Source of the DNA: an uncultured Eubacteriales bacterium
GTDB taxonomy: Bacteria > Bacillota > Clostridia > Peptostreptococcales > Anaerovoracaceae
NCBI GenBank assembly: GCA_902763505.1
Contig: CACWSO010000002.1
Span: 46,712 to 110,711, forward strand
Direction of reading: 5' to 3'
DNA: 64,000 nt
A model generated the notes under the pieces. That model ran no database searches. It was not told the origin of the DNA and was given only the letters and a program-made list of their open reading frames with translations. This document shows positions 1 through 64,000 of the stretch, one piece after another. The stretch's first letter is position 1. The number at the start of each line of letters is the position of its first letter. The position numbers and the translations under genes are program-made.

Positions 1-21
1 TAGATTAACATACCCTGCTCA

Positions 22-30
22 TGATATAAT
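22..30 (+). promoter_or_regulatory. candidate extended -10 element (TGaTATAAT) ahead of purE
   Basis: tgatataat at 22-30, about 33 nt upstream of the purE ATG. The -35 region falls at the window edge and cannot be judged. Confidence 0.3.
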
Positions 31-62
31 AACTACGTATATTTGAAAGGCAGGTGAGGCTC

Positions 63-551
63 ATGAAAAGGGTCGGAATCGTAATGGGTTCGGACAGCGA
101 TATGCCAATCGCACAGAAGGCAATAGAGAGACTTGAAGGATATGGAATCCCTTACGAAGTTCACATATACTCCGCGCACAGAACCCCTGAGCAGGCGAAG
201 GGTTTTGCCGCGAATGCAGAGGCAAATGGTTTCGGAGTCATCATAGCGCTGGCAGGAAAGGCCGCCCATCTGGCGGGTGCTTTGGCAGCGAACACACTCC
301 TGCCGGTCATCGGAGTTCCGGTAAAATCATCAACACTGGATGGACTGGATGCGCTTCTGTCGACAGTTCAGATGCCATCAGGAATCCCGGTAGCAACAGT
401 GGCAATTGACGGCGCAGCAAACGCCGCAATATTGGCAGCCCAGATCATCGCTGTAAGCGATCCGGATCTGGCAGAAAAATTGAAGAATGAAAGAGAAGCA
501 GCAGCTGAAGCGGTCCTGGCGAAGGACGCGCGGCTGAATGGAGCGGAATAA
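63..551 (+). CDS. purE: N5-carboxyaminoimidazole ribonucleotide mutase (PurE)
   Basis: The translation MKRVGIVMGSDSDMPI...YSAHRTP...AGKAAHLAG...GVPV is typical PurE. The ATG at 63 follows an AGGTGAGG Shine-Dalgarno sequence, and the GTG at 54 used by the ORF track lies inside that sequence. Confidence 0.9.
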   Translation: MKRVGIVMGSDSDMPIAQKAIERLEGYGIPYEVHIYSAHRTPEQAKGFAANAEANGFGVIIALAGKAAHLAGALAANTLLPVIGVPVKSSTLDGLDALLSTVQMPSGIPVATVAIDGAANAAILAAQIIAVSDPDLAEKLKNEREAAAEAVLAKDARLNGAE

Positions 552-657
552 ATCTGCCCGTCAGCCGTTGGACAAGGCTGCTGCCTTGCTTTTGCAGACG
601 AAGGTCTGCCATATATCCGTTTAATAATTTCATTTTAATATTCATAGGAGGGAACCC

Positions 658-1344
658 ATGGAAAAATTAGTTTACACTGGCAAGACAAAGAACGTATTTG
701 AACTGGACAACGGCAATTACCTGCTCAAGTTCAAGGATGATGTAACAGGCAAAGACGGCGTGTTCGATCCTGGCATGAACCAGGTCGGGCTTACGATCGA
801 GGGAGTCGGTGATGTCAATCTGAGAATGACAACCTACTACTTTGAGAAGATCAACGCAGCCGGCATCAGAACACACTTCATCAGCTCCGATCTGGAGAAC
901 ACCACAATGGAAGTTAAGCCTGCCAAGGTGTTCGGAAATGGTCTCGAAGTCATCTGCAGACATAAGGCAGTCGGTTCCTTCTTCAGAAGATACGGTGAAT
1001 ACATCGAAGAAGGCGCAGACCTCCCGGCATATGTTGAAACGACATTCAAGAACGACGAGAAGGAAGATCCGCTCGTAACCAAGGACGGCCTCATCGTTCT
1101 GGGAATCATGACGGATGAACAGTACGAAGACATCAAGAAGATGACACAGGAAATCACACAGATCGTTGCAGACGACATGCTCGAAAAGGGACTCGTGCTC
1201 TATGACATCAAGTTCGAATTCGGGTACGACAAGGACGGCAAGGTTATGCTGATCGACGAAATCGCATCCGGCAACATGAGAGTTTACAAAGACGGAGAAT
1301 ACATTGAGCCGCTCAAGCTCTCAGAACTCTTCTTCGCAGAATAA
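658..1344 (+). CDS. purC: phosphoribosylaminoimidazole-succinocarboxamide (SAICAR) synthase
   Basis: 228 aa. [12 protein letters not shown]...[10 protein letters not shown]...LYDIKFEFG matches PurC. A GGAGG ribosome-binding site lies upstream. Confidence 0.9.
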
Positions 1345-1382
1345 TTCGAAATCAAAGAAAGATAAAAGATAAGGAAGATAAG

Positions 1383-2042
1383 ATGGCTTATACGGATAAA
1401 ACATGCAAGGAATTTATTGAGTCTGTAGCAAGCAAAGAACCTATCCCGGGCGGCGGCAGCGTCGCCGCTCTGGTAGGTGCTCTTGGAGCGTCGCTCAGCG
1501 CTATGGTGGCGCGTCTTACCGTTGGTAAGAAAAAGTACATCGGCGTTGCTGCAGAGATGGAAAAGAATATTGCCGAGATCACGAAGATCCAGGAGGATCT
1601 CGTCAAACTGGTACAGAAGGATATCGATAACTTCGAACCGCTGGCCAAACTCTACAAGATGAAATCCAAGGATCCGGAAGAAAAGGCAAGAATCGATCAG
1701 ATGAAGCAGGAAGCGCTTCATACAGCCTGCCAGGTACCGATGGAAATCATCATCAAATGCGGCAGAGCGATAGAACTGGCACAGGATTTTGCAGTCAGAG
1801 GAAACAAAGTCGTTATCGCTGACTCCGGATCCAGTGCAGTGCTGTGCAAGGCAGCCATGCAGGCAGCCAGCTTTAACATCTACATCAACACGAACATGAT
1901 GAAGGACAGAGATCTGGCAATGAAAATCAACGGCGAATGCACCCAGAGAATCATCTACTACGGGGCATTGGCTGATTCCGTATTTGGATATACGACAAAC
2001 ACATTGATCAACACAGTAATAGAGACAGGAGAAACAATCTGA
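1383..2042 (+). CDS. cyclodeaminase/cyclohydrolase family protein (FtcD C-domain / FchA-like methenyl-THF cyclohydrolase)
   Basis: 219 aa. The N-terminus FIESVASKEPIPGGGSVAALVGALGASLSAMVARLT is the signature of the formiminotransferase-cyclodeaminase C-terminal domain family. Confidence 0.75.
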   Translation: MAYTDKTCKEFIESVASKEPIPGGGSVAALVGALGASLSAMVARLTVGKKKYIGVAAEMEKNIAEITKIQEDLVKLVQKDIDNFEPLAKLYKMKSKDPEEKARIDQMKQEALHTACQVPMEIIIKCGRAIELAQDFAVRGNKVVIADSGSSAVLCKAAMQAASFNIYINTNMMKDRDLAMKINGECTQRIIYYGALADSVFGYTTNTLINTVIETGETI

Positions 2043-3466
2043 TGGGAGGATATTTTGGAGCAGTCTCAACAAGAGACGTCACGATGGATGTTTTTTATGG
2101 AACGGACTACCATTCTCACCTGGGTACACGCAGAGGAGGAATGGCACTCTTTGATCCGGAAACAGGATTCAAAAGAGAGATTCACAACATAGAGAATTCA
2201 CCATTCAGAACGAAATTTGAAAATGCGATCGGCTCGATGCACGGCACTGCCGGAATCGGTACGATTAGTGATACAGACCCGCAGCCTTTGATCATACGTT
2301 CCAATCTGGGGACCTATGCGCTCGTTTTTGTGGGAAGAATCAACAATCAGGATACACTGGTGAAACAGTACCTGGCGTTCAGCGGCGGACACTTCGAAGA
2401 GATGAGCGGCGGCCGCCTGAATTCCGCGGAGATTCTGGCCTCCATGATCGACCAGAAGAGTGATTTCGTCAGCGGAATCAAATTCGCGCAGGATTCCATT
2501 GAAGGATCTGCTTCCATTATGGTTCTGAAAGAGGACGGAACCATCATAGCAGCCAGAGATAAATACGGCAGAACGCCGATGCTCATCGGCAAGGACGAAC
2601 ATGGACACAGCATATCCTTCGAATCCTTCGCCTATGAGAAGCTGGGATATACAACAGAATATGAATTAGGCGCAGGGGAAATTGTGGAAGTCAAAGCAGA
2701 CAGCTTCAAAGTGCTCTCGCCGCCAACGGGGAAGACTTGCATCTGTGCGTTCCTCTGGACGTATTTCGGTTATCCGAATTCTGACTACGAAGGCATCAAT
2801 GTAGAGCGGATGAGAAATCTCAACGGCCACATCATGGCCAGGGAAGAGGCCGCCCACGGAGGCGTTCCGGAAGTGGACCACGTCTGCGGCGTACCGGATT
2901 CCGGTATTGCGCACGCCATTGGATACTCCAATGAATGCCGTCAGGACTACGGCCGTGTGTTCGTCAAGTATACGCCGACATGGCCGCGCAGTTTCATGCC
3001 TATGTCACATGAAGAGCGCAGCAGAGTCGCGAAGATGAAGCAGGTTCCGGTCACTCCGCTGATCAAGGACATGAAACTGCTGCTGGTAGATGACAGCATC
3101 GTCAGAGGCACGCAGCTCAGAGAAACGGTGGATTTCCTCTATGAGCACGGTGCGAAGGAAGTGCATATGAGATCAGCGTGTCCTCCGATCATGTATTCCT
3201 GCAAATATCTCAACTTCACCAGACAGACTCCGGAACGTGATCTGATCGCCAGAAAGACGATCCTTGAACTCGAAGGAGAAGAAGGTGAGAAGTATATCGA
3301 TGAGTACAGCGACGGCAGAACAGAGAGAGGCAAAGCCCTCCGCAAGGCCATCAGCGAAAAACTCGGATTCGATTCCCTGGGATATCAGAACATCGACGGC
3401 ATTCTGGAAGCAATCGGACTTGACGAAGACAGTGTTTGCACATACTGCTGGAACGGAAAGGAATAA
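2042..3466 (+). CDS. purF: amidophosphoribosyltransferase homolog (atypical N-terminus MGGYFG, no Cys1)
   Basis: 474 aa. It carries the PRPP loop LLLVDDSIVRGTQ and a Cys pattern resembling the B. subtilis-type 4Fe-4S PurF (CICAF, SACPP..SCKY, CTYCWNG). The ATG overlaps the upstream TGA (TGATG). Confidence 0.8.
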   Translation: MGGYFGAVSTRDVTMDVFYGTDYHSHLGTRRGGMALFDPETGFKREIHNIENSPFRTKFENAIGSMHGTAGIGTISDTDPQPLIIRSNLGTYALVFVGRINNQDTLVKQYLAFSGGHFEEMSGGRLNSAEILASMIDQKSDFVSGIKFAQDSIEGSASIMVLKEDGTIIAARDKYGRTPMLIGKDEHGHSISFESFAYEKLGYTTEYELGAGEIVEVKADSFKVLSPPTGKTCICAFLWTYFGYPNSDYEGINVERMRNLNGHIMAREEAAHGGVPEVDHVCGVPDSGIAHAIGYSNECRQDYGRVFVKYTPTWPRSFMPMSHEERSRVAKMKQVPVTPLIKDMKLLLVDDSIVRGTQLRETVDFLYEHGAKEVHMRSACPPIMYSCKYLNFTRQTPERDLIARKTILELEGEEGEKYIDEYSDGRTERGKALRKAISEKLGFDSLGYQNIDGILEAIGLDEDSVCTYCWNGKE

Positions 3467-3469
3467 TAC

Positions 3470-4510
3470 ATGAAGAACTCAAGATCAGATGCTTATGCTG
3501 CAGCCGGAGTAGACATCACAGCAGGTTACAGAGCTGTGGAACTGATGAAGAAGCATATCGCCTCAACCAGAACGGAGGGCGTATGCTCTGACATCGGCGG
3601 ATTCGGCGGCATGTTTGAACTCGACCTTACAAATATCAAAAAACCGATTCTGGTCAGCGGCACAGACGGCGTCGGCACCAAACTCAGACTTGCGTTCCTG
3701 ATGGACAAGCACGATACAGTGGGTATCGACTGCGTTGCCATGTGTGTCAACGACATCATCTGCGGCGGCGCGAAACCGCTCTTCTTCCTGGACTACATCG
3801 CCTGCGGCAAGAACGTGCCGGAGAGGATGGAAGCCATCGTCAAGGGCGTCTGCGACGGATGCATCCAGTCGGGTGCTGCGCTGATTGGCGGAGAAACAGC
3901 AGAGATGCCGGGATTCTATCCGGAAGATGAATACGACCTTGCCGGCTATGTCACAGGCGTTGTCGACAAGGACAAGATCATAGATAACGAAACCATGGAA
4001 GAGGGGGACGTTGTGATTGCGCTGCCATCAAGCGGCGTGCACTCAAACGGATTCTCTCTCGTTAGAAAGGTGTTTGACGTAGAGAACGCGGACATCAAGT
4101 CACCGGTTCCGGAGCTTGGCGGAAAGTCCGTCGGGGAGACACTCCTGACACCGACCAGAATTTACGTAAAGCCGGTTTTGAAACTGATCGACGAAGTGCC
4201 GGTCAAAGGCATCTCGCACATCACCGGCGGCGGTTTTTATGAGAATATTCCGAGAAGCATTCCGGATGGCCTTTGCGCGAAGATCGACAAGGCTTCCGTG
4301 AAAGTGCTTCCGATTTTTGATCTCATTGCGAAGACCGGCGGCATCACGGAACGCGATATGTTCAACACTTTCAACATGGGAGTCGGCATGAGCATCGTCG
4401 TAAAAAGCGAGGATGCGGAGAAAGCACTTCAGATTCTCAAAGATGCCGGCGAAGAGCCATACATCATCGGCGAAATCGTGAAGGGCGAAAGCAAGATCGA
4501 ACTTATTTAG
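3470..4510 (+). CDS. purM: phosphoribosylformylglycinamidine cyclo-ligase (AIR synthetase)
   Basis: 346 aa. [11 protein letters not shown]...GGFGGMF...[10 protein letters not shown] is typical PurM. Confidence 0.92.
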
Positions 4511-4518
4511 GAGGCGCT

Positions 4519-5175
4519 ATGGTAACGGCAAGAGCAGACGGATCTGCAAAGGCAAGAATCGCGGTTCTCGTATCAGGCGGAGGAACCAATCTGCAGGCAC
4601 TCATCGACGCAGAGAAAAGCGGCAAGCTGAAGAGCGGAAGCATCCAACTCGTCATATCCAACAAGAGGGATGCTTTTGCATTGGAGAGAGCGGCAAACGC
4701 AGGCATTGAAGCTCTGGCAATCACGAGAAAAAGCTGTGGCGGACAGGAAGGATTTGAGAAGAAACTCATAGAAGAAATCGACGGCAGGAACATCGATCTG
4801 ATCGTCATGGCTGGGTTCATGAGTATCCTTAGCGAGGACTTCACCAGACATTATGATCACAAAATCATCAATATCCACCCATCTCTGATTCCATCCTTCT
4901 GCGGCAAAGGCTTCTACGGACTCCTGGTCCATGAGGCGGCCCTCGCCAAAGGCGTTAAGGTGACCGGAGCGACCGTCCACTATGTGAACGAGATTCCCGA
5001 CGGTGGTGAGATCATCATGCAGAAGGCCGTCGAAGTCAAGGACGGCGATACGCCGGAAGTGCTCCAGAAACGCGTGATGGAAGAAGCGGAATGGATCATA
5101 TTGCCGGCGGCGGCAGAGAAGATATGCGCTGAGATTATCAGCGGAAACAAAGGAATGACGCAGAGGCGTGAGTAA
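4519..5175 (+). CDS. purN: phosphoribosylglycinamide formyltransferase
   Basis: 218 aa. RIAVLVSGGGTNLQALID...INIHPSLIPSF...GATVHYV is typical PurN. Confidence 0.9.
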   Translation: MVTARADGSAKARIAVLVSGGGTNLQALIDAEKSGKLKSGSIQLVISNKRDAFALERAANAGIEALAITRKSCGGQEGFEKKLIEEIDGRNIDLIVMAGFMSILSEDFTRHYDHKIINIHPSLIPSFCGKGFYGLLVHEAALAKGVKVTGATVHYVNEIPDGGEIIMQKAVEVKDGDTPEVLQKRVMEEAEWIILPAAAEKICAEIISGNKGMTQRRE

Positions 5176-5195
5176 GGAATGACGCAGAGGCGTGA
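5150..5195. repeat. perfect 22-bp direct duplication (period 24) straddling the purN stop codon
   Basis: aaggaatgacgcagaggcgtga occurs at 5150-5171 and again at 5174-5195. It duplicates the last purN codons (GMTQRRE). Confidence 0.95.
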
Positions 5196-5227
5196 AACAA
5201 AGGGTGACACAGAAAGGAACAGAACAG

Positions 5228-5938
5228 ATGGATGTATATAAGATTGACACATTCACAGACAGAGTGAAAGGCAATTCCTATGTGGGACGCGGCATCGTCA
5301 CAGGCATGACGCCTTCCGGTAAAGCGGCCACAGCCTATTTCATCATGGGAAGAAGCGCAAACAGCAGAAATCGTGTATTTACGATACGTGATGAAGAGGT
5401 CTTCACCGAGCCGTTCGACGCTTCGAAAGTCGAAGATCCAAGCCTCATCATCTATGCGGCCATCAGAGAGTACGGCGACAGCCTGATCGTCACAAACGGC
5501 GACCAGACAGATACGATTTATGAAGGACTGGACAACGGACTGTCCTTTTCGAAGGCACTGGAGAGCAGACAGTTTGAGCCGGATGCGCCGAATCTGACGC
5601 CGAGAATCAGCAGCATCACAGATCTGGCCAGCGGCGATTACAACATGAGCATCCTGAAGAGCGCCGACGCGGAAGGAACGGCATGCAACCGTTTCACCTT
5701 CTCCTATGCGGCACTGCCGGGATTGGGACACTTCCTCCACACCTATGTGCAGGACGGATCTCCGCTCCCGACCTTCCAGGGGGAACCGGAGAGGGTTGCA
5801 ATACCGGACGACATTGATGCGTTCACCGATGAGATCTGGAACGCCCTCGATGAAGACAACAGAATTTCCCTCTACGTCAGATTTACGAATCTGGGCGAGG
5901 GCACATACGAAGAGAGACTCATTAACAGAAACGCATAA
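5228..5938 (+). CDS. purO: IMP cyclohydrolase, archaeal PurO-type
   Basis: YVGRGIVTGMT..AYFIMGRSANSRNR, IVTNGDQTDTI and NLTPRISS align by eye with M. jannaschii PurO motifs. ATG 5228 (MDVYKID) is preferred over the GTG at 5192 because of the AAAGGA ribosome-binding site. Confidence 0.8.
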   Translation: MDVYKIDTFTDRVKGNSYVGRGIVTGMTPSGKAATAYFIMGRSANSRNRVFTIRDEEVFTEPFDASKVEDPSLIIYAAIREYGDSLIVTNGDQTDTIYEGLDNGLSFSKALESRQFEPDAPNLTPRISSITDLASGDYNMSILKSADAEGTACNRFTFSYAALPGLGHFLHTYVQDGSPLPTFQGEPERVAIPDDIDAFTDEIWNALDEDNRISLYVRFTNLGEGTYEERLINRNA

Positions 5939-5961
5939 ACAGAAACGCATAAACAGAAACG
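5924..5961. repeat. 14-bp tandem repeat, about 2.7 copies, straddling the purO stop codon
   Basis: aacagaaacgcata at 5924-5937 and 5938-5951, then aacagaaacg at 5952-5961. Confidence 0.95.
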
Positions 5962-5977
5962 AAAGGTAAGCGGCGAA

Positions 5978-7162
5978 ATGAACGAACTGAAGCTTAAATA
6001 CGGATGCAATCCGAACCAGAGTGAAGCAAGAATCTACATGGCTGACGGCACGGATCTGCCAATCAAAATACGCAACGGCAGACCGGGATACATCAATTTC
6101 CTCGATGCATTCAACGCATGGCAGCTGGTCAAGGAACTCAAGGAAGCCACCGGCATGCCGGCAGCGACCTCATTCAAACACGTCAGTCCGACATCGGCGG
6201 CCATCGGAAGACCGCTGAGCGATAAGATGAAAAAGGCTTACTTCGTGGACGATATCAAAGGGTTGGATGAGTCACAGATCGCGTGTGCTTACGCCAGAGC
6301 CAGAGGAACGGACAGACTTTGTTCCTTTGGAGATTTCATCGCCCTTTCCGATGTGTGCGATGAAGCAACAGCACGCATCATCAAGCGCGAAGTGTCCGAC
6401 GGCGTCATCGCCCCGGGTTACACAGAGAAAGCCCTTGAGATGCTCAGCAAAAAGAAAAACGGAAACTACAATGTGATCGAAATCGATCCGGACTACAGCG
6501 CGGAAGGACAGGAAACCCGCCAGGTCTTCGGCATCAATTTCGAACAGACACATAATGATATCAAGATCGGCAGAGACCTTCTGGAGAACATCGTGACGGA
6601 GAACAAAGAACTGCCTGAGAGTGTGAAAGACGATCTGATCATCGCGATGATCGCCCTCAAGTACACCCAGTCCAATTCCGTCTGCTTCGCCAAGGACGGA
6701 CAGTGCATCGGCATCGGCGCCGGACAGCAGTCCAGAATCCACTGCACCAGACTGGCCGGCAGCAAGGCGGACACCTGGTATCTAAGGATGCACGACAAGG
6801 TCCTGAATCTGCCGTTCAAGGAGAAACTTCCGAGAGCAGTCAGAGACAACGCCATCGATGGTTACATCAATGAGTACGAAGAGGATGTCTGCGCGGAAGG
6901 AAACTGGCAGAAGTATTTCAGCCGCCAGCCGGAGAGACTGACCGCAGAGGAGAAGAGAGCCTATCTCGACGCCCAGAGCGGCGGCGTGCTGGCTTCCGAT
7001 GCGTTCTTCCCGTTCGGAGACAGCATTGAGAGAGCGAAGGCAAGCGGCGTATCCTATGTCGTGGAAGCGGGCGGATCCGTCAGAGATGACGAAGTCATCG
7101 CGGCAGCGGATAAATACAACATGGTAATGATTTTCAACAAGGTGAGACTCTTCCACCACTAA
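5978..7162 (+). CDS. purH: AICAR formyltransferase (PurH lacking the N-terminal IMP cyclohydrolase/MGS domain)
   Basis: 394 aa starting LKYGCNPNQ. The C-terminus SDAFFPFGD..AGGSVRD is the AICARFT domain. No MGS-like domain is present. Confidence 0.85.
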   Translation: MNELKLKYGCNPNQSEARIYMADGTDLPIKIRNGRPGYINFLDAFNAWQLVKELKEATGMPAATSFKHVSPTSAAIGRPLSDKMKKAYFVDDIKGLDESQIACAYARARGTDRLCSFGDFIALSDVCDEATARIIKREVSDGVIAPGYTEKALEMLSKKKNGNYNVIEIDPDYSAEGQETRQVFGINFEQTHNDIKIGRDLLENIVTENKELPESVKDDLIIAMIALKYTQSNSVCFAKDGQCIGIGAGQQSRIHCTRLAGSKADTWYLRMHDKVLNLPFKEKLPRAVRDNAIDGYINEYEEDVCAEGNWQKYFSRQPERLTAEEKRAYLDAQSGGVLASDAFFPFGDSIERAKASGVSYVVEAGGSVRDDEVIAAADKYNMVMIFNKVRLFHH

Positions 7163-7182
7163 GGTGAGACGCTTTCACCATT
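7139..7182. repeat. 22-bp imperfect tandem duplication straddling the purH stop codon
   Basis: aaggtgagactcttccaccact (7139-7160) is followed by aaggtgagacgctttcaccatt (7161-7182), with 3 mismatches. Each copy encodes KVR(L/R)FHH plus TAA in its own frame. Confidence 0.9.
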
Positions 7183-7196
7183 AAGGAGCAAAAGCA

Positions 7197-8468
7197 ATGA
7201 AAGTAATGGTAGTCGGCGGCGGAGGCCGCGAGCACGCAATCATCAAAGGACTGGCGAAGAGCCCGAAGGTGGACGTCATCTACGCGCTGCCGGGGAATGG
7301 AGGCATCGCAGCAGATGCAACGTGTGTAGACATCGGAGCCAAGGATCTGGACGGCATCAGAGACTTCGCCGTATCCGAAGGCATCGATTACGCCGTGGTT
7401 GCGCCGGATGATCCTCTCGCCATGGGAGCGGTCGATGTTCTGGAGGCGGAAGGCATCAGATGCTTCGGCCCTGACAAGAAGGCGGCGGTCATTGAAGCCA
7501 GCAAAGTCTTTTCCAAAGATCTCATGAAGAAGTACGGCATTCCGACGGCGGCCTATGAAGTCTTTGAAGACATGGACAAAGCCCTCGCCTATCTGGACGA
7601 TGCGCCGGTACCGGCAGTCGTCAAGGCCGACGGACTTGCGCTGGGCAAAGGCGTTATCATCGCCGAGACAAGAGAAGATGCCAAGGAAGCGGTCCGCAGC
7701 ATGATGGAAGAGAAAAAGTTCGGTGAGAGCGGATCCAGGGTGGTCATCGAAGAATTCCTGACCGGTCCGGAAGTATCCGTCCTCTCCTTTACAGACGGAC
7801 ACACCGTCGTTCCGATGATCTCATCCCAGGACCACAAGAGAGCGCTGGATGGAGACAAGGGGCTCAATACAGGCGGCATGGGTACGGTTGCACCGAACCC
7901 TTACTATACAGAAGAAGTGGCAGCACGCTGCATGGAGGAAATCTTCCTGCCGACCATCAAAGCCATGAACGCGGAAGGAAGACCGTTCAAGGGCTGCCTC
8001 TACTTCGGCCTCATGATCACAGAAGACGGACCGAAGGTAATCGAGTACAACTGCAGATTCGGAGATCCGGAAGCGCAGGTTGTATTGCCTTTGCTCGAAA
8101 GTGACTTGCTGACGGTCATGGAAGCGGTGACAGACGAGAAACTGGCCGAAACAGAGGTGAAGTTCTCACAGGATAACGCCTGCTGCGTCGTCGTGGCATC
8201 CGGCGGATATCCGCAGGCGTATAAGAAGGGCTGCGAGATCACGATGGATGAGCTGACAGGAAACACAGAGGTGTTCGTCGCAGGCGCGAAACTCGAGGAC
8301 GGCAGACTCCTCACATCGGGCGGCAGAGTGCTGGGCGTCACAAGCGTAGCGCCGACACTGCAGGAAGCCATTGATACAGCGTATGAAAATGCTGCGAAGA
8401 TACACTTTGAAAACGCATATTACAGAAAAGACATCGGAGCCAGAGCACTGAAAGCAGGGAGGAAGTAA
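7197..8468 (+). CDS. purD: phosphoribosylamine-glycine ligase
   Basis: 423 aa. MKVMVVGGGGREHAI...ATP-grasp...EYNCRFGDPE. Confidence 0.92.
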   Translation: MKVMVVGGGGREHAIIKGLAKSPKVDVIYALPGNGGIAADATCVDIGAKDLDGIRDFAVSEGIDYAVVAPDDPLAMGAVDVLEAEGIRCFGPDKKAAVIEASKVFSKDLMKKYGIPTAAYEVFEDMDKALAYLDDAPVPAVVKADGLALGKGVIIAETREDAKEAVRSMMEEKKFGESGSRVVIEEFLTGPEVSVLSFTDGHTVVPMISSQDHKRALDGDKGLNTGGMGTVAPNPYYTEEVAARCMEEIFLPTIKAMNAEGRPFKGCLYFGLMITEDGPKVIEYNCRFGDPEAQVVLPLLESDLLTVMEAVTDEKLAETEVKFSQDNACCVVVASGGYPQAYKKGCEITMDELTGNTEVFVAGAKLEDGRLLTSGGRVLGVTSVAPTLQEAIDTAYENAAKIHFENAYYRKDIGARALKAGRK

Positions 8469-8469
8469 A

Positions 8470-11400
8470 ATGGTTTACAGAGTATTCGTCGAGAAGAGGG
8501 AAGCGGTAGCGAATGAAGCGAAGGCGCTGCTTTCTGAAATCAAAACATTTCTCGGCATCCGTTCAGTAGAGAAAATCAGGATCTTCAATAGATACGATGT
8601 AGAAGGCATCTCCGAGGAGCTCTTTGAAGAATGCATCGGAAGCGTGTTCTCCGAACCGCAGGTAGATGATGTCTACAGATGGAAAGGCGACGAAGCCACA
8701 TTCGCGGAAATGGGCGACGCGGTCTTCGCCGTAGAAGCGCTGCCGGGCCAGTACGATCAGAGAGCGGACTCCGCAGCCCAGTGCATCCAGATCATCTCCC
8801 AGCAGGAGAGACCTCTCGTGGCGTGCGCCAAGGTTTATCTGATCGAAGGCAAGGTTTCCCAGGAAGAATTGCAGGCCATCATCAGCTATGTCATCAACCC
8901 TGTTGAGATGAGACAGGCGTCCCTGGATATGCCGGAAACCCTCAAAGTGGAATACGAACTGCCGCGGACTGTGGAATCCATCGAAGGGTTCAACGACATG
9001 GATGCGGACGCGCTGAAACAGTTCATCGCTGACAGAGGTCTGGCTATGGACGAGGGAGACATCAAAGTCTGCCAGGACTACTTCAGAAGCGAAGGAAGAG
9101 TTCCGACAATTACAGAAATCAAGATGATCGACACCTACTGGTCCGATCACTGCAGGCATACCACATTCAATACCATCATCGACAAGATCGAGTTTGAAGA
9201 TGAGACCCTGAAGGCAGCTTACAGCGACTACATGAAGACCCGTGAGGATCTGGGCAGAACCAAGCCGGTGACCCTCATGGATCTGGGGACGATTGCTGTA
9301 AAGGCATTAAAAGCCGCCGGAAAGATGGACGGTCTCGACGAGTCAGAGGAAATCAACGCATGTACCGTCAAGGTCAAAGTCACCATCGACGGCCAGCAGG
9401 AAGACTGGCTCCTGCTCTTCAAGAATGAGACGCACAACCACCCGACGGAAATCGAACCGTTCGGCGGAGCGGCCACCTGCATCGGCGGCGCCATCAGAGA
9501 CCCGCTCTCAGGACGTGCTTACGTATATACGGCCATGAGAATCACCGGTGCGGCAGATCCGAGAAAGCCTCTTGATCAGACCATGAAGGGCAAGCTGCCG
9601 CAGAGAAAGATCGTCACCTCAGCAGCGGATGGATACTCCTCCTATGGAAACCAGATCGGCGTTTCAACGGGACTGGTCCAGGAACTCTATCACGACGGAT
9701 ACGTTGCGAAGAGAATGGAACTGGGCGCAGTCATCGGCGCAGCGCCGGCTGCCAACGTTGTCCGTGAGAGACCGGCTCCGGGGGACATCATCATTCTGCT
9801 GGGCGGAAGAACAGGAAGGGACGGCTGCGGCGGCGCGACCGGTTCCTCCAAGTCTCACGATGTCAGTTCACTGGAAAGCTGCGGCGCGGAAGTCCAGAAG
9901 GGAAACGCGCCGGAAGAGAGAAAGCTCCAGAGACTGTTCCGGAACGGCGAAGCATCCCGCATGATCAAGAGATGCAACGACTTCGGCGCAGGCGGCGTAT
10001 CCGTTGCCATCGGCGAACTGGCTGACGGACTGGACATCAACCTGGATGTCGTTCCGAAGAAATACGAAGGCCTCGACGGAACAGAACTGGCCATCAGTGA
10101 ATCACAGGAGAGAATGGCTGTTGTCATCGCGGCAGCGGATAAAGACAGATTCTTTGAGATCGCAGACGCGGAGAATCTGGAAGCGACCGTTGTTGCGACC
10201 GTCACAGAAGAGCCCCGCCTTGTGATGCACTGGAAGGGCAACGTCATAGTCGACATTTCAAGAGAATTTCTCGACTCCAACGGTGCGGAAAAACATATAG
10301 AAATCAAAGCGGCAACTGCATCTAAGGATGCACTGGAGAAGGAACTTCCGGCAGCGGCCGATGGAAAGGCAACCTTCGCGGGATGTCTCAAGGCGCTGGC
10401 TGCAGACATCAACGTCTGCTCACAGAAGGGCCTCTCCGAGAAGTTCGACTCCACAATCGGCGCGGGCACGGTGATCATGCCGTTCGGCGGCAAGTATCAG
10501 ATGACCCCTGCCCAGTCCATGGTGCAGAAGATCTCCGTGGAGAACGCGGTATCAGATACCTGCTCCATCATGGCGTGGGGATACGATCCGTTCATTTCCG
10601 AGAAGAGCCCATACCACGGCGCATACCTGGCAGTTGTTGATTCCTATGCGAAACTCATCGCAGCAGGCGGCGGACGTGAAGCCATCTACCTGAGCTTCCA
10701 GGAATTCTTTGAGAAGCTGGGCAAGGACCCTGCTAGATGGGGCAAACCTTTGGCAGCCCTCCTGGGTGCGTTCGAAGCACAGATGGGGCTCGAGGCTGCG
10801 GCGATCGGCGGCAAGGATTCCATGAGCGGATCCTTCGAGGATATCGATGTTCCTCCAACGCTCGTTTCCTTCGCGGTAACGACAGCCGGCGTCAATGACA
10901 TTATGACAAATGAATTCGAGGGCAAAGGCCACAAGGTCATCTTCCTCAAGCCTGAAAAGAATAGCGACGGGCTTCCGGAGATTGCTTCCCTCAAGAAGAT
11001 ATTTGAAGTCGTCAAAAATCTGGGCGATGACGGCAGAATCTATTCCGCTTATGTTCCGGGTCACGGCGGCATTGCAGAGGCCGTCATGAAGATGTGCTTC
11101 GGAAACATGATTGGATTCCGGTTCGATGAAGCCTTTGCCGATGCGGCAGGTCTGCAGGAACTCTTCGGATACAACTACGGTTCCTTCATTCTGGAAGTTG
11201 CGGCGGATGCCTGCGGCACCGGTCTGGAAGGTGTCAACTGCTGCCTGCTTGGTGAGACGACGGATGACGGCGCCATCACCCTCGGCGGCGAAGCTGTGAA
11301 ACTGAACGAACTTCTGAAGATCTACGAAGATGTTCTGGAGCCGATTTATCCGTGCAACATCGAAACGAGGCATCAGGACATTCCTGATCTGGATTACAAT

Positions 11401-12252
11401 GGACCGGCAGCCGGCACAGAAGCGGCTGCAAAGGCACCGGCGATCCTGATGGGGAAACCGAAGGTTCTCATTCCGGCATTCCCTGGCACGAACTGCGAAT
11501 ACGATTCCGCAAGAGCCATGGCGGCAGCCGGCGCAGAGCCGCAGATCATGGTCATCCGGAACATGACGGCAGAGGCGATCAGCAAGTCCGTGGAAGATTT
11601 CGCGGCAGCTCTGGCGGAGTCACAGATGGTATTCATTCCTGGCGGATTCTCCGGCGGAGACGAACCGGACGGATCAGGCAAGTTTATCACAGCGTTCTTC
11701 AGAAACCCTGCGGTCAAAGAAGCAGTTACCGATATGCTGGACAACCGCGGCGGACTCATGTGCGGAATCTGCAATGGATTCCAGGCGCTCATCAAGCTGG
11801 GACTCGTGCCATACGGCAAGATTATGGATACGGACGAGAACTGTCCGACCCTGACGCTCAATGAAATCGGACGTCACCAGTCACGCCTTGTCAGAATCAG
11901 AGTGGCATCCAACAAGTCACCTTGGCTCGCAGCGACGCAGGTCGGCGATGTCTACACTGTGCCTGTATCACACGGAGAAGGAAGAATCCTGGCGGATGAA
12001 AAGCTCCTGAGAGAGCTGGCAGCCAACGGCCAGATCGCGACACAGTACGTAGACTTTGACGATAAGCCGTCCGACGACATCAGATTCAATCCGAACGGAT
12101 CCGTCTACGCCGTAGAAGGAATGACATCTCCTGACGGACGCGTCTTCGGTAAGATGGGACACGCAGAGAGAACAGGATACGGACTCTACAAAAACGTACC
12201 GGGAAGGTACGACATGAAGATGTTTGAATCTGCTGTGAAGTATTTCAAATAA
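8470..12252 (+). CDS. purL: phosphoribosylformylglycinamidine synthase, single-chain large form
   Basis: 1260 aa. It has a central FGAM synthase domain (NHPTEIEPFGGAATCIGGAIRD) and a C-terminal glutaminase domain (GICNGFQAL...HGEG). Confidence 0.92.
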   Translation: MVYRVFVEKREAVANEAKALLSEIKTFLGIRSVEKIRIFNRYDVEGISEELFEECIGSVFSEPQVDDVYRWKGDEATFAEMGDAVFAVEALPGQYDQRADSAAQCIQIISQQERPLVACAKVYLIEGKVSQEELQAIISYVINPVEMRQASLDMPETLKVEYELPRTVESIEGFNDMDADALKQFIADRGLAMDEGDIKVCQDYFRSEGRVPTITEIKMIDTYWSDHCRHTTFNTIIDKIEFEDETLKAAYSDYMKTREDLGRTKPVTLMDLGTIAVKALKAAGKMDGLDESEEINACTVKVKVTIDGQQEDWLLLFKNETHNHPTEIEPFGGAATCIGGAIRDPLSGRAYVYTAMRITGAADPRKPLDQTMKGKLPQRKIVTSAADGYSSYGNQIGVSTGLVQELYHDGYVAKRMELGAVIGAAPAANVVRERPAPGDIIILLGGRTGRDGCGGATGSSKSHDVSSLESCGAEVQKGNAPEERKLQRLFRNGEASRMIKRCNDFGAGGVSVAIGELADGLDINLDVVPKKYEGLDGTELAISESQERMAVVIAAADKDRFFEIADAENLEATVVATVTEEPRLVMHWKGNVIVDISREFLDSNGAEKHIEIKAATASKDALEKELPAAADGKATFAGCLKALAADINVCSQKGLSEKFDSTIGAGTVIMPFGGKYQMTPAQSMVQKISVENAVSDTCSIMAWGYDPFISEKSPYHGAYLAVVDSYAKLIAAGGGREAIYLSFQEFFEKLGKDPARWGKPLAALLGAFEAQMGLEAAAIGGKDSMSGSFEDIDVPPTLVSFAVTTAGVNDIMTNEFEGKGHKVIFLKPEKNSDGLPEIASLKKIFEVVKNLGDDGRIYSAYVPGHGGIAEAVMKMCFGNMIGFRFDEAFADAAGLQELFGYNYGSFILEVAADACGTGLEGVNCCLLGETTDDGAITLGGEAVKLNELLKIYEDVLEPIYPCNIETRHQDIPDLDYNGPAAGTEAAAKAPAILMGKPKVLIPAFPGTNCEYDSARAMAAAGAEPQIMVIRNMTAEAISKSVEDFAAALAESQMVFIPGGFSGGDEPDGSGKFITAFFRNPAVKEAVTDMLDNRGGLMCGICNGFQALIKLGLVPYGKIMDTDENCPTLTLNEIGRHQSRLVRIRVASNKSPWLAATQVGDVYTVPVSHGEGRILADEKLLRELAANGQIATQYVDFDDKPSDDIRFNPNGSVYAVEGMTSPDGRVFGKMGHAERTGYGLYKNVPGRYDMKMFESAVKYFK

Positions 12253-12281
12253 AAAGTGACTCGAATCAGCGGATTTGAGTC
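12245..12281 (-). terminator. probable intrinsic terminator of the minus-strand hypothetical gene
   Basis: A hairpin gactcgaatc-agcg-gatttgagtc (10 bp, one G.U pair) is followed on the minus strand by ACTTTTTATTT. Confidence 0.5.
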
Positions 12282-12325
12282 AGAAGATTTGGATCAGTAG
12301 ATTTGAATCAATAGAATAGAGCAGC
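12256..12325. repeat. degenerate 14-bp periodic array (about 5 units) in the convergent spacer after purL
   Basis: The units are gtgactcgaatcag / cggatttgagtcag / aagatttggatcag / tagatttgaatcaa / tagaatagagcagc. Units 1 and 2 form a 10-bp hairpin (12258-12281). Confidence 0.8.
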
Positions 12326-12339
12326 ATTAAATGCCCGGA

Positions 12340-13527
12340 TTACTCCATCGGACTGATAAACGATCGGAAGTCCGGGCAATCGCTTTTTATGAACTCGAAG
12401 AGAACAGGATCCAGCAGTTCATACTGGCCTGTCATGACGAGATATTTTCGGAGCGGACTTGCGGCAAGACCGATCTCCAGCTCCACAATGTCAGGCTGAT
12501 TGTAGGCAACGACAATCAGCTCTTTGTTTTTGGTCAGAAAGTAGACACCCTTGACGTCGTTGCTCAGCATGAATACGCGCTCATTCACATGATCGTTCGT
12601 CGGCTTGTAAGCCATGAGCAGCCGGCCGTTCGGCTGGAGCGTCATGACGGTGTTCGTGTTGAGGACGAACTCACCCAGATTCTCCTGAATTTCCTCATCG
12701 TCCATGAGCACTTCATAGACTGTTGCGAATTCACTTTTTCGCAGCATGAGGGCGGCTTCCGTTTCCGTCACAGGCGTTGTGGAACAATGCTCAAACTCGA
12801 CCACCTGCAGATTTCTGACGGTGGTTTTTGTGATGATTGTTTCGTACTTTCCTCCCATTTCGATCAGGGATTCGCTCAAGTATGTATGAGGCTTGACGCG
12901 GTCGATGATGTTTTTGCAGAAAGTAGCCTTATGGTAGCTGTCGAAGGTGTCAAGAGGGACGTCTTCCTGTGCCAGATAGGCGGCGCCGACATAATCGCGG
13001 CCGAAGCATCTCATGAGGAAATAATTCACGACCTGGTAATCCGTCGTGATCTCACCGCAGATGCGGCGCATCAGATCGGCCTTCTCTTCCCGTGTGAGCT
13101 TCACAGGCTTTTGGAAGATGAACTCGTAGTTGTCCTTATTCGGCGGAAGAGGGATGTCGTGTTTGCGATTGAAATGTCTCCAGTAGCCCATGAGCCAACG
13201 GAATGTCTTCGCTGTCAGAGGGAGCTTCTGCGCGCCGAGGCCTCCGACGAGAGCCTGTTCGGCCATCTGCATTTCCTGATTCCAGTCGCCCCGGTAGACG
13301 GTGCATGTTTCCAGACCGGTCTCTTCACAGTCGATGTAGAAGAACTGGTGGATATCCCCGCCGTCCTTTACCGCCCAATGGGCGTACACAGCAAGCACAC
13401 CCATGAGACGGGTGTTGGTGACATAGGCGGAAACGAAGCGTTTATGCGCCTGCGGTATGCTGCAGTTCAGGCCTCCTTCGATGAGGGTGAACTTGGGTTT
13501 TGATATGCTGGAATCTGTATTTGACAT
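12340..13527 (-). CDS. hypothetical protein, no recognisable family
   Basis: 395 aa counted from ATG 13527 (MSNTDSS). It has normal amino-acid composition, unlike the antisense 390-aa ORF. I recognise no motif. The alternative TTG start at 13545 has no Shine-Dalgarno sequence either. Confidence 0.6.
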   Translation of the reverse strand: MSNTDSSISKPKFTLIEGGLNCSIPQAHKRFVSAYVTNTRLMGVLAVYAHWAVKDGGDIHQFFYIDCEETGLETCTVYRGDWNQEMQMAEQALVGGLGAQKLPLTAKTFRWLMGYWRHFNRKHDIPLPPNKDNYEFIFQKPVKLTREEKADLMRRICGEITTDYQVVNYFLMRCFGRDYVGAAYLAQEDVPLDTFDSYHKATFCKNIIDRVKPHTYLSESLIEMGGKYETIITKTTVRNLQVVEFEHCSTTPVTETEAALMLRKSEFATVYEVLMDDEEIQENLGEFVLNTNTVMTLQPNGRLLMAYKPTNDHVNERVFMLSNDVKGVYFLTKNKELIVVAYNQPDIVELEIGLAASPLRKYLVMTGQYELLDPVLFEFIKSDCPDFRSFISPME

Positions 13528-13560
13528 ATTAGAAGTATAACACAATTACTGTTGCTTTTG

Positions 13561-13569
13561 TGCTATAAT
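13561..13569 (+). promoter_or_regulatory. candidate extended -10 promoter (TGcTATAAT) for metK
   Basis: tgctataat at 13561-13569, 38 nt upstream of the metK ATG. Confidence 0.4.
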
Positions 13570-13606
13570 AACTGTGTATGCGTTTGAATAGAAAAAGGAG
13601 ACAGAA

Positions 13607-14800
13607 ATGAAGAGATTATTTACATCAGAATCTGTAACAGAAGGACATCCGGATAAGATCTGCGATCAGATTTCCGATGCGATTGTAGACGCAATCCTGA
13701 AGGAAGATCCACAGGGAAGGGTTGCAGCAGAAACCACAGTCAACACAGGATATGCCATGATCATGGGGGAGATCACGACAGAATGTTACGTAGATATACC
13801 TAAGATCGCCAGACAGGTGATCGTCGATATAGGATACGACAGAGCGAAGTACGGCTTTGATGGATACTCATGCGCGATCATGACATCGATCGACGAGCAG
13901 TCACCGGATATCGCGCTCGGCGTCAATGAAAGCACGAATGCAGACCATGACATCGGTGCAGGAGACCAGGGCCTCATGTTTGGCTTTGCCTGCAACGAGA
14001 CACCGGAGCTCATGCCGATGCCGATTTCTCTGGCGCATAAGCTGGCGAGAAGGCTGACGGAAGTCAGGAAGAATGGAACGCTGGGTTATCTGAGACCGGA
14101 CGGCAAGACACAGGTTACCGTGGAATACGATGATGACCAGGTCAAAAGAGTCGATACGGTTCTCATCTCAACACAGCACAACCCGGACGCCACCCAGGAG
14201 CAGATCAAGGCGGATCTGATCGAGCACGTCATCAAGCCGATCATTCCGGCAGAGCTGCTGGACAACGACACGAAGTACTTCGTCAATCCGACAGGCAAGT
14301 TCGTCATCGGCGGACCGCAGGGTGACTCAGGACTGACCGGACGCAAGATCATCGTCGACACTTACGGCGGATACGCCCATCACGGCGGCGGCGCATTCAG
14401 CGGCAAAGACCCTACAAAGGTCGACAGAAGCGCTACATACGCAGCCAGATGGGTTGCCAAGAACATGGTCGCAGCAGGCCTTGCGAAGAAGTGTGAAGTA
14501 CAGGTCGCCTATGCCATCGGCATCGCGAAGCCGGTATCCATCATGGTGGATTCCTTCGGAACGGGCGTCTTCCCGGATGAGGAACTCGCGGACATCGTCG
14601 TCAAGCACTTCGATCTGAGACCGGCAGCCATCATCCACGATCTGGATCTGAGGAGACCGATTTACAGACAGGTGGCCGCATACGGACACTTCGGCAGAAC
14701 AGACATCGATCTTCCTTGGGAGAGATTGGATAAGGTTCCGGAGCTCAAGCAGGAGCTTGCAGACAGAATGGTGGGAAAGATCATCAATCACATAAAATAA
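13607..14800 (+). CDS. metK: S-adenosylmethionine synthase
   Basis: 397 aa. [21 protein letters not shown]...GAGDQG...[16 protein letters not shown]. Confidence 0.95.
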
Positions 14801-14819
14801 AGGAGTAGTTAGAATCAAA

Positions 14820-16136
14820 ATGGGAATTAAGGTTGCAAAGTTCGGCGGCTCATCTGTTGCCGACGCAATACAGATCAGAAAACTGAGAGACATCGTCAGC
14901 GCTGACGAGTCCATCAAATACGTTGTCGTTTCCGCACCGGGCAAGAGATACGCCGATGACAGCAAAGTCACTGACCTGCTCTACCTGTGCAAGACGCACA
15001 TCGAGCACAAGATTCCATACGAGCAGATCTTCCAGGTCATCTACGACAGATTCATGGCTGTGGAAGCGGATCTCGGCGTCGATGTGAACATCAAAGCGGA
15101 ACTGAGAACCATCAAAAAAGATATTGAAGAAGGCGCAAGCGTTGACTACATTGCAAGCCGCGGCGAATACCTGAATGCAAAGATCATCGCAGCGTATCTT
15201 GGCTTTGACTTTGTGGACGCCAAGGAAATCATTAAGTTCAACGAGAAGGGAAAACTCATGGAGGACCTGACGAACGATTTGATCGGCAAGACCCTTCAGA
15301 AACATGAGAGCGCGGTCATCCCCGGATTCTACGGAGAGAAGCTGGAAGACGGCGCGATCAAGACCTTTTCACGCGGCGGTTCCGATATCACAGGCGCACT
15401 GGTTGCCAGAGGTGTCGATGCGGAAGTCTATGAAAACTGGACTGACGTATCAGGATTCCTCATGGCAGATCCGCGTATCGTGAACAATCCGAAACCAATT
15501 GAGAAGATCTCTTATATGGAACTCAGAGAGCTGTCCTACATGGGCGCATCCGTACTTCATGAAGATGCCATCTTCCCGGCAAAGGTCGCAGGTATTCCGA
15601 TTAACATCCGCAATACAAACAGACCGCAGGATCCGGGAACGATGATCACGGCGGATCTTGAAGTTCATGAGAACCAGATCATATCAGGTATCGCGGGCAG
15701 GAAGAACTTCACTGTCATCGCGATCTACAAGAACCACCTGGCCAATGAAAAGGGATTCATCAGAAGACTGGCCGGCATCATCGAAGACCACGACATGACC
15801 ATCGAGCATCTTCCTACAGGAATCGATACCATGTCTGTCGTCATCGATAACAAAGTTCTGAACGGCAAGTTGGATGAGATCGTCGAAGAATGCAAGTACC
15901 AGCTGAAGCCGGACAGCATTGAAGTCGTGGAAGATATGGCTCTGATTGCAACAGTAGGCGCAGGCATGTCAGCCCGTAAGGGTACATCCGCAAGGCTGTT
16001 TACCGCCCTCGCGGAAGCAGGCGTCAACATCAGAATGATCGACCAGGGATCCTCTGAAATGAACATCATCGTCGGCGTAGAAGAGAAGGATTTCGAAACA
16101 GCCATCAAGGCAATCTACAAAGCCTTTGTTGAATAA
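14820..16136 (+). CDS. aspartate kinase
   Basis: 438 aa. VAKFGGSSVAD...FSRGGSDITGA... plus C-terminal ACT-like repeats. Confidence 0.85.
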   Translation: MGIKVAKFGGSSVADAIQIRKLRDIVSADESIKYVVVSAPGKRYADDSKVTDLLYLCKTHIEHKIPYEQIFQVIYDRFMAVEADLGVDVNIKAELRTIKKDIEEGASVDYIASRGEYLNAKIIAAYLGFDFVDAKEIIKFNEKGKLMEDLTNDLIGKTLQKHESAVIPGFYGEKLEDGAIKTFSRGGSDITGALVARGVDAEVYENWTDVSGFLMADPRIVNNPKPIEKISYMELRELSYMGASVLHEDAIFPAKVAGIPINIRNTNRPQDPGTMITADLEVHENQIISGIAGRKNFTVIAIYKNHLANEKGFIRRLAGIIEDHDMTIEHLPTGIDTMSVVIDNKVLNGKLDEIVEECKYQLKPDSIEVVEDMALIATVGAGMSARKGTSARLFTALAEAGVNIRMIDQGSSEMNIIVGVEEKDFETAIKAIYKAFVE

Positions 16137-16142
16137 AAGAAC

Positions 16143-17425
16143 ATGACGGGACAGATCATTGCAATCATAATTTTAATATTGTTCTCGGCATACTTCTCTG
16201 CAACGGAGACCGCTTTTACGTCCATGAACAAGATCAAGCTCAAGACCATGGCGGGCGACGGAGATGAGAAGGCGCAGAAAGTTCTAGACCTGGGTGAGAA
16301 GTATGACAAACTGCTGACAACGATCCTCATTGGAAACAACGTTGTGAATATCACGATGACAGCCATTGCCACAGTGCTGTTCGTCGGACTGCTGGCTCAT
16401 AACGGCGCTGCGGTCTCGACCATCGTGATCACTGTTGTTGTGCTCATTTTCGGGGAGATCACGCCAAAGAACATCGCTAAGGAAAAGCCGGAAGCCTTCG
16501 CCAAATTCTCAGCACCGTTCATCAGTTTTCTGATGGCGGTTCTCACACCGCTCACATTCATTTTTTCCAAGTGGAAGAACCTCATTTCGAAAGTGTTCAG
16601 CCTGAATAGCGAGGAAAAAATCACCGATGACGAGATCCTGACCATGGTGGAAGAAGCGGAAACCGGCGGCGGCATCGACGAAGAGAGAAGCGAGCTCATC
16701 CAGAATGCAATCGAATTCGATGAACTTACAGCGGAAGAGGTCATGACGCCGAGACCGGAAATGGTCGCCATCGAAAGCGACTGCAGCGAAGAAGAACTGG
16801 CGAAGCTCTTTGAGGAGACAGGATTTACCAGACTGCCTGTTTACGAAGAGGACATCGACAAAATCATCGGTGTCATCAATCAGAAGGACTTCCACTATCA
16901 CGTTGTCGGAACAGATAAACACATCTCGGACTATATCACCCCTGTTGTATTCGTTGCAGAGACCATGAAGATCTTCGACCTGCTCCGCAAGATGCAGCAG
17001 CTCAAGACGCACATGGCAATCGTTATCGATGAGTACGGCGGCACATCAGGACTGGTGACCATGGAGGATATCATCGAAGAACTGGTCGGCGAAATCTATG
17101 ACGAGTACGATGTCATCGCGAACAAGGAAATCATGCCTTTGCAGAACGGAAGCTATCGGGTGCGCAGCAGTGCCAACCTGGCGAAGGTATTCGATTACTT
17201 TGATATCGACGAGGACATTCCGGAAGTCAACACCGTGAACGGGTGGGTCGCGATGATGCTGGATCACCTCCCGAAGAAAGACGATAAATTTGAAACAGAG
17301 ATAGACAGGAAGAAACTGAAAGTCAGAGTTACAAAGGCTGACGCGAGAAAATCGATAGAAATCAATCTCGTCTGCGAAGACGTTATTGAAGAAGAGGACG
17401 AAACAGAAAGGATAGAGAATAAGTA

Positions 17426-17426
<1 letters not shown>
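16143..17426 (+). CDS. hemolysin/CNNM family transporter (DUF21-CBS-CorC_HlyC)
   Basis: 427 aa. It has N-terminal transmembrane helices, a CBS pair ([11 protein letters not shown]) and a CorC-type C-terminal domain. Confidence 0.8.
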
Positions 17427-20245
<2,819 letters not shown>

Positions 20246-20280
20246 TCGCTTTTGCGAAAGCAGCACACTAGGAGATATAG

Positions 20281-21378
20281 ATGATTTTACTGGATGAGTT
20301 AAAGCAGGAAATACCGGAGCTGGATCACATGCTCAGCGAGGCGGAGGAAGCGCTCCACCCGGAGGAGCTTCGTGCAAAAGCAGCCGAGCTTGAGAAGAAG
20401 ACGACAGAACAGGGATTCTGGGACGATCAGAACCGCGCGCAGAAGATCATGAAGGAGAAGAAGTCTCTGGAGGATCGCGTGTCCGAATACGAAGGTCTGA
20501 ACGGACGTCTGGAAGACCTCAAGATCATGATCGAGATGGCGGAAGAAGCAGACGACGCGGAGACGGCCGAGGAAGCAAAAGCAGAGAAGGCGGCCCTCGT
20601 GGAGGACCTTGAAAACCTGAAGCTGAAGACGCTGCTCAACGAAAAGTACGACGAGAACAACGCCATCATTTCGATCCACGCAGGAAGCGGCGGAACGGAA
20701 GCGATGGATTGGGCTGAGATGCTGTTGCGTATGTATCTGAGATGGTGCGAAAAGCGCGGTTTCAAGGCGAAGATCATGGACATGAACGACGACACAGAAG
20801 CGGGCATCAAGAGCGCAACTGTTTTCGTGGAAGGAGACTACGCCTACGGTTATCTGAAGAATGAGAAGGGCGTGCACAGACTGGTGCGCATTTCCCCATT
20901 CGACTCCTCGGCGCGCAGACATACTTCCTTCGCGTCTTTGGACGTGACGCCTGAGATCGAATATGATACAACCGTGGAAATCAATCCGGAAGATCTGCGC
21001 ATCGACACGTACCGGTCCAGTGGTGCCGGCGGACAGCACGTCAACATGACGGATTCTGCAGTCCGTATCACGCACCTGCCGACGCATATCGTCGTGACCT
21101 GCCAGAACGAGCGCTCTCAGATTCAGAATCGTGAGTTTGCCATGAAGATGCTCATGTCAAAGCTCATCGAACTCAAGGAAAAAGAAGAGAAGGAATCTCT
21201 TGATGAGCTGAAGGGCGACTACAACCAGATCACCTGGGGCAGCCAGATTCGTTCCTATGTATTCCAGCCATACACTATGGTCAAAGACCACAGGACCGGC
21301 GCCGAAGTAGGCAACGTACAGGCTGTCATGGACGGAGAGCTGGATTACTTTATCAACGAGAAACTGAAGGCAAAGTAG
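20281..21378 (+). CDS. prfB: peptide chain release factor 2 (uninterrupted, no +1 frameshift site)
   Basis: 365 aa with an SPF motif (RISPFDSS) and GGQ (SGAGGQHVN). The N-terminal region is contiguous, with no CTT-TGA shift site. Confidence 0.92.
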   Translation: MILLDELKQEIPELDHMLSEAEEALHPEELRAKAAELEKKTTEQGFWDDQNRAQKIMKEKKSLEDRVSEYEGLNGRLEDLKIMIEMAEEADDAETAEEAKAEKAALVEDLENLKLKTLLNEKYDENNAIISIHAGSGGTEAMDWAEMLLRMYLRWCEKRGFKAKIMDMNDDTEAGIKSATVFVEGDYAYGYLKNEKGVHRLVRISPFDSSARRHTSFASLDVTPEIEYDTTVEINPEDLRIDTYRSSGAGGQHVNMTDSAVRITHLPTHIVVTCQNERSQIQNREFAMKMLMSKLIELKEKEEKESLDELKGDYNQITWGSQIRSYVFQPYTMVKDHRTGAEVGNVQAVMDGELDYFINEKLKAK

Positions 21379-21418
21379 AAACCGAAAGGTATCATAAACA
21401 CTGAAAGCGAAGTAAACT

Positions 21419-22648
21419 GTGGAACTTGCTGGAAGAGGAAAAACAATCATCACATATATTTTGACGGGGGTTTGCTGCGGAATCGTCTGCGGCGGAGCCG
21501 CCGTCTTTTTCAGTTGGCTGACCACCTTGTGCGACAATGTATTCCACACCCATGAGAAGTTGATCTTCCTGCTGCCACTCGCCGGTATCGCAGTGGTCAT
21601 TCTGTATGATGAGTTCAGAAAGGAAGACGACCTGACCATGAATGCGCTGTACCGGCATATGCAGGAGGGCAAGCCGCTGTCCTTCTGGCTGGCGCCGATG
21701 ATCGCCACCAGCACATGCCTCGCCTATCTGACCGGGGGATCCGTCGGCAGAGTCGGCTCAGCCCTTCAGATCGGTGGATGCCTGGCAGTCCTGATTGGGA
21801 AGAAGTTCGCCCTGCTGCGCAGGTTCGCGCCGGCACCGGAGCTTTTGCTCGCCTGCGGCATTGCGGCGGGTTTCTGCGGGATTCTGAACGCGCCAATTGC
21901 GGGCGCGGTCTTTGGCGTTGAGGTGCTGGTCCTCAGCTATCAGAAGTGGGTCTACATTGTTCCGACCCTCATCGCTTCATTCATCACATGGGGCATCGCG
22001 CAGGCGGTGGGCATCTATTATGTTGATTTCCACGACCTTACAACGGCGACGATCAGTACCACAGTCCTTCTGAAAGCGCTCGTGGTTGCCTTTGCAGCAA
22101 TGCTGATCGGAAGGCTTTATTGCTTCGTGCGCAAAATCACCGTGCAGGGCTTTGAAGCATTGAACAACAAGTACCTCCGCGTGATTACCGGGACGGTGCT
22201 CGTCATAGCGCTCACACAGATTTTAGGGCATACGAACTGCAACGGAATCGGATTCTCCTACGTCGATGCAGCACTGGACGGGCACAGCGCTACGCTGGCT
22301 TTTCTCTGGAAATTGATGCTTACCGCATTCACCCTGGGATGCGGCATCAGGGGAGGAGAGATTGCGCCGACCATTTTCATCGGCGCGACAGGCTGTTTCG
22401 CCGCAGGATATCTGATCGGCCTGGATCCGGCACTAGCGGCGGCCCTCGGAATCGTCGGAGCGCTTGCGTCGGTGACCAACTGCCCGGTTGCCATCTTCCT
22501 CTACGGACTGGAGGCCATCAGCCTTCGCCCTGAGATGGCGATGTACTTTTTTATCACCGCCTGCATGGCGCACTTCCTGTCCGGTACAGGGGGCATCTAC
22601 AGCGAACAGCGTGCTGAAAAACAGATTCTCAAACCGCGTTTATTCTGA
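21419..22648 (+). CDS. CLC family anion channel/transporter homolog (CLC-F-like features, GTG start)
   Basis: 409 aa. GGSVGRVGSALQIGG and GIAAGFCGILNAPIAGAVF align with ClC-ec1 GMVLGREGPTVQIGG and GAAAGLAAAFNAPLAGILF. GGEIAP aligns with GGIFAP. Confidence 0.8.
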   Translation: MELAGRGKTIITYILTGVCCGIVCGGAAVFFSWLTTLCDNVFHTHEKLIFLLPLAGIAVVILYDEFRKEDDLTMNALYRHMQEGKPLSFWLAPMIATSTCLAYLTGGSVGRVGSALQIGGCLAVLIGKKFALLRRFAPAPELLLACGIAAGFCGILNAPIAGAVFGVEVLVLSYQKWVYIVPTLIASFITWGIAQAVGIYYVDFHDLTTATISTTVLLKALVVAFAAMLIGRLYCFVRKITVQGFEALNNKYLRVITGTVLVIALTQILGHTNCNGIGFSYVDAALDGHSATLAFLWKLMLTAFTLGCGIRGGEIAPTIFIGATGCFAAGYLIGLDPALAAALGIVGALASVTNCPVAIFLYGLEAISLRPEMAMYFFITACMAHFLSGTGGIYSEQRAEKQILKPRLF

Positions 22649-22852
22649 GTCTGATACGGGCTTGTTCCTGAGGACGCAGGGTTGCGCCTGATGCACGATT
22701 TGTATACAGTATTTCACCAACAAAGGGCAAAATACAACTTGTATCAAAATGGGCAGTGTGATAATATTTTATCGGTGATGCGAATAGCATCGCTTTGTCG
22801 TGTTGCTTTTGAAAGTGACACATCATTAGCATGAACAAAGGAGAGCAAATTT

Positions 22853-24019
22853 ATGGGCGCAATAGGCGAAACATTACTTAGGTTCTGGGAGTCGACAGGT
22901 ATCGCCAATTTCGGTTACCAGAACGGTATCATGATTCTTGCGGCACTGTTCTTCCTGTATCTGGCAATCAGACACGGATTCGAACCGCTGCTGCTGGTAC
23001 CGATCGCATTCGGTATGCTTTTGTCAAACCTGCCGATGACAGGAATCTTCATCAATGACGTAGTCCATCAAGGGGTGACCAACTCCAATGAGTTATCTGA
23101 TGCAGGTATCTTCTCCATATTCTATATGTTGAAACCTGTATTGCCATCGCTGATATTCCTCGGTGTAGGCGCGATGACAGACTTTGGTCCGCTCATTGCG
23201 AACCCTAAGTCGCTGCTGATGGGTGCAGCTGCTCAGCTGGGAATATTCTTCGCATTCTTCTCAGCGATCGCTCTCGGATTTACAGCTCAGGAAGCCGGCT
23301 CCATCGGTATCATCGGCGGAGCAGACGGCCCTACAGCTATATACCTTACAACGAAACTGGCAGACCATCTGGTAGGACCTATCGCAGTAGCGGCATATTC
23401 GTATATGGCCCTTGTTCCTATCATACAGCCGCCTATCATGAAGGCGCTGACAACACAGCATGAACGTGAGCTCAAGATGGAACAGCTGCGTACCGTATCA
23501 CAGCGTGAGAAGATTCTCTTCCCTATCGCTGTAACGATCGTAATCGCACTGCTGCTTCCTTCCGTAGCACCGCTGATTGGTATGCTGATGATGGGTAACC
23601 TGTTCAAGGAAAGTGGAAGAACAGCTCGTCTGTCCGACACTTCATCGAATGCTCTTTCGAACGTACTCGTTATCCTGCTCGGAACTTGCGTAGGCGCATC
23701 CGCAACAGGCGAGACATTCATCACCTGGGCAACGATCAAGATCGTTATCCTCGGTGTCCTGGCATTCTGCTTCGGTACTGCAGGCGGCGTATGTATCGCC
23801 AAACTGATGAATGTGGTGTCCAAGACACCAATCAATCCGCTCATTGGATCGGCAGGTGTATCGGCCGTACCAATGGCAGCCCGTGTATCGCAGGTACAGG
23901 GTCAGAAAGCGAACCCTACGAACTTCCTGCTGATGCATGCTATGGGACCTAACGTTGCAGGCGTAATCGGCTCTGGTGTAGCTGCCGGTGTAATGCTCTG
24001 CATGTACGGCGGATATTAA
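22853..24019 (+). CDS. sodium ion-translocating decarboxylase beta subunit (OadB/GcdB/MmdB family)
   Basis: 388 aa polytopic membrane protein. GIIGGADGPTAIY and NPLIGSAGVSAVPMAAR are family signatures. Confidence 0.85.
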   Translation: MGAIGETLLRFWESTGIANFGYQNGIMILAALFFLYLAIRHGFEPLLLVPIAFGMLLSNLPMTGIFINDVVHQGVTNSNELSDAGIFSIFYMLKPVLPSLIFLGVGAMTDFGPLIANPKSLLMGAAAQLGIFFAFFSAIALGFTAQEAGSIGIIGGADGPTAIYLTTKLADHLVGPIAVAAYSYMALVPIIQPPIMKALTTQHERELKMEQLRTVSQREKILFPIAVTIVIALLLPSVAPLIGMLMMGNLFKESGRTARLSDTSSNALSNVLVILLGTCVGASATGETFITWATIKIVILGVLAFCFGTAGGVCIAKLMNVVSKTPINPLIGSAGVSAVPMAARVSQVQGQKANPTNFLLMHAMGPNVAGVIGSGVAAGVMLCMYGGY

Positions 24020-24073
24020 TCTGAAACCACATAAGAGAGAAAATCTCTAAAATCATTTTTATACACTAGGAAA

Positions 24074-24106
24074 ACCCGGCGCGCACCCTTTATCGCCGGG
24101 TTTTTC
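24074..24106 (+). terminator. intrinsic terminator after the decarboxylase beta subunit gene
   Basis: The stem acccggcg/cgccgggt is followed by ttttt. Confidence 0.8.
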
Positions 24107-24149
24107 GTTGCATATATTTCGTGCTATAATGATGCGCGGAGGAAACGAA

Positions 24150-24797
24150 ATGATCGACACAGTAATATTTGATTTTGATGGAACCATCATGGACACGAAC
24201 GATGTCATCATCGGATCGTGGCAGCATGTATATAAAACATTAAGAGGGGAGGAGGGCGATCTGGACTACATTCTTTCAACGTTCGGCGAACCTCTTGAAT
24301 ACAGCATGGAAAACTCTTTCCCAGAGGTCAGTATGGAGGAATCCGTCAAGATCTACCGTGACTGGCACAGAGAACGGTTTCTTGACATGATCAAGCTCTT
24401 CCCGGGCATCACCGAGATGCTGCAGGAGGTCAAAGCCCGCGGTTACAAGACCGCCATCGCATCATCCCGCCTGAGATTCACATTGAACCAGGGCCTTGAA
24501 AAGTACGGTCTAGAACAGTACTTCGATACAGTTGTCGCGGTGGAAGATGCCGAGAATGGAAAGCCGGCTCCGGATATCGTTCTGAATACGATGGAGAGAT
24601 TGGATTCGAAACCTGAGACTTCCATTATGGTAGGCGACTCTCGTCTCGACATTCTCTGCGCCCATAACGCAGGCGTGCCGTGCGTGCTCGTAGGTTGGAG
24701 CGCAACACTCGCCGGCAAAACAAAAGAGGACTTCGCGCCTGGCGAAGCCCCTGATTACATTATTCAAAAGCCAGCAGATCTGCTGGATATCATCTAA
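24150..24797 (+). CDS. HAD-superfamily hydrolase (PpaX/phosphoglycolate phosphatase-like)
   Basis: MIDTVIFDFDGTIMDT (DxDGT motif) and GDSRLDILCAHNAG. ATG 24150 is preceded by GGAGGAAA. Confidence 0.8.
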   Translation: MIDTVIFDFDGTIMDTNDVIIGSWQHVYKTLRGEEGDLDYILSTFGEPLEYSMENSFPEVSMEESVKIYRDWHRERFLDMIKLFPGITEMLQEVKARGYKTAIASSRLRFTLNQGLEKYGLEQYFDTVVAVEDAENGKPAPDIVLNTMERLDSKPETSIMVGDSRLDILCAHNAGVPCVLVGWSATLAGKTKEDFAPGEAPDYIIQKPADLLDII

Positions 24798-25352
24798 TTA
24801 CAGCACGTTTCCTTCTGCGTCAAACAGTGGCAGTTTGCCAAGCACTGTAATGTCGGTTCTGTCGTAAGCATCGCCTTCCGCCAGAACGGCCATTTTGCCA
24901 ACGATGTTTCCGCCGGCTCCTTCCGCAATTTTCTCAAGAGCGGCGAGAGACTGGCCGGTACTGATGACATCGTCTACGATTAACACGCGTTTACCGCGCA
25001 TTTTCTCAACATCATCTTCACCGATATATATCTTCTGGCGCTGGAATGTCGTGATGGAATTCACGTCTGCGCTCAGCGGTTCGCCCATGTACACTTTCTG
25101 GGATTTCAGCGCAACGATGTAATCGTTCATTCCCGCCTGGCGGGCCATCTCATAGATGAGCGGAATGCTCTTTGATGCTGATGTCAGCATGATGTCAAAT
25201 TCAGGAGCGCGCGCGAGCAGTTCCTTGGCTGCATGCTGCGTGACTGCCACGTCTCCGTAGAGAATAAAAGCTGCGATCTGCAGGTCATCTGAGACCTTGA
25301 ACAGCTTGAGCGATTTCTTGTATCCAGCGATATCTACTTCGTAATTCATCAT
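24798..25352 (-). CDS. phosphoribosyltransferase family protein (purine PRT-like)
   Basis: 184 aa with the PRPP motif VLIVDDVISTGQS and a GGAGG ribosome-binding site. Its stop abuts the HAD gene stop with no spacer. Confidence 0.75.
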   Translation of the reverse strand: MMNYEVDIAGYKKSLKLFKVSDDLQIAAFILYGDVAVTQHAAKELLARAPEFDIMLTSASKSIPLIYEMARQAGMNDYIVALKSQKVYMGEPLSADVNSITTFQRQKIYIGEDDVEKMRGKRVLIVDDVISTGQSLAALEKIAEGAGGNIVGKMAVLAEGDAYDRTDITVLGKLPLFDAEGNVL

Positions 25353-25412
25353 TGACCTCCATATGCAAAAGCATCAAAATCTGCTTCCTATCAAAGCATT
25401 AACACATGACTC

Positions 25413-25441
25413 ATTTTACCCCTGCAACGCGCAACTTGCAA
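25413..25441 (-). promoter_or_regulatory. candidate sigma-A promoter for the PRT gene (TTGCAA-17-TAAAAT)
   Basis: On the minus strand, the -35 TTGCAA lies at 25436-25441 and the -10 TAAAAT at 25413-25418, with a 17-nt spacer. Confidence 0.45.
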
Positions 25442-25470
25442 GGTTGCCGAGCGTTGTAAATTACCCCTAT

Positions 25471-25518
25471 TTTGGAAATGATTTGCATGATTTGGAAAGT
25501 GTTGTAACGATTTGGAAA
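25471..25518. repeat. three direct copies of TTTGGAAA at exact 20-bp spacing
   Basis: tttggaaa at 25471, 25491 and 25511. The last two copies are preceded by GA (GATTTGGAAA). Confidence 0.9.
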
Positions 25519-25587
25519 CCATTGGCAATGTATTTAAAAATATGCACAAAATGAACAGAAAATGAGCCAAACAGGAGGCAAAATTCA

Positions 25588-25616
25588 TTGACACTGAACC
25601 CCTGAATTGGTACACT
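25588..25616 (+). promoter_or_regulatory. candidate sigma-A promoter (TTGACA-17-TACACT) upstream of the riboswitch and transporter
   Basis: -35 ttgaca at 25588-25593, a 17-nt spacer, and -10 tacact at 25611-25616. Confidence 0.45.
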
Positions 25617-25734
25617 CAAACTGTGGTAAAGGGACTGCAAAACAGCTGTAATCACATCATAGGAAATAGCGCAAAAAGCACAATATGTTGTGTACGGGTA
25701 AACAGCATTCCACAAGCCATACTAATTCAATACA

Positions 25735-25805
25735 TGCCAATATAAGCACGAAGAAATGGTGTAGTGCGTTTCTACCGTAACGCCTGAGTTACGACTATTG
25801 GGAGT
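25735..25805 (+). promoter_or_regulatory. purine riboswitch aptamer, guanine/hypoxanthine class (C at the specificity position)
   Basis: P1 is CCAAUA/UAUUGG. J1/2 UAUAAG, J2/3 UUUCUACC, P3 GUAAC-GCCUGA-GUUAC and J3/1 GACUAU match the xpt G-box core. L2 AAAUGG and the CC in L3 are available for loop-loop pairing. P2 is irregular. Confidence 0.75.
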
Positions 25806-25820
25806 ACGTAGAAGTTGGCG

Positions 25821-25850
25821 GGCAGGTCTTGTACCTGTCTTTGTTGTTTC
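25821..25850 (+). terminator. riboswitch expression platform: weak intrinsic terminator
   Basis: The stem ggcaggt/acctgtc is followed by tttgttgtttc, 34 nt before the transporter ATG. Confidence 0.5.
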
Positions 25851-25883
25851 TCAAAGGTTTATTCATTTTACGAGGAGGAGAAA

Positions 25884-27095
25884 ATGAAGAAAGTATTATC
25901 ACTGGTTCTTGCCCTCACTATGGTGTTTGCATTCACCCTGACTTTCACAGGATGCGGCGGATCAGACAGTGAAGAAGGCTCAGGCGATGCAGCATTCAAG
26001 GCTGGATTCATCTGCCTGCATGATGAAAACTCAACTTATGACAAGAACTTCATCGACGCAGCTAACGCAGCATGTGAAGAACTGGGCGTTGAGGCAATCA
26101 TCAAGACAAACGTTCCGGAAGGACAGGAATGCTATGATGCAGCTGCTGAACTGGTTGACTCCGGTTGCGGCATCATCTTTGCTGACTCATTCGGTCACGA
26201 AGACTACATGATTCAGGCAGCAAAGGAATTCCCTGAAGTGCAGTTCTGCCACTCAACAGGAACAAAGGCTCACACGGAAGGCCTTGACAACTATCACAAT
26301 GCATTCGCATCCATCTATCAGGGACGTTACCTCGCTGGTATCGCAGCAGGAATGAAGCTGAACGAGATGATCGAAAAGGGCGACATCACTGCTGACCAGG
26401 CTAAGATCGGTTATGTAGGCGCATTCACTTACGCAGAAGTAGTTTCAGGCTACACTTCCTTCTTCCTGGGCGCACGTTCCGTTTGCAAATCCGCTACAAT
26501 GGACGTAACATTCACAGGTTCATGGTATGACGAGACTCTCGAAAAAGAGGGTGCTACTAAGCTGATCGACGGCGGCTGCGTACTTCTTTCACAGCATGCT
26601 GACTCCATGGGAGCTCCAACTGCATGTGAGAACGCAGGTGTTCCTGACGTATCATACAACGGCAGCACAATCGAATCCTGCCCTGAAACATTCATCGTTT
26701 CATCCAGAATCGACTGGGTACCTTACTATGAATATGCAATCCAGGCTGCACAGAACGGCGAAGCAATCGAAGCTGACTGGACAGGCGACCTCGAAACAGG
26801 TTCCGTACAGCTCACTGAGATCAACGAAAACGTTGCTGCAGAAGGAACTGCAGAAGCAATCGAAGAAGCAAAGGCTAAGCTGATCGATGGATCTCTGCAG
26901 GTATTCGACACTTCCACATTCACAGTTGATGGCAAGGCAGTTACTGAGTACGATGCTGACGTAGACACTGATCCTGAGTTCAAGGGTGACACGAACGTTA
27001 TCGAAGACGGCGCATTCATGGAATCCAAGTTCCGTTCCGCTCCTTACTTCGATCTTCAGATCGATGGCATCGAGCTCCTCGATACAAAATTCTAA
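25884..27095 (+). CDS. BMP-family (Med/PnrA-like) ABC substrate-binding lipoprotein, probable purine nucleoside binding
   Basis: MKKVLSLVLALTMVFAFTLTFTGCGG is a lipoprotein signal with a lipobox, preceded by a GAGGAGGAG ribosome-binding site. The track start at 25815 would run through the riboswitch terminator. Confidence 0.85.
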   Translation: MKKVLSLVLALTMVFAFTLTFTGCGGSDSEEGSGDAAFKAGFICLHDENSTYDKNFIDAANAACEELGVEAIIKTNVPEGQECYDAAAELVDSGCGIIFADSFGHEDYMIQAAKEFPEVQFCHSTGTKAHTEGLDNYHNAFASIYQGRYLAGIAAGMKLNEMIEKGDITADQAKIGYVGAFTYAEVVSGYTSFFLGARSVCKSATMDVTFTGSWYDETLEKEGATKLIDGGCVLLSQHADSMGAPTACENAGVPDVSYNGSTIESCPETFIVSSRIDWVPYYEYAIQAAQNGEAIEADWTGDLETGSVQLTEINENVAAEGTAEAIEEAKAKLIDGSLQVFDTSTFTVDGKAVTEYDADVDTDPEFKGDTNVIEDGAFMESKFRSAPYFDLQIDGIELLDTKF

Positions 27096-27114
27096 GCGAG
27101 CAATATACTATGGG

Positions 27115-27145
27115 AAAGCCCCGGAGTCTCCGGGGTTTTCCTGAT
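27115..27145 (+). terminator. intrinsic terminator/attenuator between the binding-protein and ATPase genes
   Basis: The stem gccccgga/tccggggt is followed by ttttcctgatttctt. Confidence 0.7.
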
Positions 27146-27180
27146 TTCTTATTTAGACACAACAGAAAGGAGGAGCGCCA

Positions 27181-28797
27181 TTGAGCTCTCCTGAAAACAG
27201 AGAAGTAGCAATATCCCTGCGGAATGTCACCAAGACATTCGGCTCGATCAAAGCGAATAACAACGTGAGCATGGATATATACAAAGGGGAAATCCTCTCG
27301 CTCCTGGGTGAAAACGGAAGCGGTAAGACGACCCTCATGAACATGCTTGCAGGCATTTATGCTCCTGACGGCGGACAGATTTTTGTCAACGGCGAAGAAG
27401 CCGTGATCAGATCCCCTCAGGATGCTTTTGATTATCAGATCGGAATGATCCATCAGCACTTCAAGCTGGTTGATGTGTTCAGCGCGGCTGAAAATATCAT
27501 CCTCGGCATGCAGGGCAAGTTGAAACTGGACAAGAAGGCCATCCTGAAGGACATTCAGGAAACGGTCGACAGATACGGCTTTGAAATCGATCTGAACAAG
27601 AAGATATATGAAATGTCTGTATCAGAGAAGCAGACAGTCGAGATCATCAAGGTGCTTTACAGAGGTGCGCAGATACTCATTCTCGACGAACCTACGGCAG
27701 TACTCACGCCGCAGGAAACCGAGAAGCTGTTCTTCGTCCTCAGAGCCATGAAGGATCACGGCAGAACCATCGTCATCATCACCCACAAGCTTCAGGAAGT
27801 TCTGGAGCTGTCCGATAGAGTCGCCGTTCTGCGCAAAGGCGAGTACATCGGCGAAATAGAAACGAAGGAAGCAACAGAAAGCTCCCTTACCGAGATGATG
27901 GTGGGCAAGAAAGTTGAACTCAACATAGACAGAACCGATCCTGTAGATGTGAAAGATCTCGTCAGGGTCGAACATCTGACTTGCTTAAATAAATACGGAA
28001 TCAAGGCTCTTGATGATGTTACATTCACCATCAGAGCGGGTGAGATTCTCGGTATCGCCGGAATCGCAGGTGCAGGACAAAAGGAACTGCTGGAAGCCAT
28101 TGCAGGGCTTCAGAAAGCGGAACCGGGAAGCAGCATCATGTACCGTGCTATCGATAACAACGATGAGATTCAGCTCCTGGGCAAGGATGTAAACGATATC
28201 AAAAATCTGGGCATCTCTCTTGCCTTTGTACCGGAAGACAGACTGGGCATGGGCCTCGTCGGAAACATGGGAATGGTAGGAAATATGCTGCTGCGTTCCT
28301 ATAACGAAGGCAGAGGCATTTTCACAAGAGAGAAAGAACCTCGTCAGCTGGCGGAGGAAATCAAAGATAGACTCGAGGTTTCCACACCGAACATCTACAC
28401 ACCAGTCAGAAAACTTTCCGGAGGAAATGTTCAGAAGGTACTGGTCGGAAGAGAAATCTCCCTGGCGCCGAGAGTTCTTATGACAGCTTACGCAGTCAGA
28501 GGTCTGGACATCAATACCTCTTATACGATTTACAACATCCTCTCCGAGGAGAAGCAGAAGGGCGTCGGCGTTGTATACGTTGGAGAAGACCTGGACGTTC
28601 TCGTTGAACTTTGCGATAGAATTCTCGTTCTGTGCGAAGGCAAAGTCAGCGGAATCGTCGATGCGCGTACGACGACGAAAGAAGAACTTGGCGTTATGAT
28701 GACCAAGTACAGCGGCGATCACATTGCTAAGATCAACGTCGCGAAACTTCTTGAGAACGATGAAGATGAGGAGGCGGAAAATGAAAGAGAAGCATAA
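27181..28797 (+). CDS. ABC transporter ATP-binding protein with duplicated ATPase domains
   Basis: 538 aa with a TTG start. GENGSGKTTL is the Walker A motif, and LSGGNVQK and ILILDEPT are signature/Walker B-type motifs. Confidence 0.88.
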   Translation: MSSPENREVAISLRNVTKTFGSIKANNNVSMDIYKGEILSLLGENGSGKTTLMNMLAGIYAPDGGQIFVNGEEAVIRSPQDAFDYQIGMIHQHFKLVDVFSAAENIILGMQGKLKLDKKAILKDIQETVDRYGFEIDLNKKIYEMSVSEKQTVEIIKVLYRGAQILILDEPTAVLTPQETEKLFFVLRAMKDHGRTIVIITHKLQEVLELSDRVAVLRKGEYIGEIETKEATESSLTEMMVGKKVELNIDRTDPVDVKDLVRVEHLTCLNKYGIKALDDVTFTIRAGEILGIAGIAGAGQKELLEAIAGLQKAEPGSSIMYRAIDNNDEIQLLGKDVNDIKNLGISLAFVPEDRLGMGLVGNMGMVGNMLLRSYNEGRGIFTREKEPRQLAEEIKDRLEVSTPNIYTPVRKLSGGNVQKVLVGREISLAPRVLMTAYAVRGLDINTSYTIYNILSEEKQKGVGVVYVGEDLDVLVELCDRILVLCEGKVSGIVDARTTTKEELGVMMTKYSGDHIAKINVAKLLENDEDEEAENEREA

Positions 28798-29893
28798 ACA
28801 TATCAAAGAGCCCCTCGTCAAGCTCTCCAGACGTGCGGACCTGGATAGAAAGCACAGTTGGTCTTACAGAGCACTCGCGATTTTAGCCGCGCTGGTTGTC
28901 GACGGAATCATCATCATGCTGGTGGTTCACATGAATCCGTTCGACATCTATTCCACGATGTTCATGGGCGCATTCGGAACGACCAGAAAAATTTGGGTCA
29001 CACTCAAAGAGCTTTCACTGCTGCTCCTGATTTCCATTGCCCTGACGCCAGCCTACAGAATGAAGTTCTGGAACCTGGGCGGTGAAGGACAGGTTCTCAT
29101 GGGAGCGTGGGCGACAGCATTTTGCATGATTTATCTGGGGGATAAGCTGCCAAGCGGACTGCTGCTCCTGGTGATGTTCGTTGCGGCAATCGTCGTCGGC
29201 GGAATCTGGGCGTTCATCCCGGCTGTCTTCAAGGCGAAGTGGGGAACGAACGAGACGCTGTTCACTCTGATGATGAACTATGTGGCAATCCAGATGGTCG
29301 CCTACTTCATCATCAAGTGGGAGATGCCGAAGGGATCCGGCCATGTCGGCATCATCAATCAGGCGACACAGGCAGGCTGGCTGCCGTACCTCGGCTCCAA
29401 CAGCTATGCACTGGTCGTCGGATTCGTTGTGATCGTCACCATAGGCATGCATGTTTATCTGAAATATAGCAAGCACGGCTATGAAATCTCAGTCGTAGGT
29501 GAGAGCCAGAGGACAGCCACCTACGTAGGTATCAGCGTCGATAAAGTTATCATCCGTACGCTGATCCTCTCCGGCGGCATCTGCGGATTCGCAGGCTGGC
29601 TGATCGTATCCGGTTCCGACCACACCATTACAACGACCCTCGCCGGAGGCATGGGCTTCACAGGCATCATGGTTTCCTGGCTGGCACAGTTCAACGTTAT
29701 CGTCATGATTCTGTGCAGCTTGCTCATTGTGTTCATGGGACAGGGCGCAAGTGAAATCGCCACTTCCTTTGGACTGAATGAAGCCTTCGGAGATATCCTG
29801 ACAGGAATCATCATCTTCTTCATCATAGGAGTTGAGTTCTTCATAAATTACAAACTTCACTTCAGAAAGTCATCAGGAAAGGAGGAAGCATAA
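28781..29893 (+). CDS. ABC transporter permease
   Basis: Polytopic membrane protein. ATG 28781 follows GGAGGCGGA and overlaps the ATPase gene 3' end. Confidence 0.8.
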   Translation: MKEKHKHIKEPLVKLSRRADLDRKHSWSYRALAILAALVVDGIIIMLVVHMNPFDIYSTMFMGAFGTTRKIWVTLKELSLLLLISIALTPAYRMKFWNLGGEGQVLMGAWATAFCMIYLGDKLPSGLLLLVMFVAAIVVGGIWAFIPAVFKAKWGTNETLFTLMMNYVAIQMVAYFIIKWEMPKGSGHVGIINQATQAGWLPYLGSNSYALVVGFVVIVTIGMHVYLKYSKHGYEISVVGESQRTATYVGISVDKVIIRTLILSGGICGFAGWLIVSGSDHTITTTLAGGMGFTGIMVSWLAQFNVIVMILCSLLIVFMGQGASEIATSFGLNEAFGDILTGIIIFFIIGVEFFINYKLHFRKSSGKEEA

Positions 29894-30879
29894 TGTTCAG
29901 TCTAGTTGCTTTTATTCCTAGAGCCATACTGCAGGGAATGCCTCTCCTCTTCGGATGTACTGGCGAAACAATTTCAGAGAAGGCAGGAAGCCTCAACCTG
30001 GGTATTCCGGGCGTCATGTATGTCGGCGCGATCTGCGGCGTCATCGGCTCCTTCCTTTATGAGCAGAGCTGCGGAGGTCAGGTCGTTCCGATCATAGCGA
30101 TCCTGATACCATTCCTGGCGTGCCTCGCGGGCTCACTGATCATGGGACTGCTCTTTGCATTCATGACAGTATCGCTGAGAGCAAATCAGAACGTAGTAGG
30201 TCTGGCGATGACCACCTTCGGAATCGGATTCGGAAACTTCTTCGGCGGATCACTCATGAAGCTGACCGGAGCCTCTGTTCCATCCATCGCACTTTCAGCA
30301 ACCAGCAAATGCTTCAGAAAAGCGCTGCCGTTTGCAAATGACTGCGGTGCCTTCGGAAAGATTTTCCTTTCCTATGGATTCATGACATATCTGGCAGTTG
30401 CCATCGCAATCGTCACAGCGTTCATCCTAACGAAGACCCGCATCGGACTGCAGCTTCGTGCAGTAGGTGAAAATCCTGCGACGGCGGATGCTGCCGGAAT
30501 CGATGTTACGAAATATAAGTACTTCGCAATCTGCATCGGCTGCATGATTGCAGGACTTGGCGGACTGTTCTACGTGATGGACTATGCTAACGGCGTATGG
30601 TCGAACGACGCCTTCGGTGACAGAGGATGGCTGGCAATCGCCCTCGTTATCTTTACTCTGTGGAAACCGAACGTTGCAATCTTCGGATCCATACTCTTCG
30701 GCGGACTCTACATCCTGAACCTGTTTATCCCGGGTGCAGGAATGGCCACAAAGGAACTCTACAAGATGCTGCCGTACGTTGTAACGATCATCGTACTGAT
30801 TATCACTAGTATGAGACGCAAGCGTGAGCATCAGCCGCCGGAAAGCCTCGGACTGCCGTACTTCCGAGAAGACCGATGA
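29893..30879 (+). CDS. ABC transporter permease
   Basis: 328 aa polytopic protein. Its start overlaps the upstream stop (TAATG). Confidence 0.8.
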   Translation: MFSLVAFIPRAILQGMPLLFGCTGETISEKAGSLNLGIPGVMYVGAICGVIGSFLYEQSCGGQVVPIIAILIPFLACLAGSLIMGLLFAFMTVSLRANQNVVGLAMTTFGIGFGNFFGGSLMKLTGASVPSIALSATSKCFRKALPFANDCGAFGKIFLSYGFMTYLAVAIAIVTAFILTKTRIGLQLRAVGENPATADAAGIDVTKYKYFAICIGCMIAGLGGLFYVMDYANGVWSNDAFGDRGWLAIALVIFTLWKPNVAIFGSILFGGLYILNLFIPGAGMATKELYKMLPYVVTIIVLIITSMRRKREHQPPESLGLPYFREDR

Positions 30880-30914
30880 CGGTGCAAAGACTACAAAATC
30901 AATAATCAAAAATC

Positions 30915-30952
30915 ACCCGCAGGACGTGCTTGAGAGGGCACCTTCTGCGGGT
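30915..30952 (+). terminator. compound hairpin after the ABC operon
   Basis: acccgcag...ctgcgggt encloses an inner gtgc/gcac stem and is followed by a U/A-rich tail. It overlaps the addB promoter spacer. Confidence 0.4.
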
Positions 30953-30958
30953 TATAAT
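30930..30958 (+). promoter_or_regulatory. candidate sigma-A promoter TTGAGA-17-TATAAT placed 6 nt before the addB ATG (leaderless configuration)
   Basis: ttgaga at 30930-30935 and tataat at 30953-30958, with the ATG at 30965. There is no Shine-Dalgarno sequence in between. Confidence 0.45.
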
Positions 30959-30964
30959 TTAGTT

Positions 30965-33900
30965 ATGCTGAACATATACTATGCAGGCGAAGCCTGCGAC
31001 AAAGAAAAGTTCATATTCAACCACATTGATCCGGACGAGCAGACGATTATCATTGTCCCGGACCAGGCGTCCCTTCAGATGGAACGCGACGCGCTGGATT
31101 ACTTCAAAGGCAAGGATGGGCGCAGCGCACTCCTCGATCTTATGGTGGCCGACTTTTCTTCCCTTGGACACAAGGTCATCAGTGAAGCCGGCAGCAGGGA
31201 ACCGGAGCTCATCGACAAATACGGGCGTCAGATGCTGCTGTCTGTACTGATCGACAGGCTGGCGGATGACGGGGAACTGAGCGTGTACAAAACTATGAAG
31301 GGCAAGAGCACCTTCGTCTCGAACACCAACCAGCTCATCTCCGAGATGAAACGATACGGCGTGTCCGCGTCCGATATCGAACAGGCGGCAGGAGAGACGG
31401 ACAGCTACCTGCAGCTCAAGCTGTCGGACATCAACACGATTTATAAAGCCTACGAAGATTCCATTCTAGACCGATTTACGGACTCAGAAGACTACATCAG
31501 ATTCTACGGCAAACTGATGGAGGAGTCTGAGCTAATCAAAAAATCTGTCATCTGGATTACAGGATTTGATACATTTACCCCAGTCAATATGGAAGTCATC
31601 CAGCGGCTTCTCGCAGCAGCGCGAGAGGTCAATGTTGTGATGACCTGGGAAGATGCTGCAGGCACAGCACCGCTGGACGCCAGAGTGCTGACGACAGGCG
31701 GCGGCGAAGGCCTCTTCAGTCTAACGGGTATGGTGATAGAGACTCTTCAGAATGCGGCAGATGCGGCGGGCGTGAAATGGAAGAAGCAGCCGGTGGGTGC
31801 CGAACTCAGAGAGAGTATCTGGAACGAAGACCCGGCGGCAAAGATAACACTCATCAAGACTTCGAACATCTATGCGGAGGCGGACAGAGCGGCCGCATGC
31901 ATTACGGAACTCGTTCGCGATCAAGGATATCGATACAAAGACATTGCCGTCATTTGCAACGACATGGATGTGCGCGGCGGCGTTTTGATGCGGACCTTTG
32001 AGCGGTGGGGCATTCCTGCCTTTGCAGACAGAAAGCGGAAGGTGCTGCATCAGCCGGTTGTCCGGTTTTTGCTGTCATTTCTAGATGTGATTTCCGATGG
32101 ATTCGGCGGCAGCGCAGTCATGGAAATGGTCAGCGCTGGTCTGATGGGGTTCAGCCGCAGGGATGAAGAACTGCTGAGCAACTATGTGACCGAGGCGAAA
32201 ATCCGCGGAAGCAAGTGGAAGCAGCCATTCACCTGGACCGGAAAAGGCAGCTTCGGCGGAGCCCGCTACGAAGAGGAACTGGAGCGCCTGAATGAGATGC
32301 GTAGCTACATTGTCAGCGTTGTGGAAGAGGCACGGGATGAAATCGGACGCAGAAATAATGCAGAGGAAAAAATCCGCGGCATCACGAGATTTCTGGAGGA
32401 GAAGTTCGATATTCTGGAAAGAATCGAGGAACTGATCACCAGGCAGAAGGAGCTCGGACTAGCAGAAGGCGCAGCGGAAGCAGCGCAGAGCTGGAATATG
32501 ATCTGCGGTGTTTTCGCGCAGGTGATCCGAGTCATCGGCGAAGATACGATCAGCAACAAACAGCTGAAAGATATCCTGACAGAAGGCTTAAGGGAAATGG
32601 AGATCGGTCTTGTACCGACGAGCACAGACAGCGTACTGCTCGGCACATTGCAGAGAACGAGAATCAGCAAGTGTCCTGTCCTCATCGTCACGGCGGCGAA
32701 TGAAGGCGTCCTGCCGATGAGCGGCGGTGACAGCGGACTTCTGACAGAACGGGAACTGGAAAAGCTGGAGCAGCTCAAATACAGCATTGCCAAGAAAGAC
32801 GATGTGAGGAGACAGGAGGAACAGCTTGCGATTTACAGGATGTTCTCATTACCGTCTGAACGACTGATTGTGATGTGCAGCATGTCCGATCAGGACGGCA
32901 GAAGCATCACCCCTTCAAGTGTCTTCTCAGTCCTCGAAGATCTGGAAGGCGTTCAGGTATTCGGTGATTTGGGAAAAGAAGAAATCACAGAAAAAATCGC
33001 TTCGCGCAAAGGCTCCCTCGCCTATATGGCGGACGCCATGCAAGGATTCATAGAGAACGGACGTATTGATGAGGCGTGGCTCGCCGCCATGAACTGGTAT
33101 CGCGCGAAGGACTCCGACAGCGTGCGGAAGATTCAGCAGGGACTGGATTTCGATAACAGAGCGGAACAGCTAGAGGAAGATTTTGCAGACAGCCTCTACT
33201 TCGGAGACCGTGATTCCATCAACGTCAGCGCCAGCAGGCTGGAAGTGTATAGCAGCTGCCCGTTCCGGTACTTTATCGAGAGAGGGCTCAAAGCAGATGA
33301 ACCGGATAGTTATGAGACATCCGGAAAATCCAGAGGCGATGTCTTCCACATGGCGCTGCAGAAGCTATCGGCGCAGCTTGCGGAAGAGGCTGAAGCGAAT
33401 CATTTTGCGGTGACAGATCCGCAGTCCCCTTGGATGACGATTACAGAGGAAGAGTGCCGCCGGCAGATCGACGAGATCATCCGCGAGGAGACGTCGGACT
33501 ATCGGGAAGGCGTGTACCTGAGCGATAACGAAGCCCGCCTGCAGCTGGAACAGATCATCAGCACCTGTTCCGATATCGCATGGGCCATGATTGGTCAGGT
33601 GCGCAAAAGCAACGTGACACGGATGTATTTCGAGGAGCCGTTCGGCTATGGAGCCGCCAGACTTAAGCCGATTGAAATCGAGCTCGAGAGCGGCAGGAAA
33701 GCCGTACTCTCCGGCATCATCGACAGATTGGATGTGATGGACGTGTCGCCGGCAGACACCGCAGCGGATGCCGCTACCGCCACCGATGATACAACCGAAC
33801 CGGCCGATGCCACCGCTGACGGCACCAACGACGTTGCCACCGAGGCAATCCGCGTCATCGACTACAAGACCGGAAGCGATGAGATCAATCTCGATCAGAT

Positions 33901-34450
33901 CAAAGAAGGATACAAGCTGCAGCTCATGGTCTACATGAACGCAGCAGGATCCGCAAACATCAGCGCCGGCGAAGACCTGAAACCGGCAGGTGTGTTTTAC
34001 TTCAAGATCAAGGATCTGGATGACAATGCGGATACAACGTCCGGAAGCAAAGACCTGGGCGAGAACATTGACGACAGGATCGCGAAAGCCTGCAGGCTGG
34101 AGGGCATCATGGTCGGCGATGAACAGATTCTGAAAGCCATGGATGGAACCATCGCGCCGAAGGAGACGAGCAGAGTACTGCCTTTGCAGCAACTGGCGTC
34201 CGGCGAGCTGAAGACGCCGAAGAGCGGAGCCCTCCTTGCACCGGATGAGTTTGATGAGCTTTGTAATATTACAATGGACAATGTCAGAAGCATCTGCCGG
34301 GATATCCAGTCCGGCCGCATCGATATTGCCCCGAAAAAAGAGAAGTCTTCGTCGGGCGGTTGGACGAAAACTTCATGTACGTACTGTTCCTACAAGAGCA
34401 TCTGCCTCTTTGACACCAGCTTCCGAAACTGCAGGTATAAGCTGGTATAG
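30965..34450 (+). CDS. addB: helicase-exonuclease AddAB subunit AddB (RexB-like, degenerate Walker A)
   Basis: 1161 aa. The N-terminus MLNIYYAGEACDKEKF..IIVPDQASLQME is present. The nuclease motif is GIIDRLD...IRVIDYKTG. The Fe-S cysteines are SSCPFRYF and CTYCSYKSIC. The 47-aa track extension overlaps the permease gene. Confidence 0.8.
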   Translation: MLNIYYAGEACDKEKFIFNHIDPDEQTIIIVPDQASLQMERDALDYFKGKDGRSALLDLMVADFSSLGHKVISEAGSREPELIDKYGRQMLLSVLIDRLADDGELSVYKTMKGKSTFVSNTNQLISEMKRYGVSASDIEQAAGETDSYLQLKLSDINTIYKAYEDSILDRFTDSEDYIRFYGKLMEESELIKKSVIWITGFDTFTPVNMEVIQRLLAAAREVNVVMTWEDAAGTAPLDARVLTTGGGEGLFSLTGMVIETLQNAADAAGVKWKKQPVGAELRESIWNEDPAAKITLIKTSNIYAEADRAAACITELVRDQGYRYKDIAVICNDMDVRGGVLMRTFERWGIPAFADRKRKVLHQPVVRFLLSFLDVISDGFGGSAVMEMVSAGLMGFSRRDEELLSNYVTEAKIRGSKWKQPFTWTGKGSFGGARYEEELERLNEMRSYIVSVVEEARDEIGRRNNAEEKIRGITRFLEEKFDILERIEELITRQKELGLAEGAAEAAQSWNMICGVFAQVIRVIGEDTISNKQLKDILTEGLREMEIGLVPTSTDSVLLGTLQRTRISKCPVLIVTAANEGVLPMSGGDSGLLTERELEKLEQLKYSIAKKDDVRRQEEQLAIYRMFSLPSERLIVMCSMSDQDGRSITPSSVFSVLEDLEGVQVFGDLGKEEITEKIASRKGSLAYMADAMQGFIENGRIDEAWLAAMNWYRAKDSDSVRKIQQGLDFDNRAEQLEEDFADSLYFGDRDSINVSASRLEVYSSCPFRYFIERGLKADEPDSYETSGKSRGDVFHMALQKLSAQLAEEAEANHFAVTDPQSPWMTITEEECRRQIDEIIREETSDYREGVYLSDNEARLQLEQIISTCSDIAWAMIGQVRKSNVTRMYFEEPFGYGAARLKPIEIELESGRKAVLSGIIDRLDVMDVSPADTAADAATATDDTTEPADATADGTNDVATEAIRVIDYKTGSDEINLDQIKEGYKLQLMVYMNAAGSANISAGEDLKPAGVFYFKIKDLDDNADTTSGSKDLGENIDDRIAKACRLEGIMVGDEQILKAMDGTIAPKETSRVLPLQQLASGELKTPKSGALLAPDEFDELCNITMDNVRSICRDIQSGRIDIAPKKEKSSSGGWTKTSCTYCSYKSICLFDTSFRNCRYKLV

Positions 34451-34465
34451 AAGAAGGAAGGTGGC

Positions 34466-35578
34466 TCACTGCGTGAGGAGGAACCACTGTGCGGCAGCGT
34501 AGAGACGGATCATATCCCGGCTCACACGGAGATCCAGGCCGGTCAGATCCCGGATGCGTTTGATTTTATACTGAACCGTATTTTTATGAATAAAGAGCTT
34601 TCGCGCGATTTCATTGATGGAACCGTTGCATTCGAAGTATGAGAGAATGAACGGAACAATATCTTCAATCGTATGAAGATCCACATCATCGAAGACGAAC
34701 GCAGTGAAAGCTTTTTTTGTGTCCGCAGGAATCTGGTTCATGATGATATTCAGGACATAATCCTCATAGAGCTCAATGCCCTGATACTTCTGGCCAAGGG
34801 ATTTGCTGCGGATCTTTACATACTGCAGCAGCGAGAATGCGTGGTTGTAAGATCTGTTGAGCAGGTTTTCATCTTCAACGGTGTCGCCGACGGCGAAGAA
34901 GTAGTCATCCCGGTCCGGCATATCCGCCAGCAGCTTCTCAAGAAAGTTTCTCATTTCTGCGGATGAATCGAACATTCCGATGATCGTTCCGTAGGAATTG
35001 TTCCATGTGGTGACAGTGCGGGCGTGCTTTACCTTCTCGCGCAGAAAAGAACGGGCGACATCGTGGCCGTTGATATTATCAATGACGACGACCTGAAATG
35101 TGGAAAAAGAAGCACATCCATACTGTTCCAGTTTTCTCTTTAACCGGGTGCTGTCTGAGATACCGCCGTTCATCCAGCTGTTGAGGAAGGACATACGAGC
35201 TTCGTCCAACCGCGTTTTCTCCGAAAGTGCAGCGTAGTCTTTGAGCAAAATCTCCGCCGTCTTTTTGATGATATTCGCGTACTTCGATGTCTCGTTCACA
35301 TCGCCGGTAATTCCGACAACACCAATGATCTCATCATCAACGATGAGCGGAACATTGGTGCCTTCCTTGCAGCCGCTGTATTCATTGTCATAGTGGACGA
35401 GAAGGGACGGAAGATTCTCGTTGATGATCAGGAGCGCAGCCTCATGAAACTGTCCGATTCTGCTGGGGTCTGTGCTGGAGATGATGATGCCTTCCTCATC
35501 CATGATGTTGAGATTGTATTCTATGACAGAATGCAGTTCGCTGATCAGAGCGCTGACCGTTTCGGTGCCCAGTTTCAT
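34466..35578 (-). CDS. CdaR/PucR-family transcriptional regulator (sugar diacid regulator-like)
   Basis: 370 aa. The N-terminus IMDEEGIIISSTDPSRIGQFHEAA..IIGVVGITG matches the diacid recognition domain, and the C-terminus is a PucR-type helix-turn-helix (NTVQYKIKRIRDLTG). Confidence 0.85.
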   Translation of the reverse strand: MKLGTETVSALISELHSVIEYNLNIMDEEGIIISSTDPSRIGQFHEAALLIINENLPSLLVHYDNEYSGCKEGTNVPLIVDDEIIGVVGITGDVNETSKYANIIKKTAEILLKDYAALSEKTRLDEARMSFLNSWMNGGISDSTRLKRKLEQYGCASFSTFQVVVIDNINGHDVARSFLREKVKHARTVTTWNNSYGTIIGMFDSSAEMRNFLEKLLADMPDRDDYFFAVGDTVEDENLLNRSYNHAFSLLQYVKIRSKSLGQKYQGIELYEDYVLNIIMNQIPADTKKAFTAFVFDDVDLHTIEDIVPFILSYFECNGSINEIARKLFIHKNTVQYKIKRIRDLTGLDLRVSRDMIRLYAAAQWFLLTQ

Positions 35579-35697
35579 TATTTGCCCTTCCTTTATTACA
35601 TGTACTAAAAAATACCCATAAATTCAGTTAGAAAACACATATCTTTAAGTGCTCTATAACAGTATACTATATTCAGCAAAAGCAGTGAAGTGTAATT

Positions 35698-36867
35698 ATG
35701 AAAAAATGTATCATTATTCCCGACTCCTTTAAGGGGACAATGACATCGGTTGAGGTCAGCGAAATCATGGCCGAAGCTGTCAAAAGGCACGATCCGGACT
35801 GCGAGATCGTCACGATTCCAATCGCAGACGGCGGAGAAGGCACGGTCGATTGTTTCCTCAGAGCGGAGAAGGGTGAAAAAGTAAATATAAAGGTAAGCGA
35901 TGCCTACGGCAAAACCATCGAAGGCTTTTACGGTCGCTTCGGTGATACGGCTGTCATTGAGATGGCAGCAGTGGCCGGCATGGTCAGCAACACACGCAGG
36001 GATACTCTCGAAGCATCCACTTACGGCGTCGGACAGATCATCGCCCACGCTATCAATAACGGCACTAAAACCATCCTCATCGGGCTGGGCGGGAGCTGTA
36101 CTTCGGACGCCGGCTGCGGCATGGCGGCGGCCCTGGGCATGAAATTCTACGATAAACACGGCACACAGTTCGTACCGACCGGCAGCACTTTGCACAAGGT
36201 TGCAAAAGCATCAAGAACGGAAATCGATAAACGCCTGGAGGGCATCCGCGTTTGCTGTATGTGCGACACCAACAAAGTCATGTATGGACCGGATGGCGCA
36301 GCTTACGTATACGCACCGCAGAAGGGTGCGACGAAAGAGCAGGTGAGGATTCTCGATGAGAATCTCAGAACTTTCGCCGACCTCATCAAAAGAGATCTGG
36401 GCATCGACGTTTCAACCATCCCGGGCGGCGGCGCAGCAGGCGCCATGGGCGCAGGTGCAGTCGCGTTCATGAACGCAGAACTGAAACCCGGCATCGAATA
36501 CATCATGGATATGGTCAAGTTCGACGAACAGCTCGAAGATGCTGACTGCGTCTTCACCGGGGAAGGCAGCTTCGACATGCAGAGCATGAGCGGCAAAGCT
36601 GTCTACGGCGTCGCTTCCAGAGCGAAGCGGCACAATGTACCGGTCATCGTCATCGCCGGCAGAAACAAGAACGGCACACACGACCTTTCGGAAGTCGGCA
36701 TCACAGCCGTATACGAAACTGCAAACTCCGAAAATTTCGAGGAAATCAAGCGGACCTGCAGAAACGACCTCGCTTCTACGATGGACAAAGTCCTTGAAGA
36801 AATAAATGTAACATTATCATTATTTGAACAACAGAAAGGAGGAGGGTGTTTTCACACCAATGATTAA
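35698..36867 (+). CDS. glycerate kinase (GlxK/GarK family)
   Basis: 389 aa. IIIPDSFKGTMTS...PIADGGEGTVD...GGGAAGAMGAG. Confidence 0.88.
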   Translation: MKKCIIIPDSFKGTMTSVEVSEIMAEAVKRHDPDCEIVTIPIADGGEGTVDCFLRAEKGEKVNIKVSDAYGKTIEGFYGRFGDTAVIEMAAVAGMVSNTRRDTLEASTYGVGQIIAHAINNGTKTILIGLGGSCTSDAGCGMAAALGMKFYDKHGTQFVPTGSTLHKVAKASRTEIDKRLEGIRVCCMCDTNKVMYGPDGAAYVYAPQKGATKEQVRILDENLRTFADLIKRDLGIDVSTIPGGGAAGAMGAGAVAFMNAELKPGIEYIMDMVKFDEQLEDADCVFTGEGSFDMQSMSGKAVYGVASRAKRHNVPVIVIAGRNKNGTHDLSEVGITAVYETANSENFEEIKRTCRNDLASTMDKVLEEINVTLSLFEQQKGGGCFHTND

Positions 36868-36869
36868 CA

Positions 36870-38471
36870 ATGAGTGAAAATAATGGTTTGAAGAAAAACA
36901 AAATCGGCATTTTCGGTGTCATCGGAATGATCTACGCGATGACAGCAGCCGGAGCCTATGGTATCGAAGACATGGTATCATCATCCGGTCCGGGAATGAC
37001 AATCATCATGCTGTTTGTACTCCCACTGTTCTGGGCATTCCCAATCGCACTTTCATCAAGTGAGCTGGGTTCTGCGATCCCGGAAGAATGCGGATACTAC
37101 AAATGGGTTCAGAGAGGTCTCGGTGAGTACTGGGGCTTCCAGGTGGGCTGGCTTAAGAACGTTGGTATCTTCATCAACAATGCAGTATTCGTAGTACTTG
37201 CAGGAGATTACGTTGCCTCTTATCTGCACATGTCAGCAGTCACAGGCTATATGTTCAAGGTAGTCATCATCCTGATCTTCATGATTATCAACCTGGTCGG
37301 CGTCAAAGAGGTTGCTGTTGTCAGCACGATTATTTCCGCGTTCATTGTTGTTGCTTTCGCGGGAATTGCCGTCATCGGATTCACACACATGAACTACAGC
37401 CCGTTCGAGCCGGTCGTTGCAGAAGGACAGACTGTCGTAAGCAGCATCGGTGCTTCCATCGCCATCGGCATGTGGATGTACGCTGGTTATGAGACCATGT
37501 CATCCCTGGCAGGCGAGCTCGAGAATCCGCAGATCATCCCGAAAGGAATCATCCTGGCGCTGCCGCTCATCATCGGAACATATGTTATCCCGACGATCGC
37601 CGGTGTCGGCAGTGTTGGTCAGTGGGAATCATGGGGATCCGACGGTGTATCCTACATCAACGTTGCACTGCAGTATGCGCCTGCATTTGCAGTACTGTTC
37701 GTAACCGTTGCCTTTGCGTCAAATATCTCCATGTTTAACGTATACCTGGCAACAGGCGCCAGAAACTTCTGGATCGTTGCAGAAGACAACCTCTTCCCGA
37801 AGTTCCTGAGCAAGGTTGGCAAGAGATTCGGAACTCCATACGTTACAATCATCGGTCTTTCACTGGTATCCATCGTGCTCTGCGCTCTGAAGTTCGATGC
37901 GCTCGTAACTGCAGTTGCACTTCTGAACATGGGCTTCTACTCACTGATTCTGATCTCACAGATCGTGCTGAGAAAGAAAGAGCCGGATCTTCCTAGACCT
38001 TTCAAAATCAAGCTGGGCGGAGATACCGGAAATATGATCTTCTGCGCTATCCCTATCGCAGTTGCATTTATCGCACTTTACATCAACGGAACAGACTACT
38101 TCGTAGGCGGACTTCTGGCTATGTGCTCAGGTCCGGTTGCATACATGATCTTCAAGCCTATGTTCGGCGGTCTGTTCAAGAAGGATCCGGAGAAGAATCC
38201 TATCAACCTGAAGACCAAGTTTGCAGCAGGAGACATGAGAAGAATCGCATTCTCATTCGCGCTTATCGGCGTACTGTTCCTCATCGGAAGAGTATTCCTG
38301 CCATGGTACGAAGATCCTGCATACTATATTGACATTTACTCAAGCCCGACTATCTTCGATACATTCATGAACGTAACACTCATTGGCGGTATCGTATGCC
38401 TGATCATCGGACTGGTATTCCTGCTGATCGGCAACAAGGTAGAAAAAGAAGAGAACTACTCAAGAGGTTAA
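36870..38471 (+). CDS. APC-superfamily amino acid/organocation permease
   Basis: 533 aa with about 12-14 transmembrane helices and a 2-nt gap from the kinase gene. Confidence 0.8.
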   Translation: MSENNGLKKNKIGIFGVIGMIYAMTAAGAYGIEDMVSSSGPGMTIIMLFVLPLFWAFPIALSSSELGSAIPEECGYYKWVQRGLGEYWGFQVGWLKNVGIFINNAVFVVLAGDYVASYLHMSAVTGYMFKVVIILIFMIINLVGVKEVAVVSTIISAFIVVAFAGIAVIGFTHMNYSPFEPVVAEGQTVVSSIGASIAIGMWMYAGYETMSSLAGELENPQIIPKGIILALPLIIGTYVIPTIAGVGSVGQWESWGSDGVSYINVALQYAPAFAVLFVTVAFASNISMFNVYLATGARNFWIVAEDNLFPKFLSKVGKRFGTPYVTIIGLSLVSIVLCALKFDALVTAVALLNMGFYSLILISQIVLRKKEPDLPRPFKIKLGGDTGNMIFCAIPIAVAFIALYINGTDYFVGGLLAMCSGPVAYMIFKPMFGGLFKKDPEKNPINLKTKFAAGDMRRIAFSFALIGVLFLIGRVFLPWYEDPAYYIDIYSSPTIFDTFMNVTLIGGIVCLIIGLVFLLIGNKVEKEENYSRG

Positions 38472-38477
38472 GCTAAC

Positions 38478-39866
38478 ATGAAAAGAAACAATCACGCAAG
38501 ATCCTGCGATTCCATGATCGCAGCAGCTCCTGCGTCAGCTACAGGCAACATCATCTATGCCAAGAACAGCGACAGGCCTCTGAATGAAGCCCAGCCTCTC
38601 GTATACTTCCCGCCGGCAGACCACGAGCCCGGCGAGATAGTACAGACCAGCTTCATTAAGGTTCCGCAGGTGGCACATACATATGGCGTCATCGGCTCCA
38701 AGCTGGACACGTTCTTTGGCTGCGAACACGGCATCAATGAGTGGGGTCTGGTCATCGGCAACGAGCAGGTTTCCGGCAAGGAGATCCCGGAACGCAGATG
38801 GGGTCTCATCGGCATGGACATCCTGAGACTGACTCTGGAGCGTACAAAGACAGCCCGCGAGGCAATCGACTGCATCGTCGATCTCCTCGAGACATACGGA
38901 ACAGGCGGCGACCCGACCGTCAGAATCCCATACTTCAACACGAATCTGATCATTGCTGACCCAAATGAGGCATACCAGTTTGAATCCCATCAGAGAGATT
39001 GGGTCTGCAAAAAAATCGAGAAGACCGGCGCCATCGGAAACTGCTATTCCATCCAGGAATATGACATGATCAGCAAAGACGCAGTCAAGAACGCAGTTGA
39101 AAACGGCTGGTGGGCGGAAGGCAAACCGTTCAACCCGGCACGCGCATGGTCACCTTCTGATCATATGTGGGATGAGGATGAAGGTTTCGTCAGATACGGA
39201 CGTATCGTGGAACTCATGAACAGACACGACAAGTACACGGTTCCAATGATGATGAACAACCTGAGAGACCACTACGAAGATGTGCCTGCACTGCAGACCA
39301 TCTTCAGCCCTGCGATTCCGAAGATCGGAACCGTATGCTGCCATCCGGGCGGACTGGACGGATGCATCACCTCGGCCAGCATGGTCGCTGAGCTGAGAAA
39401 GGACGCGCCGGAAGAACTGCGCTTCACCGCATGGACTTCCATGGCTCCTCCTTGCTGCTCCATCTTCAGACCGATCTTCAACACAGGCAAGCTGCCTCCT
39501 GCCATGAGCGGTGCAGGCAACATGTACGATCCGTCAGAGAACTGGTGGACCTTCATCGAGCTGGAGAGATATCTCTCCCTGTGCTTTGAGGATCAGGCTC
39601 CGCGCGTCAAGGCAGACTTCGCAGCAATGGAGAAAGCCTTCATCGAGGAAGAAGCTCATATCGTCAAGACATACAACGGCGACGTTTCTGTACTCGACGA
39701 GTTCTCCGCAAGAGCCGTCAAGGAGAGCTACGACCTGGCAAGAACCCAGATCGAAAGAATCAAAGCGGAACTCCGCACCGTCGACATCGACCGTCTGGCC
39801 CTGGACTACTTCACAGGTGTCTGCGACCAGTGCGGCATGCCGTACGATAAAAATATAATCAGATAA
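38478..39866 (+). CDS. peptidase C69 / secernin-like Ntn hydrolase
   Basis: 462 aa. RSCDSMIAAAPASATGNIIYAKNSDRP resembles the C69/secernin N-terminus, with the Cys nucleophile following a short propeptide. Confidence 0.7.
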   Translation: MKRNNHARSCDSMIAAAPASATGNIIYAKNSDRPLNEAQPLVYFPPADHEPGEIVQTSFIKVPQVAHTYGVIGSKLDTFFGCEHGINEWGLVIGNEQVSGKEIPERRWGLIGMDILRLTLERTKTAREAIDCIVDLLETYGTGGDPTVRIPYFNTNLIIADPNEAYQFESHQRDWVCKKIEKTGAIGNCYSIQEYDMISKDAVKNAVENGWWAEGKPFNPARAWSPSDHMWDEDEGFVRYGRIVELMNRHDKYTVPMMMNNLRDHYEDVPALQTIFSPAIPKIGTVCCHPGGLDGCITSASMVAELRKDAPEELRFTAWTSMAPPCCSIFRPIFNTGKLPPAMSGAGNMYDPSENWWTFIELERYLSLCFEDQAPRVKADFAAMEKAFIEEEAHIVKTYNGDVSVLDEFSARAVKESYDLARTQIERIKAELRTVDIDRLALDYFTGVCDQCGMPYDKNIIR

Positions 39867-39927
39867 TAGTAAATATGACGAAAGTAGCATGTTGTTGCAT
39901 GCTGCTTTTGTCATAGAAGGAGAAACT

Positions 39928-42231
39928 ATGAACAAAGTTGGATTTATAGGTCTCGGAATCATGGGACGTCCCATGGCGCTGAATCTCGTCAAAGGCGGCG
40001 TTGATCTGTACGTCAACGACATCGATCCGGCCGCAGTTAACGTCCTTACCGATGCAGGTGCAAAGGCAGCAGATTTGGCTGCGATCGGTCGTGAATGCGA
40101 CATCATCATCACGATTCTTCCAAACGGCGAGATCGTGAAAGACGTGCTGTTCGGAGCGAACGGACTGCAGCTCAAACCGGCAGCCAGTTCACCTGGCGCG
40201 CGCCGCGTCGTTTGCGACATGAGCTCCGTCACCCCAGTGGATTCCAGATTTTGCGAAGCGAAACTCGCAGAGCTCGGCATCGGTTTTGTGGACGCCCCGG
40301 TCAGCGGGGGAGAGCCGAAGGCCATCGACGGAACCCTGGCAATCATGGCCGGCGGAAGCCAGTCGGACTTCGACGCCCTCGTGCCGTACTTTGAAATCAT
40401 GGGCGACAGCTGGACCCTCGTCGGAGATTCCGGCTGCGGCAGCATCGCCAAGCTCGCTAACCAGGCCATCGTCAACATGACCATCGCGACCGTCGGCGAG
40501 GCTTTTGTATTAGCCTCAAAAGCAGGCGCGGATCCGCGCAAAGTCTACGAAGCCATCCGAGGAGGACTGGCGGGAAGCGCTGTGCTTGATGCAAAAGCAC
40601 CGATGATGATCGAGCGCAACTTCAAACCGGGTGGCAAGATTTCCATCAACCAGAAAGATATCAACAACGTCATGGCGACGGCAAAAGAACTGAAGGTCCC
40701 AATGCCTCTCGCCGCACAGCTGTCCCAGATCATGCAGTGGATGGATGTACACGACAATCTGAATGACGACCACGCAGGACTTGTGAAGTACTTCGAGGCA
40801 CTGGCAGATTGCGAAGTCGCCGCACCAGATGCTACTAAGGCAACCGCTACCTGTGATGCCACCACGGCCTGTGGCGATAGCGCTACCGACCCCGCAGACA
40901 TCGGCAAGACGATTGTCGTTCTCGACGACGACCCGACGGGAACCCAGACGGTCCACGACATCACCGTCTTCACCACATGGGAGACAGAGGAACTCGAAAA
41001 AGGACTGCAGGATGAAAAAGGTCTCTTCTATGTGCTGACCAATTCACGCGCCATGTCAAAAGAGACGACTATCGCAGTCCATAAGGAAATCATGAAGAAC
41101 CTGATCGAAGCGTCCAAACGCACAGGCAGGGATTTCTTAGTCATCAGCAGGAGCGACTCCACCCTGCGCGGGCACTTCCCGATTGAGACGGAAGTCATCC
41201 GCGAGTGCCTGGAAGAGGGTACCGGCGTCAAAGTCGACGGCGAATTCCTTTGTCCGTTCTTCCTGGAAGGCGGCAGGTTCACCATTGATGACATTCACTA
41301 CGTCAAGGATGGCGACCAGCTGATTCCGGCAGCGGAAACAGAGTTCGCTCGTGATGAAGTGTTCGGATACACGAAATCCAATCTCAAAGAATACATCGAA
41401 GAAAAAACCGGCGGCGCCTACAAAGCCTCAGATGTGATCTCCATCGGCCTCGATGAGATCCGCAGCGGCGATGTTGCCGGCATCGAAGAGAAACTCATGG
41501 GCGTGCACGATTTCCAGAAGGTGATCGTCAATGCCGAGACATACGACGATCTCGCAGTTTTTGCAAAAGCATTCAAGCAGGCTGTCAAAAACGGCAAGGT
41601 CTTCATCGGCCGTACTGCGGCGTCCATCGTCAAAGTTCTGGGAGGCGTTTCGGACCAGCCGCTGCTCACCAAGGCTGACATGTGCCCGGGCAAAGCCGAG
41701 ACCAGAGGCGTTGTCATGGTCGGCTCCTACACAGAGAAGACCACCCGCCAGATCGAAGCCGCCAGAGTCATTCCGCAAGTAGAGTGCATTGAATTCAATT
41801 CGCACACCGTCGGCTGCGACGTTTACTTCCCGTGCGAGATCAACAAGGCGGCGGCCAAGGCAGACGAAGCCATGCGTCAGGGAAAGACAGCTCTGATCTA
41901 CACGAAGAGAGAGCGCCTTTGCTTCGACGACGACTCAAAGGAAGAAATCCTCGCCCGTTCCGTCAAGATTTCGGAAGGCGTCAAGACCATCGTCGAAAAG
42001 CTCCAGGAGCGTCCTGACTTCATCATCGCCAAGGGCGGCATCACCTCCAGCGACATCGCGACAAAGGCCATGGGCATCAAGAGCGCGACCGTTGCCGGTC
42101 AGATCAAACCGGGCGTGCCCGTCTGGAAGAGCAGGGAAGACAATCGTTTCAAAGATATCGCCTACGTCATCTTCCCGGGCAACGTCGGAAACGACGACAC
42201 ACTGAAAGAGATCATAGAAGAGCTGCTGTAA
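39928..42231 (+). CDS. fusion protein: beta-hydroxyacid dehydrogenase (GarR/LtnD/HIBADH-like) plus four-carbon acid sugar kinase (DUF1537/OtnK-DtnK family)
   Basis: The N-terminus MNKVGFIGLGIMGRPMALNL is a Rossmann fold continuing to about residue 290. A Thr/Ala/Asp-rich linker follows. TIVVLDDDPTGTQTVHD then starts the DUF1537 domain. ATG 39928 follows a GAAGGAG ribosome-binding site. Confidence 0.75.
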   Translation: MNKVGFIGLGIMGRPMALNLVKGGVDLYVNDIDPAAVNVLTDAGAKAADLAAIGRECDIIITILPNGEIVKDVLFGANGLQLKPAASSPGARRVVCDMSSVTPVDSRFCEAKLAELGIGFVDAPVSGGEPKAIDGTLAIMAGGSQSDFDALVPYFEIMGDSWTLVGDSGCGSIAKLANQAIVNMTIATVGEAFVLASKAGADPRKVYEAIRGGLAGSAVLDAKAPMMIERNFKPGGKISINQKDINNVMATAKELKVPMPLAAQLSQIMQWMDVHDNLNDDHAGLVKYFEALADCEVAAPDATKATATCDATTACGDSATDPADIGKTIVVLDDDPTGTQTVHDITVFTTWETEELEKGLQDEKGLFYVLTNSRAMSKETTIAVHKEIMKNLIEASKRTGRDFLVISRSDSTLRGHFPIETEVIRECLEEGTGVKVDGEFLCPFFLEGGRFTIDDIHYVKDGDQLIPAAETEFARDEVFGYTKSNLKEYIEEKTGGAYKASDVISIGLDEIRSGDVAGIEEKLMGVHDFQKVIVNAETYDDLAVFAKAFKQAVKNGKVFIGRTAASIVKVLGGVSDQPLLTKADMCPGKAETRGVVMVGSYTEKTTRQIEAARVIPQVECIEFNSHTVGCDVYFPCEINKAAAKADEAMRQGKTALIYTKRERLCFDDDSKEEILARSVKISEGVKTIVEKLQERPDFIIAKGGITSSDIATKAMGIKSATVAGQIKPGVPVWKSREDNRFKDIAYVIFPGNVGNDDTLKEIIEELL

Positions 42232-42251
42232 GCAGCGATAGAGGAATCATT

Positions 42252-43859
42252 ATGAAAGCAGTTTTTTACAATGGAAAAGTTCTCGTCAGCGCAGACAAAG
42301 GCTTCAAGGATTACGTCGTGATCAACGGCAACAAAATCGAAGAAGTCGGCGATGATTTCGACCCGAGCCGTTTCGCCGGCTATGACCTGGTAGACCTCGA
42401 CGGGAAAATGCTCATGGCGGGCTTCACCGACGCCCATGCGCATCCATTCACATCGGCATTCCAGATGTCGCAAATCAACATCAATTACGAATCCGACCCT
42501 ACCGGCGTAATCGAAACCGCCAGAGAATATATCGAAAAGCACCCTAATAAAGAGAAATTCTTTGGCATCGGTTACGCCGAAGTAGGGTTCGGCATAGAAG
42601 GACCGAACCGGCACATGCTTGACGCGATCTGCCCAGACAAACCAGTCATCCTCGTCGGCGCATCCGGCCACGAAGCATTTGTAAACACAGCGGCGCTCAA
42701 AGCATGCGGCATTGATGAGAACACACCGGATCCAATCCCCGGAACCCAGTTCTTCAAACGCGACGAGACTGGTTACCCGACCGGCCACCTGATCGAAAGC
42801 GGGCCAATCACACAGGTCGTGCTCGGTCTGCAGCCTTTCGTCATCGAAGAAGCGAAGGAGACCCTCCTGAAGATTTTCGATGACTTTGCGAGCTACGGCA
42901 TCACATCCATCGACGACTGCGGTTTCATCCCGTATCTGAAAGAGCCGGCGGAAGAGCTGCTCGATGAGATGATTGCCAGCGGCCAAATGAAACAGCGCAT
43001 CTTCGGCAGCAACCACATCAACTGCCTGGAAGAAGCTGACGCTTGGGAAGAGTACCTCAACCACATGCGTGACAAATACGACACCGATATGGTGCGTTAC
43101 AACACGTTCAAAATCATCAACGACGGCATCGTCGAGGCCTGCAGCGCCAGCATGACGGAACCCTTTGAAGGCCATGACGAGCTCGTCATGCCTTTGATCT
43201 ACGGCGAAGACCTCCGCAACATCTGTGTGAAGGCTGCGTCGGAAGGCTTCGACGTACACCTTCATGGAATCGGCGACAACACCGTCCACGAAAATCTGCT
43301 TGCTGCAAAGGCAATCCGCGACGCTGGCTACGACGATACAATCATCACCATCGCCCACACCCAGTGCGTGCTTGAAGAGGACATCCCGAAGTTTGCAGAG
43401 TACGATGTCATCGCCAACACCACCGGCGTTTGGCACTATGGAGACCCTGCAGCATACGATCTCATCGGCAAACGCGCGGACCGCATGTTCCCGATGTACA
43501 GCATCATCAAATGCGGCGCCAAGATGAGCCTGGGCAGCGACTTCCCTGGTGATGAGTACGGCCCGCAGCCGCTCAACTCCATCGAAACCGCAACCACACG
43601 CCAGATGCTCGGAGATCCGGATTCCCCGATCCTCCAACCGGAATCAGAGCGCCTGCCGATGGACGAACTCATCAAAGGCTTCACCGAAACCGCCGTCTAT
43701 CAGGTCCGCATGGACGACAAACTCGGCACCATCGAACCGGGCAAATACGCCGACTTCATCATCCTCGACCAGAACCTGTACGAAGTCGACCCATACGAAC
43801 TCCGCAACGTCAAAGTCTGCATGACAGTGATGAACGGGGAGGTCACCTATCAGGCGTAA
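42252..43859 (+). CDS. metal-dependent amidohydrolase (amidohydrolase-3 / YtcJ-like)
   Basis: 535 aa. It has the GFTDAHAHPF HxH motif, HLHGIGD and a C-terminal GSDFP. Confidence 0.8.
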   Translation: MKAVFYNGKVLVSADKGFKDYVVINGNKIEEVGDDFDPSRFAGYDLVDLDGKMLMAGFTDAHAHPFTSAFQMSQININYESDPTGVIETAREYIEKHPNKEKFFGIGYAEVGFGIEGPNRHMLDAICPDKPVILVGASGHEAFVNTAALKACGIDENTPDPIPGTQFFKRDETGYPTGHLIESGPITQVVLGLQPFVIEEAKETLLKIFDDFASYGITSIDDCGFIPYLKEPAEELLDEMIASGQMKQRIFGSNHINCLEEADAWEEYLNHMRDKYDTDMVRYNTFKIINDGIVEACSASMTEPFEGHDELVMPLIYGEDLRNICVKAASEGFDVHLHGIGDNTVHENLLAAKAIRDAGYDDTIITIAHTQCVLEEDIPKFAEYDVIANTTGVWHYGDPAAYDLIGKRADRMFPMYSIIKCGAKMSLGSDFPGDEYGPQPLNSIETATTRQMLGDPDSPILQPESERLPMDELIKGFTETAVYQVRMDDKLGTIEPGKYADFIILDQNLYEVDPYELRNVKVCMTVMNGEVTYQA

Positions 43860-43894
43860 GAGCTTAAACGCAAACAACGAAACTAAGACAATAT

Positions 43895-43925
43895 AAACAG
43901 AGAGGCCAACAGCCTCTCTGTTTTA
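43895..43925. terminator. bidirectional intrinsic terminator between the convergent amidohydrolase and ybaK-like genes
   Basis: The stem aaacagagaggc/gcctctctgttt is flanked by an A-run and a T-run. Confidence 0.8.
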
Positions 43926-43946
43926 AAGCTTTGTATTATAGTTCTG

Positions 43947-44486
43947 CTATACTGCAACAAAGATCGGTTCATGACCCATTGCCGGAATAACCGTATTCAT
44001 AAAGTCCTGATTGGACATTCGAATGGTAACGGTGTTGACGCAAGGGTGCATGGCAAAGAGCTCTTCGTCCTGAAGAGACTCATCGATAATCAGTTGCACG
44101 CGGCCCTCCGGATCATTCAGCAACCCAAGGGGAGTCACAGCACCAGGTGTCAGACCAAGCACCTCATCCAGGTCATCTTCGTGGCAGAAAGTTAACTTTT
44201 TAATACCGGTCAGTTCGCTGATCTGCTTCAGGTCGATTCGCTTCGTTCCATTTACCAGAATGAGAAAGTAGTTGCGGCGTTTTTTATCCCTGAGGAATAC
44301 ATTCTTTGCGCCGACCACTCCGATGGCCTCATCCGCATCAGCCGCATCACCCATCGAGAACTCCTCTTGGTGATCAAGGTACAAATAGTCAATCCCCAGC
44401 TCGTCTAAAAACTCATATACGCGCTGTTCTTTTTCCGGCCGCTTATCGAAATCCTCCGGCCTTCCTTGTTTAACGATCAGTTCCAT
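43947..44486 (-). CDS. YbaK/ProX-type aminoacyl-tRNA deacylase (prolyl-tRNA editing domain protein)
   Basis: 179 aa. KNVFLRDKKRRNYFLILV...GLTPGAVTPLGLLND is typical of the YbaK/PrdX family. Confidence 0.7.
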   Translation of the reverse strand: MELIVKQGRPEDFDKRPEKEQRVYEFLDELGIDYLYLDHQEEFSMGDAADADEAIGVVGAKNVFLRDKKRRNYFLILVNGTKRIDLKQISELTGIKKLTFCHEDDLDEVLGLTPGAVTPLGLLNDPEGRVQLIIDESLQDEELFAMHPCVNTVTIRMSNQDFMNTVIPAMGHEPIFVAV

Positions 44487-44544
44487 GTATCATTTCCTCG
44501 TTTGTATTATTTTACCCATTTTATCATGGCGTCTCAAACGGTTA

Positions 44545-44575
44545 AAGAAAAAACCCGTTGGTATTCCAACGGGTC
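44545..44575 (-). terminator. intrinsic terminator downstream of the tRNA pair
   Basis: The stem acccgttgg/ccaacgggt is followed by a T-run on the minus strand. Confidence 0.8.
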
Positions 44576-44579
44576 CTTC

Positions 44580-44655
44580 TGGTGGAGCATAGGGGGCTCG
44601 AACCCCTGACCTCATGACTGCCAGTCATGCGCGCTCCCAGCTGCGCCAATGCCCC
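44580..44655 (-). tRNA. tRNA-Ala (anticodon GGC), CCA encoded
   Basis: The reverse complement GGGGCAUUGGCGCAGCUGGGAGCGCGCAUGACUGGCAGUCAUGAGGUCAGGGGUUCGAGCCCCCUAUGCUCCACCA folds as a 76-nt cloverleaf with the G3:U70 identity pair. Confidence 0.92.
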
Positions 44656-44658
44656 AGA

Positions 44659-44734
44659 TGGAGCCACTGGCCGGGATCGAACCGGCCACCTGCGCGTTAC
44701 GAATGCGCTGCTCTGCCGAATGAGCTACAGTGGC
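44659..44734 (-). tRNA. tRNA-Thr (anticodon CGU), CCA encoded
   Basis: The reverse complement GCCACUGUAGCUCAUUCGGCAGAGCAGCGCAUUCGUAACGCGCAGGUGGCCGGUUCGAUCCCGGCCAGUGGCUCCA folds as a 76-nt cloverleaf with one A31.C39 mismatch. The spacer to tRNA-Ala is 3 nt. Confidence 0.88.
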
Positions 44735-44766
44735 TCGCATAGGAGATCAACTCCTGCGCTTCACGA

Positions 44767-45900
44767 CTATTCTTGCATCTCCTCTATGAGCTCATCGATG
44801 TCGTTATACTGATAGGTTTCATCAGTATTGACTGTCTGAGATGAATCATTGGTAGTGCCAATCGTGAAGAAGTATATTATACCTGCAATTACGAATAATG
44901 CAATAATAATAGCAAAAATTCTAATGGCTTTTTTCAGTCTGCTCTTCTTGAGGGCTGCTTCTTCTGCCTTCGCGATATCCTCTGCTGTTTCAGCAGCAGG
45001 TTCCTCGGCCTTCGCGGCTTCTTCTGCCTTTTCTGCCTCAACAACAGGCTCTGCCGGTTTCTCTGCTTCAGCAGTTTCTGCGACTTCGGCTACCTCTGCC
45101 GGAACTTCCGCTGGCGCTTCTTCTGCCTCAGGGAGTTCGAGTTTCGGTTCTGCTGCCTCAGGGAGCTCAGCTTCCGGGATCTCGACTGCCGGTGGCTCAA
45201 CCGCTGCAGGTTCTTCCGGAACCTCTACCGCAACCGGTTCAACCTTAGGTTCCTCTGCGACAGCTTCCGCCGCAGCTGGTTCCGCAGGTTTCTCAACCTC
45301 TGCTGGTTTCTCAACTTCAGCCTCAGCCTTAGGCTCCTCAACCGGTTTCTCAGCAGGCTTTTTCTCTGCTTCCGCAGCTTTCTTTTTTCTAGACCAGAAC
45401 TTCGGCTTTTTCTCTTTTACAGGCTTCTCGGCCTTAGCAGGTTCCGCCGGCTTTTCTTCCTTCGCCGCTTCTTCCGCCTTCGTCTCAGCCTCAGCCGCAG
45501 GTTTCTCAGCCTCCGCTGCCTTCTCAGCTTCAACATCAACCGCCTCGGCCTTCGCCTCAACCGGCTTCCCCACCTTCGGCTCCGCCTTCACATCCTCGCC
45601 AGCCAACGCCGCTGCGATGGCAGCTGTGTCGATGGACTGGGTTGCACGCGCCTGCATCGCACGGCGGGCGTTCATCGCATTGATTCTCTTGAAGAGCGCT
45701 GCGATAGTCTTGCCCTGCTGCGGATCCTCGTAGAACAGCTTTACCCATTCGCCCTTGTAGCGGAATAGGAATGCTTTGTACGCCGAGGAGTGCTTGACCT
45801 GGCTGATTCCCGTATAAGAGTATACCTCGTGATCTATTGTCAGCGTCCGTTTGGAAAACTCGACGCTGTGTCCTTTCGCATTAAATTTGATCGACTCCAT
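44767..45900 (-). CDS. hypothetical membrane-anchored protein with a long Ala/Glu/Lys/Pro-rich low-complexity region
   Basis: 377 aa. It has a roughly 85-aa globular N-terminus, about 230 aa of AEKP repeats (including an 18-bp tandem at 45284-45319), one C-terminal transmembrane helix and an acidic tail. The stop lies 32 nt upstream of tRNA-Thr. Confidence 0.6.
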   Translation of the reverse strand: MESIKFNAKGHSVEFSKRTLTIDHEVYSYTGISQVKHSSAYKAFLFRYKGEWVKLFYEDPQQGKTIAALFKRINAMNARRAMQARATQSIDTAAIAAALAGEDVKAEPKVGKPVEAKAEAVDVEAEKAAEAEKPAAEAETKAEEAAKEEKPAEPAKAEKPVKEKKPKFWSRKKKAAEAEKKPAEKPVEEPKAEAEVEKPAEVEKPAEPAAAEAVAEEPKVEPVAVEVPEEPAAVEPPAVEIPEAELPEAAEPKLELPEAEEAPAEVPAEVAEVAETAEAEKPAEPVVEAEKAEEAAKAEEPAAETAEDIAKAEEAALKKSRLKKAIRIFAIIIALFVIAGIIYFFTIGTTNDSSQTVNTDETYQYNDIDELIEEMQE

Positions 45901-46043
45901 AAATCCTCCGCTTTGATTTCGTAGTCAGGAGCTTTATCTATAATAAGTCAGTAATTCTGTCAAAAACTAAAAAAATGCACCGAAGCTATGATAACAAAAG
46001 AAAACAAAAAATGCAAATTTTACAAGACAAAACCATAGTGTAA

Positions 46044-46052
46044 TGTTATAAT
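46044..46052 (+). promoter_or_regulatory. candidate extended -10 promoter (TGtTATAAT) for the DivIVA-like gene
   Basis: tgttataat at 46044-46052 in an AT-rich divergent spacer. Confidence 0.4.
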
Positions 46053-46121
46053 AGTGTATCAAAATGCGATTATTTGTAATTATACAGTTTATTATTGCAA
46101 TTTAAAAGAGGAACAAACAAA

Positions 46122-47342
46122 ATGGATAAGAGTGCTTTAAAAGACAAAAGACGTGAGACCGTTATCGGACTTCTGAAGGGAATGAACATCAAGAAAGATT
46201 CTGATGGTGGATTCGACAAAGATGATGTCTACGGTTGCATTCAGGAACTGTGCAACCTCTACGAAGAGCACATTGATGAGCTCGAGAACAACTATGAAGC
46301 TGAAATCTCCGAACTGACCAAGAGATATCAGAAGTATGACGAGAACAATGAATTGTACGTCAGCCTGATCCTCGAAGCGAAGAAGAGCAGCAATGAGATC
46401 ATCAACCAGGCAAAGACAGAAGTCGACGAGATTCTCAGAAACGGTAAGGAAAAGATCCAGGAGCAGGAAGAGCAGATGGAACAGTTCCGTATCGACAGCG
46501 AGAAGGAGAGAGATTCCGTCCTGGCTGATCTGAAGGCAAGCAAGGAAGTTGCAGACGCCGAGAAGGCTGCCATGAAGGTTGAGCTGGAAGCTGAGAAAGA
46601 GAAACTCGAAGCGACAAAGAACAAATACAGACAGCAGGTTGCAGCGATGGAAGATGAATTCGCTGAGATCAGAACCAACATTCTCAGAACATCCGCTAGA
46701 CTGGACAGCCTGAAGGCGCAGACAGAAGAGATGGCACCTTCCGTAGACTGGGAAGTTGACGAAGATGAAACAGCCGTTGAAGTTCCAACAGCAGACATCG
46801 AAGTAGATGAGTTCGCTGAGATCGAACTTCCGGAGGAGCCTGTAGAAGCAGCTCCTGTAGAAGAGCCGGTAGCATTTGAGGAACCAGTCATTGAAGAGCT
46901 TCCGGAAGAACCGGTAGAAGTTGCAGCAGAGGAGCCAGTCGAAGCACCGGCAGAAGAAGCAGCACCAGCGGAAGACCTCTTTGCAGATGCATTCTTCAAG
47001 GATGAACTCTTCGCAGACGCTCCGAAGGAAGAAGGAAACGTTGCAGCAATCGAAGAGGCACTCGCTGAAGCACCGGCAGAGGCAGCAGAAGCAGCACCTG
47101 CAGTAGAGCACGAGGCAACTGTGGAAGAACTGCTGGCAAGCATGGACGCTCTGGCAGACGATCTCCCAACTGAGGACCTCGGCGAAAAGGCAGCTGGAGC
47201 CGCTGAAGATGTAGATGCAATGCTCGATGAGATCTCATTCGACGACCTGATCGACGAAGGCGCAGAGAAAGTTGCAGAAGCTGCACCTGCAGAGGAAATC
47301 TCATTTGACAGCCTCGAAGCACTTTTCAAAAATGAACAGTAA
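46122..47342 (+). CDS. DivIVA-domain-like coiled-coil protein with an acidic Ala/Glu/Pro-rich C-terminus
   Basis: GGFDKDDVYGCIQELCNLYEEHIDELE resembles the DivIVA N-terminal motif (GYDxDEVDEFLD). A coiled-coil middle and an AEP-rich tail follow. ATG 46122 follows an AGAGGA ribosome-binding site. Confidence 0.5.
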   Translation: MDKSALKDKRRETVIGLLKGMNIKKDSDGGFDKDDVYGCIQELCNLYEEHIDELENNYEAEISELTKRYQKYDENNELYVSLILEAKKSSNEIINQAKTEVDEILRNGKEKIQEQEEQMEQFRIDSEKERDSVLADLKASKEVADAEKAAMKVELEAEKEKLEATKNKYRQQVAAMEDEFAEIRTNILRTSARLDSLKAQTEEMAPSVDWEVDEDETAVEVPTADIEVDEFAEIELPEEPVEAAPVEEPVAFEEPVIEELPEEPVEVAAEEPVEAPAEEAAPAEDLFADAFFKDELFADAPKEEGNVAAIEEALAEAPAEAAEAAPAVEHEATVEELLASMDALADDLPTEDLGEKAAGAAEDVDAMLDEISFDDLIDEGAEKVAEAAPAEEISFDSLEALFKNEQ

Positions 47343-47370
47343 GACAGCAAAGACAGAGAAATAGATTCTG

Positions 47371-47403
47371 AGTACGCGGCGCAGTTGTGTCGCGTACTTT
47401 ATT
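47371..47403 (+). terminator. intrinsic terminator after the DivIVA-like gene
   Basis: The stem agtacgcg/cgcgtact is followed by ttatt. Confidence 0.6.
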
Positions 47404-47423
47404 AATCCACTGGAGGCGACAGC

Positions 47424-47996
47424 ATGGAATCACTAAAAGAAAAAATCCTGACAGAAGGCGAAGCGATTGGGACTGAGATCGTGAAAGTTGATGGTTTTCT
47501 CAACCACCAGATCGACGTGAAATTCCTGGAGGAAATCGGCGAGGAGTTCAAGAGAAGATTCGACGATATCGAAGTGGACAAGATCCTCACTGTAGAAGCT
47601 AGCGGAATCGCCATTGCGTGTATGGCAGCGCCGCTGTTCGGATATCCGCCTGTTGTCTTTGCGAAGAAAGCAGCACCGAGCACCATGAACGAAGGCTTCT
47701 ACGAAGCCGAAGCAAAGTCCTTCACCAAAGGCACGATATCCAAGCTGAAGGTCGCGAAGAAGTTTCTGAACGAAGGAGACAAGGTGCTCATCATCGACGA
47801 TTTTATGGCCAGCGGTGAAGCGGCAGCAGCCCTTGCGCAGATCGCAACAGAAGCGGGCGCGGAGGTCGTCGGAGTCGGCGCAGTCATCGAGAAGGGCTTC
47901 CAGGGAGGTTCCGAGAGACTGCGTAGCATGGGGTACAGGGTAGAATCCCTTGCAGTCATAGAGAAGATAGAAGATGGAGTTTTGACTTTTGAATGA
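47424..47996 (+). CDS. xpt: xanthine phosphoribosyltransferase
   Basis: 190 aa. LKEKILTEGEAIG..VKVDGFLNHQID...ILTVEASGIAIA...VLIIDDFMASGEA. Confidence 0.9.
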   Translation: MESLKEKILTEGEAIGTEIVKVDGFLNHQIDVKFLEEIGEEFKRRFDDIEVDKILTVEASGIAIACMAAPLFGYPPVVFAKKAAPSTMNEGFYEAEAKSFTKGTISKLKVAKKFLNEGDKVLIIDDFMASGEAAAALAQIATEAGAEVVGVGAVIEKGFQGGSERLRSMGYRVESLAVIEKIEDGVLTFE

Positions 47997-48813
47997 TTAC
48001 AAAGTAGATTTCCATATCCATACAACAGCATCGGACGGGGAAGCGACGCCGACACAGATCATCAGACGCGCCGCCGAACTGGAGTACGATATCATAGCCA
48101 TTACGGACCACGACAACACCAATGGAATCGCTGAGGCCAAGATCGCGGCAGAAGCGGTCGGCATCCGTTTTGTTCCCGGCATCGAGATCGCGGTAGTCAC
48201 AGAGGAAGGGACTGGCCTTCATATGCTCGGCTACTACATCGACGAGGAGAACAAAGAACTGAAGGAATTCCTCAGCGCCATGGTGGAGCGCCGGAAGGAG
48301 AGAAACGAGCAGCTCTTCCAGGCCCTCAGCGAAATGGGTTACGAGCTGACGAAGGATGACATTGAGTACGGCAAGAACGAGTTCATCGGCAAACCGATCA
48401 TAGCCCGGGCATTGGTAAGCAAAGGCTACATAGACGATCCGCGGCAGGCCTTTGGGAAGGACATCCTGGGCAGCAAGAAGTGCCGTGCCATCAGGAAAGT
48501 CAAGCCCCTCGCCCGTGAAGCCATAGATGTGATCAAGCAGGCCGGCGGCATGCCGGTGCTCGCCCATCCGATCCAGACCCGCGGCGTAGGCCGTCCGGGA
48601 AGCGAAGAGTTCTTCAAGAACATGGACATGATCATCGGAAGACTCAAGAAGCAGGGGCTCAAAGGCCTCGAGTGTTTCCACCCTGATCAGAACTTCGAGC
48701 AGTCCATGAGGTTCGTCGAAATGGCGGAGAAGTATCACCTTCACATCACCAGAGGATCGGATTTCCACGGGAAAGATCTGGCGGAAGCAGACAAGACAGC
48801 AAACGAAAGATAA
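47989..48813 (+). CDS. PHP-domain phosphoesterase (TrpH/YciV-like)
   Basis: 274 aa with the VDFHIHTTASDGE..ITDHD motif. It overlaps xpt by 8 nt. Confidence 0.8.
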   Translation: MNDYKVDFHIHTTASDGEATPTQIIRRAAELEYDIIAITDHDNTNGIAEAKIAAEAVGIRFVPGIEIAVVTEEGTGLHMLGYYIDEENKELKEFLSAMVERRKERNEQLFQALSEMGYELTKDDIEYGKNEFIGKPIIARALVSKGYIDDPRQAFGKDILGSKKCRAIRKVKPLAREAIDVIKQAGGMPVLAHPIQTRGVGRPGSEEFFKNMDMIIGRLKKQGLKGLECFHPDQNFEQSMRFVEMAEKYHLHITRGSDFHGKDLAEADKTANER

Positions 48814-48873
48814 AGCAAGAAGATAGAAGCTACAAAAGATAAAAGCCAAAGCAACATGGCTCAGGAGGACAGA

Positions 48874-50292
48874 ATGAGAATTTACAACACACTGACAAGA
48901 AGAAAAGAAGAGTTCGTACCGCAGGAGGAAGGCAAAGTCAAGATGTACGTCTGTGGTCCTACCGTATACAACTACTTCCACATCGGAAACGCCAGACCTT
49001 TTGTCGTATTCGATACCATGAGAAAGTATCTGGAGTACAGAGGATACAAGGTGAAGTTCGTGCAGAACTTTACAGATGTGGACGACAAGATCATCAACCG
49101 TGCGAAGGAAGAAGGCGTCAGCGCTGGCGAGATTTCCGAGAAGTACATCGAAGAGTACTACAAAGATGCAGCTGCCCTGAACGTCAGAAAGGCAACCGTT
49201 CATCCGAAAGTCACAGAGACCATGGACGACATCATCAAATTCGTACAGGATCTCATCGACAAAGGCTATGCCTACGAAGTAGACGGTGACGTTTACTACA
49301 GAACGAGAATGTTCGATGGTTACGGCAAGCTGTCAGGCAAGAACGTCGATGAACTGCGTCTCGGCGCCAGTGAGAGAACCAGCTCCGCCGACGACGAGAA
49401 GAAGGAAGATCCGCTGGACTTCGCTCTTTGGAAGGCGCGTAAGGAAGACTCCGAGATCGCCTGGGAATCCCCTTGGGGCATGGGCAGACCTGGCTGGCAC
49501 ATCGAGTGCTCCGCCATGTCCAAGAAGTATCTGGGAGACACCCTGGACATCCACGCAGGCGGCGAAGACCTTCAGTTCCCGCATCATGAAAATGAAATCG
49601 CCCAGTCAGAAGCGCACAACGGCAAGCAGTTCGCCAACTACTGGATGCACAATGGATACATCAATATTGACGGCGTGAAGATGAGTAAGTCTCTCGGCAA
49701 CTTCAAGACCGTGCGTGATCTGCTCTCACAGTACGACGGAGAAGTCCTGCGTTTCCTGATCCTGAGCGGACAGTATAGAGGACCAATCGACTTCAACCCT
49801 GAGATCCTGCAGCAGTCCCAGAATGGTCTGAAGAGAATGCGCAACGCCAAGTCAAACCTCAAACACCTGATGGCCAACGGCGCAGACGGCGACATGACAG
49901 CAGCCGAAGCAGAGGCAGTGGAAGGTTTCGATCAGTACAGACAGAAGTTCATCGAGGCCATGGACGACGACCTCAATACAGCCGACGCCATTTCAGCAGT
50001 CTTTGAACTCGTTACCGCAATCAACACCGCTGCAGGCGCAAACGCTACGAAGGCTTTTGCAAAGGCAGCAATGGATGTGCTCATGGAACTGGCTTCCGTC
50101 CTTGGACTGCTCCAGCAGGAAGTGGAAGAGAAGGTGGAAATCGAGCCTGAGATCCAGGCACTGATCGACGAGCGTCAGGAGGCGCGTAAGGCGAAGAACT
50201 ACGCCCGCGCCGATGAGATCAGAGACCAACTGGCAGCACAGGGTATCACACTGAAGGATACTCCGCAGGGAGTGCAGGTCATCAGGAAGTAA
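48874..50292 (+). CDS. cysS: cysteine-tRNA ligase
   Basis: MRIYNTLTRRKEEF..MYVCGPTVYNYFHIGNAR (HIGH) and KMSKS (VKMSKSLGN). Confidence 0.95.
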   Translation: MRIYNTLTRRKEEFVPQEEGKVKMYVCGPTVYNYFHIGNARPFVVFDTMRKYLEYRGYKVKFVQNFTDVDDKIINRAKEEGVSAGEISEKYIEEYYKDAAALNVRKATVHPKVTETMDDIIKFVQDLIDKGYAYEVDGDVYYRTRMFDGYGKLSGKNVDELRLGASERTSSADDEKKEDPLDFALWKARKEDSEIAWESPWGMGRPGWHIECSAMSKKYLGDTLDIHAGGEDLQFPHHENEIAQSEAHNGKQFANYWMHNGYINIDGVKMSKSLGNFKTVRDLLSQYDGEVLRFLILSGQYRGPIDFNPEILQQSQNGLKRMRNAKSNLKHLMANGADGDMTAAEAEAVEGFDQYRQKFIEAMDDDLNTADAISAVFELVTAINTAAGANATKAFAKAAMDVLMELASVLGLLQQEVEEKVEIEPEIQALIDERQEARKAKNYARADEIRDQLAAQGITLKDTPQGVQVIRK

Positions 50293-50306
50293 CAGGTCGT
50301 TCGCAA

Positions 50307-50696
50307 ATGGATTTAGCAGAAGTAAAACAGCTGAATACGGATGTGCTCGCCTACGTTGGTGACGCGGTGTATGAGCTCTTTGTCCGTGAACTGGTGCTGG
50401 AGAGCGGCAGGCACAAAGCCTCCGGTCTGCACAGGACAGTCACGGGATATGTGAACGCCCATGCGCAAGCAGCAGCGATTCGAGGTATGTTCGACAAGCT
50501 TTCGGAAGATGAGAAGAGCCTCGTGAAGCGGGCGCGAAATCACAAATTTAGATCCAAAGCGAAGAATGCTGATCCGCTGACCTACAAATGGGCAACGGGA
50601 TTTGAAGCATTTATCGGGTATCTGTACCTGGCCGGGGAAGAAGACAGACTGACCTGGGCCATGTATAAAGCGGTGGAGATTACAGATGGCGAATAA
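50307..50696 (+). CDS. mrnC: mini-ribonuclease 3
   Basis: 129 aa. LAYVGDAVYELFVRE matches the RNase III-like signature, and the gene sits in the conserved position after cysS. Confidence 0.85.
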   Translation: MDLAEVKQLNTDVLAYVGDAVYELFVRELVLESGRHKASGLHRTVTGYVNAHAQAAAIRGMFDKLSEDEKSLVKRARNHKFRSKAKNADPLTYKWATGFEAFIGYLYLAGEEDRLTWAMYKAVEITDGE

Positions 50697-50943
50697 GTAT
50701 AAGAAAAAAAGAGAAGTGAGAAACAAGTCAAAGGACTGGCTCACAGATTACTATCAGACAGGACGTGAGTGGGAAAAAGATAACCGCAGGCGCCGCGAAG
50801 AAGCAGGAGAGAAAGAAGAGAAGGGTCTTCGCAATCTCAACTCCTTCGAACTGGGCTGCATCGTGATCATCGTCCTGGCTCTGATCGGTATGTTCATAAA
50901 GTACTTCCTGTTGGGACACGGGTTCTGGACAACAGGAATTTAG
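50686..50943 (+). CDS. small hypothetical membrane protein
   Basis: 85 aa with a very basic N-terminus and one transmembrane helix (LGCIVIIVLALIGMFIKYFLL). It overlaps mrnC by 11 nt. Confidence 0.45.
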   Translation: MANKYKKKREVRNKSKDWLTDYYQTGREWEKDNRRRREEAGEKEEKGLRNLNSFELGCIVIIVLALIGMFIKYFLLGHGFWTTGI

Positions 50944-50976
50944 CTGCAAAGGCAGCGCACTACGAAAGGTAGCAAC

Positions 50977-51849
50977 ATGAGTAAAGCAGATGTTTTATTT
51001 GTAAATATGTGTCGGGATATCCTGGACAACGGATTCTCTACAGAGGGGCAGACGGTCCGCGCCAGATGGGAAGACGGAACACCTGCCCATACAATCAAGC
51101 AGTTCGGCGTGGTCAACAGGTATGACCTGCAGGAAGAGTTTCCGGCTCTGACACTGCGCCCGACATACATCAAGAGCGCAGTCGATGAGATGCTGTGGAT
51201 CTGGCAGAAGAAGTCCAACAGAACAGCAGATCTGAAGAGCGGAATCTGGGATGAATGGGCCAATGAAGAGGGAACGATTGGCAAAGCCTACGGCTATCAG
51301 ATGGCTCAGAAGTACAACTTCGCACAGGGCGAGATGGACCAGGTGGACAACGTGCTCTGGCAGCTGAAGAACACGCCCTATTCCAGACGTATCATGACCA
51401 ACATGTACAACTTCGCGGATCTCCGCGAGATGGGACTGGAGCCGTGCGCGTACAGCATGACCTTCAACGTTACACGCGAAGAAGGCGGCGGCGCTGAGGG
51501 CAAAGGCGGCAGCGGCCGCTTCGTTCTGAACGGGATTTTGAACCAGAGATCTCAGGATATTCTGGCGGCGAACAACTGGAACGTCGTGCAGTACGCGGTG
51601 CTGATCTATATGCTGGCACAGGTCAATGGCATGGTGCCGGGAGAACTGGTGCATGTCATTTCCGACGCGCACATCTATGATCGGCATGTTGATATCATCC
51701 GCGAGATGATTGAGCGTCCGCAGTATCCGGCGCCGAAGTTCAGTCTGAACCCGGAGATCAAAGATTTCTACGATTTCACAACCGACGATATCATCATCAA
51801 AGACTACAAGAAGAACCCGCAGATCAAGAACATCCCGATCGCGGTATAG
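50977..51849 (+). CDS. thyA: thymidylate synthase (ThyA)
   Basis: 290 aa. The catalytic region is LEPCAYSMTF, followed by NQRSQD. A glycine-rich insert REEGGGAEGKGGSGR lies between them. Confidence 0.9.
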   Translation: MSKADVLFVNMCRDILDNGFSTEGQTVRARWEDGTPAHTIKQFGVVNRYDLQEEFPALTLRPTYIKSAVDEMLWIWQKKSNRTADLKSGIWDEWANEEGTIGKAYGYQMAQKYNFAQGEMDQVDNVLWQLKNTPYSRRIMTNMYNFADLREMGLEPCAYSMTFNVTREEGGGAEGKGGSGRFVLNGILNQRSQDILAANNWNVVQYAVLIYMLAQVNGMVPGELVHVISDAHIYDRHVDIIREMIERPQYPAPKFSLNPEIKDFYDFTTDDIIIKDYKKNPQIKNIPIAV

Positions 51850-51857
51850 TCAGGGAT

Positions 51858-51890
51858 GAACCCCTGACCTCATGACTGCCATTCATGCGC
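51858..51890 (-). repeat. 33-nt copy (1 mismatch) of an internal segment of the tRNA-Ala gene
   Basis: gaacccctgacctcatgactgccaTtcatgcgc matches 44600-44632 (tRNA positions 24-56) in the same orientation. The single change is C32 to A in the anticodon loop. Confidence 0.95.
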
Positions 51891-51916
51891 TCTGTGGAAT
51901 AGATAAGGAGACAACA

Positions 51917-52456
51917 GTGAACGCGATTGTAGCAACAGACAGAAACTGGGGCATCGGCAAGAACAACGACCTTCTGGTCCACCTGCCGGGCGACCTCAAA
52001 TACTATAAGAAAAAGACACTGGGCAAGTGTGTCATCTTCGGACAGAGAACACTGGAATCTCTTCCGAGATCAAGGCCATTGCCGAAGAGAAACCACATCG
52101 TGCTCAGCGATGATCTAAGCTACAGTGTGGAACCAAGAGAAGGGTTCGCCTGCGACATCTGCCACACGAAGGACGAAGTCCTGGAGCTGGTTGCGGAATA
52201 TGAAGCGGCAGCCGCAGAGAGGGGTGAGGATCCGTCAGAGGCAGTGTTCATTTGCGGCGGCGCATCCATTTACGAGCTCTTCTTTGAGGATTGTGACGCC
52301 TTTTATGTGACGAGAATCGACGAGGCGTTCGACGCCGACAGATTCTTCCCGAACCTGGAGGAGAAGGGATTCGTGGTCACCTGGGAATCAGACGTGCAGA
52401 CGGATGAAGCAACCGGCATCAAGTATACCTTCAGAAAATACGAGCGCGGCGAATAA
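51917..52456 (+). CDS. folA: dihydrofolate reductase
   Basis: The GTG start lies 6 nt after AAGGAG. VNAIVATDRNWGIGKNNDLLVHLPGDLKYYKKKT is a typical DHFR N-terminus. The track start at 51872 lies inside the tRNA-like fragment. Confidence 0.88.
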   Translation: MNAIVATDRNWGIGKNNDLLVHLPGDLKYYKKKTLGKCVIFGQRTLESLPRSRPLPKRNHIVLSDDLSYSVEPREGFACDICHTKDEVLELVAEYEAAAAERGEDPSEAVFICGGASIYELFFEDCDAFYVTRIDEAFDADRFFPNLEEKGFVVTWESDVQTDEATGIKYTFRKYERGE

Positions 52457-52480
52457 GGTAAGCAGCAGACGGAGATCAAC

Positions 52481-53227
52481 ATGTCCGAAATCATAGCAGG
52501 AAGAAACGCAGTGCTGGAAGCTCTCAAGTCCGGCCGCGAAATCGAAAAAATCAATATTCAGAAACTGGAAGCCGGAGCCCATCAATCGGGCTCCGTTAAA
52601 CAGATTATCGCAAAGGCAAAGGAAGCGAAGATTCCTGTCTACCACAGCGACAAAGCCTTCATGGACAAACTGCTGGATGGAGCGAAAGTCAACTGCCAGG
52701 GCGTCATTGCCACGGCATCAGACTATTCCTATTGTGAGGTGGATGACATCCTACAGCTCGCTGCGCAGCGCGACGAGAAACCATTCGTCATCATCCTGGA
52801 TGGACTGGAGGACCCGCACAATCTCGGCGCCATTATGCGTACGGCGGAATGCGCCGGCGCCCATGGAATCATCATTCCGAAGCGCCGCAGCGTGTCGGTC
52901 AATGAAACCGTGCTGAAGACAAGTGCAGGAGCGGCGGAACACATGCTCTGCGCCAGAGTGACCAACATCGGCAGGACCATCGATGAACTGAAGAACCAGG
53001 GCGTCTGGATCTACGCCTGCGACATGGGCGACACGCTCCTGTACGATCAGGATATGACCGGACCGTGCGCCATCGTCATCGGCAGTGAAGGGTTCGGCAT
53101 CAACCGTCTGGTTCGAGAGAAGTGCGACTTCGTCATCAGCATTCCGATGAAGGGACATGTGAACTCCCTCAACGCATCCAATGCAGCGGCCATCGCCATG
53201 TACGAAGTGGTCAAGCAGCGCCTCTAA
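52481..53227 (+). CDS. rlmB: 23S rRNA (guanosine-2'-O)-methyltransferase RlmB (SpoU/TrmH family)
   Basis: 248 aa. GRNAVLEALKSG...LDGLEDPHNLGAIMRTAE...SLNASNAAAI. Confidence 0.88.
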   Translation: MSEIIAGRNAVLEALKSGREIEKINIQKLEAGAHQSGSVKQIIAKAKEAKIPVYHSDKAFMDKLLDGAKVNCQGVIATASDYSYCEVDDILQLAAQRDEKPFVIILDGLEDPHNLGAIMRTAECAGAHGIIIPKRRSVSVNETVLKTSAGAAEHMLCARVTNIGRTIDELKNQGVWIYACDMGDTLLYDQDMTGPCAIVIGSEGFGINRLVREKCDFVISIPMKGHVNSLNASNAAAIAMYEVVKQRL

Positions 53228-53273
53228 CGCAGCACCAACCCGAGCACACCACCCAAACGCACCAACACAAAAC

Positions 53274-53918
53274 ATGCTGAAAAAAGAACTCATCAACTCA
53301 ATCGAAAACCCGGAGATACAGCTTGCGGCGGAAGCCCAGGCTGGGGACGCGCTTGCCGAGGAGACCCTGATCAGAAATTACTCAGGGATCGTCTACAAAA
53401 AGGCAAGGGCCTATTTCATGGCGGGCGCAGACGCGGAGGATGTGGTCCAGGAAGGAATGATTGGACTGCTCAAAGCCGTGCGCAGTTATGATGCCGATAA
53501 GAACGCCAGCTTCGGGACCTACGCAGAGAGATGCGTCACCAACCAGATCATCAGCGCCATCCGTTCCGCGGACCGGATCAAGCATAAACCTCTGAACACA
53601 TCAGTTTCTTTGAATAAACCAGTCAGCACCGACGCGTCTTCCGGCGCGACAGATCAGTCGGAGATCACACTCGGGGATACGCTGAGCACCAACCCGGCTG
53701 ACAGCCCGGACGAGATGCTCATCATCAAAGACGTTGCCTATTATATTCTCAACAACGGCGACAATGTTTTCAGCGATCTTGAAATGAAGGTCCTCAGTGA
53801 ATACACCAAGGGATTCACCTCCGGCCAGATTGCAGAACGGTTGGGCAAAAGCAGCAAATCCGTCGACAACGCGCTCCAACGTACAAAGAAAAAAGTCAAC
53901 GCCTATCTGTGGAAGTAG
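53274..53918 (+). CDS. sigH: RNA polymerase sigma-H factor
   Basis: AEETLIRNYSGIVYKKARAYFMAGADAEDVVQEGMIGLLKAVRSYD and the position after rlmB match SigH. ATG 53274 was chosen, and no clear Shine-Dalgarno sequence precedes it. Confidence 0.8.
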   Translation: MLKKELINSIENPEIQLAAEAQAGDALAEETLIRNYSGIVYKKARAYFMAGADAEDVVQEGMIGLLKAVRSYDADKNASFGTYAERCVTNQIISAIRSADRIKHKPLNTSVSLNKPVSTDASSGATDQSEITLGDTLSTNPADSPDEMLIIKDVAYYILNNGDNVFSDLEMKVLSEYTKGFTSGQIAERLGKSSKSVDNALQRTKKKVNAYLWK

Positions 53919-54038
53919 CCTGTGGCTGCTTCTTTTCATTTATCTTTAAATTCCTTAAGCTACCCATATTTGACGCATCCCCGTGATAAAATCATATTCG
54001 GGAAAGAATCATCTTGAATTAGCAAGGGGTAGAACGTC

Positions 54039-55328
54039 ATGAAATGCATCCATTGCGGTAGCGAAATTGATAATGATTTGAATTACTGCGGCTACTGCGG
54101 TACCAAGGCGATACACGTACCGCCGATTTTTACGATGGCTAAAATCGGAACGGACGTCGCCACCGAGGCGATTCGTTCCTATTCAGAGTGGGGATTTTAC
54201 AACAGCCCTGATGCAGAGTTGGATCCAGAGACAGGCAAGAAGCCGGAGTATGGTTTCGATGCCCTCGATGCGCTGCCGGACGAGAACCATCTCAAGTGGG
54301 CCCGTGACTTCATGAAGGCAGATGAAATCGCCGCGGAGTATACATACCAGTCACTCGAAGATCAGTTTGCGGAAGCAGACGATGATGCAGAAGAACCCGA
54401 GCAGTACGACGCGTCTGACGACTATGACGACTACGATGACTATGACGACGAAGACGATGATGCAAAGGCAACAGATGACGATTTCCCGAAGAAGCGCCTG
54501 CCGATCGCAGTGATCGTCGTTGCGCTGGTGCTTCTGGCGGCAGCCATCGCAGGAGGCGCATACTATCTCTTTGGCGGAAACAAAACCTATGAAGCAGATC
54601 TGAATTCACTCATGAATGAACCGAATGTCATCGGCTATGATGGATATGGCGAGATGGCCCTCATGCCGCAGATTGACGCCGCCAAGGAAGATGCCTGGCT
54701 GGACACGGTCGAATTCGATGTCGACAAGGAAGCTTTCTCCAAGGTACTCGATACCGTCAAATACACACCGGACAAAACAGATAAATTGTCTAATGGCGAT
54801 GTTGTAAACATCACGATCACCTACGATGAGAATCTGGCAGAGGAAGCAGAGCTGAAGCTAACGGCGAAACCGACAACCTATGAAGTAAAGGGTCTGGAAA
54901 TCGGAAAGGATCTGGCTTACGATCCGCACGCCTACCACGCGTATTACGATGACTTCATCCTGCCGCAGAGCGACAGCGAGGAATTGAGCAGAGCAGACGT
55001 CGTTTACAGCACCAACGGGAATCCGGATACCGTCCAGCAGGCGATCAATGAAATCTACGCCCGCCACGGATGGATCTTCGGTAATGAGTATTACGACAAA
55101 CTCTTCCGAGAATTCGAATGGTATACACCGATGTATGAGCCGGACAAGTTTGACAATGCATGGCTCAATGAGTACGAAAAGGCGAACCTGACTCTGCTGA
55201 CAGGATACCGGGATGAACTCCGTGCCGCTGAGAAGAAGGCGGCAGAAGAAAAAGCAGCCAAAGAAGCTGCTGAGAAAGCTGCACAGAGCAGCAAACCGTC
55301 AAAGCCGTCAGATGACGACGATGACTGA
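54039..55328 (+). CDS. zinc-ribbon / YARHG-domain membrane protein
   Basis: 429 aa. It has an N-terminal zinc ribbon (CIHCGSE..CGYCG), an acidic DDYDDYDDYDDEDDD tract, one transmembrane helix and a C-terminal YARHG motif (INEIYARHGWIF). Confidence 0.65.
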   Translation: MKCIHCGSEIDNDLNYCGYCGTKAIHVPPIFTMAKIGTDVATEAIRSYSEWGFYNSPDAELDPETGKKPEYGFDALDALPDENHLKWARDFMKADEIAAEYTYQSLEDQFAEADDDAEEPEQYDASDDYDDYDDYDDEDDDAKATDDDFPKKRLPIAVIVVALVLLAAAIAGGAYYLFGGNKTYEADLNSLMNEPNVIGYDGYGEMALMPQIDAAKEDAWLDTVEFDVDKEAFSKVLDTVKYTPDKTDKLSNGDVVNITITYDENLAEEAELKLTAKPTTYEVKGLEIGKDLAYDPHAYHAYYDDFILPQSDSEELSRADVVYSTNGNPDTVQQAINEIYARHGWIFGNEYYDKLFREFEWYTPMYEPDKFDNAWLNEYEKANLTLLTGYRDELRAAEKKAAEEKAAKEAAEKAAQSSKPSKPSDDDDD

Positions 55329-55344
55329 CAGATATAGAAATGAG

Positions 55345-55375
55345 AAGATGCGGCGCGCAGCCGCATCTTTTTTAT
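55345..55375. terminator. bidirectional intrinsic terminator
   Basis: The stem agatgcggc/gccgcatct is followed by ttttttatt. It overlaps the stop of the convergent XRE gene. Confidence 0.75.
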
Positions 55376-55656
55376 TGGTTCTTTTTTCTTAGCTGTTCCA
55401 CAAGCATGTGTACAGCGAGGATGTCTTCTTCACTTAATCCGTCCGTATTGATGGACGAGGTTGCTTCCAGACCCAACAGATAGTCAGTGGACACATGAAA
55501 AATCTTAGCTAGTTCAACCAGATACCTTGTCGATGGTGTAGAAATACCCATCTCCCAGGCATTCACACTAGAACGGGTGATGCCGATCATTCTAGCCAAA
55601 GTGGATTGTGTCAGACCCTTGCGCTCCCGTAATGTTTTGATTCTTTCTGAAGTCAT
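55372..55656 (-). CDS. XRE-family helix-turn-helix transcriptional regulator
   Basis: MTSERIKTLRERKGLTQSTLARMIGITRSSVNAWE is a typical HTH_3 domain. An alternative upstream ATG at 55725 would place the C8 tract inside the coding sequence. Confidence 0.75.
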   Translation of the reverse strand: MTSERIKTLRERKGLTQSTLARMIGITRSSVNAWEMGISTPSTRYLVELAKIFHVSTDYLLGLEATSSINTDGLSEEDILAVHMLVEQLRKKNQ

Positions 55657-55668
55657 TTCTCTCTTATT

Positions 55669-55676
55669 GGGGGGGG
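55669..55676 (-). repeat. homopolymeric C8 (G8 on plus strand) tract 13 nt upstream of the XRE ATG
   Basis: gggggggg at 55669-55676. Confidence 0.95.
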
Positions 55677-55823
55677 TGATAGGACCGCCCAATATATCCC
55701 CATACATCCCTAAACATTCGCACATTCATACTGTGCAGTTCTAATTGATTATAATTATTTTACACCATGATTCCCTTACATGCATTATCAAAAGGATATT
55801 TTAAGTTGACGTTTTAAAAGGCG

Positions 55824-55872
55824 GAATTGTACAAATAATGTGCGAATTATTACAAAGATGTTTGTACGAATT
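55824..55872. promoter_or_regulatory. operator-like repeat set GAATTGTACAAA / GAATTATTACAAA / inverted TTTGTACGAATT
   Basis: The copies lie at 55824-55835, 55844-55856 and 55861-55872. The last one abuts and overlaps the -35 of the EPS promoter. Confidence 0.5.
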
Positions 55873-55899
55873 GACAATCGTCAGTTTTAAAGATACAAT
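55871..55899 (+). promoter_or_regulatory. near-consensus sigma-A promoter for the EPS operon (TTGACA-17-TACAAT)
   Basis: ttgaca at 55871-55876, a 17-nt spacer, and tacaat at 55894-55899. This predicts a leader of about 146 nt before the LCP gene. Confidence 0.65.
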
Positions 55900-56051
55900 C
55901 TTGTATACAAAACACACCTATATATGTAAGAAATCGCATCAAAGGAAGGCTCGAACGAACCTCATGTAAATGGGGGGTATCGTGCCATTTTATACGTGCG
56001 CCATTTTAAAGTACCAATAATCCAGAGGAGAAGCAATTCGACACTGACAGA

Positions 56052-57089
56052 ATGAGAAGAAACCGCAGGGGAAAAAGAAAAATCATCATAGCGCTCATCA
56101 TTGCAGCCGCGCTGCTGGCCCTGTTCATCGCAGGACTTCAGTTCGCAGAGAAGCTGGGACTTAAGGACGTCCAGTTCGGCGACACCGGCGAGTGGGGCGA
56201 CGGCAAGATTGAAACCACAGAGTTCGGTCTGAATGACAAACTGTACGTTACCAAGGACAACCTGGATACGTACCTGATTATCGGCACCGACTCCGGCGGC
56301 ATCGATGAAGGCGAGATGTACAGCGGAGAGCTGGCAGACTTCGTAACACTCCTGCTGGTGGACAATACGACGAAGAAGTTTGCCTTCCTGCAGATGGACC
56401 GAAACAGCATGGTCGAGATGGCAGTGCCCGATGAAACAGGCAACGCCGAAGACCTCCAGAAGATGCAGCTCTGCATCTCCCACTGGTACGGCAGGGATGC
56501 GGACGAGCGAAATGAATATACAGCGGAAGCAGTGACGACCCTCCTGGGAGACTTGTACATCGAGAACATCTACTCTCTGGAGATGACGGAGATCGGGGCC
56601 GTTAACCACGCCATCGGCGGTGTGGAAGTCGACATCGAAACGGATATGACCAACGTAGACCCGGCCTTCGTCAAGGGAGCCCATGTTCTGCTGGATGACG
56701 AACAGGCCGAGAAGTTTGTCAGAGCCCGCATGAACGTCGGCAAAGGCACCAACGCCGAGCGAATGGCCCGCCAGACCCAGTACATGCAGAAGGCCTACAA
56801 CCTGGTCATGAACCAGTTGCGGGAGAACCCGAACTACATCAACGACCTGTACAGTGAACTGGATGGCAAGGTCCACACCACAGGATCCGGGAAAGATTTC
56901 TCCAGATTGACCAACCAGCTCCTGGAATACGAGGCACTCGGCATCATGCACTTCACCGGTACGACCAAGACCGGCGACACCTTAGGCGAAGGTCTCGAGA
57001 AGGAAGACTACCACGAGGAATTCTATGTGGACGACGAGTCCATCCTCGCTTGCTATAAGAAGATTATGAATATCAAGGAACAGCAATAA
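56052..57089 (+). CDS. LytR-CpsA-Psr (LCP) family protein
   Basis: 345 aa with an N-terminal transmembrane anchor and the LCP core YLIIGTDSGG...ADFVTLLLVD...LQMDRNS. Confidence 0.85.
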   Translation: MRRNRRGKRKIIIALIIAAALLALFIAGLQFAEKLGLKDVQFGDTGEWGDGKIETTEFGLNDKLYVTKDNLDTYLIIGTDSGGIDEGEMYSGELADFVTLLLVDNTTKKFAFLQMDRNSMVEMAVPDETGNAEDLQKMQLCISHWYGRDADERNEYTAEAVTTLLGDLYIENIYSLEMTEIGAVNHAIGGVEVDIETDMTNVDPAFVKGAHVLLDDEQAEKFVRARMNVGKGTNAERMARQTQYMQKAYNLVMNQLRENPNYINDLYSELDGKVHTTGSGKDFSRLTNQLLEYEALGIMHFTGTTKTGDTLGEGLEKEDYHEEFYVDDESILACYKKIMNIKEQQ

Positions 57090-57091
57090 CC

Positions 57092-57862
57092 ATGAATCAG
57101 AATCCGGATATCGAACTGAAAGACACACGAAACGAAGAGATGGAAATCGACCTGCTCGAGCTCTTCGGATACTTCATGAGCAAAATCTGGTGGATCGTGT
57201 GCGCCTTTATCATCGGCGCATTGATCGCAGGGCTCATTACCGCTTTCATCATCACACCGAAGTACACGGCTACCGCCAAGATGTACATGGTCAACTCTTC
57301 TTCCCAGTCCGTCGTCGACCTGACAGACCTGAACATCGGTCAGTCTCTGTCCGGAGACTATGTAGAACTGCTGAAGACCAGACCGATCGTCGAGGGCGTC
57401 ATCCAGGAGCAGAATCTCCAGTACAGCTACAACCAGCTTGTAAGTATGATGGGACTCTCCGTGGTGAATGAGACCAGAATCATCCAGATCGATATCACAA
57501 GTCCGGACCCGAGAGAAGCCATGGAGATTGCCAATTCATTGGCGGATAAAGGCGTCAGCGAATTGCCGAAGCTTATGGAAACACCGGCGCCGCATATTGC
57601 AGAGTACGCCATCGTACCGGTCAACAAGAGCTCCCCGAGCCTGACGAAGAACACCGTCATCGGTGCATTGCTCGCGACCCTCCTGATGCTGGCCATCTTC
57701 ACCGTCCAGTTCCTGAGGGATGACACCTTCAGATCGGCAGAGGATATAGAGAGAGAGTTCGGTGTCATGCCGCTCACCACAATACCGGAAGGCAAGATCG
57801 AAGGTCTCGCATCCGATAGCGACAAAGTCAAACGCAAAGGCAGGAGGAAACGCCGTGGATAA
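57092..57862 (+). CDS. Wzz/CpsC-type polysaccharide chain-length determinant (tyrosine kinase modulator)
   Basis: 256 aa with two terminal transmembrane helices and a Wzz-type N-terminus (IDLLELFGYF...TPKYTATAKMYM). Confidence 0.8.
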   Translation: MNQNPDIELKDTRNEEMEIDLLELFGYFMSKIWWIVCAFIIGALIAGLITAFIITPKYTATAKMYMVNSSSQSVVDLTDLNIGQSLSGDYVELLKTRPIVEGVIQEQNLQYSYNQLVSMMGLSVVNETRIIQIDITSPDPREAMEIANSLADKGVSELPKLMETPAPHIAEYAIVPVNKSSPSLTKNTVIGALLATLLMLAIFTVQFLRDDTFRSAEDIEREFGVMPLTTIPEGKIEGLASDSDKVKRKGRRKRRG

Positions 57863-58634
57863 CTACTATTACAAAGATAACAATATGCAATTCGGTCTGA
57901 CACCGCAGTTGCCATATTCGATCGAGGAGGCCATCAACAGACTGAGAATTAACATCTCATTCTTGGGCAGTGATGTACGCCGGATCATGGTCATCAGCTC
58001 TGAGCCGAATGAAGGCAAATCCTTCCTGAGCCTGAACCTCTGGAACCAGATGGCTCAGGCCGGGGAAAAGGCGATCCTCGTGGATGCGGATATGCGTAAC
58101 TCCAACATGGTCACCAAGTACGACATGAGGCGGGAAGACGGCAAGGAGATGAAGGGTACTTCTCATTATCTGGCAGGTAATGCAGAACTGAATGAAGTGC
58201 TTATGCACACCAAGTACGGCTACGGCGATATCATGCCGAATGTGGAGAACGTCATTAACCCATCCATGCTGCTAGAGACAAACAAGTTTGAAGAGCTCCT
58301 CGATGCGCTGGCTAAGAGATACAGATATGTCTTCGTCGATGCGCCGCCGCTGGGAATCGTATCCGACGGAGAGAGAATCGGCAACATGTGCGATGGAGCG
58401 ATTCTCTGTGTGCGCAGTGCAACAACACCGAAGGGTGTCGTCAGAGAATCCGTACACCAGCTGGAGAGAGCCGGCTGTCCGCTTCTGGGCATCGTCCTCA
58501 ACAGAGTCGATGAGAGCAAGGGCGGTTACGGCAAGTACGGCAAATACGGGAGATATGGCAAGTACGGCCACTACGGCAAGTACTATTCCGATTATTACTA
58601 CGGAGGCGGAGAGAAGAAAAAGCACCGCAAGTAA
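57855..58634 (+). CDS. CpsD/CapB-type bacterial tyrosine kinase
   Basis: Walker A is SSEPNEGKS, A' is ILVDADMRNS and B is VFVDAPPLG. The C-terminal Tyr cluster is GGYGKYGKYGRYGKYGHYGKYY. The GTG at 57855 follows a CAGGAGGAAA ribosome-binding site. Confidence 0.85.
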   Translation: MDNYYYKDNNMQFGLTPQLPYSIEEAINRLRINISFLGSDVRRIMVISSEPNEGKSFLSLNLWNQMAQAGEKAILVDADMRNSNMVTKYDMRREDGKEMKGTSHYLAGNAELNEVLMHTKYGYGDIMPNVENVINPSMLLETNKFEELLDALAKRYRYVFVDAPPLGIVSDGERIGNMCDGAILCVRSATTPKGVVRESVHQLERAGCPLLGIVLNRVDESKGGYGKYGKYGRYGKYGHYGKYYSDYYYGGGEKKKHRK

Positions 58635-58648
58635 CGTTAGATAGTTTC

Positions 58649-58666
58649 GCGGCTCCCGGGAGCCGC
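58649..58666. repeat. perfect 18-bp palindrome gcggctcccgggagccgc
   Basis: The sequence is self-complementary and no U-tract follows. It lies between the kinase gene and the FN3-like gene. Confidence 0.9.
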
Positions 58667-58705
58667 TGGCTATAAACATCTTTAGAGGAAAGGAGGAACG
58701 GACCA

Positions 58706-59335
58706 ATGGGCAAGAAAATCTTAAAGAAGATGGTAGTATTTGTAGTTGCTGCAGCACTTATCATCTCTTCCGGAGCGTGTGTTTTCGCTGGAACAAGCAG
58801 CCAGGTAGGAGTAACCAAGAGTGTTACTTCAAGTCAGTATTTTTCTAAGAGATCCTGCACCGTCAAGTGGGCTAAGGTTACCAACGCCATTAAGTACAAC
58901 GTTTACGTAAACGGTGTGCTGAAAAAGAAAGGCGTGAAGGGCACTAGCTGCACCATTACAGGTATTAAGGCTGGTACATGTTACAAGATCACAGTCAAGG
59001 CCCTTGCTAAGAATGGCAAGACCTTAGGCAAGGCATCCACCACGAAGGCCAGCACCACGAACATGAGATGGATGAAGTACACATACATCCGTTCGGTGAA
59101 GAGAGGCTCAAAGAAAGCTACCGTCACATGGGCGAGAGCCAAGAAGGCTACAGGATACCAGATTCTGTATTCAAAGGACGGCAAGACCTGGAAGACCAAG
59201 TATGTCAAGGGTGGAACCAAGAATAAGGTAACCATCTACAAGCTGACAAAAGGTAAATGGTACTTCAAGATTCGTCCTGTCAGAAACGGCTATCTTGGAT
59301 GCCGCAGTGGAGCAAAGACGGCTACCGTGAAGTAG
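58706..59335 (+). CDS. secreted, lysine-rich protein with two fibronectin-III-like repeats
   Basis: 209 aa with a signal peptide (KKMVVFVVAAALIISSGACVFA). The two modules are CTVKWAKV..YNVYVNG..TCYKITVKA and ATVTWARA..YQILYSKDGKTW..WYFKIRPV. Confidence 0.55.
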   Translation: MGKKILKKMVVFVVAAALIISSGACVFAGTSSQVGVTKSVTSSQYFSKRSCTVKWAKVTNAIKYNVYVNGVLKKKGVKGTSCTITGIKAGTCYKITVKALAKNGKTLGKASTTKASTTNMRWMKYTYIRSVKRGSKKATVTWARAKKATGYQILYSKDGKTWKTKYVKGGTKNKVTIYKLTKGKWYFKIRPVRNGYLGCRSGAKTATVK

Positions 59336-59361
59336 GCCATGCTCGTAAGCTCAATGATGAG

Positions 59362-59410
59362 CAGTTGTACAACTGATATCGCGGAGACAGCGATAGTTGT
59401 CTCCGCGATA
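59362..59410. repeat. 14-bp perfect palindrome (cagttgtacaactg) immediately followed by a 13-bp-arm hairpin
   Basis: The palindrome lies at 59362-59375. The hairpin arms tatcgcggagaca (59377-59389) and tgtctccgcgata (59398-59410) have no U-tract on either strand. Confidence 0.9.
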
Positions 59411-59442
59411 CGTGTCAGTAAAAGAAAAAAGGAACGTTTATT

Positions 59443-60168
59443 TTGATAGATTTTCACACACACATTTTACCGGGAATTGACGACGGCAGCAGAGACATGG
59501 ATATGACGATCAGGATGCTCGAGGCAGAGCGTGATCAGGGCGTGACTCATATCTGTGCTACCCCGCATTTCTATGCGCACAGGAGATCTGTAGATTTCTT
59601 CTTGGAGCGGAGAAACCGTGCACTGAAAGAAGTCAGGAAAGTGCTGGCAGACAGACCGGATCTGCCGCAGATTACACCAGGAGCAGAAGTCCTCTACTTC
59701 AGAGGCATGGAACAGGCGGAACTCCTACCGGAGCTATGCCTGGAAGGCACGGACATCCTGCTGTTAGAGATGCCATTCGATCAGTGGAGTAATGAGATGG
59801 CAAAGGCAATCGAGACCATCCTCACAAAGCGCGGATTGAAGGTTGTTCTGGCACATGTGGAACGCTACCTGCGGTTTCAGAAGGACAAGGCAGCATGGGA
59901 GCAGATTTTGAACATGCCGCTCACACTGCAGATGAACGCCGAATCCTTCATCCATGCAGGATCATTCCTGAGGCAGAACAAAGAGCACAAACTGTGCCTG
60001 CAGCTGTTAGAAGAACGCAGCAACTGCATCCTTGGGACAGACTGTCATAACATGGATGAACGGAAGCCAAATCTGGCGGAGGCCAGGGCGGTGATAGAGA
60101 AGAAGACAGGGACGAAGAGATTAGAAGAGATAGATGCGTATACGGAAACGCTATTAGGTAATGAGTAA
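59443..60168 (+). CDS. CpsB/YwqE-type PHP-family protein-tyrosine phosphatase
   Basis: 241 aa with a TTG start. IDFHTHILPGIDDGS...CATPHF...AHVERY. Confidence 0.85.
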   Translation: MIDFHTHILPGIDDGSRDMDMTIRMLEAERDQGVTHICATPHFYAHRRSVDFFLERRNRALKEVRKVLADRPDLPQITPGAEVLYFRGMEQAELLPELCLEGTDILLLEMPFDQWSNEMAKAIETILTKRGLKVVLAHVERYLRFQKDKAAWEQILNMPLTLQMNAESFIHAGSFLRQNKEHKLCLQLLEERSNCILGTDCHNMDERKPNLAEARAVIEKKTGTKRLEEIDAYTETLLGNE

Positions 60169-61591
60169 TGAAGAATTGATAGAAGTGAATAGCAAGAAAA
60201 AGATACAGCAGTCAACATGGATCACAGGCTATCTGGTTGTCTATGATTTGCTTGCTGTGTCCTTTGCGTACTTTGCTGCGTTATGGCTTAGATTTGACTT
60301 ACGGTTTTCCATGATACAGCAGCCATACCTTGAGATGTGGGCCAAGTTCGCACCGTGGTATGCTGTTTTTTGTATTGTAATTTTTGCGGCCTTCAAGCTT
60401 TACAAAAGTATCTGGAGATTTGCGAGCTTTAAGGAACTGCAGCGAATTACACTCGCAACAGCAGTAACAACAGTATGCCATCTTTATGGCACACCGGCTA
60501 AGATCGATGAAATCCGCAAGATTTGTAAACAGCATGATGCATTGATTGTGCCCGTGTATTTGTCATATATTCATTCACCTTTTCATTATTCCAAAGGATT
60601 CTTTTTATTGGTTTTCAATGTTTGCATTGCCATAGTCGTAATAATTGTTGTTGATTTTGAACGTGATAAAGATGCGTTAACGCTTTTTTTTCCATTTATT
60701 ACAGCAGTACAGGCAATTATATATTTTATCGCGATCGTGACATCAAATACAATCACAACATATGGCGCAACAATAGTTGAAGGCCTAAACCACAATGCAT
60801 TTGGAATGTCTTGTGCGCAAATAGGGACGGTATTAGTTGTAAAAGCTTTTGTAATAGATAAGTATAATAATAAACTGTATACAATAGCAATATTTACAAT
60901 AAACCGAACGCTGTTGATTAAGCATAAAACACAGGGTTTTATTTCCGCTCAAAGGGATGACTTTAGAAGAGAACTTGAACGTCAAAGACACAATCAAATG
61001 TCTGCTCGCATATTGAAGCATGATATCGATAATTATATTAATTCTGTCAAAAAGCTGATCGAAGAAGGAGAGTATAACCGTGCAAATAAAATACTGGATG
61101 ATTTATCAGATAGAAACAAAGTAATAGCACCGGAAATCTTCTCTGAGGATACTTTAATCAATTCCATCTTAGTAGAATACTCTCAACGCGCTGACATTGC
61201 GAACGTGAAATTTCAATGTGAATGCAGGATCAGCGAGCCTATAGCAATCAATGATCTTGATCTTTCTGCTGTATTATTTAATGGACTTGATAATGCATTA
61301 GAGAGTAGCGAAAAAATAGAGGATCCAGATAAGCGAATGATCGACGTAAATATCTTCACCTCTATGGGCTATCTGATAGTACGAATTAAAAACACTTATG
61401 ATGCTCGTCCTATAATAAAGAATAACCATATCGCTTCAACGAAAATCAGACCCGGAGAGTCACATGGAAACGGATTGTTTAGTATGGATCTGATTGCGAA
61501 GAAGTATTTCGGCAAGAAAAATATTTATGTAGAAGGACAGTTTGTAGCATTATATGTGATCCTTAAAAACATATCTTTACCAGAGTCATAA
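60161..61591 (+). pseudogene. mosaic ORF: CapD-type N-terminal transmembrane segment, DegT-type aminotransferase fragment and truncated AgrC-like GHKL histidine kinase
   Basis: Residues 1-107 match the CapD/WbpM membrane N-terminus (LYKSIWRFASFKELQRI). HLYGTPAKIDEIRKICKQHDALIV matches an internal DegT/DnrJ/EryC1 motif. The remainder is AT-rich and encodes transmembrane helices plus KHDIDNYINSV (H-box) and an HATPase domain (GLDNALES..GNGLFSM). Confidence 0.6.
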
Positions 61592-61727
61592 CGCTTTTTC
61601 TCTTTAAAGTGCGCGCGCAAGTTATTACATGATAACGTCCAATACTATCATGTCATCTTGTGATGCGCTTTTGTCATACTATATGCTTCCATAAACACCT
61701 TCATTTATAAAGAAAGGGGGAATGCAT

Positions 61728-64000
61728 ATGGCAGTAAAGTTATTCGTTAACGGTGTTGAATACGTCACTGAAAAGGAAGACAAAACCTTACTCAAATGGT
61801 TGCGTGAAGATCTTGGACTTGTTGGAACCAAAGATGGATGTAGTCGTGGGCAGTGTGGCACATGCACAGTAATCATTGACGGCAAAGCAGTTCGCGCCTG
61901 CACGCGAAAAATGAAAATGCTAGAAGGTAAGAGTGTAGAAACGATTGAAGGCATTTCTGACGGCGAAAAACTGCATCCGATTCAAGTGGCATTCCTGAAA
62001 TGTCATGCCTATCAGTGCGGCTTCTGCACACCGGGAGTGATCATGGCCACGAAGGCACTGTTGGACAGTAATCCGCATCCGACCGATGACGAGATCAAAG
62101 ATGCGCTGAAGTTTAATATCTGCAGATGCACAGGGTATCAACAGATTCTTGATGCAGTACATTTGGCAATCGAGATTCTGGATGGAAAAGAAGTTCAGCT
62201 CTTTGGTCAGCGTGGTTGGGTTGGAGAAAGCCCGGTTACTAAAAATGGTATTCAAAGAGTTACTGGACAAGCATTATTTACGGATGATTTCAAGCTTGAC
62301 AACCCGCTGCAGGGGCGAGTGTTTTTCCCAGAATACCCACATGCCAATATTCTTTCAATTGATTGCAGTGAGGCTTTGAAACAGCCAGGTGTAGCTTTTA
62401 TTGCAACGGCGAAGGACATCTCCGGGAACAATTATTTCTCAAGTGAAAAATATCCGCAGCAGATTCTCGCAGATAAAAAGGTGCGTTATATAGGAGATCC
62501 TGTCGCAATTGTTTACGCGGAAACAGAAGAACAGGCCTATAATGCGATGCCTTTCATCAAAGTAGAGTATGAAGTATTACCTGTCATTACTACGGCTATG
62601 CAGGGAGCGAAAGAAAGCTGTCGGATCCACGAAGATACTCCTAATGAATTCTACTCACAGCACCTTTCGAAGGGGAATATTGAGCGTGGGTTTGCGCAGT
62701 CGGATGTCATTATTGAAGAAGACATTTCGACACAAATGATTGAGCATGGATGCATGGAACCTGATGCTGCATTATCGGAGCTAGATGAAAACGGCAGACT
62801 CGTTATTTATGGAACCGGACAGGATCCTACGAAGATGAAGAACGACACCGCAGCTGCGTTGGGCCTTGGTCTGGATGAATTCAGAACCGTCACCAGGCCG
62901 AGCGGCGGTGCCTTTGGCAGTAGAGAGGACCAAATGTGTCATGTCTTTGCAGCACTGGGGACTTTGAACACGAAGCGTCCTGTTCGATTCATCTTCTCAA
63001 GAAGAGAAGTCCATTTGTTTACACCGAAGAGACATCCAGTTAATTATCACTACAAAATCGGCGCAAAGAATGATGGACGCATCATGGCAGTCCAAGCAAA
63101 CACCTATGTTGATACGGGTGCTTACGCAGCCTTGGGTGATTTTCTGGTAGACACAACGACAACCATGGGTACCGGACCATATGATGTGCCGAATATTGAT
63201 ATTCAATCTCACGGGGTTTACACGAACAATGTCGTAGCTAATTGTATGAGAGGATTCGGAAGCACACAGAATACAGTTGCAATTGAGACTCTTGTTGACA
63301 GGATTTCTGAAAAAACGGGTGTAGATCCATTTGAGATTCGAATGATCAACGGTCTTGAACCTGGACGACAGACTCCTTCTGGCCAAATCATCGAATACAG
63401 CTGTGGCATGAAAGATGCTCTGAAAGCCATTAAAGAAGCTATTGAAAGAGACGGAATTCCTGAACCGTCTGGTCCAGGAAAGAAAGTCGGATTTGGTTTG
63501 GCAAATGGCTACAAAAACATGGGCTATGGCCGTGGCGATGAGGATGGGGCTGGCGCAAAGATCCATCTGACCAATGACGGCAGACTTGAGCTGTTGACTG
63601 GCGGCGTTGAACTGGGTCAGGGTCATGATACGGTAGTATGTCAGATAGCAGCAGAAACGCTTGGTGTCGGCTATGATGATATTAACATCGGTCCAGTTGA
63701 TGATGACGTATCACCATATACAACAGGAAGTACAAGTGCATCAAGAATGACATTTATTTCTGGAAATGCAGTTCGAACAGTATGCATTAAATTTAAGAAT
63801 ACATTGTTGAAATATGTTGCAGAAAAGAACAATATGTCTGAAGGTGTTCTCGATTGCGATTCAAATGGTGTATTCGATTGCAGAAAGGACGGCACATTCA
63901 GAATGTCGTTCGAAGAGATTGGTCAGATGCTCGCCGAAAATAATGATGTGCTTGAAGAAGAATACTATTACGTTGCGGTAGAGTGTTTCCGTCCAAAGGA
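61728..64000 (+). CDS. xanthine dehydrogenase-family molybdopterin hydroxylase with fused N-terminal 2Fe-2S domains (Mop/aldehyde oxidoreductase-like), 3' partial
   Basis: Read from the sequence; it is absent from the ORF track because it runs off the window. It begins MAVKLFVNGVEY..GCSRGQCGTCTVIIDGKAVRAC..QCGFCTPG..CRCTGY, followed by a Moco domain (..GGAFGSRED..). The ribosome-binding site is AAAGGGGGAA. No FAD domain lies between the two parts. Confidence 0.8.
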   Translation, partial: MAVKLFVNGVEYVTEKEDKTLLKWLREDLGLVGTKDGCSRGQCGTCTVIIDGKAVRACTRKMKMLEGKSVETIEGISDGEKLHPIQVAFLKCHAYQCGFCTPGVIMATKALLDSNPHPTDDEIKDALKFNICRCTGYQQILDAVHLAIEILDGKEVQLFGQRGWVGESPVTKNGIQRVTGQALFTDDFKLDNPLQGRVFFPEYPHANILSIDCSEALKQPGVAFIATAKDISGNNYFSSEKYPQQILADKKVRYIGDPVAIVYAETEEQAYNAMPFIKVEYEVLPVITTAMQGAKESCRIHEDTPNEFYSQHLSKGNIERGFAQSDVIIEEDISTQMIEHGCMEPDAALSELDENGRLVIYGTGQDPTKMKNDTAAALGLGLDEFRTVTRPSGGAFGSREDQMCHVFAALGTLNTKRPVRFIFSRREVHLFTPKRHPVNYHYKIGAKNDGRIMAVQANTYVDTGAYAALGDFLVDTTTTMGTGPYDVPNIDIQSHGVYTNNVVANCMRGFGSTQNTVAIETLVDRISEKTGVDPFEIRMINGLEPGRQTPSGQIIEYSCGMKDALKAIKEAIERDGIPEPSGPGKKVGFGLANGYKNMGYGRGDEDGAGAKIHLTNDGRLELLTGGVELGQGHDTVVCQIAAETLGVGYDDINIGPVDDDVSPYTTGSTSASRMTFISGNAVRTVCIKFKNTLLKYVAEKNNMSEGVLDCDSNGVFDCRKDGTFRMSFEEIGQMLAENNDVLEEEYYYVAVECFRPK

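Follow-up and report, generated by a model that had tools for sequence, protein, structure and literature searches.

What substrate calls for an operon in which an amino-acid-type permease and two different amide hydrolases accompany a glycerate kinase and a DUF1537 kinase, and do these genes form one pathway? The operon lies in the stretch of DNA analysed here (64,000 nt; hereafter the window) and is a recurring, uncharacterised operon of a gut Clostridia genome; a search of the literature found no description of the cluster. The initial annotation read it as a single six-gene pathway under CdaR control. The analysis established which domains the proteins contain, that their catalytic residues are conserved, how the operon is laid out and which gene neighbourhoods recur. 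The locus reads instead as a composite catabolic operon of two modules, each recurring separately in gut Clostridia: module A (CdaR, C69-like hydrolase, transporter and GlyK) and module B (a dehydrogenase::DUF1537 fusion and an Amidohydro_3 protein). Its probable role is to let the host use small hydroxy acids, conjugated through an amide bond, as food.

ORF coordinates and a hairpin scan returned the same gene content, gap sizes (2, 6, 61 and 20 nt, in order) and terminator as the initial annotation (Table 1), and Pfam and NCBIfam profile searches matched all of its domain calls. The longest ORF of the fusion starts at 39889; the ATG at 39928, preceded by a GAAGGAG ribosome-binding site, is the likelier start.

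Table 1. Features of the locus, in window coordinates
Feature	Position	Strand	Basis or remark
CdaR/PucR-family regulator, 370 aa	34466-35578	-	divergent from operon
Divergent promoter/operator region, 119 nt	35579-35697	.	sequence read directly
Class I glycerate kinase (GlyK), 389 aa	35698-36867	+	PF02595, TIGR00045
APC-superfamily amino-acid-type permease, 533 aa	36870-38471	+	AA_permease_2
Divergent C69-family (secernin-like) N-terminal-Cys hydrolase, 462 aa	38478-39866	+	PF03577
19-bp intercistronic hairpin, without U-tract, at module junction	39874-39915	+	folding vs shuffles
GarR-like dehydrogenase::long DUF1537 kinase fusion, 767 aa	39928-42231	+	Pfam domains
Amidohydro_3 (YtcJ-like) metallo-amidohydrolase, 535 aa	42252-43859	+	PF07969
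Terminator hairpin	43895-43923	.	stem scan + folding

The regulator belongs to the CdaR family (Diacid_rec 126 bits and PucR HTH_30 66 bits in Pfam). The divergent region contains only weak sigma-70-like matches, folding detected no RNA structure in it beyond that of shuffled sequences, and a k-mer search across 11 orthologous intergenic regions gave no more than shuffled controls did. The terminator hairpin, with a stem of 12-13 bp and a T-run (TTTTAAAGCTTTG) behind it, folds at -20.5 kcal/mol (z = -5.5 against shuffles) and also serves the convergent ybaK-like gene. A second hairpin, overlooked by the initial annotation, lies inside the 61-nt gap between the C69 and fusion genes. It folds at -29 kcal/mol (z = -7.5), a stability attained by 0 of 200 shuffles; three further assemblies of this species have the identical stem, the loop differing at one site. 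Because this very stable hairpin stands at the junction, co-transcription of both halves and control of module B by CdaR are putative.

In module A, GlyK matches PF02595 with 431 bits and TIGR00045 with 392 bits (cut-off 168), and the permease matches AA_permease_2 (Pfam) with 136 bits and no NCBIfam equivalog. The hydrolase matches PF03577 (Peptidase_C69) with 41 bits against a cut-off of 23; its Cys10 and KNSDR motif are invariant across 13 homologues, and its clade is small (166 clusters at E <= 1e-10). The best structural match of its AlphaFold model (pTM 0.81) is the L. farciminis C69 dipeptidase (5iau/5img, TM 0.65), followed by bile-salt hydrolases, penicillin V acylase, NAAA and AAT; the model is similar to N-terminal-Cys hydrolases that act on N-acyl amides.

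Module A occurs in 24 of the 29 species-level genomes that carry a related C69, mostly Anaerovoracaceae and other Clostridia. The C69-like orthologues (43-58% identity) adjoin a GlyK homologue (40-51%) in 24 of the 29 genomes and a CdaR homologue (29-54%) in 18; two of the five genomes lacking GlyK beside C69 are truncated contigs. Divergent CdaR-operon pairs were extracted from 13 of these 18, and in one locus (L029) the CdaR homologue lies downstream, on the plus strand. The commonest order is CdaR(-) / C69-transporter-GlyK, with gaps down to 5-22 nt. Hydrolase and kinase are retained, whereas the transporter varies by genome (APC, NhaC-type, or SSF plus a 218-aa protein); orthologues of the window permease (66-71% identity) adjoin C69 in 14 other related genomes, or 15 with the window's own species (L010). 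Such non-orthologous transporter displacement around a constant hydrolase and kinase is typical of a substrate-defined catabolic operon.

The six genes are real and tightly packed, and neighbourhood analysis finds them co-occurring in other genomes, but they did not arise as a single unit. What is conserved with CdaR is the four-gene module A, and the fusion and Amidohydro_3, which had been assigned to it, form a second module that elsewhere has a GntR regulator. Among module A genomes, only the window's own species carries the fusion and Amidohydro_3 beside it; a relative whose C69 is 79% identical to that of the window has module A alone. The one other case of adjacency, rearranged and unfused, is the L090-92 lineage.

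The fusion joins in a single protein a GarR-like beta-hydroxyacid dehydrogenase (residues ~1-300; NAD_binding_2/11) and a long DUF1537 kinase (~330-767; SBD_N and NBD_C). The dehydrogenase half best matches tartronate semialdehyde reductase, a C3 enzyme (PRK11559, 376 bits vs cut-off 397; PDB 1vpd, 268 bits), and scores 166 bits against L-threonate dehydrogenase. The kinase half falls far below the equivalog cut-offs for DtnK (57 vs 450 bits), OtnK (38 vs 350) and OiaK (26 vs 700) and matches solved DUF1537 structures at E 0.07; it is too distant from characterised DUF1537 kinases for their specificity to be transferred. Bacterial fusions of this kind are rare (5 of the best 120 matches), whereas unfused pairs are common (59-72% and 54-63% identity). 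Fungal proteins of ~1100 aa, some named YgbJ or class-II aldolase family, match the entire fusion at 34-35% identity.

The Amidohydro_3 protein (PF07969, 236 bits) has metal ligands that are invariant in 15 homologues: HxH (H62, H64), K287, H338, H369 and D430. Its homologues (51-78% identity) adjoin DUF1537 kinases in five architectures, including that of the window. The other four are GntR / DH-DUF1537-Amidohydro3-APC-C69-GlyK (L090-92), GntR / M24-M24-APC-DH-DUF1537-Amidohydro3 (L093-95 and L180), M24-M24-Amidohydro3-NhaC-PdxA-DUF1537-M24 (L096-97) and M24-Amidohydro3-PdxA-DUF1537 (L181). Elsewhere, module B falls under a GntR regulator and is frequently joined by M24 hydrolases, amino-acid-type permeases or PdxA. 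In Lachnospiraceae a GntP acid permease accompanies the GntR-DH-DUF1537 core, which indicates that the dehydrogenase/kinase pair takes a free carboxylate as its substrate. The L090 lineage carries each of the five structural functions, differently arranged, with dehydrogenase and kinase unfused and a permease orthologue 83% identical to that of the window beside C69.

Our preferred reading, to which we give a probability of about 0.4, is that the bacterium takes up small N-(hydroxyacyl) conjugates and cleaves their amide bonds, glycerate passing to phosphoglycerate via GlyK and a C4 acid towards dihydroxyacetone phosphate (DHAP) via the fusion. Module A would import a conjugate, small and zwitterionic or anionic, that joins glycerate through an amide bond to an amine or amino acid; the C69-like Cys-Ntn hydrolase would release D-glycerate, and GlyK would phosphorylate it. 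Amidohydro_3 may deacylate a related conjugate bearing a four-carbon (tetronate-type) acid, which the fusion would oxidise and phosphorylate, in either order, to a 3-oxo-4-phospho intermediate whose decarboxylation would yield DHAP. As effector of CdaR, either glycerate or the intact conjugate is likely. The CdaR of E. coli responds to glycerate, and CdaR with GlyK makes a glycerate-centred pair. The general proposal of the initial annotation, uptake and deacylation of an amide-linked C3/C4 hydroxy-acid conjugate followed by kinase and dehydrogenase steps into lower glycolysis, fits these neighbourhoods, in which C69 recurs with GlyK and CdaR, and the Amidohydro_3 clade with DUF1537 routes and amino-acid-type transporters. 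Against the preferred reading, modules A and B are usually apart, the dehydrogenase half is nearer a C3 enzyme than L-threonate dehydrogenase, no known C4 route is completed by an OtnC or PdxA in the 53 main ORFs of the window, and two or more different amide hydrolases are left without a reason. Moreover, three C69 orthologues (56-57% identity) adjoin an NCS2 nucleobase-type (xanthine/uracil) permease without GlyK and CdaR, so the C69 family may not always act on a glycerate conjugate.

It is rather unlikely that the modules are functionally independent, with no common substrate, import or chemistry, and adjacent by a historical accident of insertion. Their separation in nearly all genomes examined, the 19-bp hairpin at their junction, the regulator and transporter that module B has of its own elsewhere, and the unrelated contexts in which the bacterial proteins most similar to the fusion lie (PdxA; a cyclase with MIP; an FMN oxidoreductase) would fit such independence. 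However, module B of the window has neither transporter nor regulator of its own, and the same five structural functions were assembled a second time in L090-92. Amino-acid-type permeases and further amide hydrolases also accompany the Amidohydro_3 clade again and again, and none of the loci examined shows a GntP acid permease beside it.

Catabolism of serine-, threonine- or hydroxy-amino-acid-containing peptides, imported by the APC permease and cleaved by C69 and Amidohydro_3 as dipeptidases, with enzymes from other loci turning the amino acids into glycerate or C4 acids, is improbable. Anaerovoracaceae and their relatives are amino-acid fermenters, a genuine cysteine dipeptidase is the nearest solved structure to the C69-like protein, and five architectures combine the Amidohydro_3 clade with M24 (prolidase/creatinase-type) hydrolases. 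However, the C69-like protein scores 50 bits against the 250-bit dipeptidase equivalog cut-off (NCBIfam) and is ~15% identical to the solved enzyme, APC permeases transport amino acids and derivatives rather than peptides, and no conserved module contains an aminotransferase, dehydratase or deaminase linking an amino acid to glycerate or tetronate.

A cyclic amide or oxidised nucleobase-type substrate (for example, a hydroxylated dihydropyrimidine or hydantoin), opened by Amidohydro_3 and stripped of its carbamoyl or amide group by the Ntn hydrolase to tartronate semialdehyde, which the GarR-like domain would reduce to glycerate for GlyK, would suit the nearly GarR-equivalog dehydrogenase half, its pairing with a glycerate kinase as in allantoin and glucarate routes, the three NCS2-linked loci, and the genes for pyrimidine-nucleoside phosphorylase and Bmp nucleoside binding that four loci have upstream of CdaR, but is improbable: the DUF1537 kinase, physically fused to the dehydrogenase, is left without a role, in 23 genomes module A functions with no dehydrogenase at all, GlyK is missing from the NCS2-linked loci, and the nucleoside genes lie beyond CdaR, on its far side, in four related genomes only.

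The operon shares parts with four known systems. Like the E. coli CdaR (SdaR) glucarate/galactarate/glycerate regulon (garD, garPLRK, gudPXD), it places a Diacid_rec and PucR-HTH regulator by a class I GlyK and a GarR-like reductase. Unlike that regulon, it has no dehydratase (GarD/GudD) or aldolase (GarL), and neither a sugar-acid permease of the MFS nor one of the GntP type; where the sugar-diacid enzymes would stand it has an Ntn hydrolase and an amino-acid permease, and at 113 bits against the NCBIfam cut-off of 612 its regulator is ruled out as the CdaR equivalog. With C69 dipeptidases (Lactobacillus PepD/PepDA) and eukaryotic secernins, the hydrolase shares a predicted Ntn fold, the GKNSDR motif and a short propeptide before the nucleophile Cys (Cys10 here; 5img is titled as a C9A mutant), whereas the partners conserved in its clade are GlyK and CdaR, not peptide transporters.

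YtcJ-like Amidohydro_3 enzymes, such as the N-substituted formamide deformylase NfdA and D-aminoacylases, hydrolyse N-acyl C-N bonds. The window protein has their domain and HxH...K...H...H...D metal site; unlike them, it lacks close relatives of known function (3icj, the best PDB match, is itself uncharacterised), and the association of its clade with DUF1537/PdxA and M24 genes is not known to have been reported before.

Known DUF1537 routes are LtnD/DenD-OtnI-OtnK-OtnC for L-threonate/D-erythronate, DtnK/DenK-PdxA2 for D-threonate/D-erythronate, and the Ltn3D bypass (PMC12994016). The window likewise pairs a beta-hydroxyacid-type dehydrogenase with a DUF1537 kinase, and PdxA stands beside DUF1537 in related clusters L001, L096 and L181. 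The domain order of the fusion is that of the fused plant and fungal L-threonate proteins; according to PMC12540250, the plant L-threonate protein combines all three pathway domains. As the initial annotation had stated, OtnC (Aldolase_II), OtnI (AP_endonuc_2) and PdxA domains are absent, here from the 53 main ORFs scanned in the 64-kb window. The kinase half belongs to a longer subfamily (about 440-475 aa) than the kinases of the known routes, the dehydrogenase half is nearer GarR than LtnD, and the window route is tied to amide hydrolases and amino-acid-type permeases, which the described pathways lack.

ORF calls placed six genes at 34466-43859, in agreement with the coordinates and gene calls of the initial annotation, and Pfam and NCBIfam searches upheld each of its domain assignments. 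With the dehydrogenase::DUF1537 fusion started at ATG 39928, its NAD-binding domain begins at residue 3; this start gives intergenic gaps of 2, 6, 61 and 20 nt, as first annotated. The downstream hairpin is terminator-like and far more stable than shuffled sequences, in keeping with the strong terminator proposed there.

Genes and hairpins of the studied cluster
Feature	Position	Strand	Arrangement
CdaR/PucR-type regulator	34466-35578	(-)	divergent from plus-strand run
Glycerate kinase (GlyK)	35698-36867	(+)	first gene of plus-strand run
APC permease	36870-38471	(+)	second in run
C69-like hydrolase	38478-39866	(+)	third in run
Junction hairpin	39874-39915		within the 61-nt C69-fusion gap
Dehydrogenase::DUF1537 fusion	longest ORF from 39889; ATG 39928 behind GAAGGAG ribosome-binding site	(+)	fourth in run
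Amidohydro_3 protein	42252-43859	(+)	last in run
Terminator-like hairpin	43895-43923

The flanks consist of housekeeping genes (the pur operon, metK, secA, prfB, a nucleoside ABC transporter, addB, a ybaK-like gene, cysS, thyA and folA), and a horizontal-transfer signal was rejected because the GC content of the cluster (0.47-0.58) is not distinct from theirs. The cluster begins 16 nt past the stop codon of an AddB-type helicase-nuclease gene (30824-34450, 1208 aa), which no addA gene adjoins. The purine-biosynthesis operon (54-12252) includes an FTCD_C cyclodeaminase-domain gene (1383-2042) and encodes a PurO-type IMP cyclohydrolase (PF07826, 5192-5938) beside a separate AICARFT-only protein (5978-7162). 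Four ORFs of 209-415 aa (44767-45900, minus strand; 46095-47342, 12331-13503, both plus; 62997-63626, minus) have no significant Pfam match, the best hint being a weak DivIVA match (E 0.003) for 46095-47342. L010, a contig of a goat-jejunum Bacillota MAG, belongs to the window's own species, its C69 gene being 99% identical. It carries about 1.7 kb (15479-17170) that is absent from the window (43860-43894), lying after the amidohydrolase stop and ahead of the shared terminator hairpin and including a 338-aa minus-strand ORF.

The regulator is of the CdaR/PucR type, with an N-terminal sugar-diacid recognition domain (PF05651, 126.5 bits) and a C-terminal PucR HTH domain (PF13556, 66.4 bits), both above their gathering scores; it falls below the E. 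coli CdaR equivalog NF008550 (113 bits vs a cut-off of 612). The 7-mers shared by the intergenic regions of 11 orthologous CdaR operons were not above shuffles, and no operator site is claimed. The glycerate kinase is a full-length class I enzyme (TIGR00045, 392 bits vs a cut-off of 168; PF02595, 431 bits, positions 2-370 of 372) that lies below the 2-kinase and 3-kinase equivalogs (270/686 and 310/625). The third gene product belongs to the Peptidase C69/Ntn cysteine hydrolases by its Pfam match (PF03577, 41.2 bits vs a gathering score of 23), N-terminal nucleophile Cys behind a short propeptide and predicted alpha-beta-beta-alpha Ntn fold, and scores below the C69-family dipeptidase equivalog NF033678 (50.4 vs 250 bits). 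Cys10 and a KNSDR motif are invariant in the 13-homologue profile. The best Foldseek match of its AlphaFold model (pTM 0.81, mean pLDDT 72) was the L. farciminis C69 dipeptidase 5iau/5img (E 1e-17, TM 0.65; the 5img entry is titled as a C9A mutant), followed by bile-salt hydrolases, penicillin V acylase, NAAA and isopenicillin-N acyltransferase. Taken together, the Pfam match, the invariant Cys10 and the structural matches predict a Cys-Ntn amide hydrolase.

Searching with the 13-homologue profile retrieved 80 loci (one genome per species), whose neighbours were counted by tblastn and clustering of called ORFs. The close set comprises 29 loci with C69 at least 43% identical, from Anaerovorax, Lentihominibacter, Zhenpiania, Hominibacterium, Brotomerdimonas and various Clostridia MAGs. 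In 24 of them C69 has a glycerate kinase within a few kb (40-51% identity); in 18 a CdaR homologue stands beside the operon, mostly divergent from it, and 15 have an orthologous APC permease (66-71% identity). Where APC is missing, the C69-GlyK slot is filled by an NhaC-type carrier, or by an SSF symporter and a conserved 218-aa protein. The more distant C69 homologues (22-34% identity, many phyla) have no common neighbours. The initial annotation had proposed a six-gene unit under CdaR control; these counts show instead that the conserved CdaR unit has four genes (regulator, glycerate kinase, transporter and C69-like hydrolase; module A), and that the dehydrogenase, DUF1537 kinase or Amidohydro_3 (module B) accompanies it, among these 29 loci, in L010 only. 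Descent of the six genes as one ancestral unit is rejected by these neighbourhoods and by a contig with a 79% identical C69, which reads CdaR|APC-C69-GlyK and nothing further. Cultured species with module A include Anaerovorax odorimutans, Lentihominibacter hominis, Zhenpiania hominis and Hominibacterium faecale.

Several C69 loci have features of their own. The 218-aa protein, which has no Pfam match, always precedes the SSF symporter in the five module A loci that have it (L012, L018, L019, L023 and L038). In three loci (L015, L016 and L021, e.g. Brotomerdimonas butyrica), C69 orthologues 56-57% identical (3595-4980, 10001-11386 and 2234-3619) adjoin genes for an NCS2 xanthine/uracil-type permease, a metallo-beta-lactamase-fold protein and a calcineurin-like phosphoesterase, and both glycerate kinase and CdaR are absent. 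Downstream of GlyK on the same strand, loci L025-L027 encode a TetR regulator, a 530-aa FGGY kinase and a class II aldolase/adducin-type protein, a set that may extend module A by an analogous kinase and decarboxylase/aldolase for small sugar acids.

Module B begins with the fusion. Its kinase half is a DUF1537 kinase (SBD_N PF07005, 172.9 bits; NBD_C PF17042, 113.1 bits) of a divergent, longer subfamily, far below the characterised equivalogs (DtnK 57/450, OtnK 38/350, OiaK 26/700 bits) and matched by phmmer to solved DUF1537 structures at E values of only 0.07 and 0.83. Specificity is thus not transferable by homology, and transfer from the solved structures was rejected since the C-terminal motif alone aligns. 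The dehydrogenase half lies just under both GarR/GlxR equivalogs (PRK11559, 376 vs 397 bits; TIGR01505, 305 vs 340.75), with 1vpd as its best PDB match (268 bits). Bacterial fusions of this kind are rare, forming five clusters among the best 120 matches. With a 96% identical cluster set aside, they lie in differing contexts (PdxA; a cyclase-family hydrolase with MIP; an FMN oxidoreductase). The unfused pair is common (dehydrogenase 59-72% identity; 462-476-aa DUF1537 54-63%), and its arrangement in Lachnospiraceae, GntR|DH-DUF1537-GntP (DH, dehydrogenase), indicates a free carboxylate as substrate. Four loci with this cassette (L003-L006, about 8988-12754 in each) encode a GarR-like dehydrogenase and a 474-aa kinase; the cassette is widespread in human-gut Lachnospiraceae, and a single 474-aa kinase sequence occurs in 224 indexed blocks of the contig collection, from which 24 contigs were read. 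No OtnC, OtnI or PdxA gene lies near the L003-L006 cassette, which looks like an uncharacterised two-enzyme acid-sugar route.

The last gene product is an Amidohydro_3 protein (PF07969, 236 bits) whose HxH/K/H/H/D metal site (H62, H64, K287, H338, H369 and D430) is invariant in 15 sequences; no close characterised relative was found. Its clade comes largely from the same bacteria, and closer members repeatedly adjoin DUF1537 kinases. Neighbourhoods seeded with the protein read GntR|DH-DUF1537-Amidohydro3(78%)-APC(83%)-C69(49%)-GlyK(48%) in L090-92 (identities to the window), GntR|M24-M24-APC-DH-DUF1537-Amidohydro3 in L093-95 and L180, M24-M24-Amidohydro3-NhaC-PdxA-DUF1537-M24 in L096-97, and M24-Amidohydro3-PdxA-DUF1537 in L181; L098 and L182 have M24, Amidohydro3 and NhaC, and no DUF1537 kinase within the contig stretch retrieved. 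The GntR regulators of L003, L090 and L093 are 46-55% identical to one another. Through module B the amidohydrolase clade is connected with C4 acid-sugar routes, amino-acid-type transporters and further amide hydrolases. Creatinase_N/M24 hydrolases, often paired, recur near the clade (L093, L096, L180, L181 and L182), frequently in company with a GntR regulator, PdxA and DUF1537, and carriers of the NhaC or APC type; L181 additionally encodes a Zn-ADH, a split transketolase, an AP_endonuc_2 protein and a 2-hydroxyacid dehydrogenase. A metagenome scan with the amidohydrolase profile was set aside: its matches were mainly environmental YtcJ-like proteins, about 30% identical and without shared neighbours, and only 3 of 80 loci were close.

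The two modules meet exactly at a hairpin of 19 bp with a 4-nt loop and no U-tract (-29 kcal/mol, z = -7.5), which is kept with an identical stem in three other assemblies of the species (L007, L008 and L010) and could serve in RNA processing, stability or attenuation or be an insertion scar. The short gaps and the single terminator-like 3' site favour one transcript over 35698-43859; given the stability of the junction hairpin, this single operon is a candidate only. All five structural functions are present both in the window and in L090, but with another gene order, another regulator (CdaR vs GntR) and, in L090, an unfused dehydrogenase and kinase. Identities between the two are uneven, higher for APC and Amidohydro_3 than for C69 and GlyK. 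The association has therefore been kept, or re-made, through rearrangement, which argues for a functional link between the modules and against a single accident. Module B of the window has neither a transporter nor a regulator of its own. Counting against a tight link are the usual separation of the modules and the hairpin at their junction. Recurrence of these genes elsewhere, the check proposed for the initial annotation, held in part: they do recur in neighbourhoods, as two mostly separate modules. That the modules are independent and merely adjacent is the foremost alternative, though a rather unlikely one.

In the model that we prefer, the module A hydrolase would liberate glycerate from an amide conjugate. 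This is the simplest reading of its invariant partners, GlyK and a diacid/glycerate-type regulator, of importers that are always of a kind serving amino acids and small organic ions, and of the lack of any dehydrogenase or aminotransferase in the module. In module B the amidohydrolase would liberate an acid consumed by the dehydrogenase/kinase pair, whose fusion implies consecutive steps, either 3-oxidation and then 4-phosphorylation or the reverse. Both orders would lead to a 3-oxo-4-phospho acid and, by decarboxylation, to DHAP, as OtnK/OtnC or DtnK/PdxA2 do in net terms; an Ltn3D bypass has also been described (PMC12994016). We infer every step past the domain identities and neighbourhoods, and put the overall model at about 0.4. 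Peptide catabolism, for a cluster whose C69-like protein resembles a dipeptidase in fold and scores below the dipeptidase equivalog, is improbable. Less probable again is that a cyclic amide or an oxidised nucleobase is the substrate and supplies the GarR-like domain with tartronate semialdehyde: the resemblance of the dehydrogenase half to GarR, the three C69 loci that have an NCS2 permease and lack GlyK and CdaR, and nucleoside genes near four loci speak for it, but the fused kinase would then have no role.

A more specific proposal, which we regard as a long shot, is that the operon salvages non-enzymatic amide glycation adducts from dietary or host protein, such as N-epsilon-glycerinyl-lysine and N-epsilon-threonyl-lysine; the former derives from glucose degradation, or from 3-phosphoglyceryl-lysine that has lost its phosphate, and the latter from ascorbate degradation. 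APC may then import acyl-lysines, C69 may free D-glycerate for GlyK, and Amidohydro_3 may free L-threonate for the fusion, the lysine being fermented. The proposal fits no more than the C3-plus-C4 acyl logic and the amino-acid-type uptake; lysine is not specifically indicated by the sequence. Both adducts exist, and a review states that threonyl-lysine has no known enzymatic degradation mechanism (PMC8116961).

If the preferred model holds, DUF1537 acid-sugar kinases, hitherto tied only to free sugar acids, would be linked to amide hydrolases and amino-acid-type importers, and amide conjugates of glycerate and C4 hydroxy acids would be defined as a nutrient class of gut bacteria. Three groups would likewise gain their first physiological role: the bacterial secernin-like C69 clade, the YtcJ-like amidohydrolase clade and the long DUF1537 subfamily paired with a GarR-like dehydrogenase, which is widespread in Lachnospiraceae and other human-gut Clostridia. 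Because the modules are small and the enzymes soluble, the hypothesis is open to direct in vitro testing.

Neither this cluster nor the C69-glycerate kinase module was described in the literature searched, which likewise offered no link between amide hydrolases and DUF1537 and no catabolic route for glycerate or C4 hydroxy-acid amide conjugates. The proposed departure from the glucarate/galactarate regulon of E. coli CdaR stands, as neither the garD/gudD dehydratase nor the garL aldolase of that regulon was found in the operon or among the 53 main window ORFs scanned. Known DUF1537 pathways encode OtnI and OtnC, or PdxA2, with the kinase, whereas OtnC (Aldolase_II), OtnI (AP_endonuc_2) and PdxA domains were all lacking from the same 53 ORFs, as first claimed, so that such genes hidden elsewhere in the window were rejected; PdxA does occur in the related loci L001, L096 and L181. 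The parts are all members of known superfamilies, and import, hydrolysis and phosphorylation follow a conventional logic, but the combination and the substrate class that it implies are new.

Follow-up and report, generated by a model that had tools for sequence, protein, structure and literature searches.

A young copy of an internal tRNA-Ala(GGC) segment in the thyA-folA spacer of an Anaerovoracaceae lineage and its possible origin by templated insertion

How does the interior of a tRNA gene come to lie, in antisense, between two genes of an operon? In the window (the whole stretch of 64,000 nucleotides that we analysed), the 33 nt at 51858–51890 (GAACCCCTGACCTCATGACTGCCATTCATGCGC), situated between thyA and folA, match the same strand at 44600–44632, inside a tRNA-Ala(GGC) gene, with 32 of 33 bases identical and T51882 versus G44624 as the sole difference. 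The repeat is confirmed as real and non-random. Direct comparison bore out the original prediction of a same-orientation match with one mismatch, and a second match appeared in 0 of 100 dinucleotide-preserving shuffles; likewise, placement of the tRNA gene with ARAGORN agreed with the predicted coverage of tRNA positions 24–56 and with the reading of the mismatch as C32->A in tRNA numbering. The core of the insert (51858..51890, the tRNA sense being on the minus strand) thus comprises the anticodon arm, the variable loop, the 5' half of the T arm and the first bases of the T loop. A repeat search of the window extended the pair to 34 of 36 positions (44600–44635 and 51858–51893) and gave it the highest identity among the listed repeats of 30 nt or more that lie several kilobases apart. 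With two copies only in 64 kb, there is no sign of a dispersed repeat family of the REP or MITE kind.

The intact tRNA-Ala(GGC) gene, a candidate donor, occupies 44580..44655 on the minus strand (ARAGORN; Rfam tRNA model, 61.5 bits) and is followed on the map by a tRNA-Thr(CGT) gene at 44659–44734, also on the minus strand (ARAGORN and Rfam). It lies 7.2 kb upstream of the copy and in the same orientation. Its 3' end is at 44580, so that the copy at 51858 is on the 5' side of the gene, beyond tRNA-Thr. With the tRNA gene on the minus strand and both thyA and folA on the plus strand, what appears in the thyA-folA mRNA is the complement of the tRNA, and the tRNA-sense version of the insert belongs to the non-coding strand of thyA-folA. 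This complement relation had not been spelled out in the original prediction. The gene order, established from Pfam, precomputed gene annotation (the source for PHP) and tblastn, is ybaK-like, tRNA-Ala, tRNA-Thr and orf377, all on the minus strand, in the left part, and orf406, PRTase, PHP, cysS, mrnC, orf85, thyA, folA, rlmB and sigH in the right part.

The copy is set in a 67-nt intercistronic spacer (51850..51916, plus strand). Directly upstream of the insert, thyA (thymidylate synthase, 50977..51849, plus strand; PF00303, E 1e-84) ends with a TAG codon at 51847–51849, and downstream, folA (dihydrofolate reductase, 51917..52456, plus strand; PF00186; 179 aa) begins with GTG and is preceded by the ribosome-binding site (RBS) AAGGAG at 51905–51910. 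The core starts at the ninth nucleotide after the thyA stop and ends 26 nt before the folA GTG, distances that had been given correctly. To its left are the 8 nt TCAGGGAT (51850..51857), and to its right a part that varies among lineages (51891–51916, plus strand), with a motif resembling ACTGCGGA and the RBS.

Two hairpins are predicted in the spacer RNA, both in the minimum free energy (MFE) fold and in the centroid fold. Hairpin 1 (GTCAGGG-ATGAAC-CCCTGAC, 51849..51868, plus strand) has 7 bp and a 6-nt loop and begins at the final base of the thyA stop codon; its arms, at 51849–51855 and 51862–51868, are identical in the two sister lineages L096 and L098 described below. The T-arm-like hairpin noted earlier upstream of the core is real but slightly longer than described, 7 bp instead of CAGGG/CCCTG. 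Hairpin 2 (CATGA-CTGCCAT-TCATG, 51871..51887, plus strand) is the complement of the anticodon arm; its stem is 5 bp long in the window and 7 bp long, around a 3-nt GCC loop, in L096 and L098. The left arm of hairpin 1, GTCAGGG, is not tRNA sequence, yet it is the perfect complement of the tRNA-derived CCCTGAC. It may be a snap-back (fold-back) copy of CCCTGAC made during the insertion; alternatively, the GGGAT of the left flank may be what is left of the T loop and the 3' strand of the T stem (canonical GGGATC, with 1 nt deleted). Neither the snap-back nor the T-arm-remnant reading accounts cleanly for the 8 nt of the left flank.

Could the copy be an artefact of assembly? The ThyA protein of the window is encoded on 23 contigs in public assemblies. 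Contigs from four ENA samples (L081–L084) are 99.98–100% identical to the window over 17–21 kb (L081 100%, L082–L084 99.98–99.99%) and contain the same spacer and the same tRNA gene. Since independent assemblies and two diverged lineages, L096 and L098, carry the insert, a chimeric assembly, which the original prediction had named as a possible refutation, is ruled out.

The age of the insert was delimited with relatives at increasing distances. Among the species-representative genomes, which do not include the window's own species, the best ThyA identity was 92%, and the best matches came from Anaerovoracaceae (Family XIII), namely Emergencia, Brotomerdimonas, Gallibacter, Mogibacterium and Anaerovorax. 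Closer relatives were reached by a search for FolA homologues and by exact-protein look-ups; those made with the PRTase and YbaK-like proteins, aimed at the tRNA region of the L096 and L098 lineages, returned matches in the window's own lineage only. The insert is present in L096 (94.7% nucleotide identity to the window over 6.2 kb) and in L098 (93.7%). It is absent from L094 and L095, which represent the lineage of L089 (88%) and in which the spacer reads TAG-AAAACCCGCAGATTGCGGTA(C/T)AAGGAGATAACA-GTG, as well as from the more distant L001 and from L002, L003 and L090–L092, also more distant, whose spacers are shorter or unrelated. The insert-free spacers measure 33 nt in L089 and L094, 36 nt in L001 and 10–20 nt in L090–L092 and L003. 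Presence in the window, L096 and L098 together with absence from L094, L095 and L089 places a single insertion after the split from the 88% lineage. The insert is thus single in origin and recent, and by descent it is now shared by at least three lineages, for which the distances at four-fold sites are 0.177, 0.187 and 0.102 and the tree is (window,(L096,L098)). None of 80 ThyA-related genome loci contained a copy outside tRNA genes. The search of relatives, part of the check proposed with the original prediction, found the fragment in two sisters at ∼94% and no longer in relatives at 88% or less; absence from close relatives, which had been put forward as grounds for refutation, holds for the latter but not for the former.

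The same comparison dates the mismatch. Over the part that they share with the tRNA, L096 and L098 match it at 33 of 33 positions and the window at 32 of 33; G occupies the polymorphic site in L096, in L098, in the tRNA gene and in all 81 metagenome copies that were analysed. As both sisters have G, the original insert matched the tRNA exactly and the G->T substitution at 51882 (tRNA C32->A), found in the window lineage only, is a later point mutation. It sits in the equivalent of the anticodon loop and removes two potential pairs of hairpin 2, with no compensating change. The right boundary can be placed as well. To the right of CATGCG, the window and L096 have CTCTGTGGAATAG and L098 has TGCACTGCGGAGTAG; the ACTGCGGA of L098 recurs in L001 and, in part, in L094 (TGCGG). 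Because ACTGCGGA is common to L098 and L001, the right part of the spacer is ancestral and the tRNA block ends at about position 22–24.

This timing bears on the earlier suggestion that the fragment is a scar of the event that brought thyA and folA to this locus. Relative to the order in Bacillus, cysS-mrnC-rlmB, the two genes do appear inserted. The order cysS-mrnC-thyA-folA-rlmB(-sigH) is nevertheless found in most of ∼40 related Anaerovoracaceae loci, at ThyA identities from 92% to 68%; these loci include those of Mogibacterium, Anaerovorax, Emergencia and Brotomerdimonas, and all of them lack the fragment. A few of the ∼40 loci have extra genes or a shuffled order. Since the placement of thyA-folA is ancient and the insert is confined to a narrow clade of gut Anaerovoracaceae (nucleotide identity of at least 93.7%), the insert is not a scar of their arrival. 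An origin in the placement of thyA-folA between mrnC and rlmB, or in a chimera of the assembly, which the independent assemblies and the diverged lineages contradict, deserves practically no credence.

Is the fragment, then, the work of an integrase? Fragments of tRNA genes have two documented sources, integrases and CRISPR (PMC9897764; PMC4383910), and tRNA-Ala(GGC) is a frequent integration target, with position 23 as a recurrent boundary. The insert could be a relic or mimic of an att site, one used by a phage or island with tRNA-Ala(GGC) as its target, or else it could now serve as a secondary attB or decoy for such phages; C32->A, which falls in the putative overlap region, would then inactivate it. 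Four viral sequences matched the core, two of them with full tRNA genes (L087 and L088) and two with att sites (L085 and L086). L085 encodes an integrase, a PD-(D/E)XK nuclease and a CI-like repressor and carries the fragment 23–76, and L086 has a tyrosine integrase beside the fragment 19–76. These two phage contigs, in which a tyrosine integrase adjoins a 3' fragment of tRNA-Ala(GGC), belong to the host type considered here, as marked by the acceptor GCATAG and the D stem GCGC. A census of tRNA fragments in 2.1 Mb of loci added att-type fragments that begin at position 23 (L115 and L146), 31 (L104, twice), 32 (L111 and L163) or 34 (L167). The right boundary of the insert (22–24) coincides with the recurrent boundary at 23 and resembles that of the fragments of the same tRNA in L085, L115 and L146. 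As a general principle, such integrases usually cross over in the anticodon stem-loop (PMC4383910), the whole of which is contained in the insert. Like the Islander-type att fragments (PMC4383910; PMC9897764), it is a partial, non-functional tRNA copy in direct orientation with the intact gene.

There are also differences. All 9–10 att-type fragments, including those of the census, extend as far as the tRNA 3' end, to position 76 if the contig is long enough, whereas homology in the insert ends at position 56, or at most at ∼62–65 if indels are admitted; the only internal fragments in the census were those of the window clade (22/24–56) and of L204 (∼38–64). Whereas a displaced fragment would be found 3' of the intact gene, the insert is found 5' of it. 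There is no integrase or phage DNA nearby: Pfam searches of the tested open reading frames (43.9–53.2 kb) found no integrase in the 7.2-kb interval, which holds genes for PRTase, PHP, CysS, MrnC and ThyA. In L001, L003 and L007 the tRNA-Ala gene is at the same upstream place and the interval is syntenic, the spacer being without the copy, and the interval shows no presence/absence polymorphism. As syntenic housekeeping DNA without an integrase, it is not a mobile element, and the copies are not attL and attR of an element spanning 44.6–51.9 kb. Integration followed by excision at a secondary site, moreover, would not leave a contiguous 23–56 block, and the coincidence of boundaries within ±2 nt has a probability of ∼5–7% by chance. 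Patterns specific to the two spacer junctions had no matches in 2.9 million viral contigs, nor in the JGI metagenome collections, and a phage vehicle was rejected on the viral result. The original remark that an attL/attR explanation fits poorly is hence upheld, on the missing 3' end, the 5' position and the synteny of the 7.2 kb in repeat-free relatives, and we regard any att origin as improbable. The anatomy of the insert, an internal tRNA piece that lies antisense in an operon spacer, is unusual and is explained neither by integrases nor by CRISPR.

Which tRNA gene, then, served as the donor? The 32-nt core matched at least 120 metagenome stretches, and 77 of the 81 copies analysed lay inside intact tRNA-Ala(GGC) genes, many of which, among the matches listed, came from soil and other non-gut metagenomes; the commonest flanks of the core among those matches were GGGGGATC and CTCTCCCA. 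Because the core is so widely conserved in tRNA-Ala(GGC), identity alone cannot name the local gene as the donor. The flanking bases point in different directions. In alignments that take in the left flank and allow one gap, the L096 spacer agrees with canonical tRNA-Ala(GGC) at 41 of 42 positions (GGGAT-GAACC...CATGCGCTCT) and with the local gene at 39 of 42, and the L098 junction CATGCGTGC fits the D stem of the local gene (GCGCGC) better. The TCT extension toward the canonical type is probably a derived change of an ancestral ACT, to judge from the ACTGCGGA motif in L098 and L001. Naming the donor by its flanks was abandoned, the extension being likely derived. The local gene, which shares the cell and the orientation of the copy and is 7.2 kb from it, is a plausible and economical candidate. 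Of the earlier proposal that the gene 7.2 kb away was the source, the match itself stands, but as donor the gene is no more than a candidate, since the canonical type fits the flanks at least as well.

What could the insert do where it now lies? One suggestion had been a tRNA-like processing element in the thyA-folA transcript. Substrates of RNase P and RNase Z embedded in mRNA would share with the insert the presence of tRNA-derived sequence within a message. Here, however, the mRNA carries the complement, and the acceptor stem, the D arm and the T-loop consensus are all missing. ARAGORN found just the two genuine tRNA genes of the window and no cloverleaf in the spacer, and neither strand of 51850–51916 gave a tRNA (RF00005) or other Rfam match even at E ≤ 10, so that this suggestion was not upheld. 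Nor does the spacer hold a promoter- or terminator-like site on either strand: there is no U-tract after a GC-rich hairpin, as an intrinsic terminator or attenuator would have, hairpin 2 being followed by CGCTCTGTGG.

A second suggestion was an antisense-encoded small RNA, and the complement relation allows another, that the anti-tRNA stretch of the mRNA pairs with tRNA-Ala(GGC) or its precursor. The mRNA spacer is almost perfectly complementary to the tRNA over 33 nt, and three lineages have kept this stretch, as would suit a regulator acting at the RNA level. Yet no minus-strand promoter-like site was found within 50600–52600, which tells against the small RNA as originally proposed; neither a tRNA-like structure nor an Rfam family was matched in the spacer; the predicted hairpins already tie up the segment; and it occurs in one narrow clade. 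Mature tRNA, furthermore, is tightly folded and modified, and long antisense pairing with it is unlikely. We hold regulation of this kind to be very improbable, and the variants in which the 33-nt anti-tRNA segment of the mRNA serves as a tRNA sponge or as a decoy attB for tRNA-Ala phages are equally far-fetched.

A third possibility is that the insert has been exapted as a hairpin module between the cistrons, its stems after the thyA stop being useful in the mRNA as a block to 3' exonucleases that stabilizes the thyA part, as a site for RNase III or RNase Y, or as a means of loosening the translational coupling of thyA and folA. In E. coli, REP-type intercistronic stem-loops set differential mRNA stability in operons, and the hairpins resemble these in directly following the upstream stop codon and in lacking a terminator U-tract; the insert differs in being single-copy, clade-specific and derived from a tRNA instead of belonging to a dispersed family, and in that most relatives are hairpin-free. 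Both hairpins are found in the MFE and centroid folds of all three lineages, and it is a non-tRNA stretch that perfectly complements the tRNA-derived arm of hairpin 1. Small hairpins are found at this place in the nearest insert-free relatives, too: L089 and L094 have one of their own (CCGCA-GAT-TGCGG, -6.3 kcal/mol) and L001 has GCAG...CTGC. On the other hand, the thyA-folA spacers of the family, which can be anything from 0 to 272 nt long, are for the most part short and without structure, most of them being of 0–20 nt and hairpin-free, and the idea of a recurrent hairpin was dropped because a small one is found in the nearest relatives only. The predicted folding energies, -16.4 kcal/mol in the window and -20.6 and -20.9 kcal/mol in the sisters, correspond to z-scores of -0.8 and -1.9, respectively, which are unremarkable and not significant, and the RBS is unpaired, and thus not sequestered, in every predicted fold of the three lineages.

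The pattern of substitutions speaks to the same possibility. Among the window, L096 and L098, 1 site varies in the first 39 nt of the spacer, compared with 6–9 expected at the four-fold-site rate (Poisson P 0.001–0.014), which looked like selection; in the four remaining spacers of the operon, where 117 nt show 7 events, evolution is just as slow (Fisher P = 0.68 versus the core). The core is also less variable than the right part of the spacer (1 of 39 versus 7 of 30 columns), with Fisher P = 0.008 if the columns are taken as independent and P = 0.16 when the changes in L098 are grouped, several of the right-part differences being possibly parts of one complex event in L098. Because the other operon spacers are equally slow, we make no claim of selection, although the lower variability of the core leaves room for constraint or for gene conversion (homogenization) from the tRNA gene. 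No compensatory stem change was seen, and the sole substitution in the core of the three lineages breaks a pair, weakening hairpin 2 in the window. With conservation no better than that of neighbouring spacers, an exapted hairpin module appears unlikely, if worth keeping in mind.

The spacer evidently tolerates and gathers short insertions, and the close insert-free relatives carry differing fillers. The filler of L089 and L094 contains CCGCAGATT twice, 38 nt apart, which is suggestive of a local duplicate of the 3' end of thyA that pairs with the ancestral TGCGG; the estimated chance of such a duplicate is ∼0.01–0.03. Other open reading frames separate thyA and folA in four loci (L015, L021, L022 and L029). 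These insertions comprise a second mrnC-like frame and other frames, and no link to the tRNA fragment was seen.

We consider, with somewhat more confidence than doubt, that the best explanation of the locus is a single young copy-paste insertion that is now a near-neutral passenger. Some 33–41 bp of tRNA-Ala(GGC) sequence (positions ∼22/24–56, perhaps with a mangled remnant of the T arm) would have been written into the thyA-folA spacer, already hypervariable, before the window lineage and its two sisters diverged from their common ancestor. We infer that this was a templated insertion during replication or gap repair: the growing strand would have moved from the spacer to a tRNA-Ala(GGC) template, copied a stretch of it and then resumed at the spacer. 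The most parsimonious template would be the tRNA gene that lies 7.2 kb upstream and has the orientation of the copy. As expected of such an event, the inserted bases are identical to an existing sequence and are absent from the outgroup L094/L095/L089. A short fold-back step may account for the left junction, with its perfect inverted repeat of 7 bp.

Bacteria are known to mutate by template switching, which can create inverted repeats or make existing ones perfect (PMC7202029; PMC5941160). The insert resembles the mutations described there in being a one-step change of several nucleotides that copies existing sequence and in containing a perfect short inverted repeat, GTCAGGG/CCCTGAC. It departs from the classical cases, which copy within a few tens of nucleotides of the same hairpin, in that the template would be 7.2 kb away (or foreign) and 33 or more nucleotides were copied. 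Neither junction shows clear microhomology: there is a weak similarity, G[C/T]ATAG, near the thyA stop and a 1-nt overlap for a snap-back, and the junctions of L096 and L098 differ.

Once in place, the insert would have been carried as a passenger that adds two hairpins between the thyA stop and the folA RBS and supplies no promoter, terminator or tRNA-like substrate. Judging from these features, its effect on expression is probably little or none, and it is probably neutral in its three carrier lineages. Its sole practical consequence is a spurious in-frame ATG (51872..51874, plus strand) that misleads gene callers, so that the same DNA is annotated with a FolA of 194 aa or of 179 aa. In L098 the equivalent ATG opens a frame of 10 codons that ends at a TAG before the RBS; because the frame from the same ATG stops there, the extension is not real. 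In some annotations FolA is lengthened by 15 residues from this false start.

The locus would matter more if the hairpins or the anti-tRNA stretch affected the expression of thyA-folA or the integration of phages, and if the segment did act as an anti-tRNA sponge or decoy, a link would exist between nucleotide and folate metabolism on one side and tRNA status or phage integration on the other. If the insert arose by copying, as we favour, it would be a clean natural case of templated ectopic insertion in a bacterium that can also be dated, with outgroups that lack the insert, two sisters that carry it and a point mutation that came later, and neither integrases nor CRISPR would then be required to produce partial tRNA genes (PMC9897764).

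The thyA-folA pair lies between mrnC, which encodes Mini-RNase III, and rlmB in the window (48856–53918) and in most of the related Anaerovoracaceae loci surveyed (L001–L045). In Bacillus, cysS-mrnC-rlmB-sigH is a contiguous cluster, and the pair looks like an old, family-wide insertion into it. Just upstream of thyA and overlapping the end of mrnC is a small 85-aa ORF (50686–50943), which was found in four of these loci (L001–L003 and L007) and not detected in more distant family loci. No Pfam family matched this ORF, and the public assembly index has 206 blocks that list its exact sequence.

In the thyA-folA spacer, the tRNA-Ala(GGC)-derived insert places an ATG in frame with folA, ahead of its GTG start (window 51872–51916). 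FolA is called as a 194-aa protein in some assemblies and as a 179-aa protein in others that have identical DNA, and this difference is an annotation artefact. The insert-free sister lineage represented by L089, L094 and L095 carries a spacer filler of its own (L094:4142–4174), in which CCGCAGATT repeats a 9-mer from the 3' end of thyA, 38 nt upstream. Together with the ancestral spacer, CCGCAGATT forms a hairpin, CCGCA-GAT-TGCGG. The filler may represent a second templated insertion here, independent of the one that gave rise to the insert.

Elsewhere in the window, two divergent ORFs of 377 aa (44767–45900, minus strand) and 406 aa (46122–47342, plus strand) had no significant Pfam family, the sole match of the latter being a sub-threshold one to DivIVA. 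Low-complexity repeats rich in Ala, Glu and Pro (repeat families D4, D6 and D9 and inverted repeat I1) occur within both ORFs, whose conservation is limited to the nearest relatives. A tandem 9-nt repeat with approximately six TACGGCAAG-like copies occupies positions 58527–58585 and, if read in frame, would specify repeated Tyr-Gly-Lys units. Immediately beyond the genes of capsule and cell-envelope type (LytR, Wzz and CpsB in the precomputed annotation, at ∼ 56–60 kb), the G+C content drops to 0.39–0.45 (60001–64000) versus a window average of ∼ 0.51; this terminal segment may have been acquired horizontally.

The tRNA-Ala and tRNA-Thr genes (44580–44734) are on the minus strand, whereas the cumulative GC skew rises over the whole window and the plus strand carries most of the window genes. 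The pair is probably transcribed head-on to replication, an orientation that is uncommon for tRNA genes. C32 and G38 of the window tRNA-Ala(GGC) could form a Watson-Crick 32-38 pair; the E. coli counterpart has A32-U38. The 42-aa ORF called over the two tRNA genes in some assemblies (L082:3636–3764 and L083:3636–3764) is a gene-calling artefact.

In two IMG/VR phage contigs, L085 (424–2450) and L086 (28–751), a tyrosine integrase adjoins a piece of tRNA-Ala(GGC) that comprises the 3' 54–58 nt and is of exactly the tRNA type found in the window clade; L085 additionally encodes a PD-(D/E)XK nuclease and a CI-like repressor. The tRNA piece beside the integrase is likely to be the attP of these phages. 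Fragments of the att type that start at position 23 or at positions 31–34 are found in six metagenome loci (L104, L111, L115, L146, L163 and L167). The attP candidates of the two phage contigs mark tRNA-Ala(GGC) as an integration hot spot.
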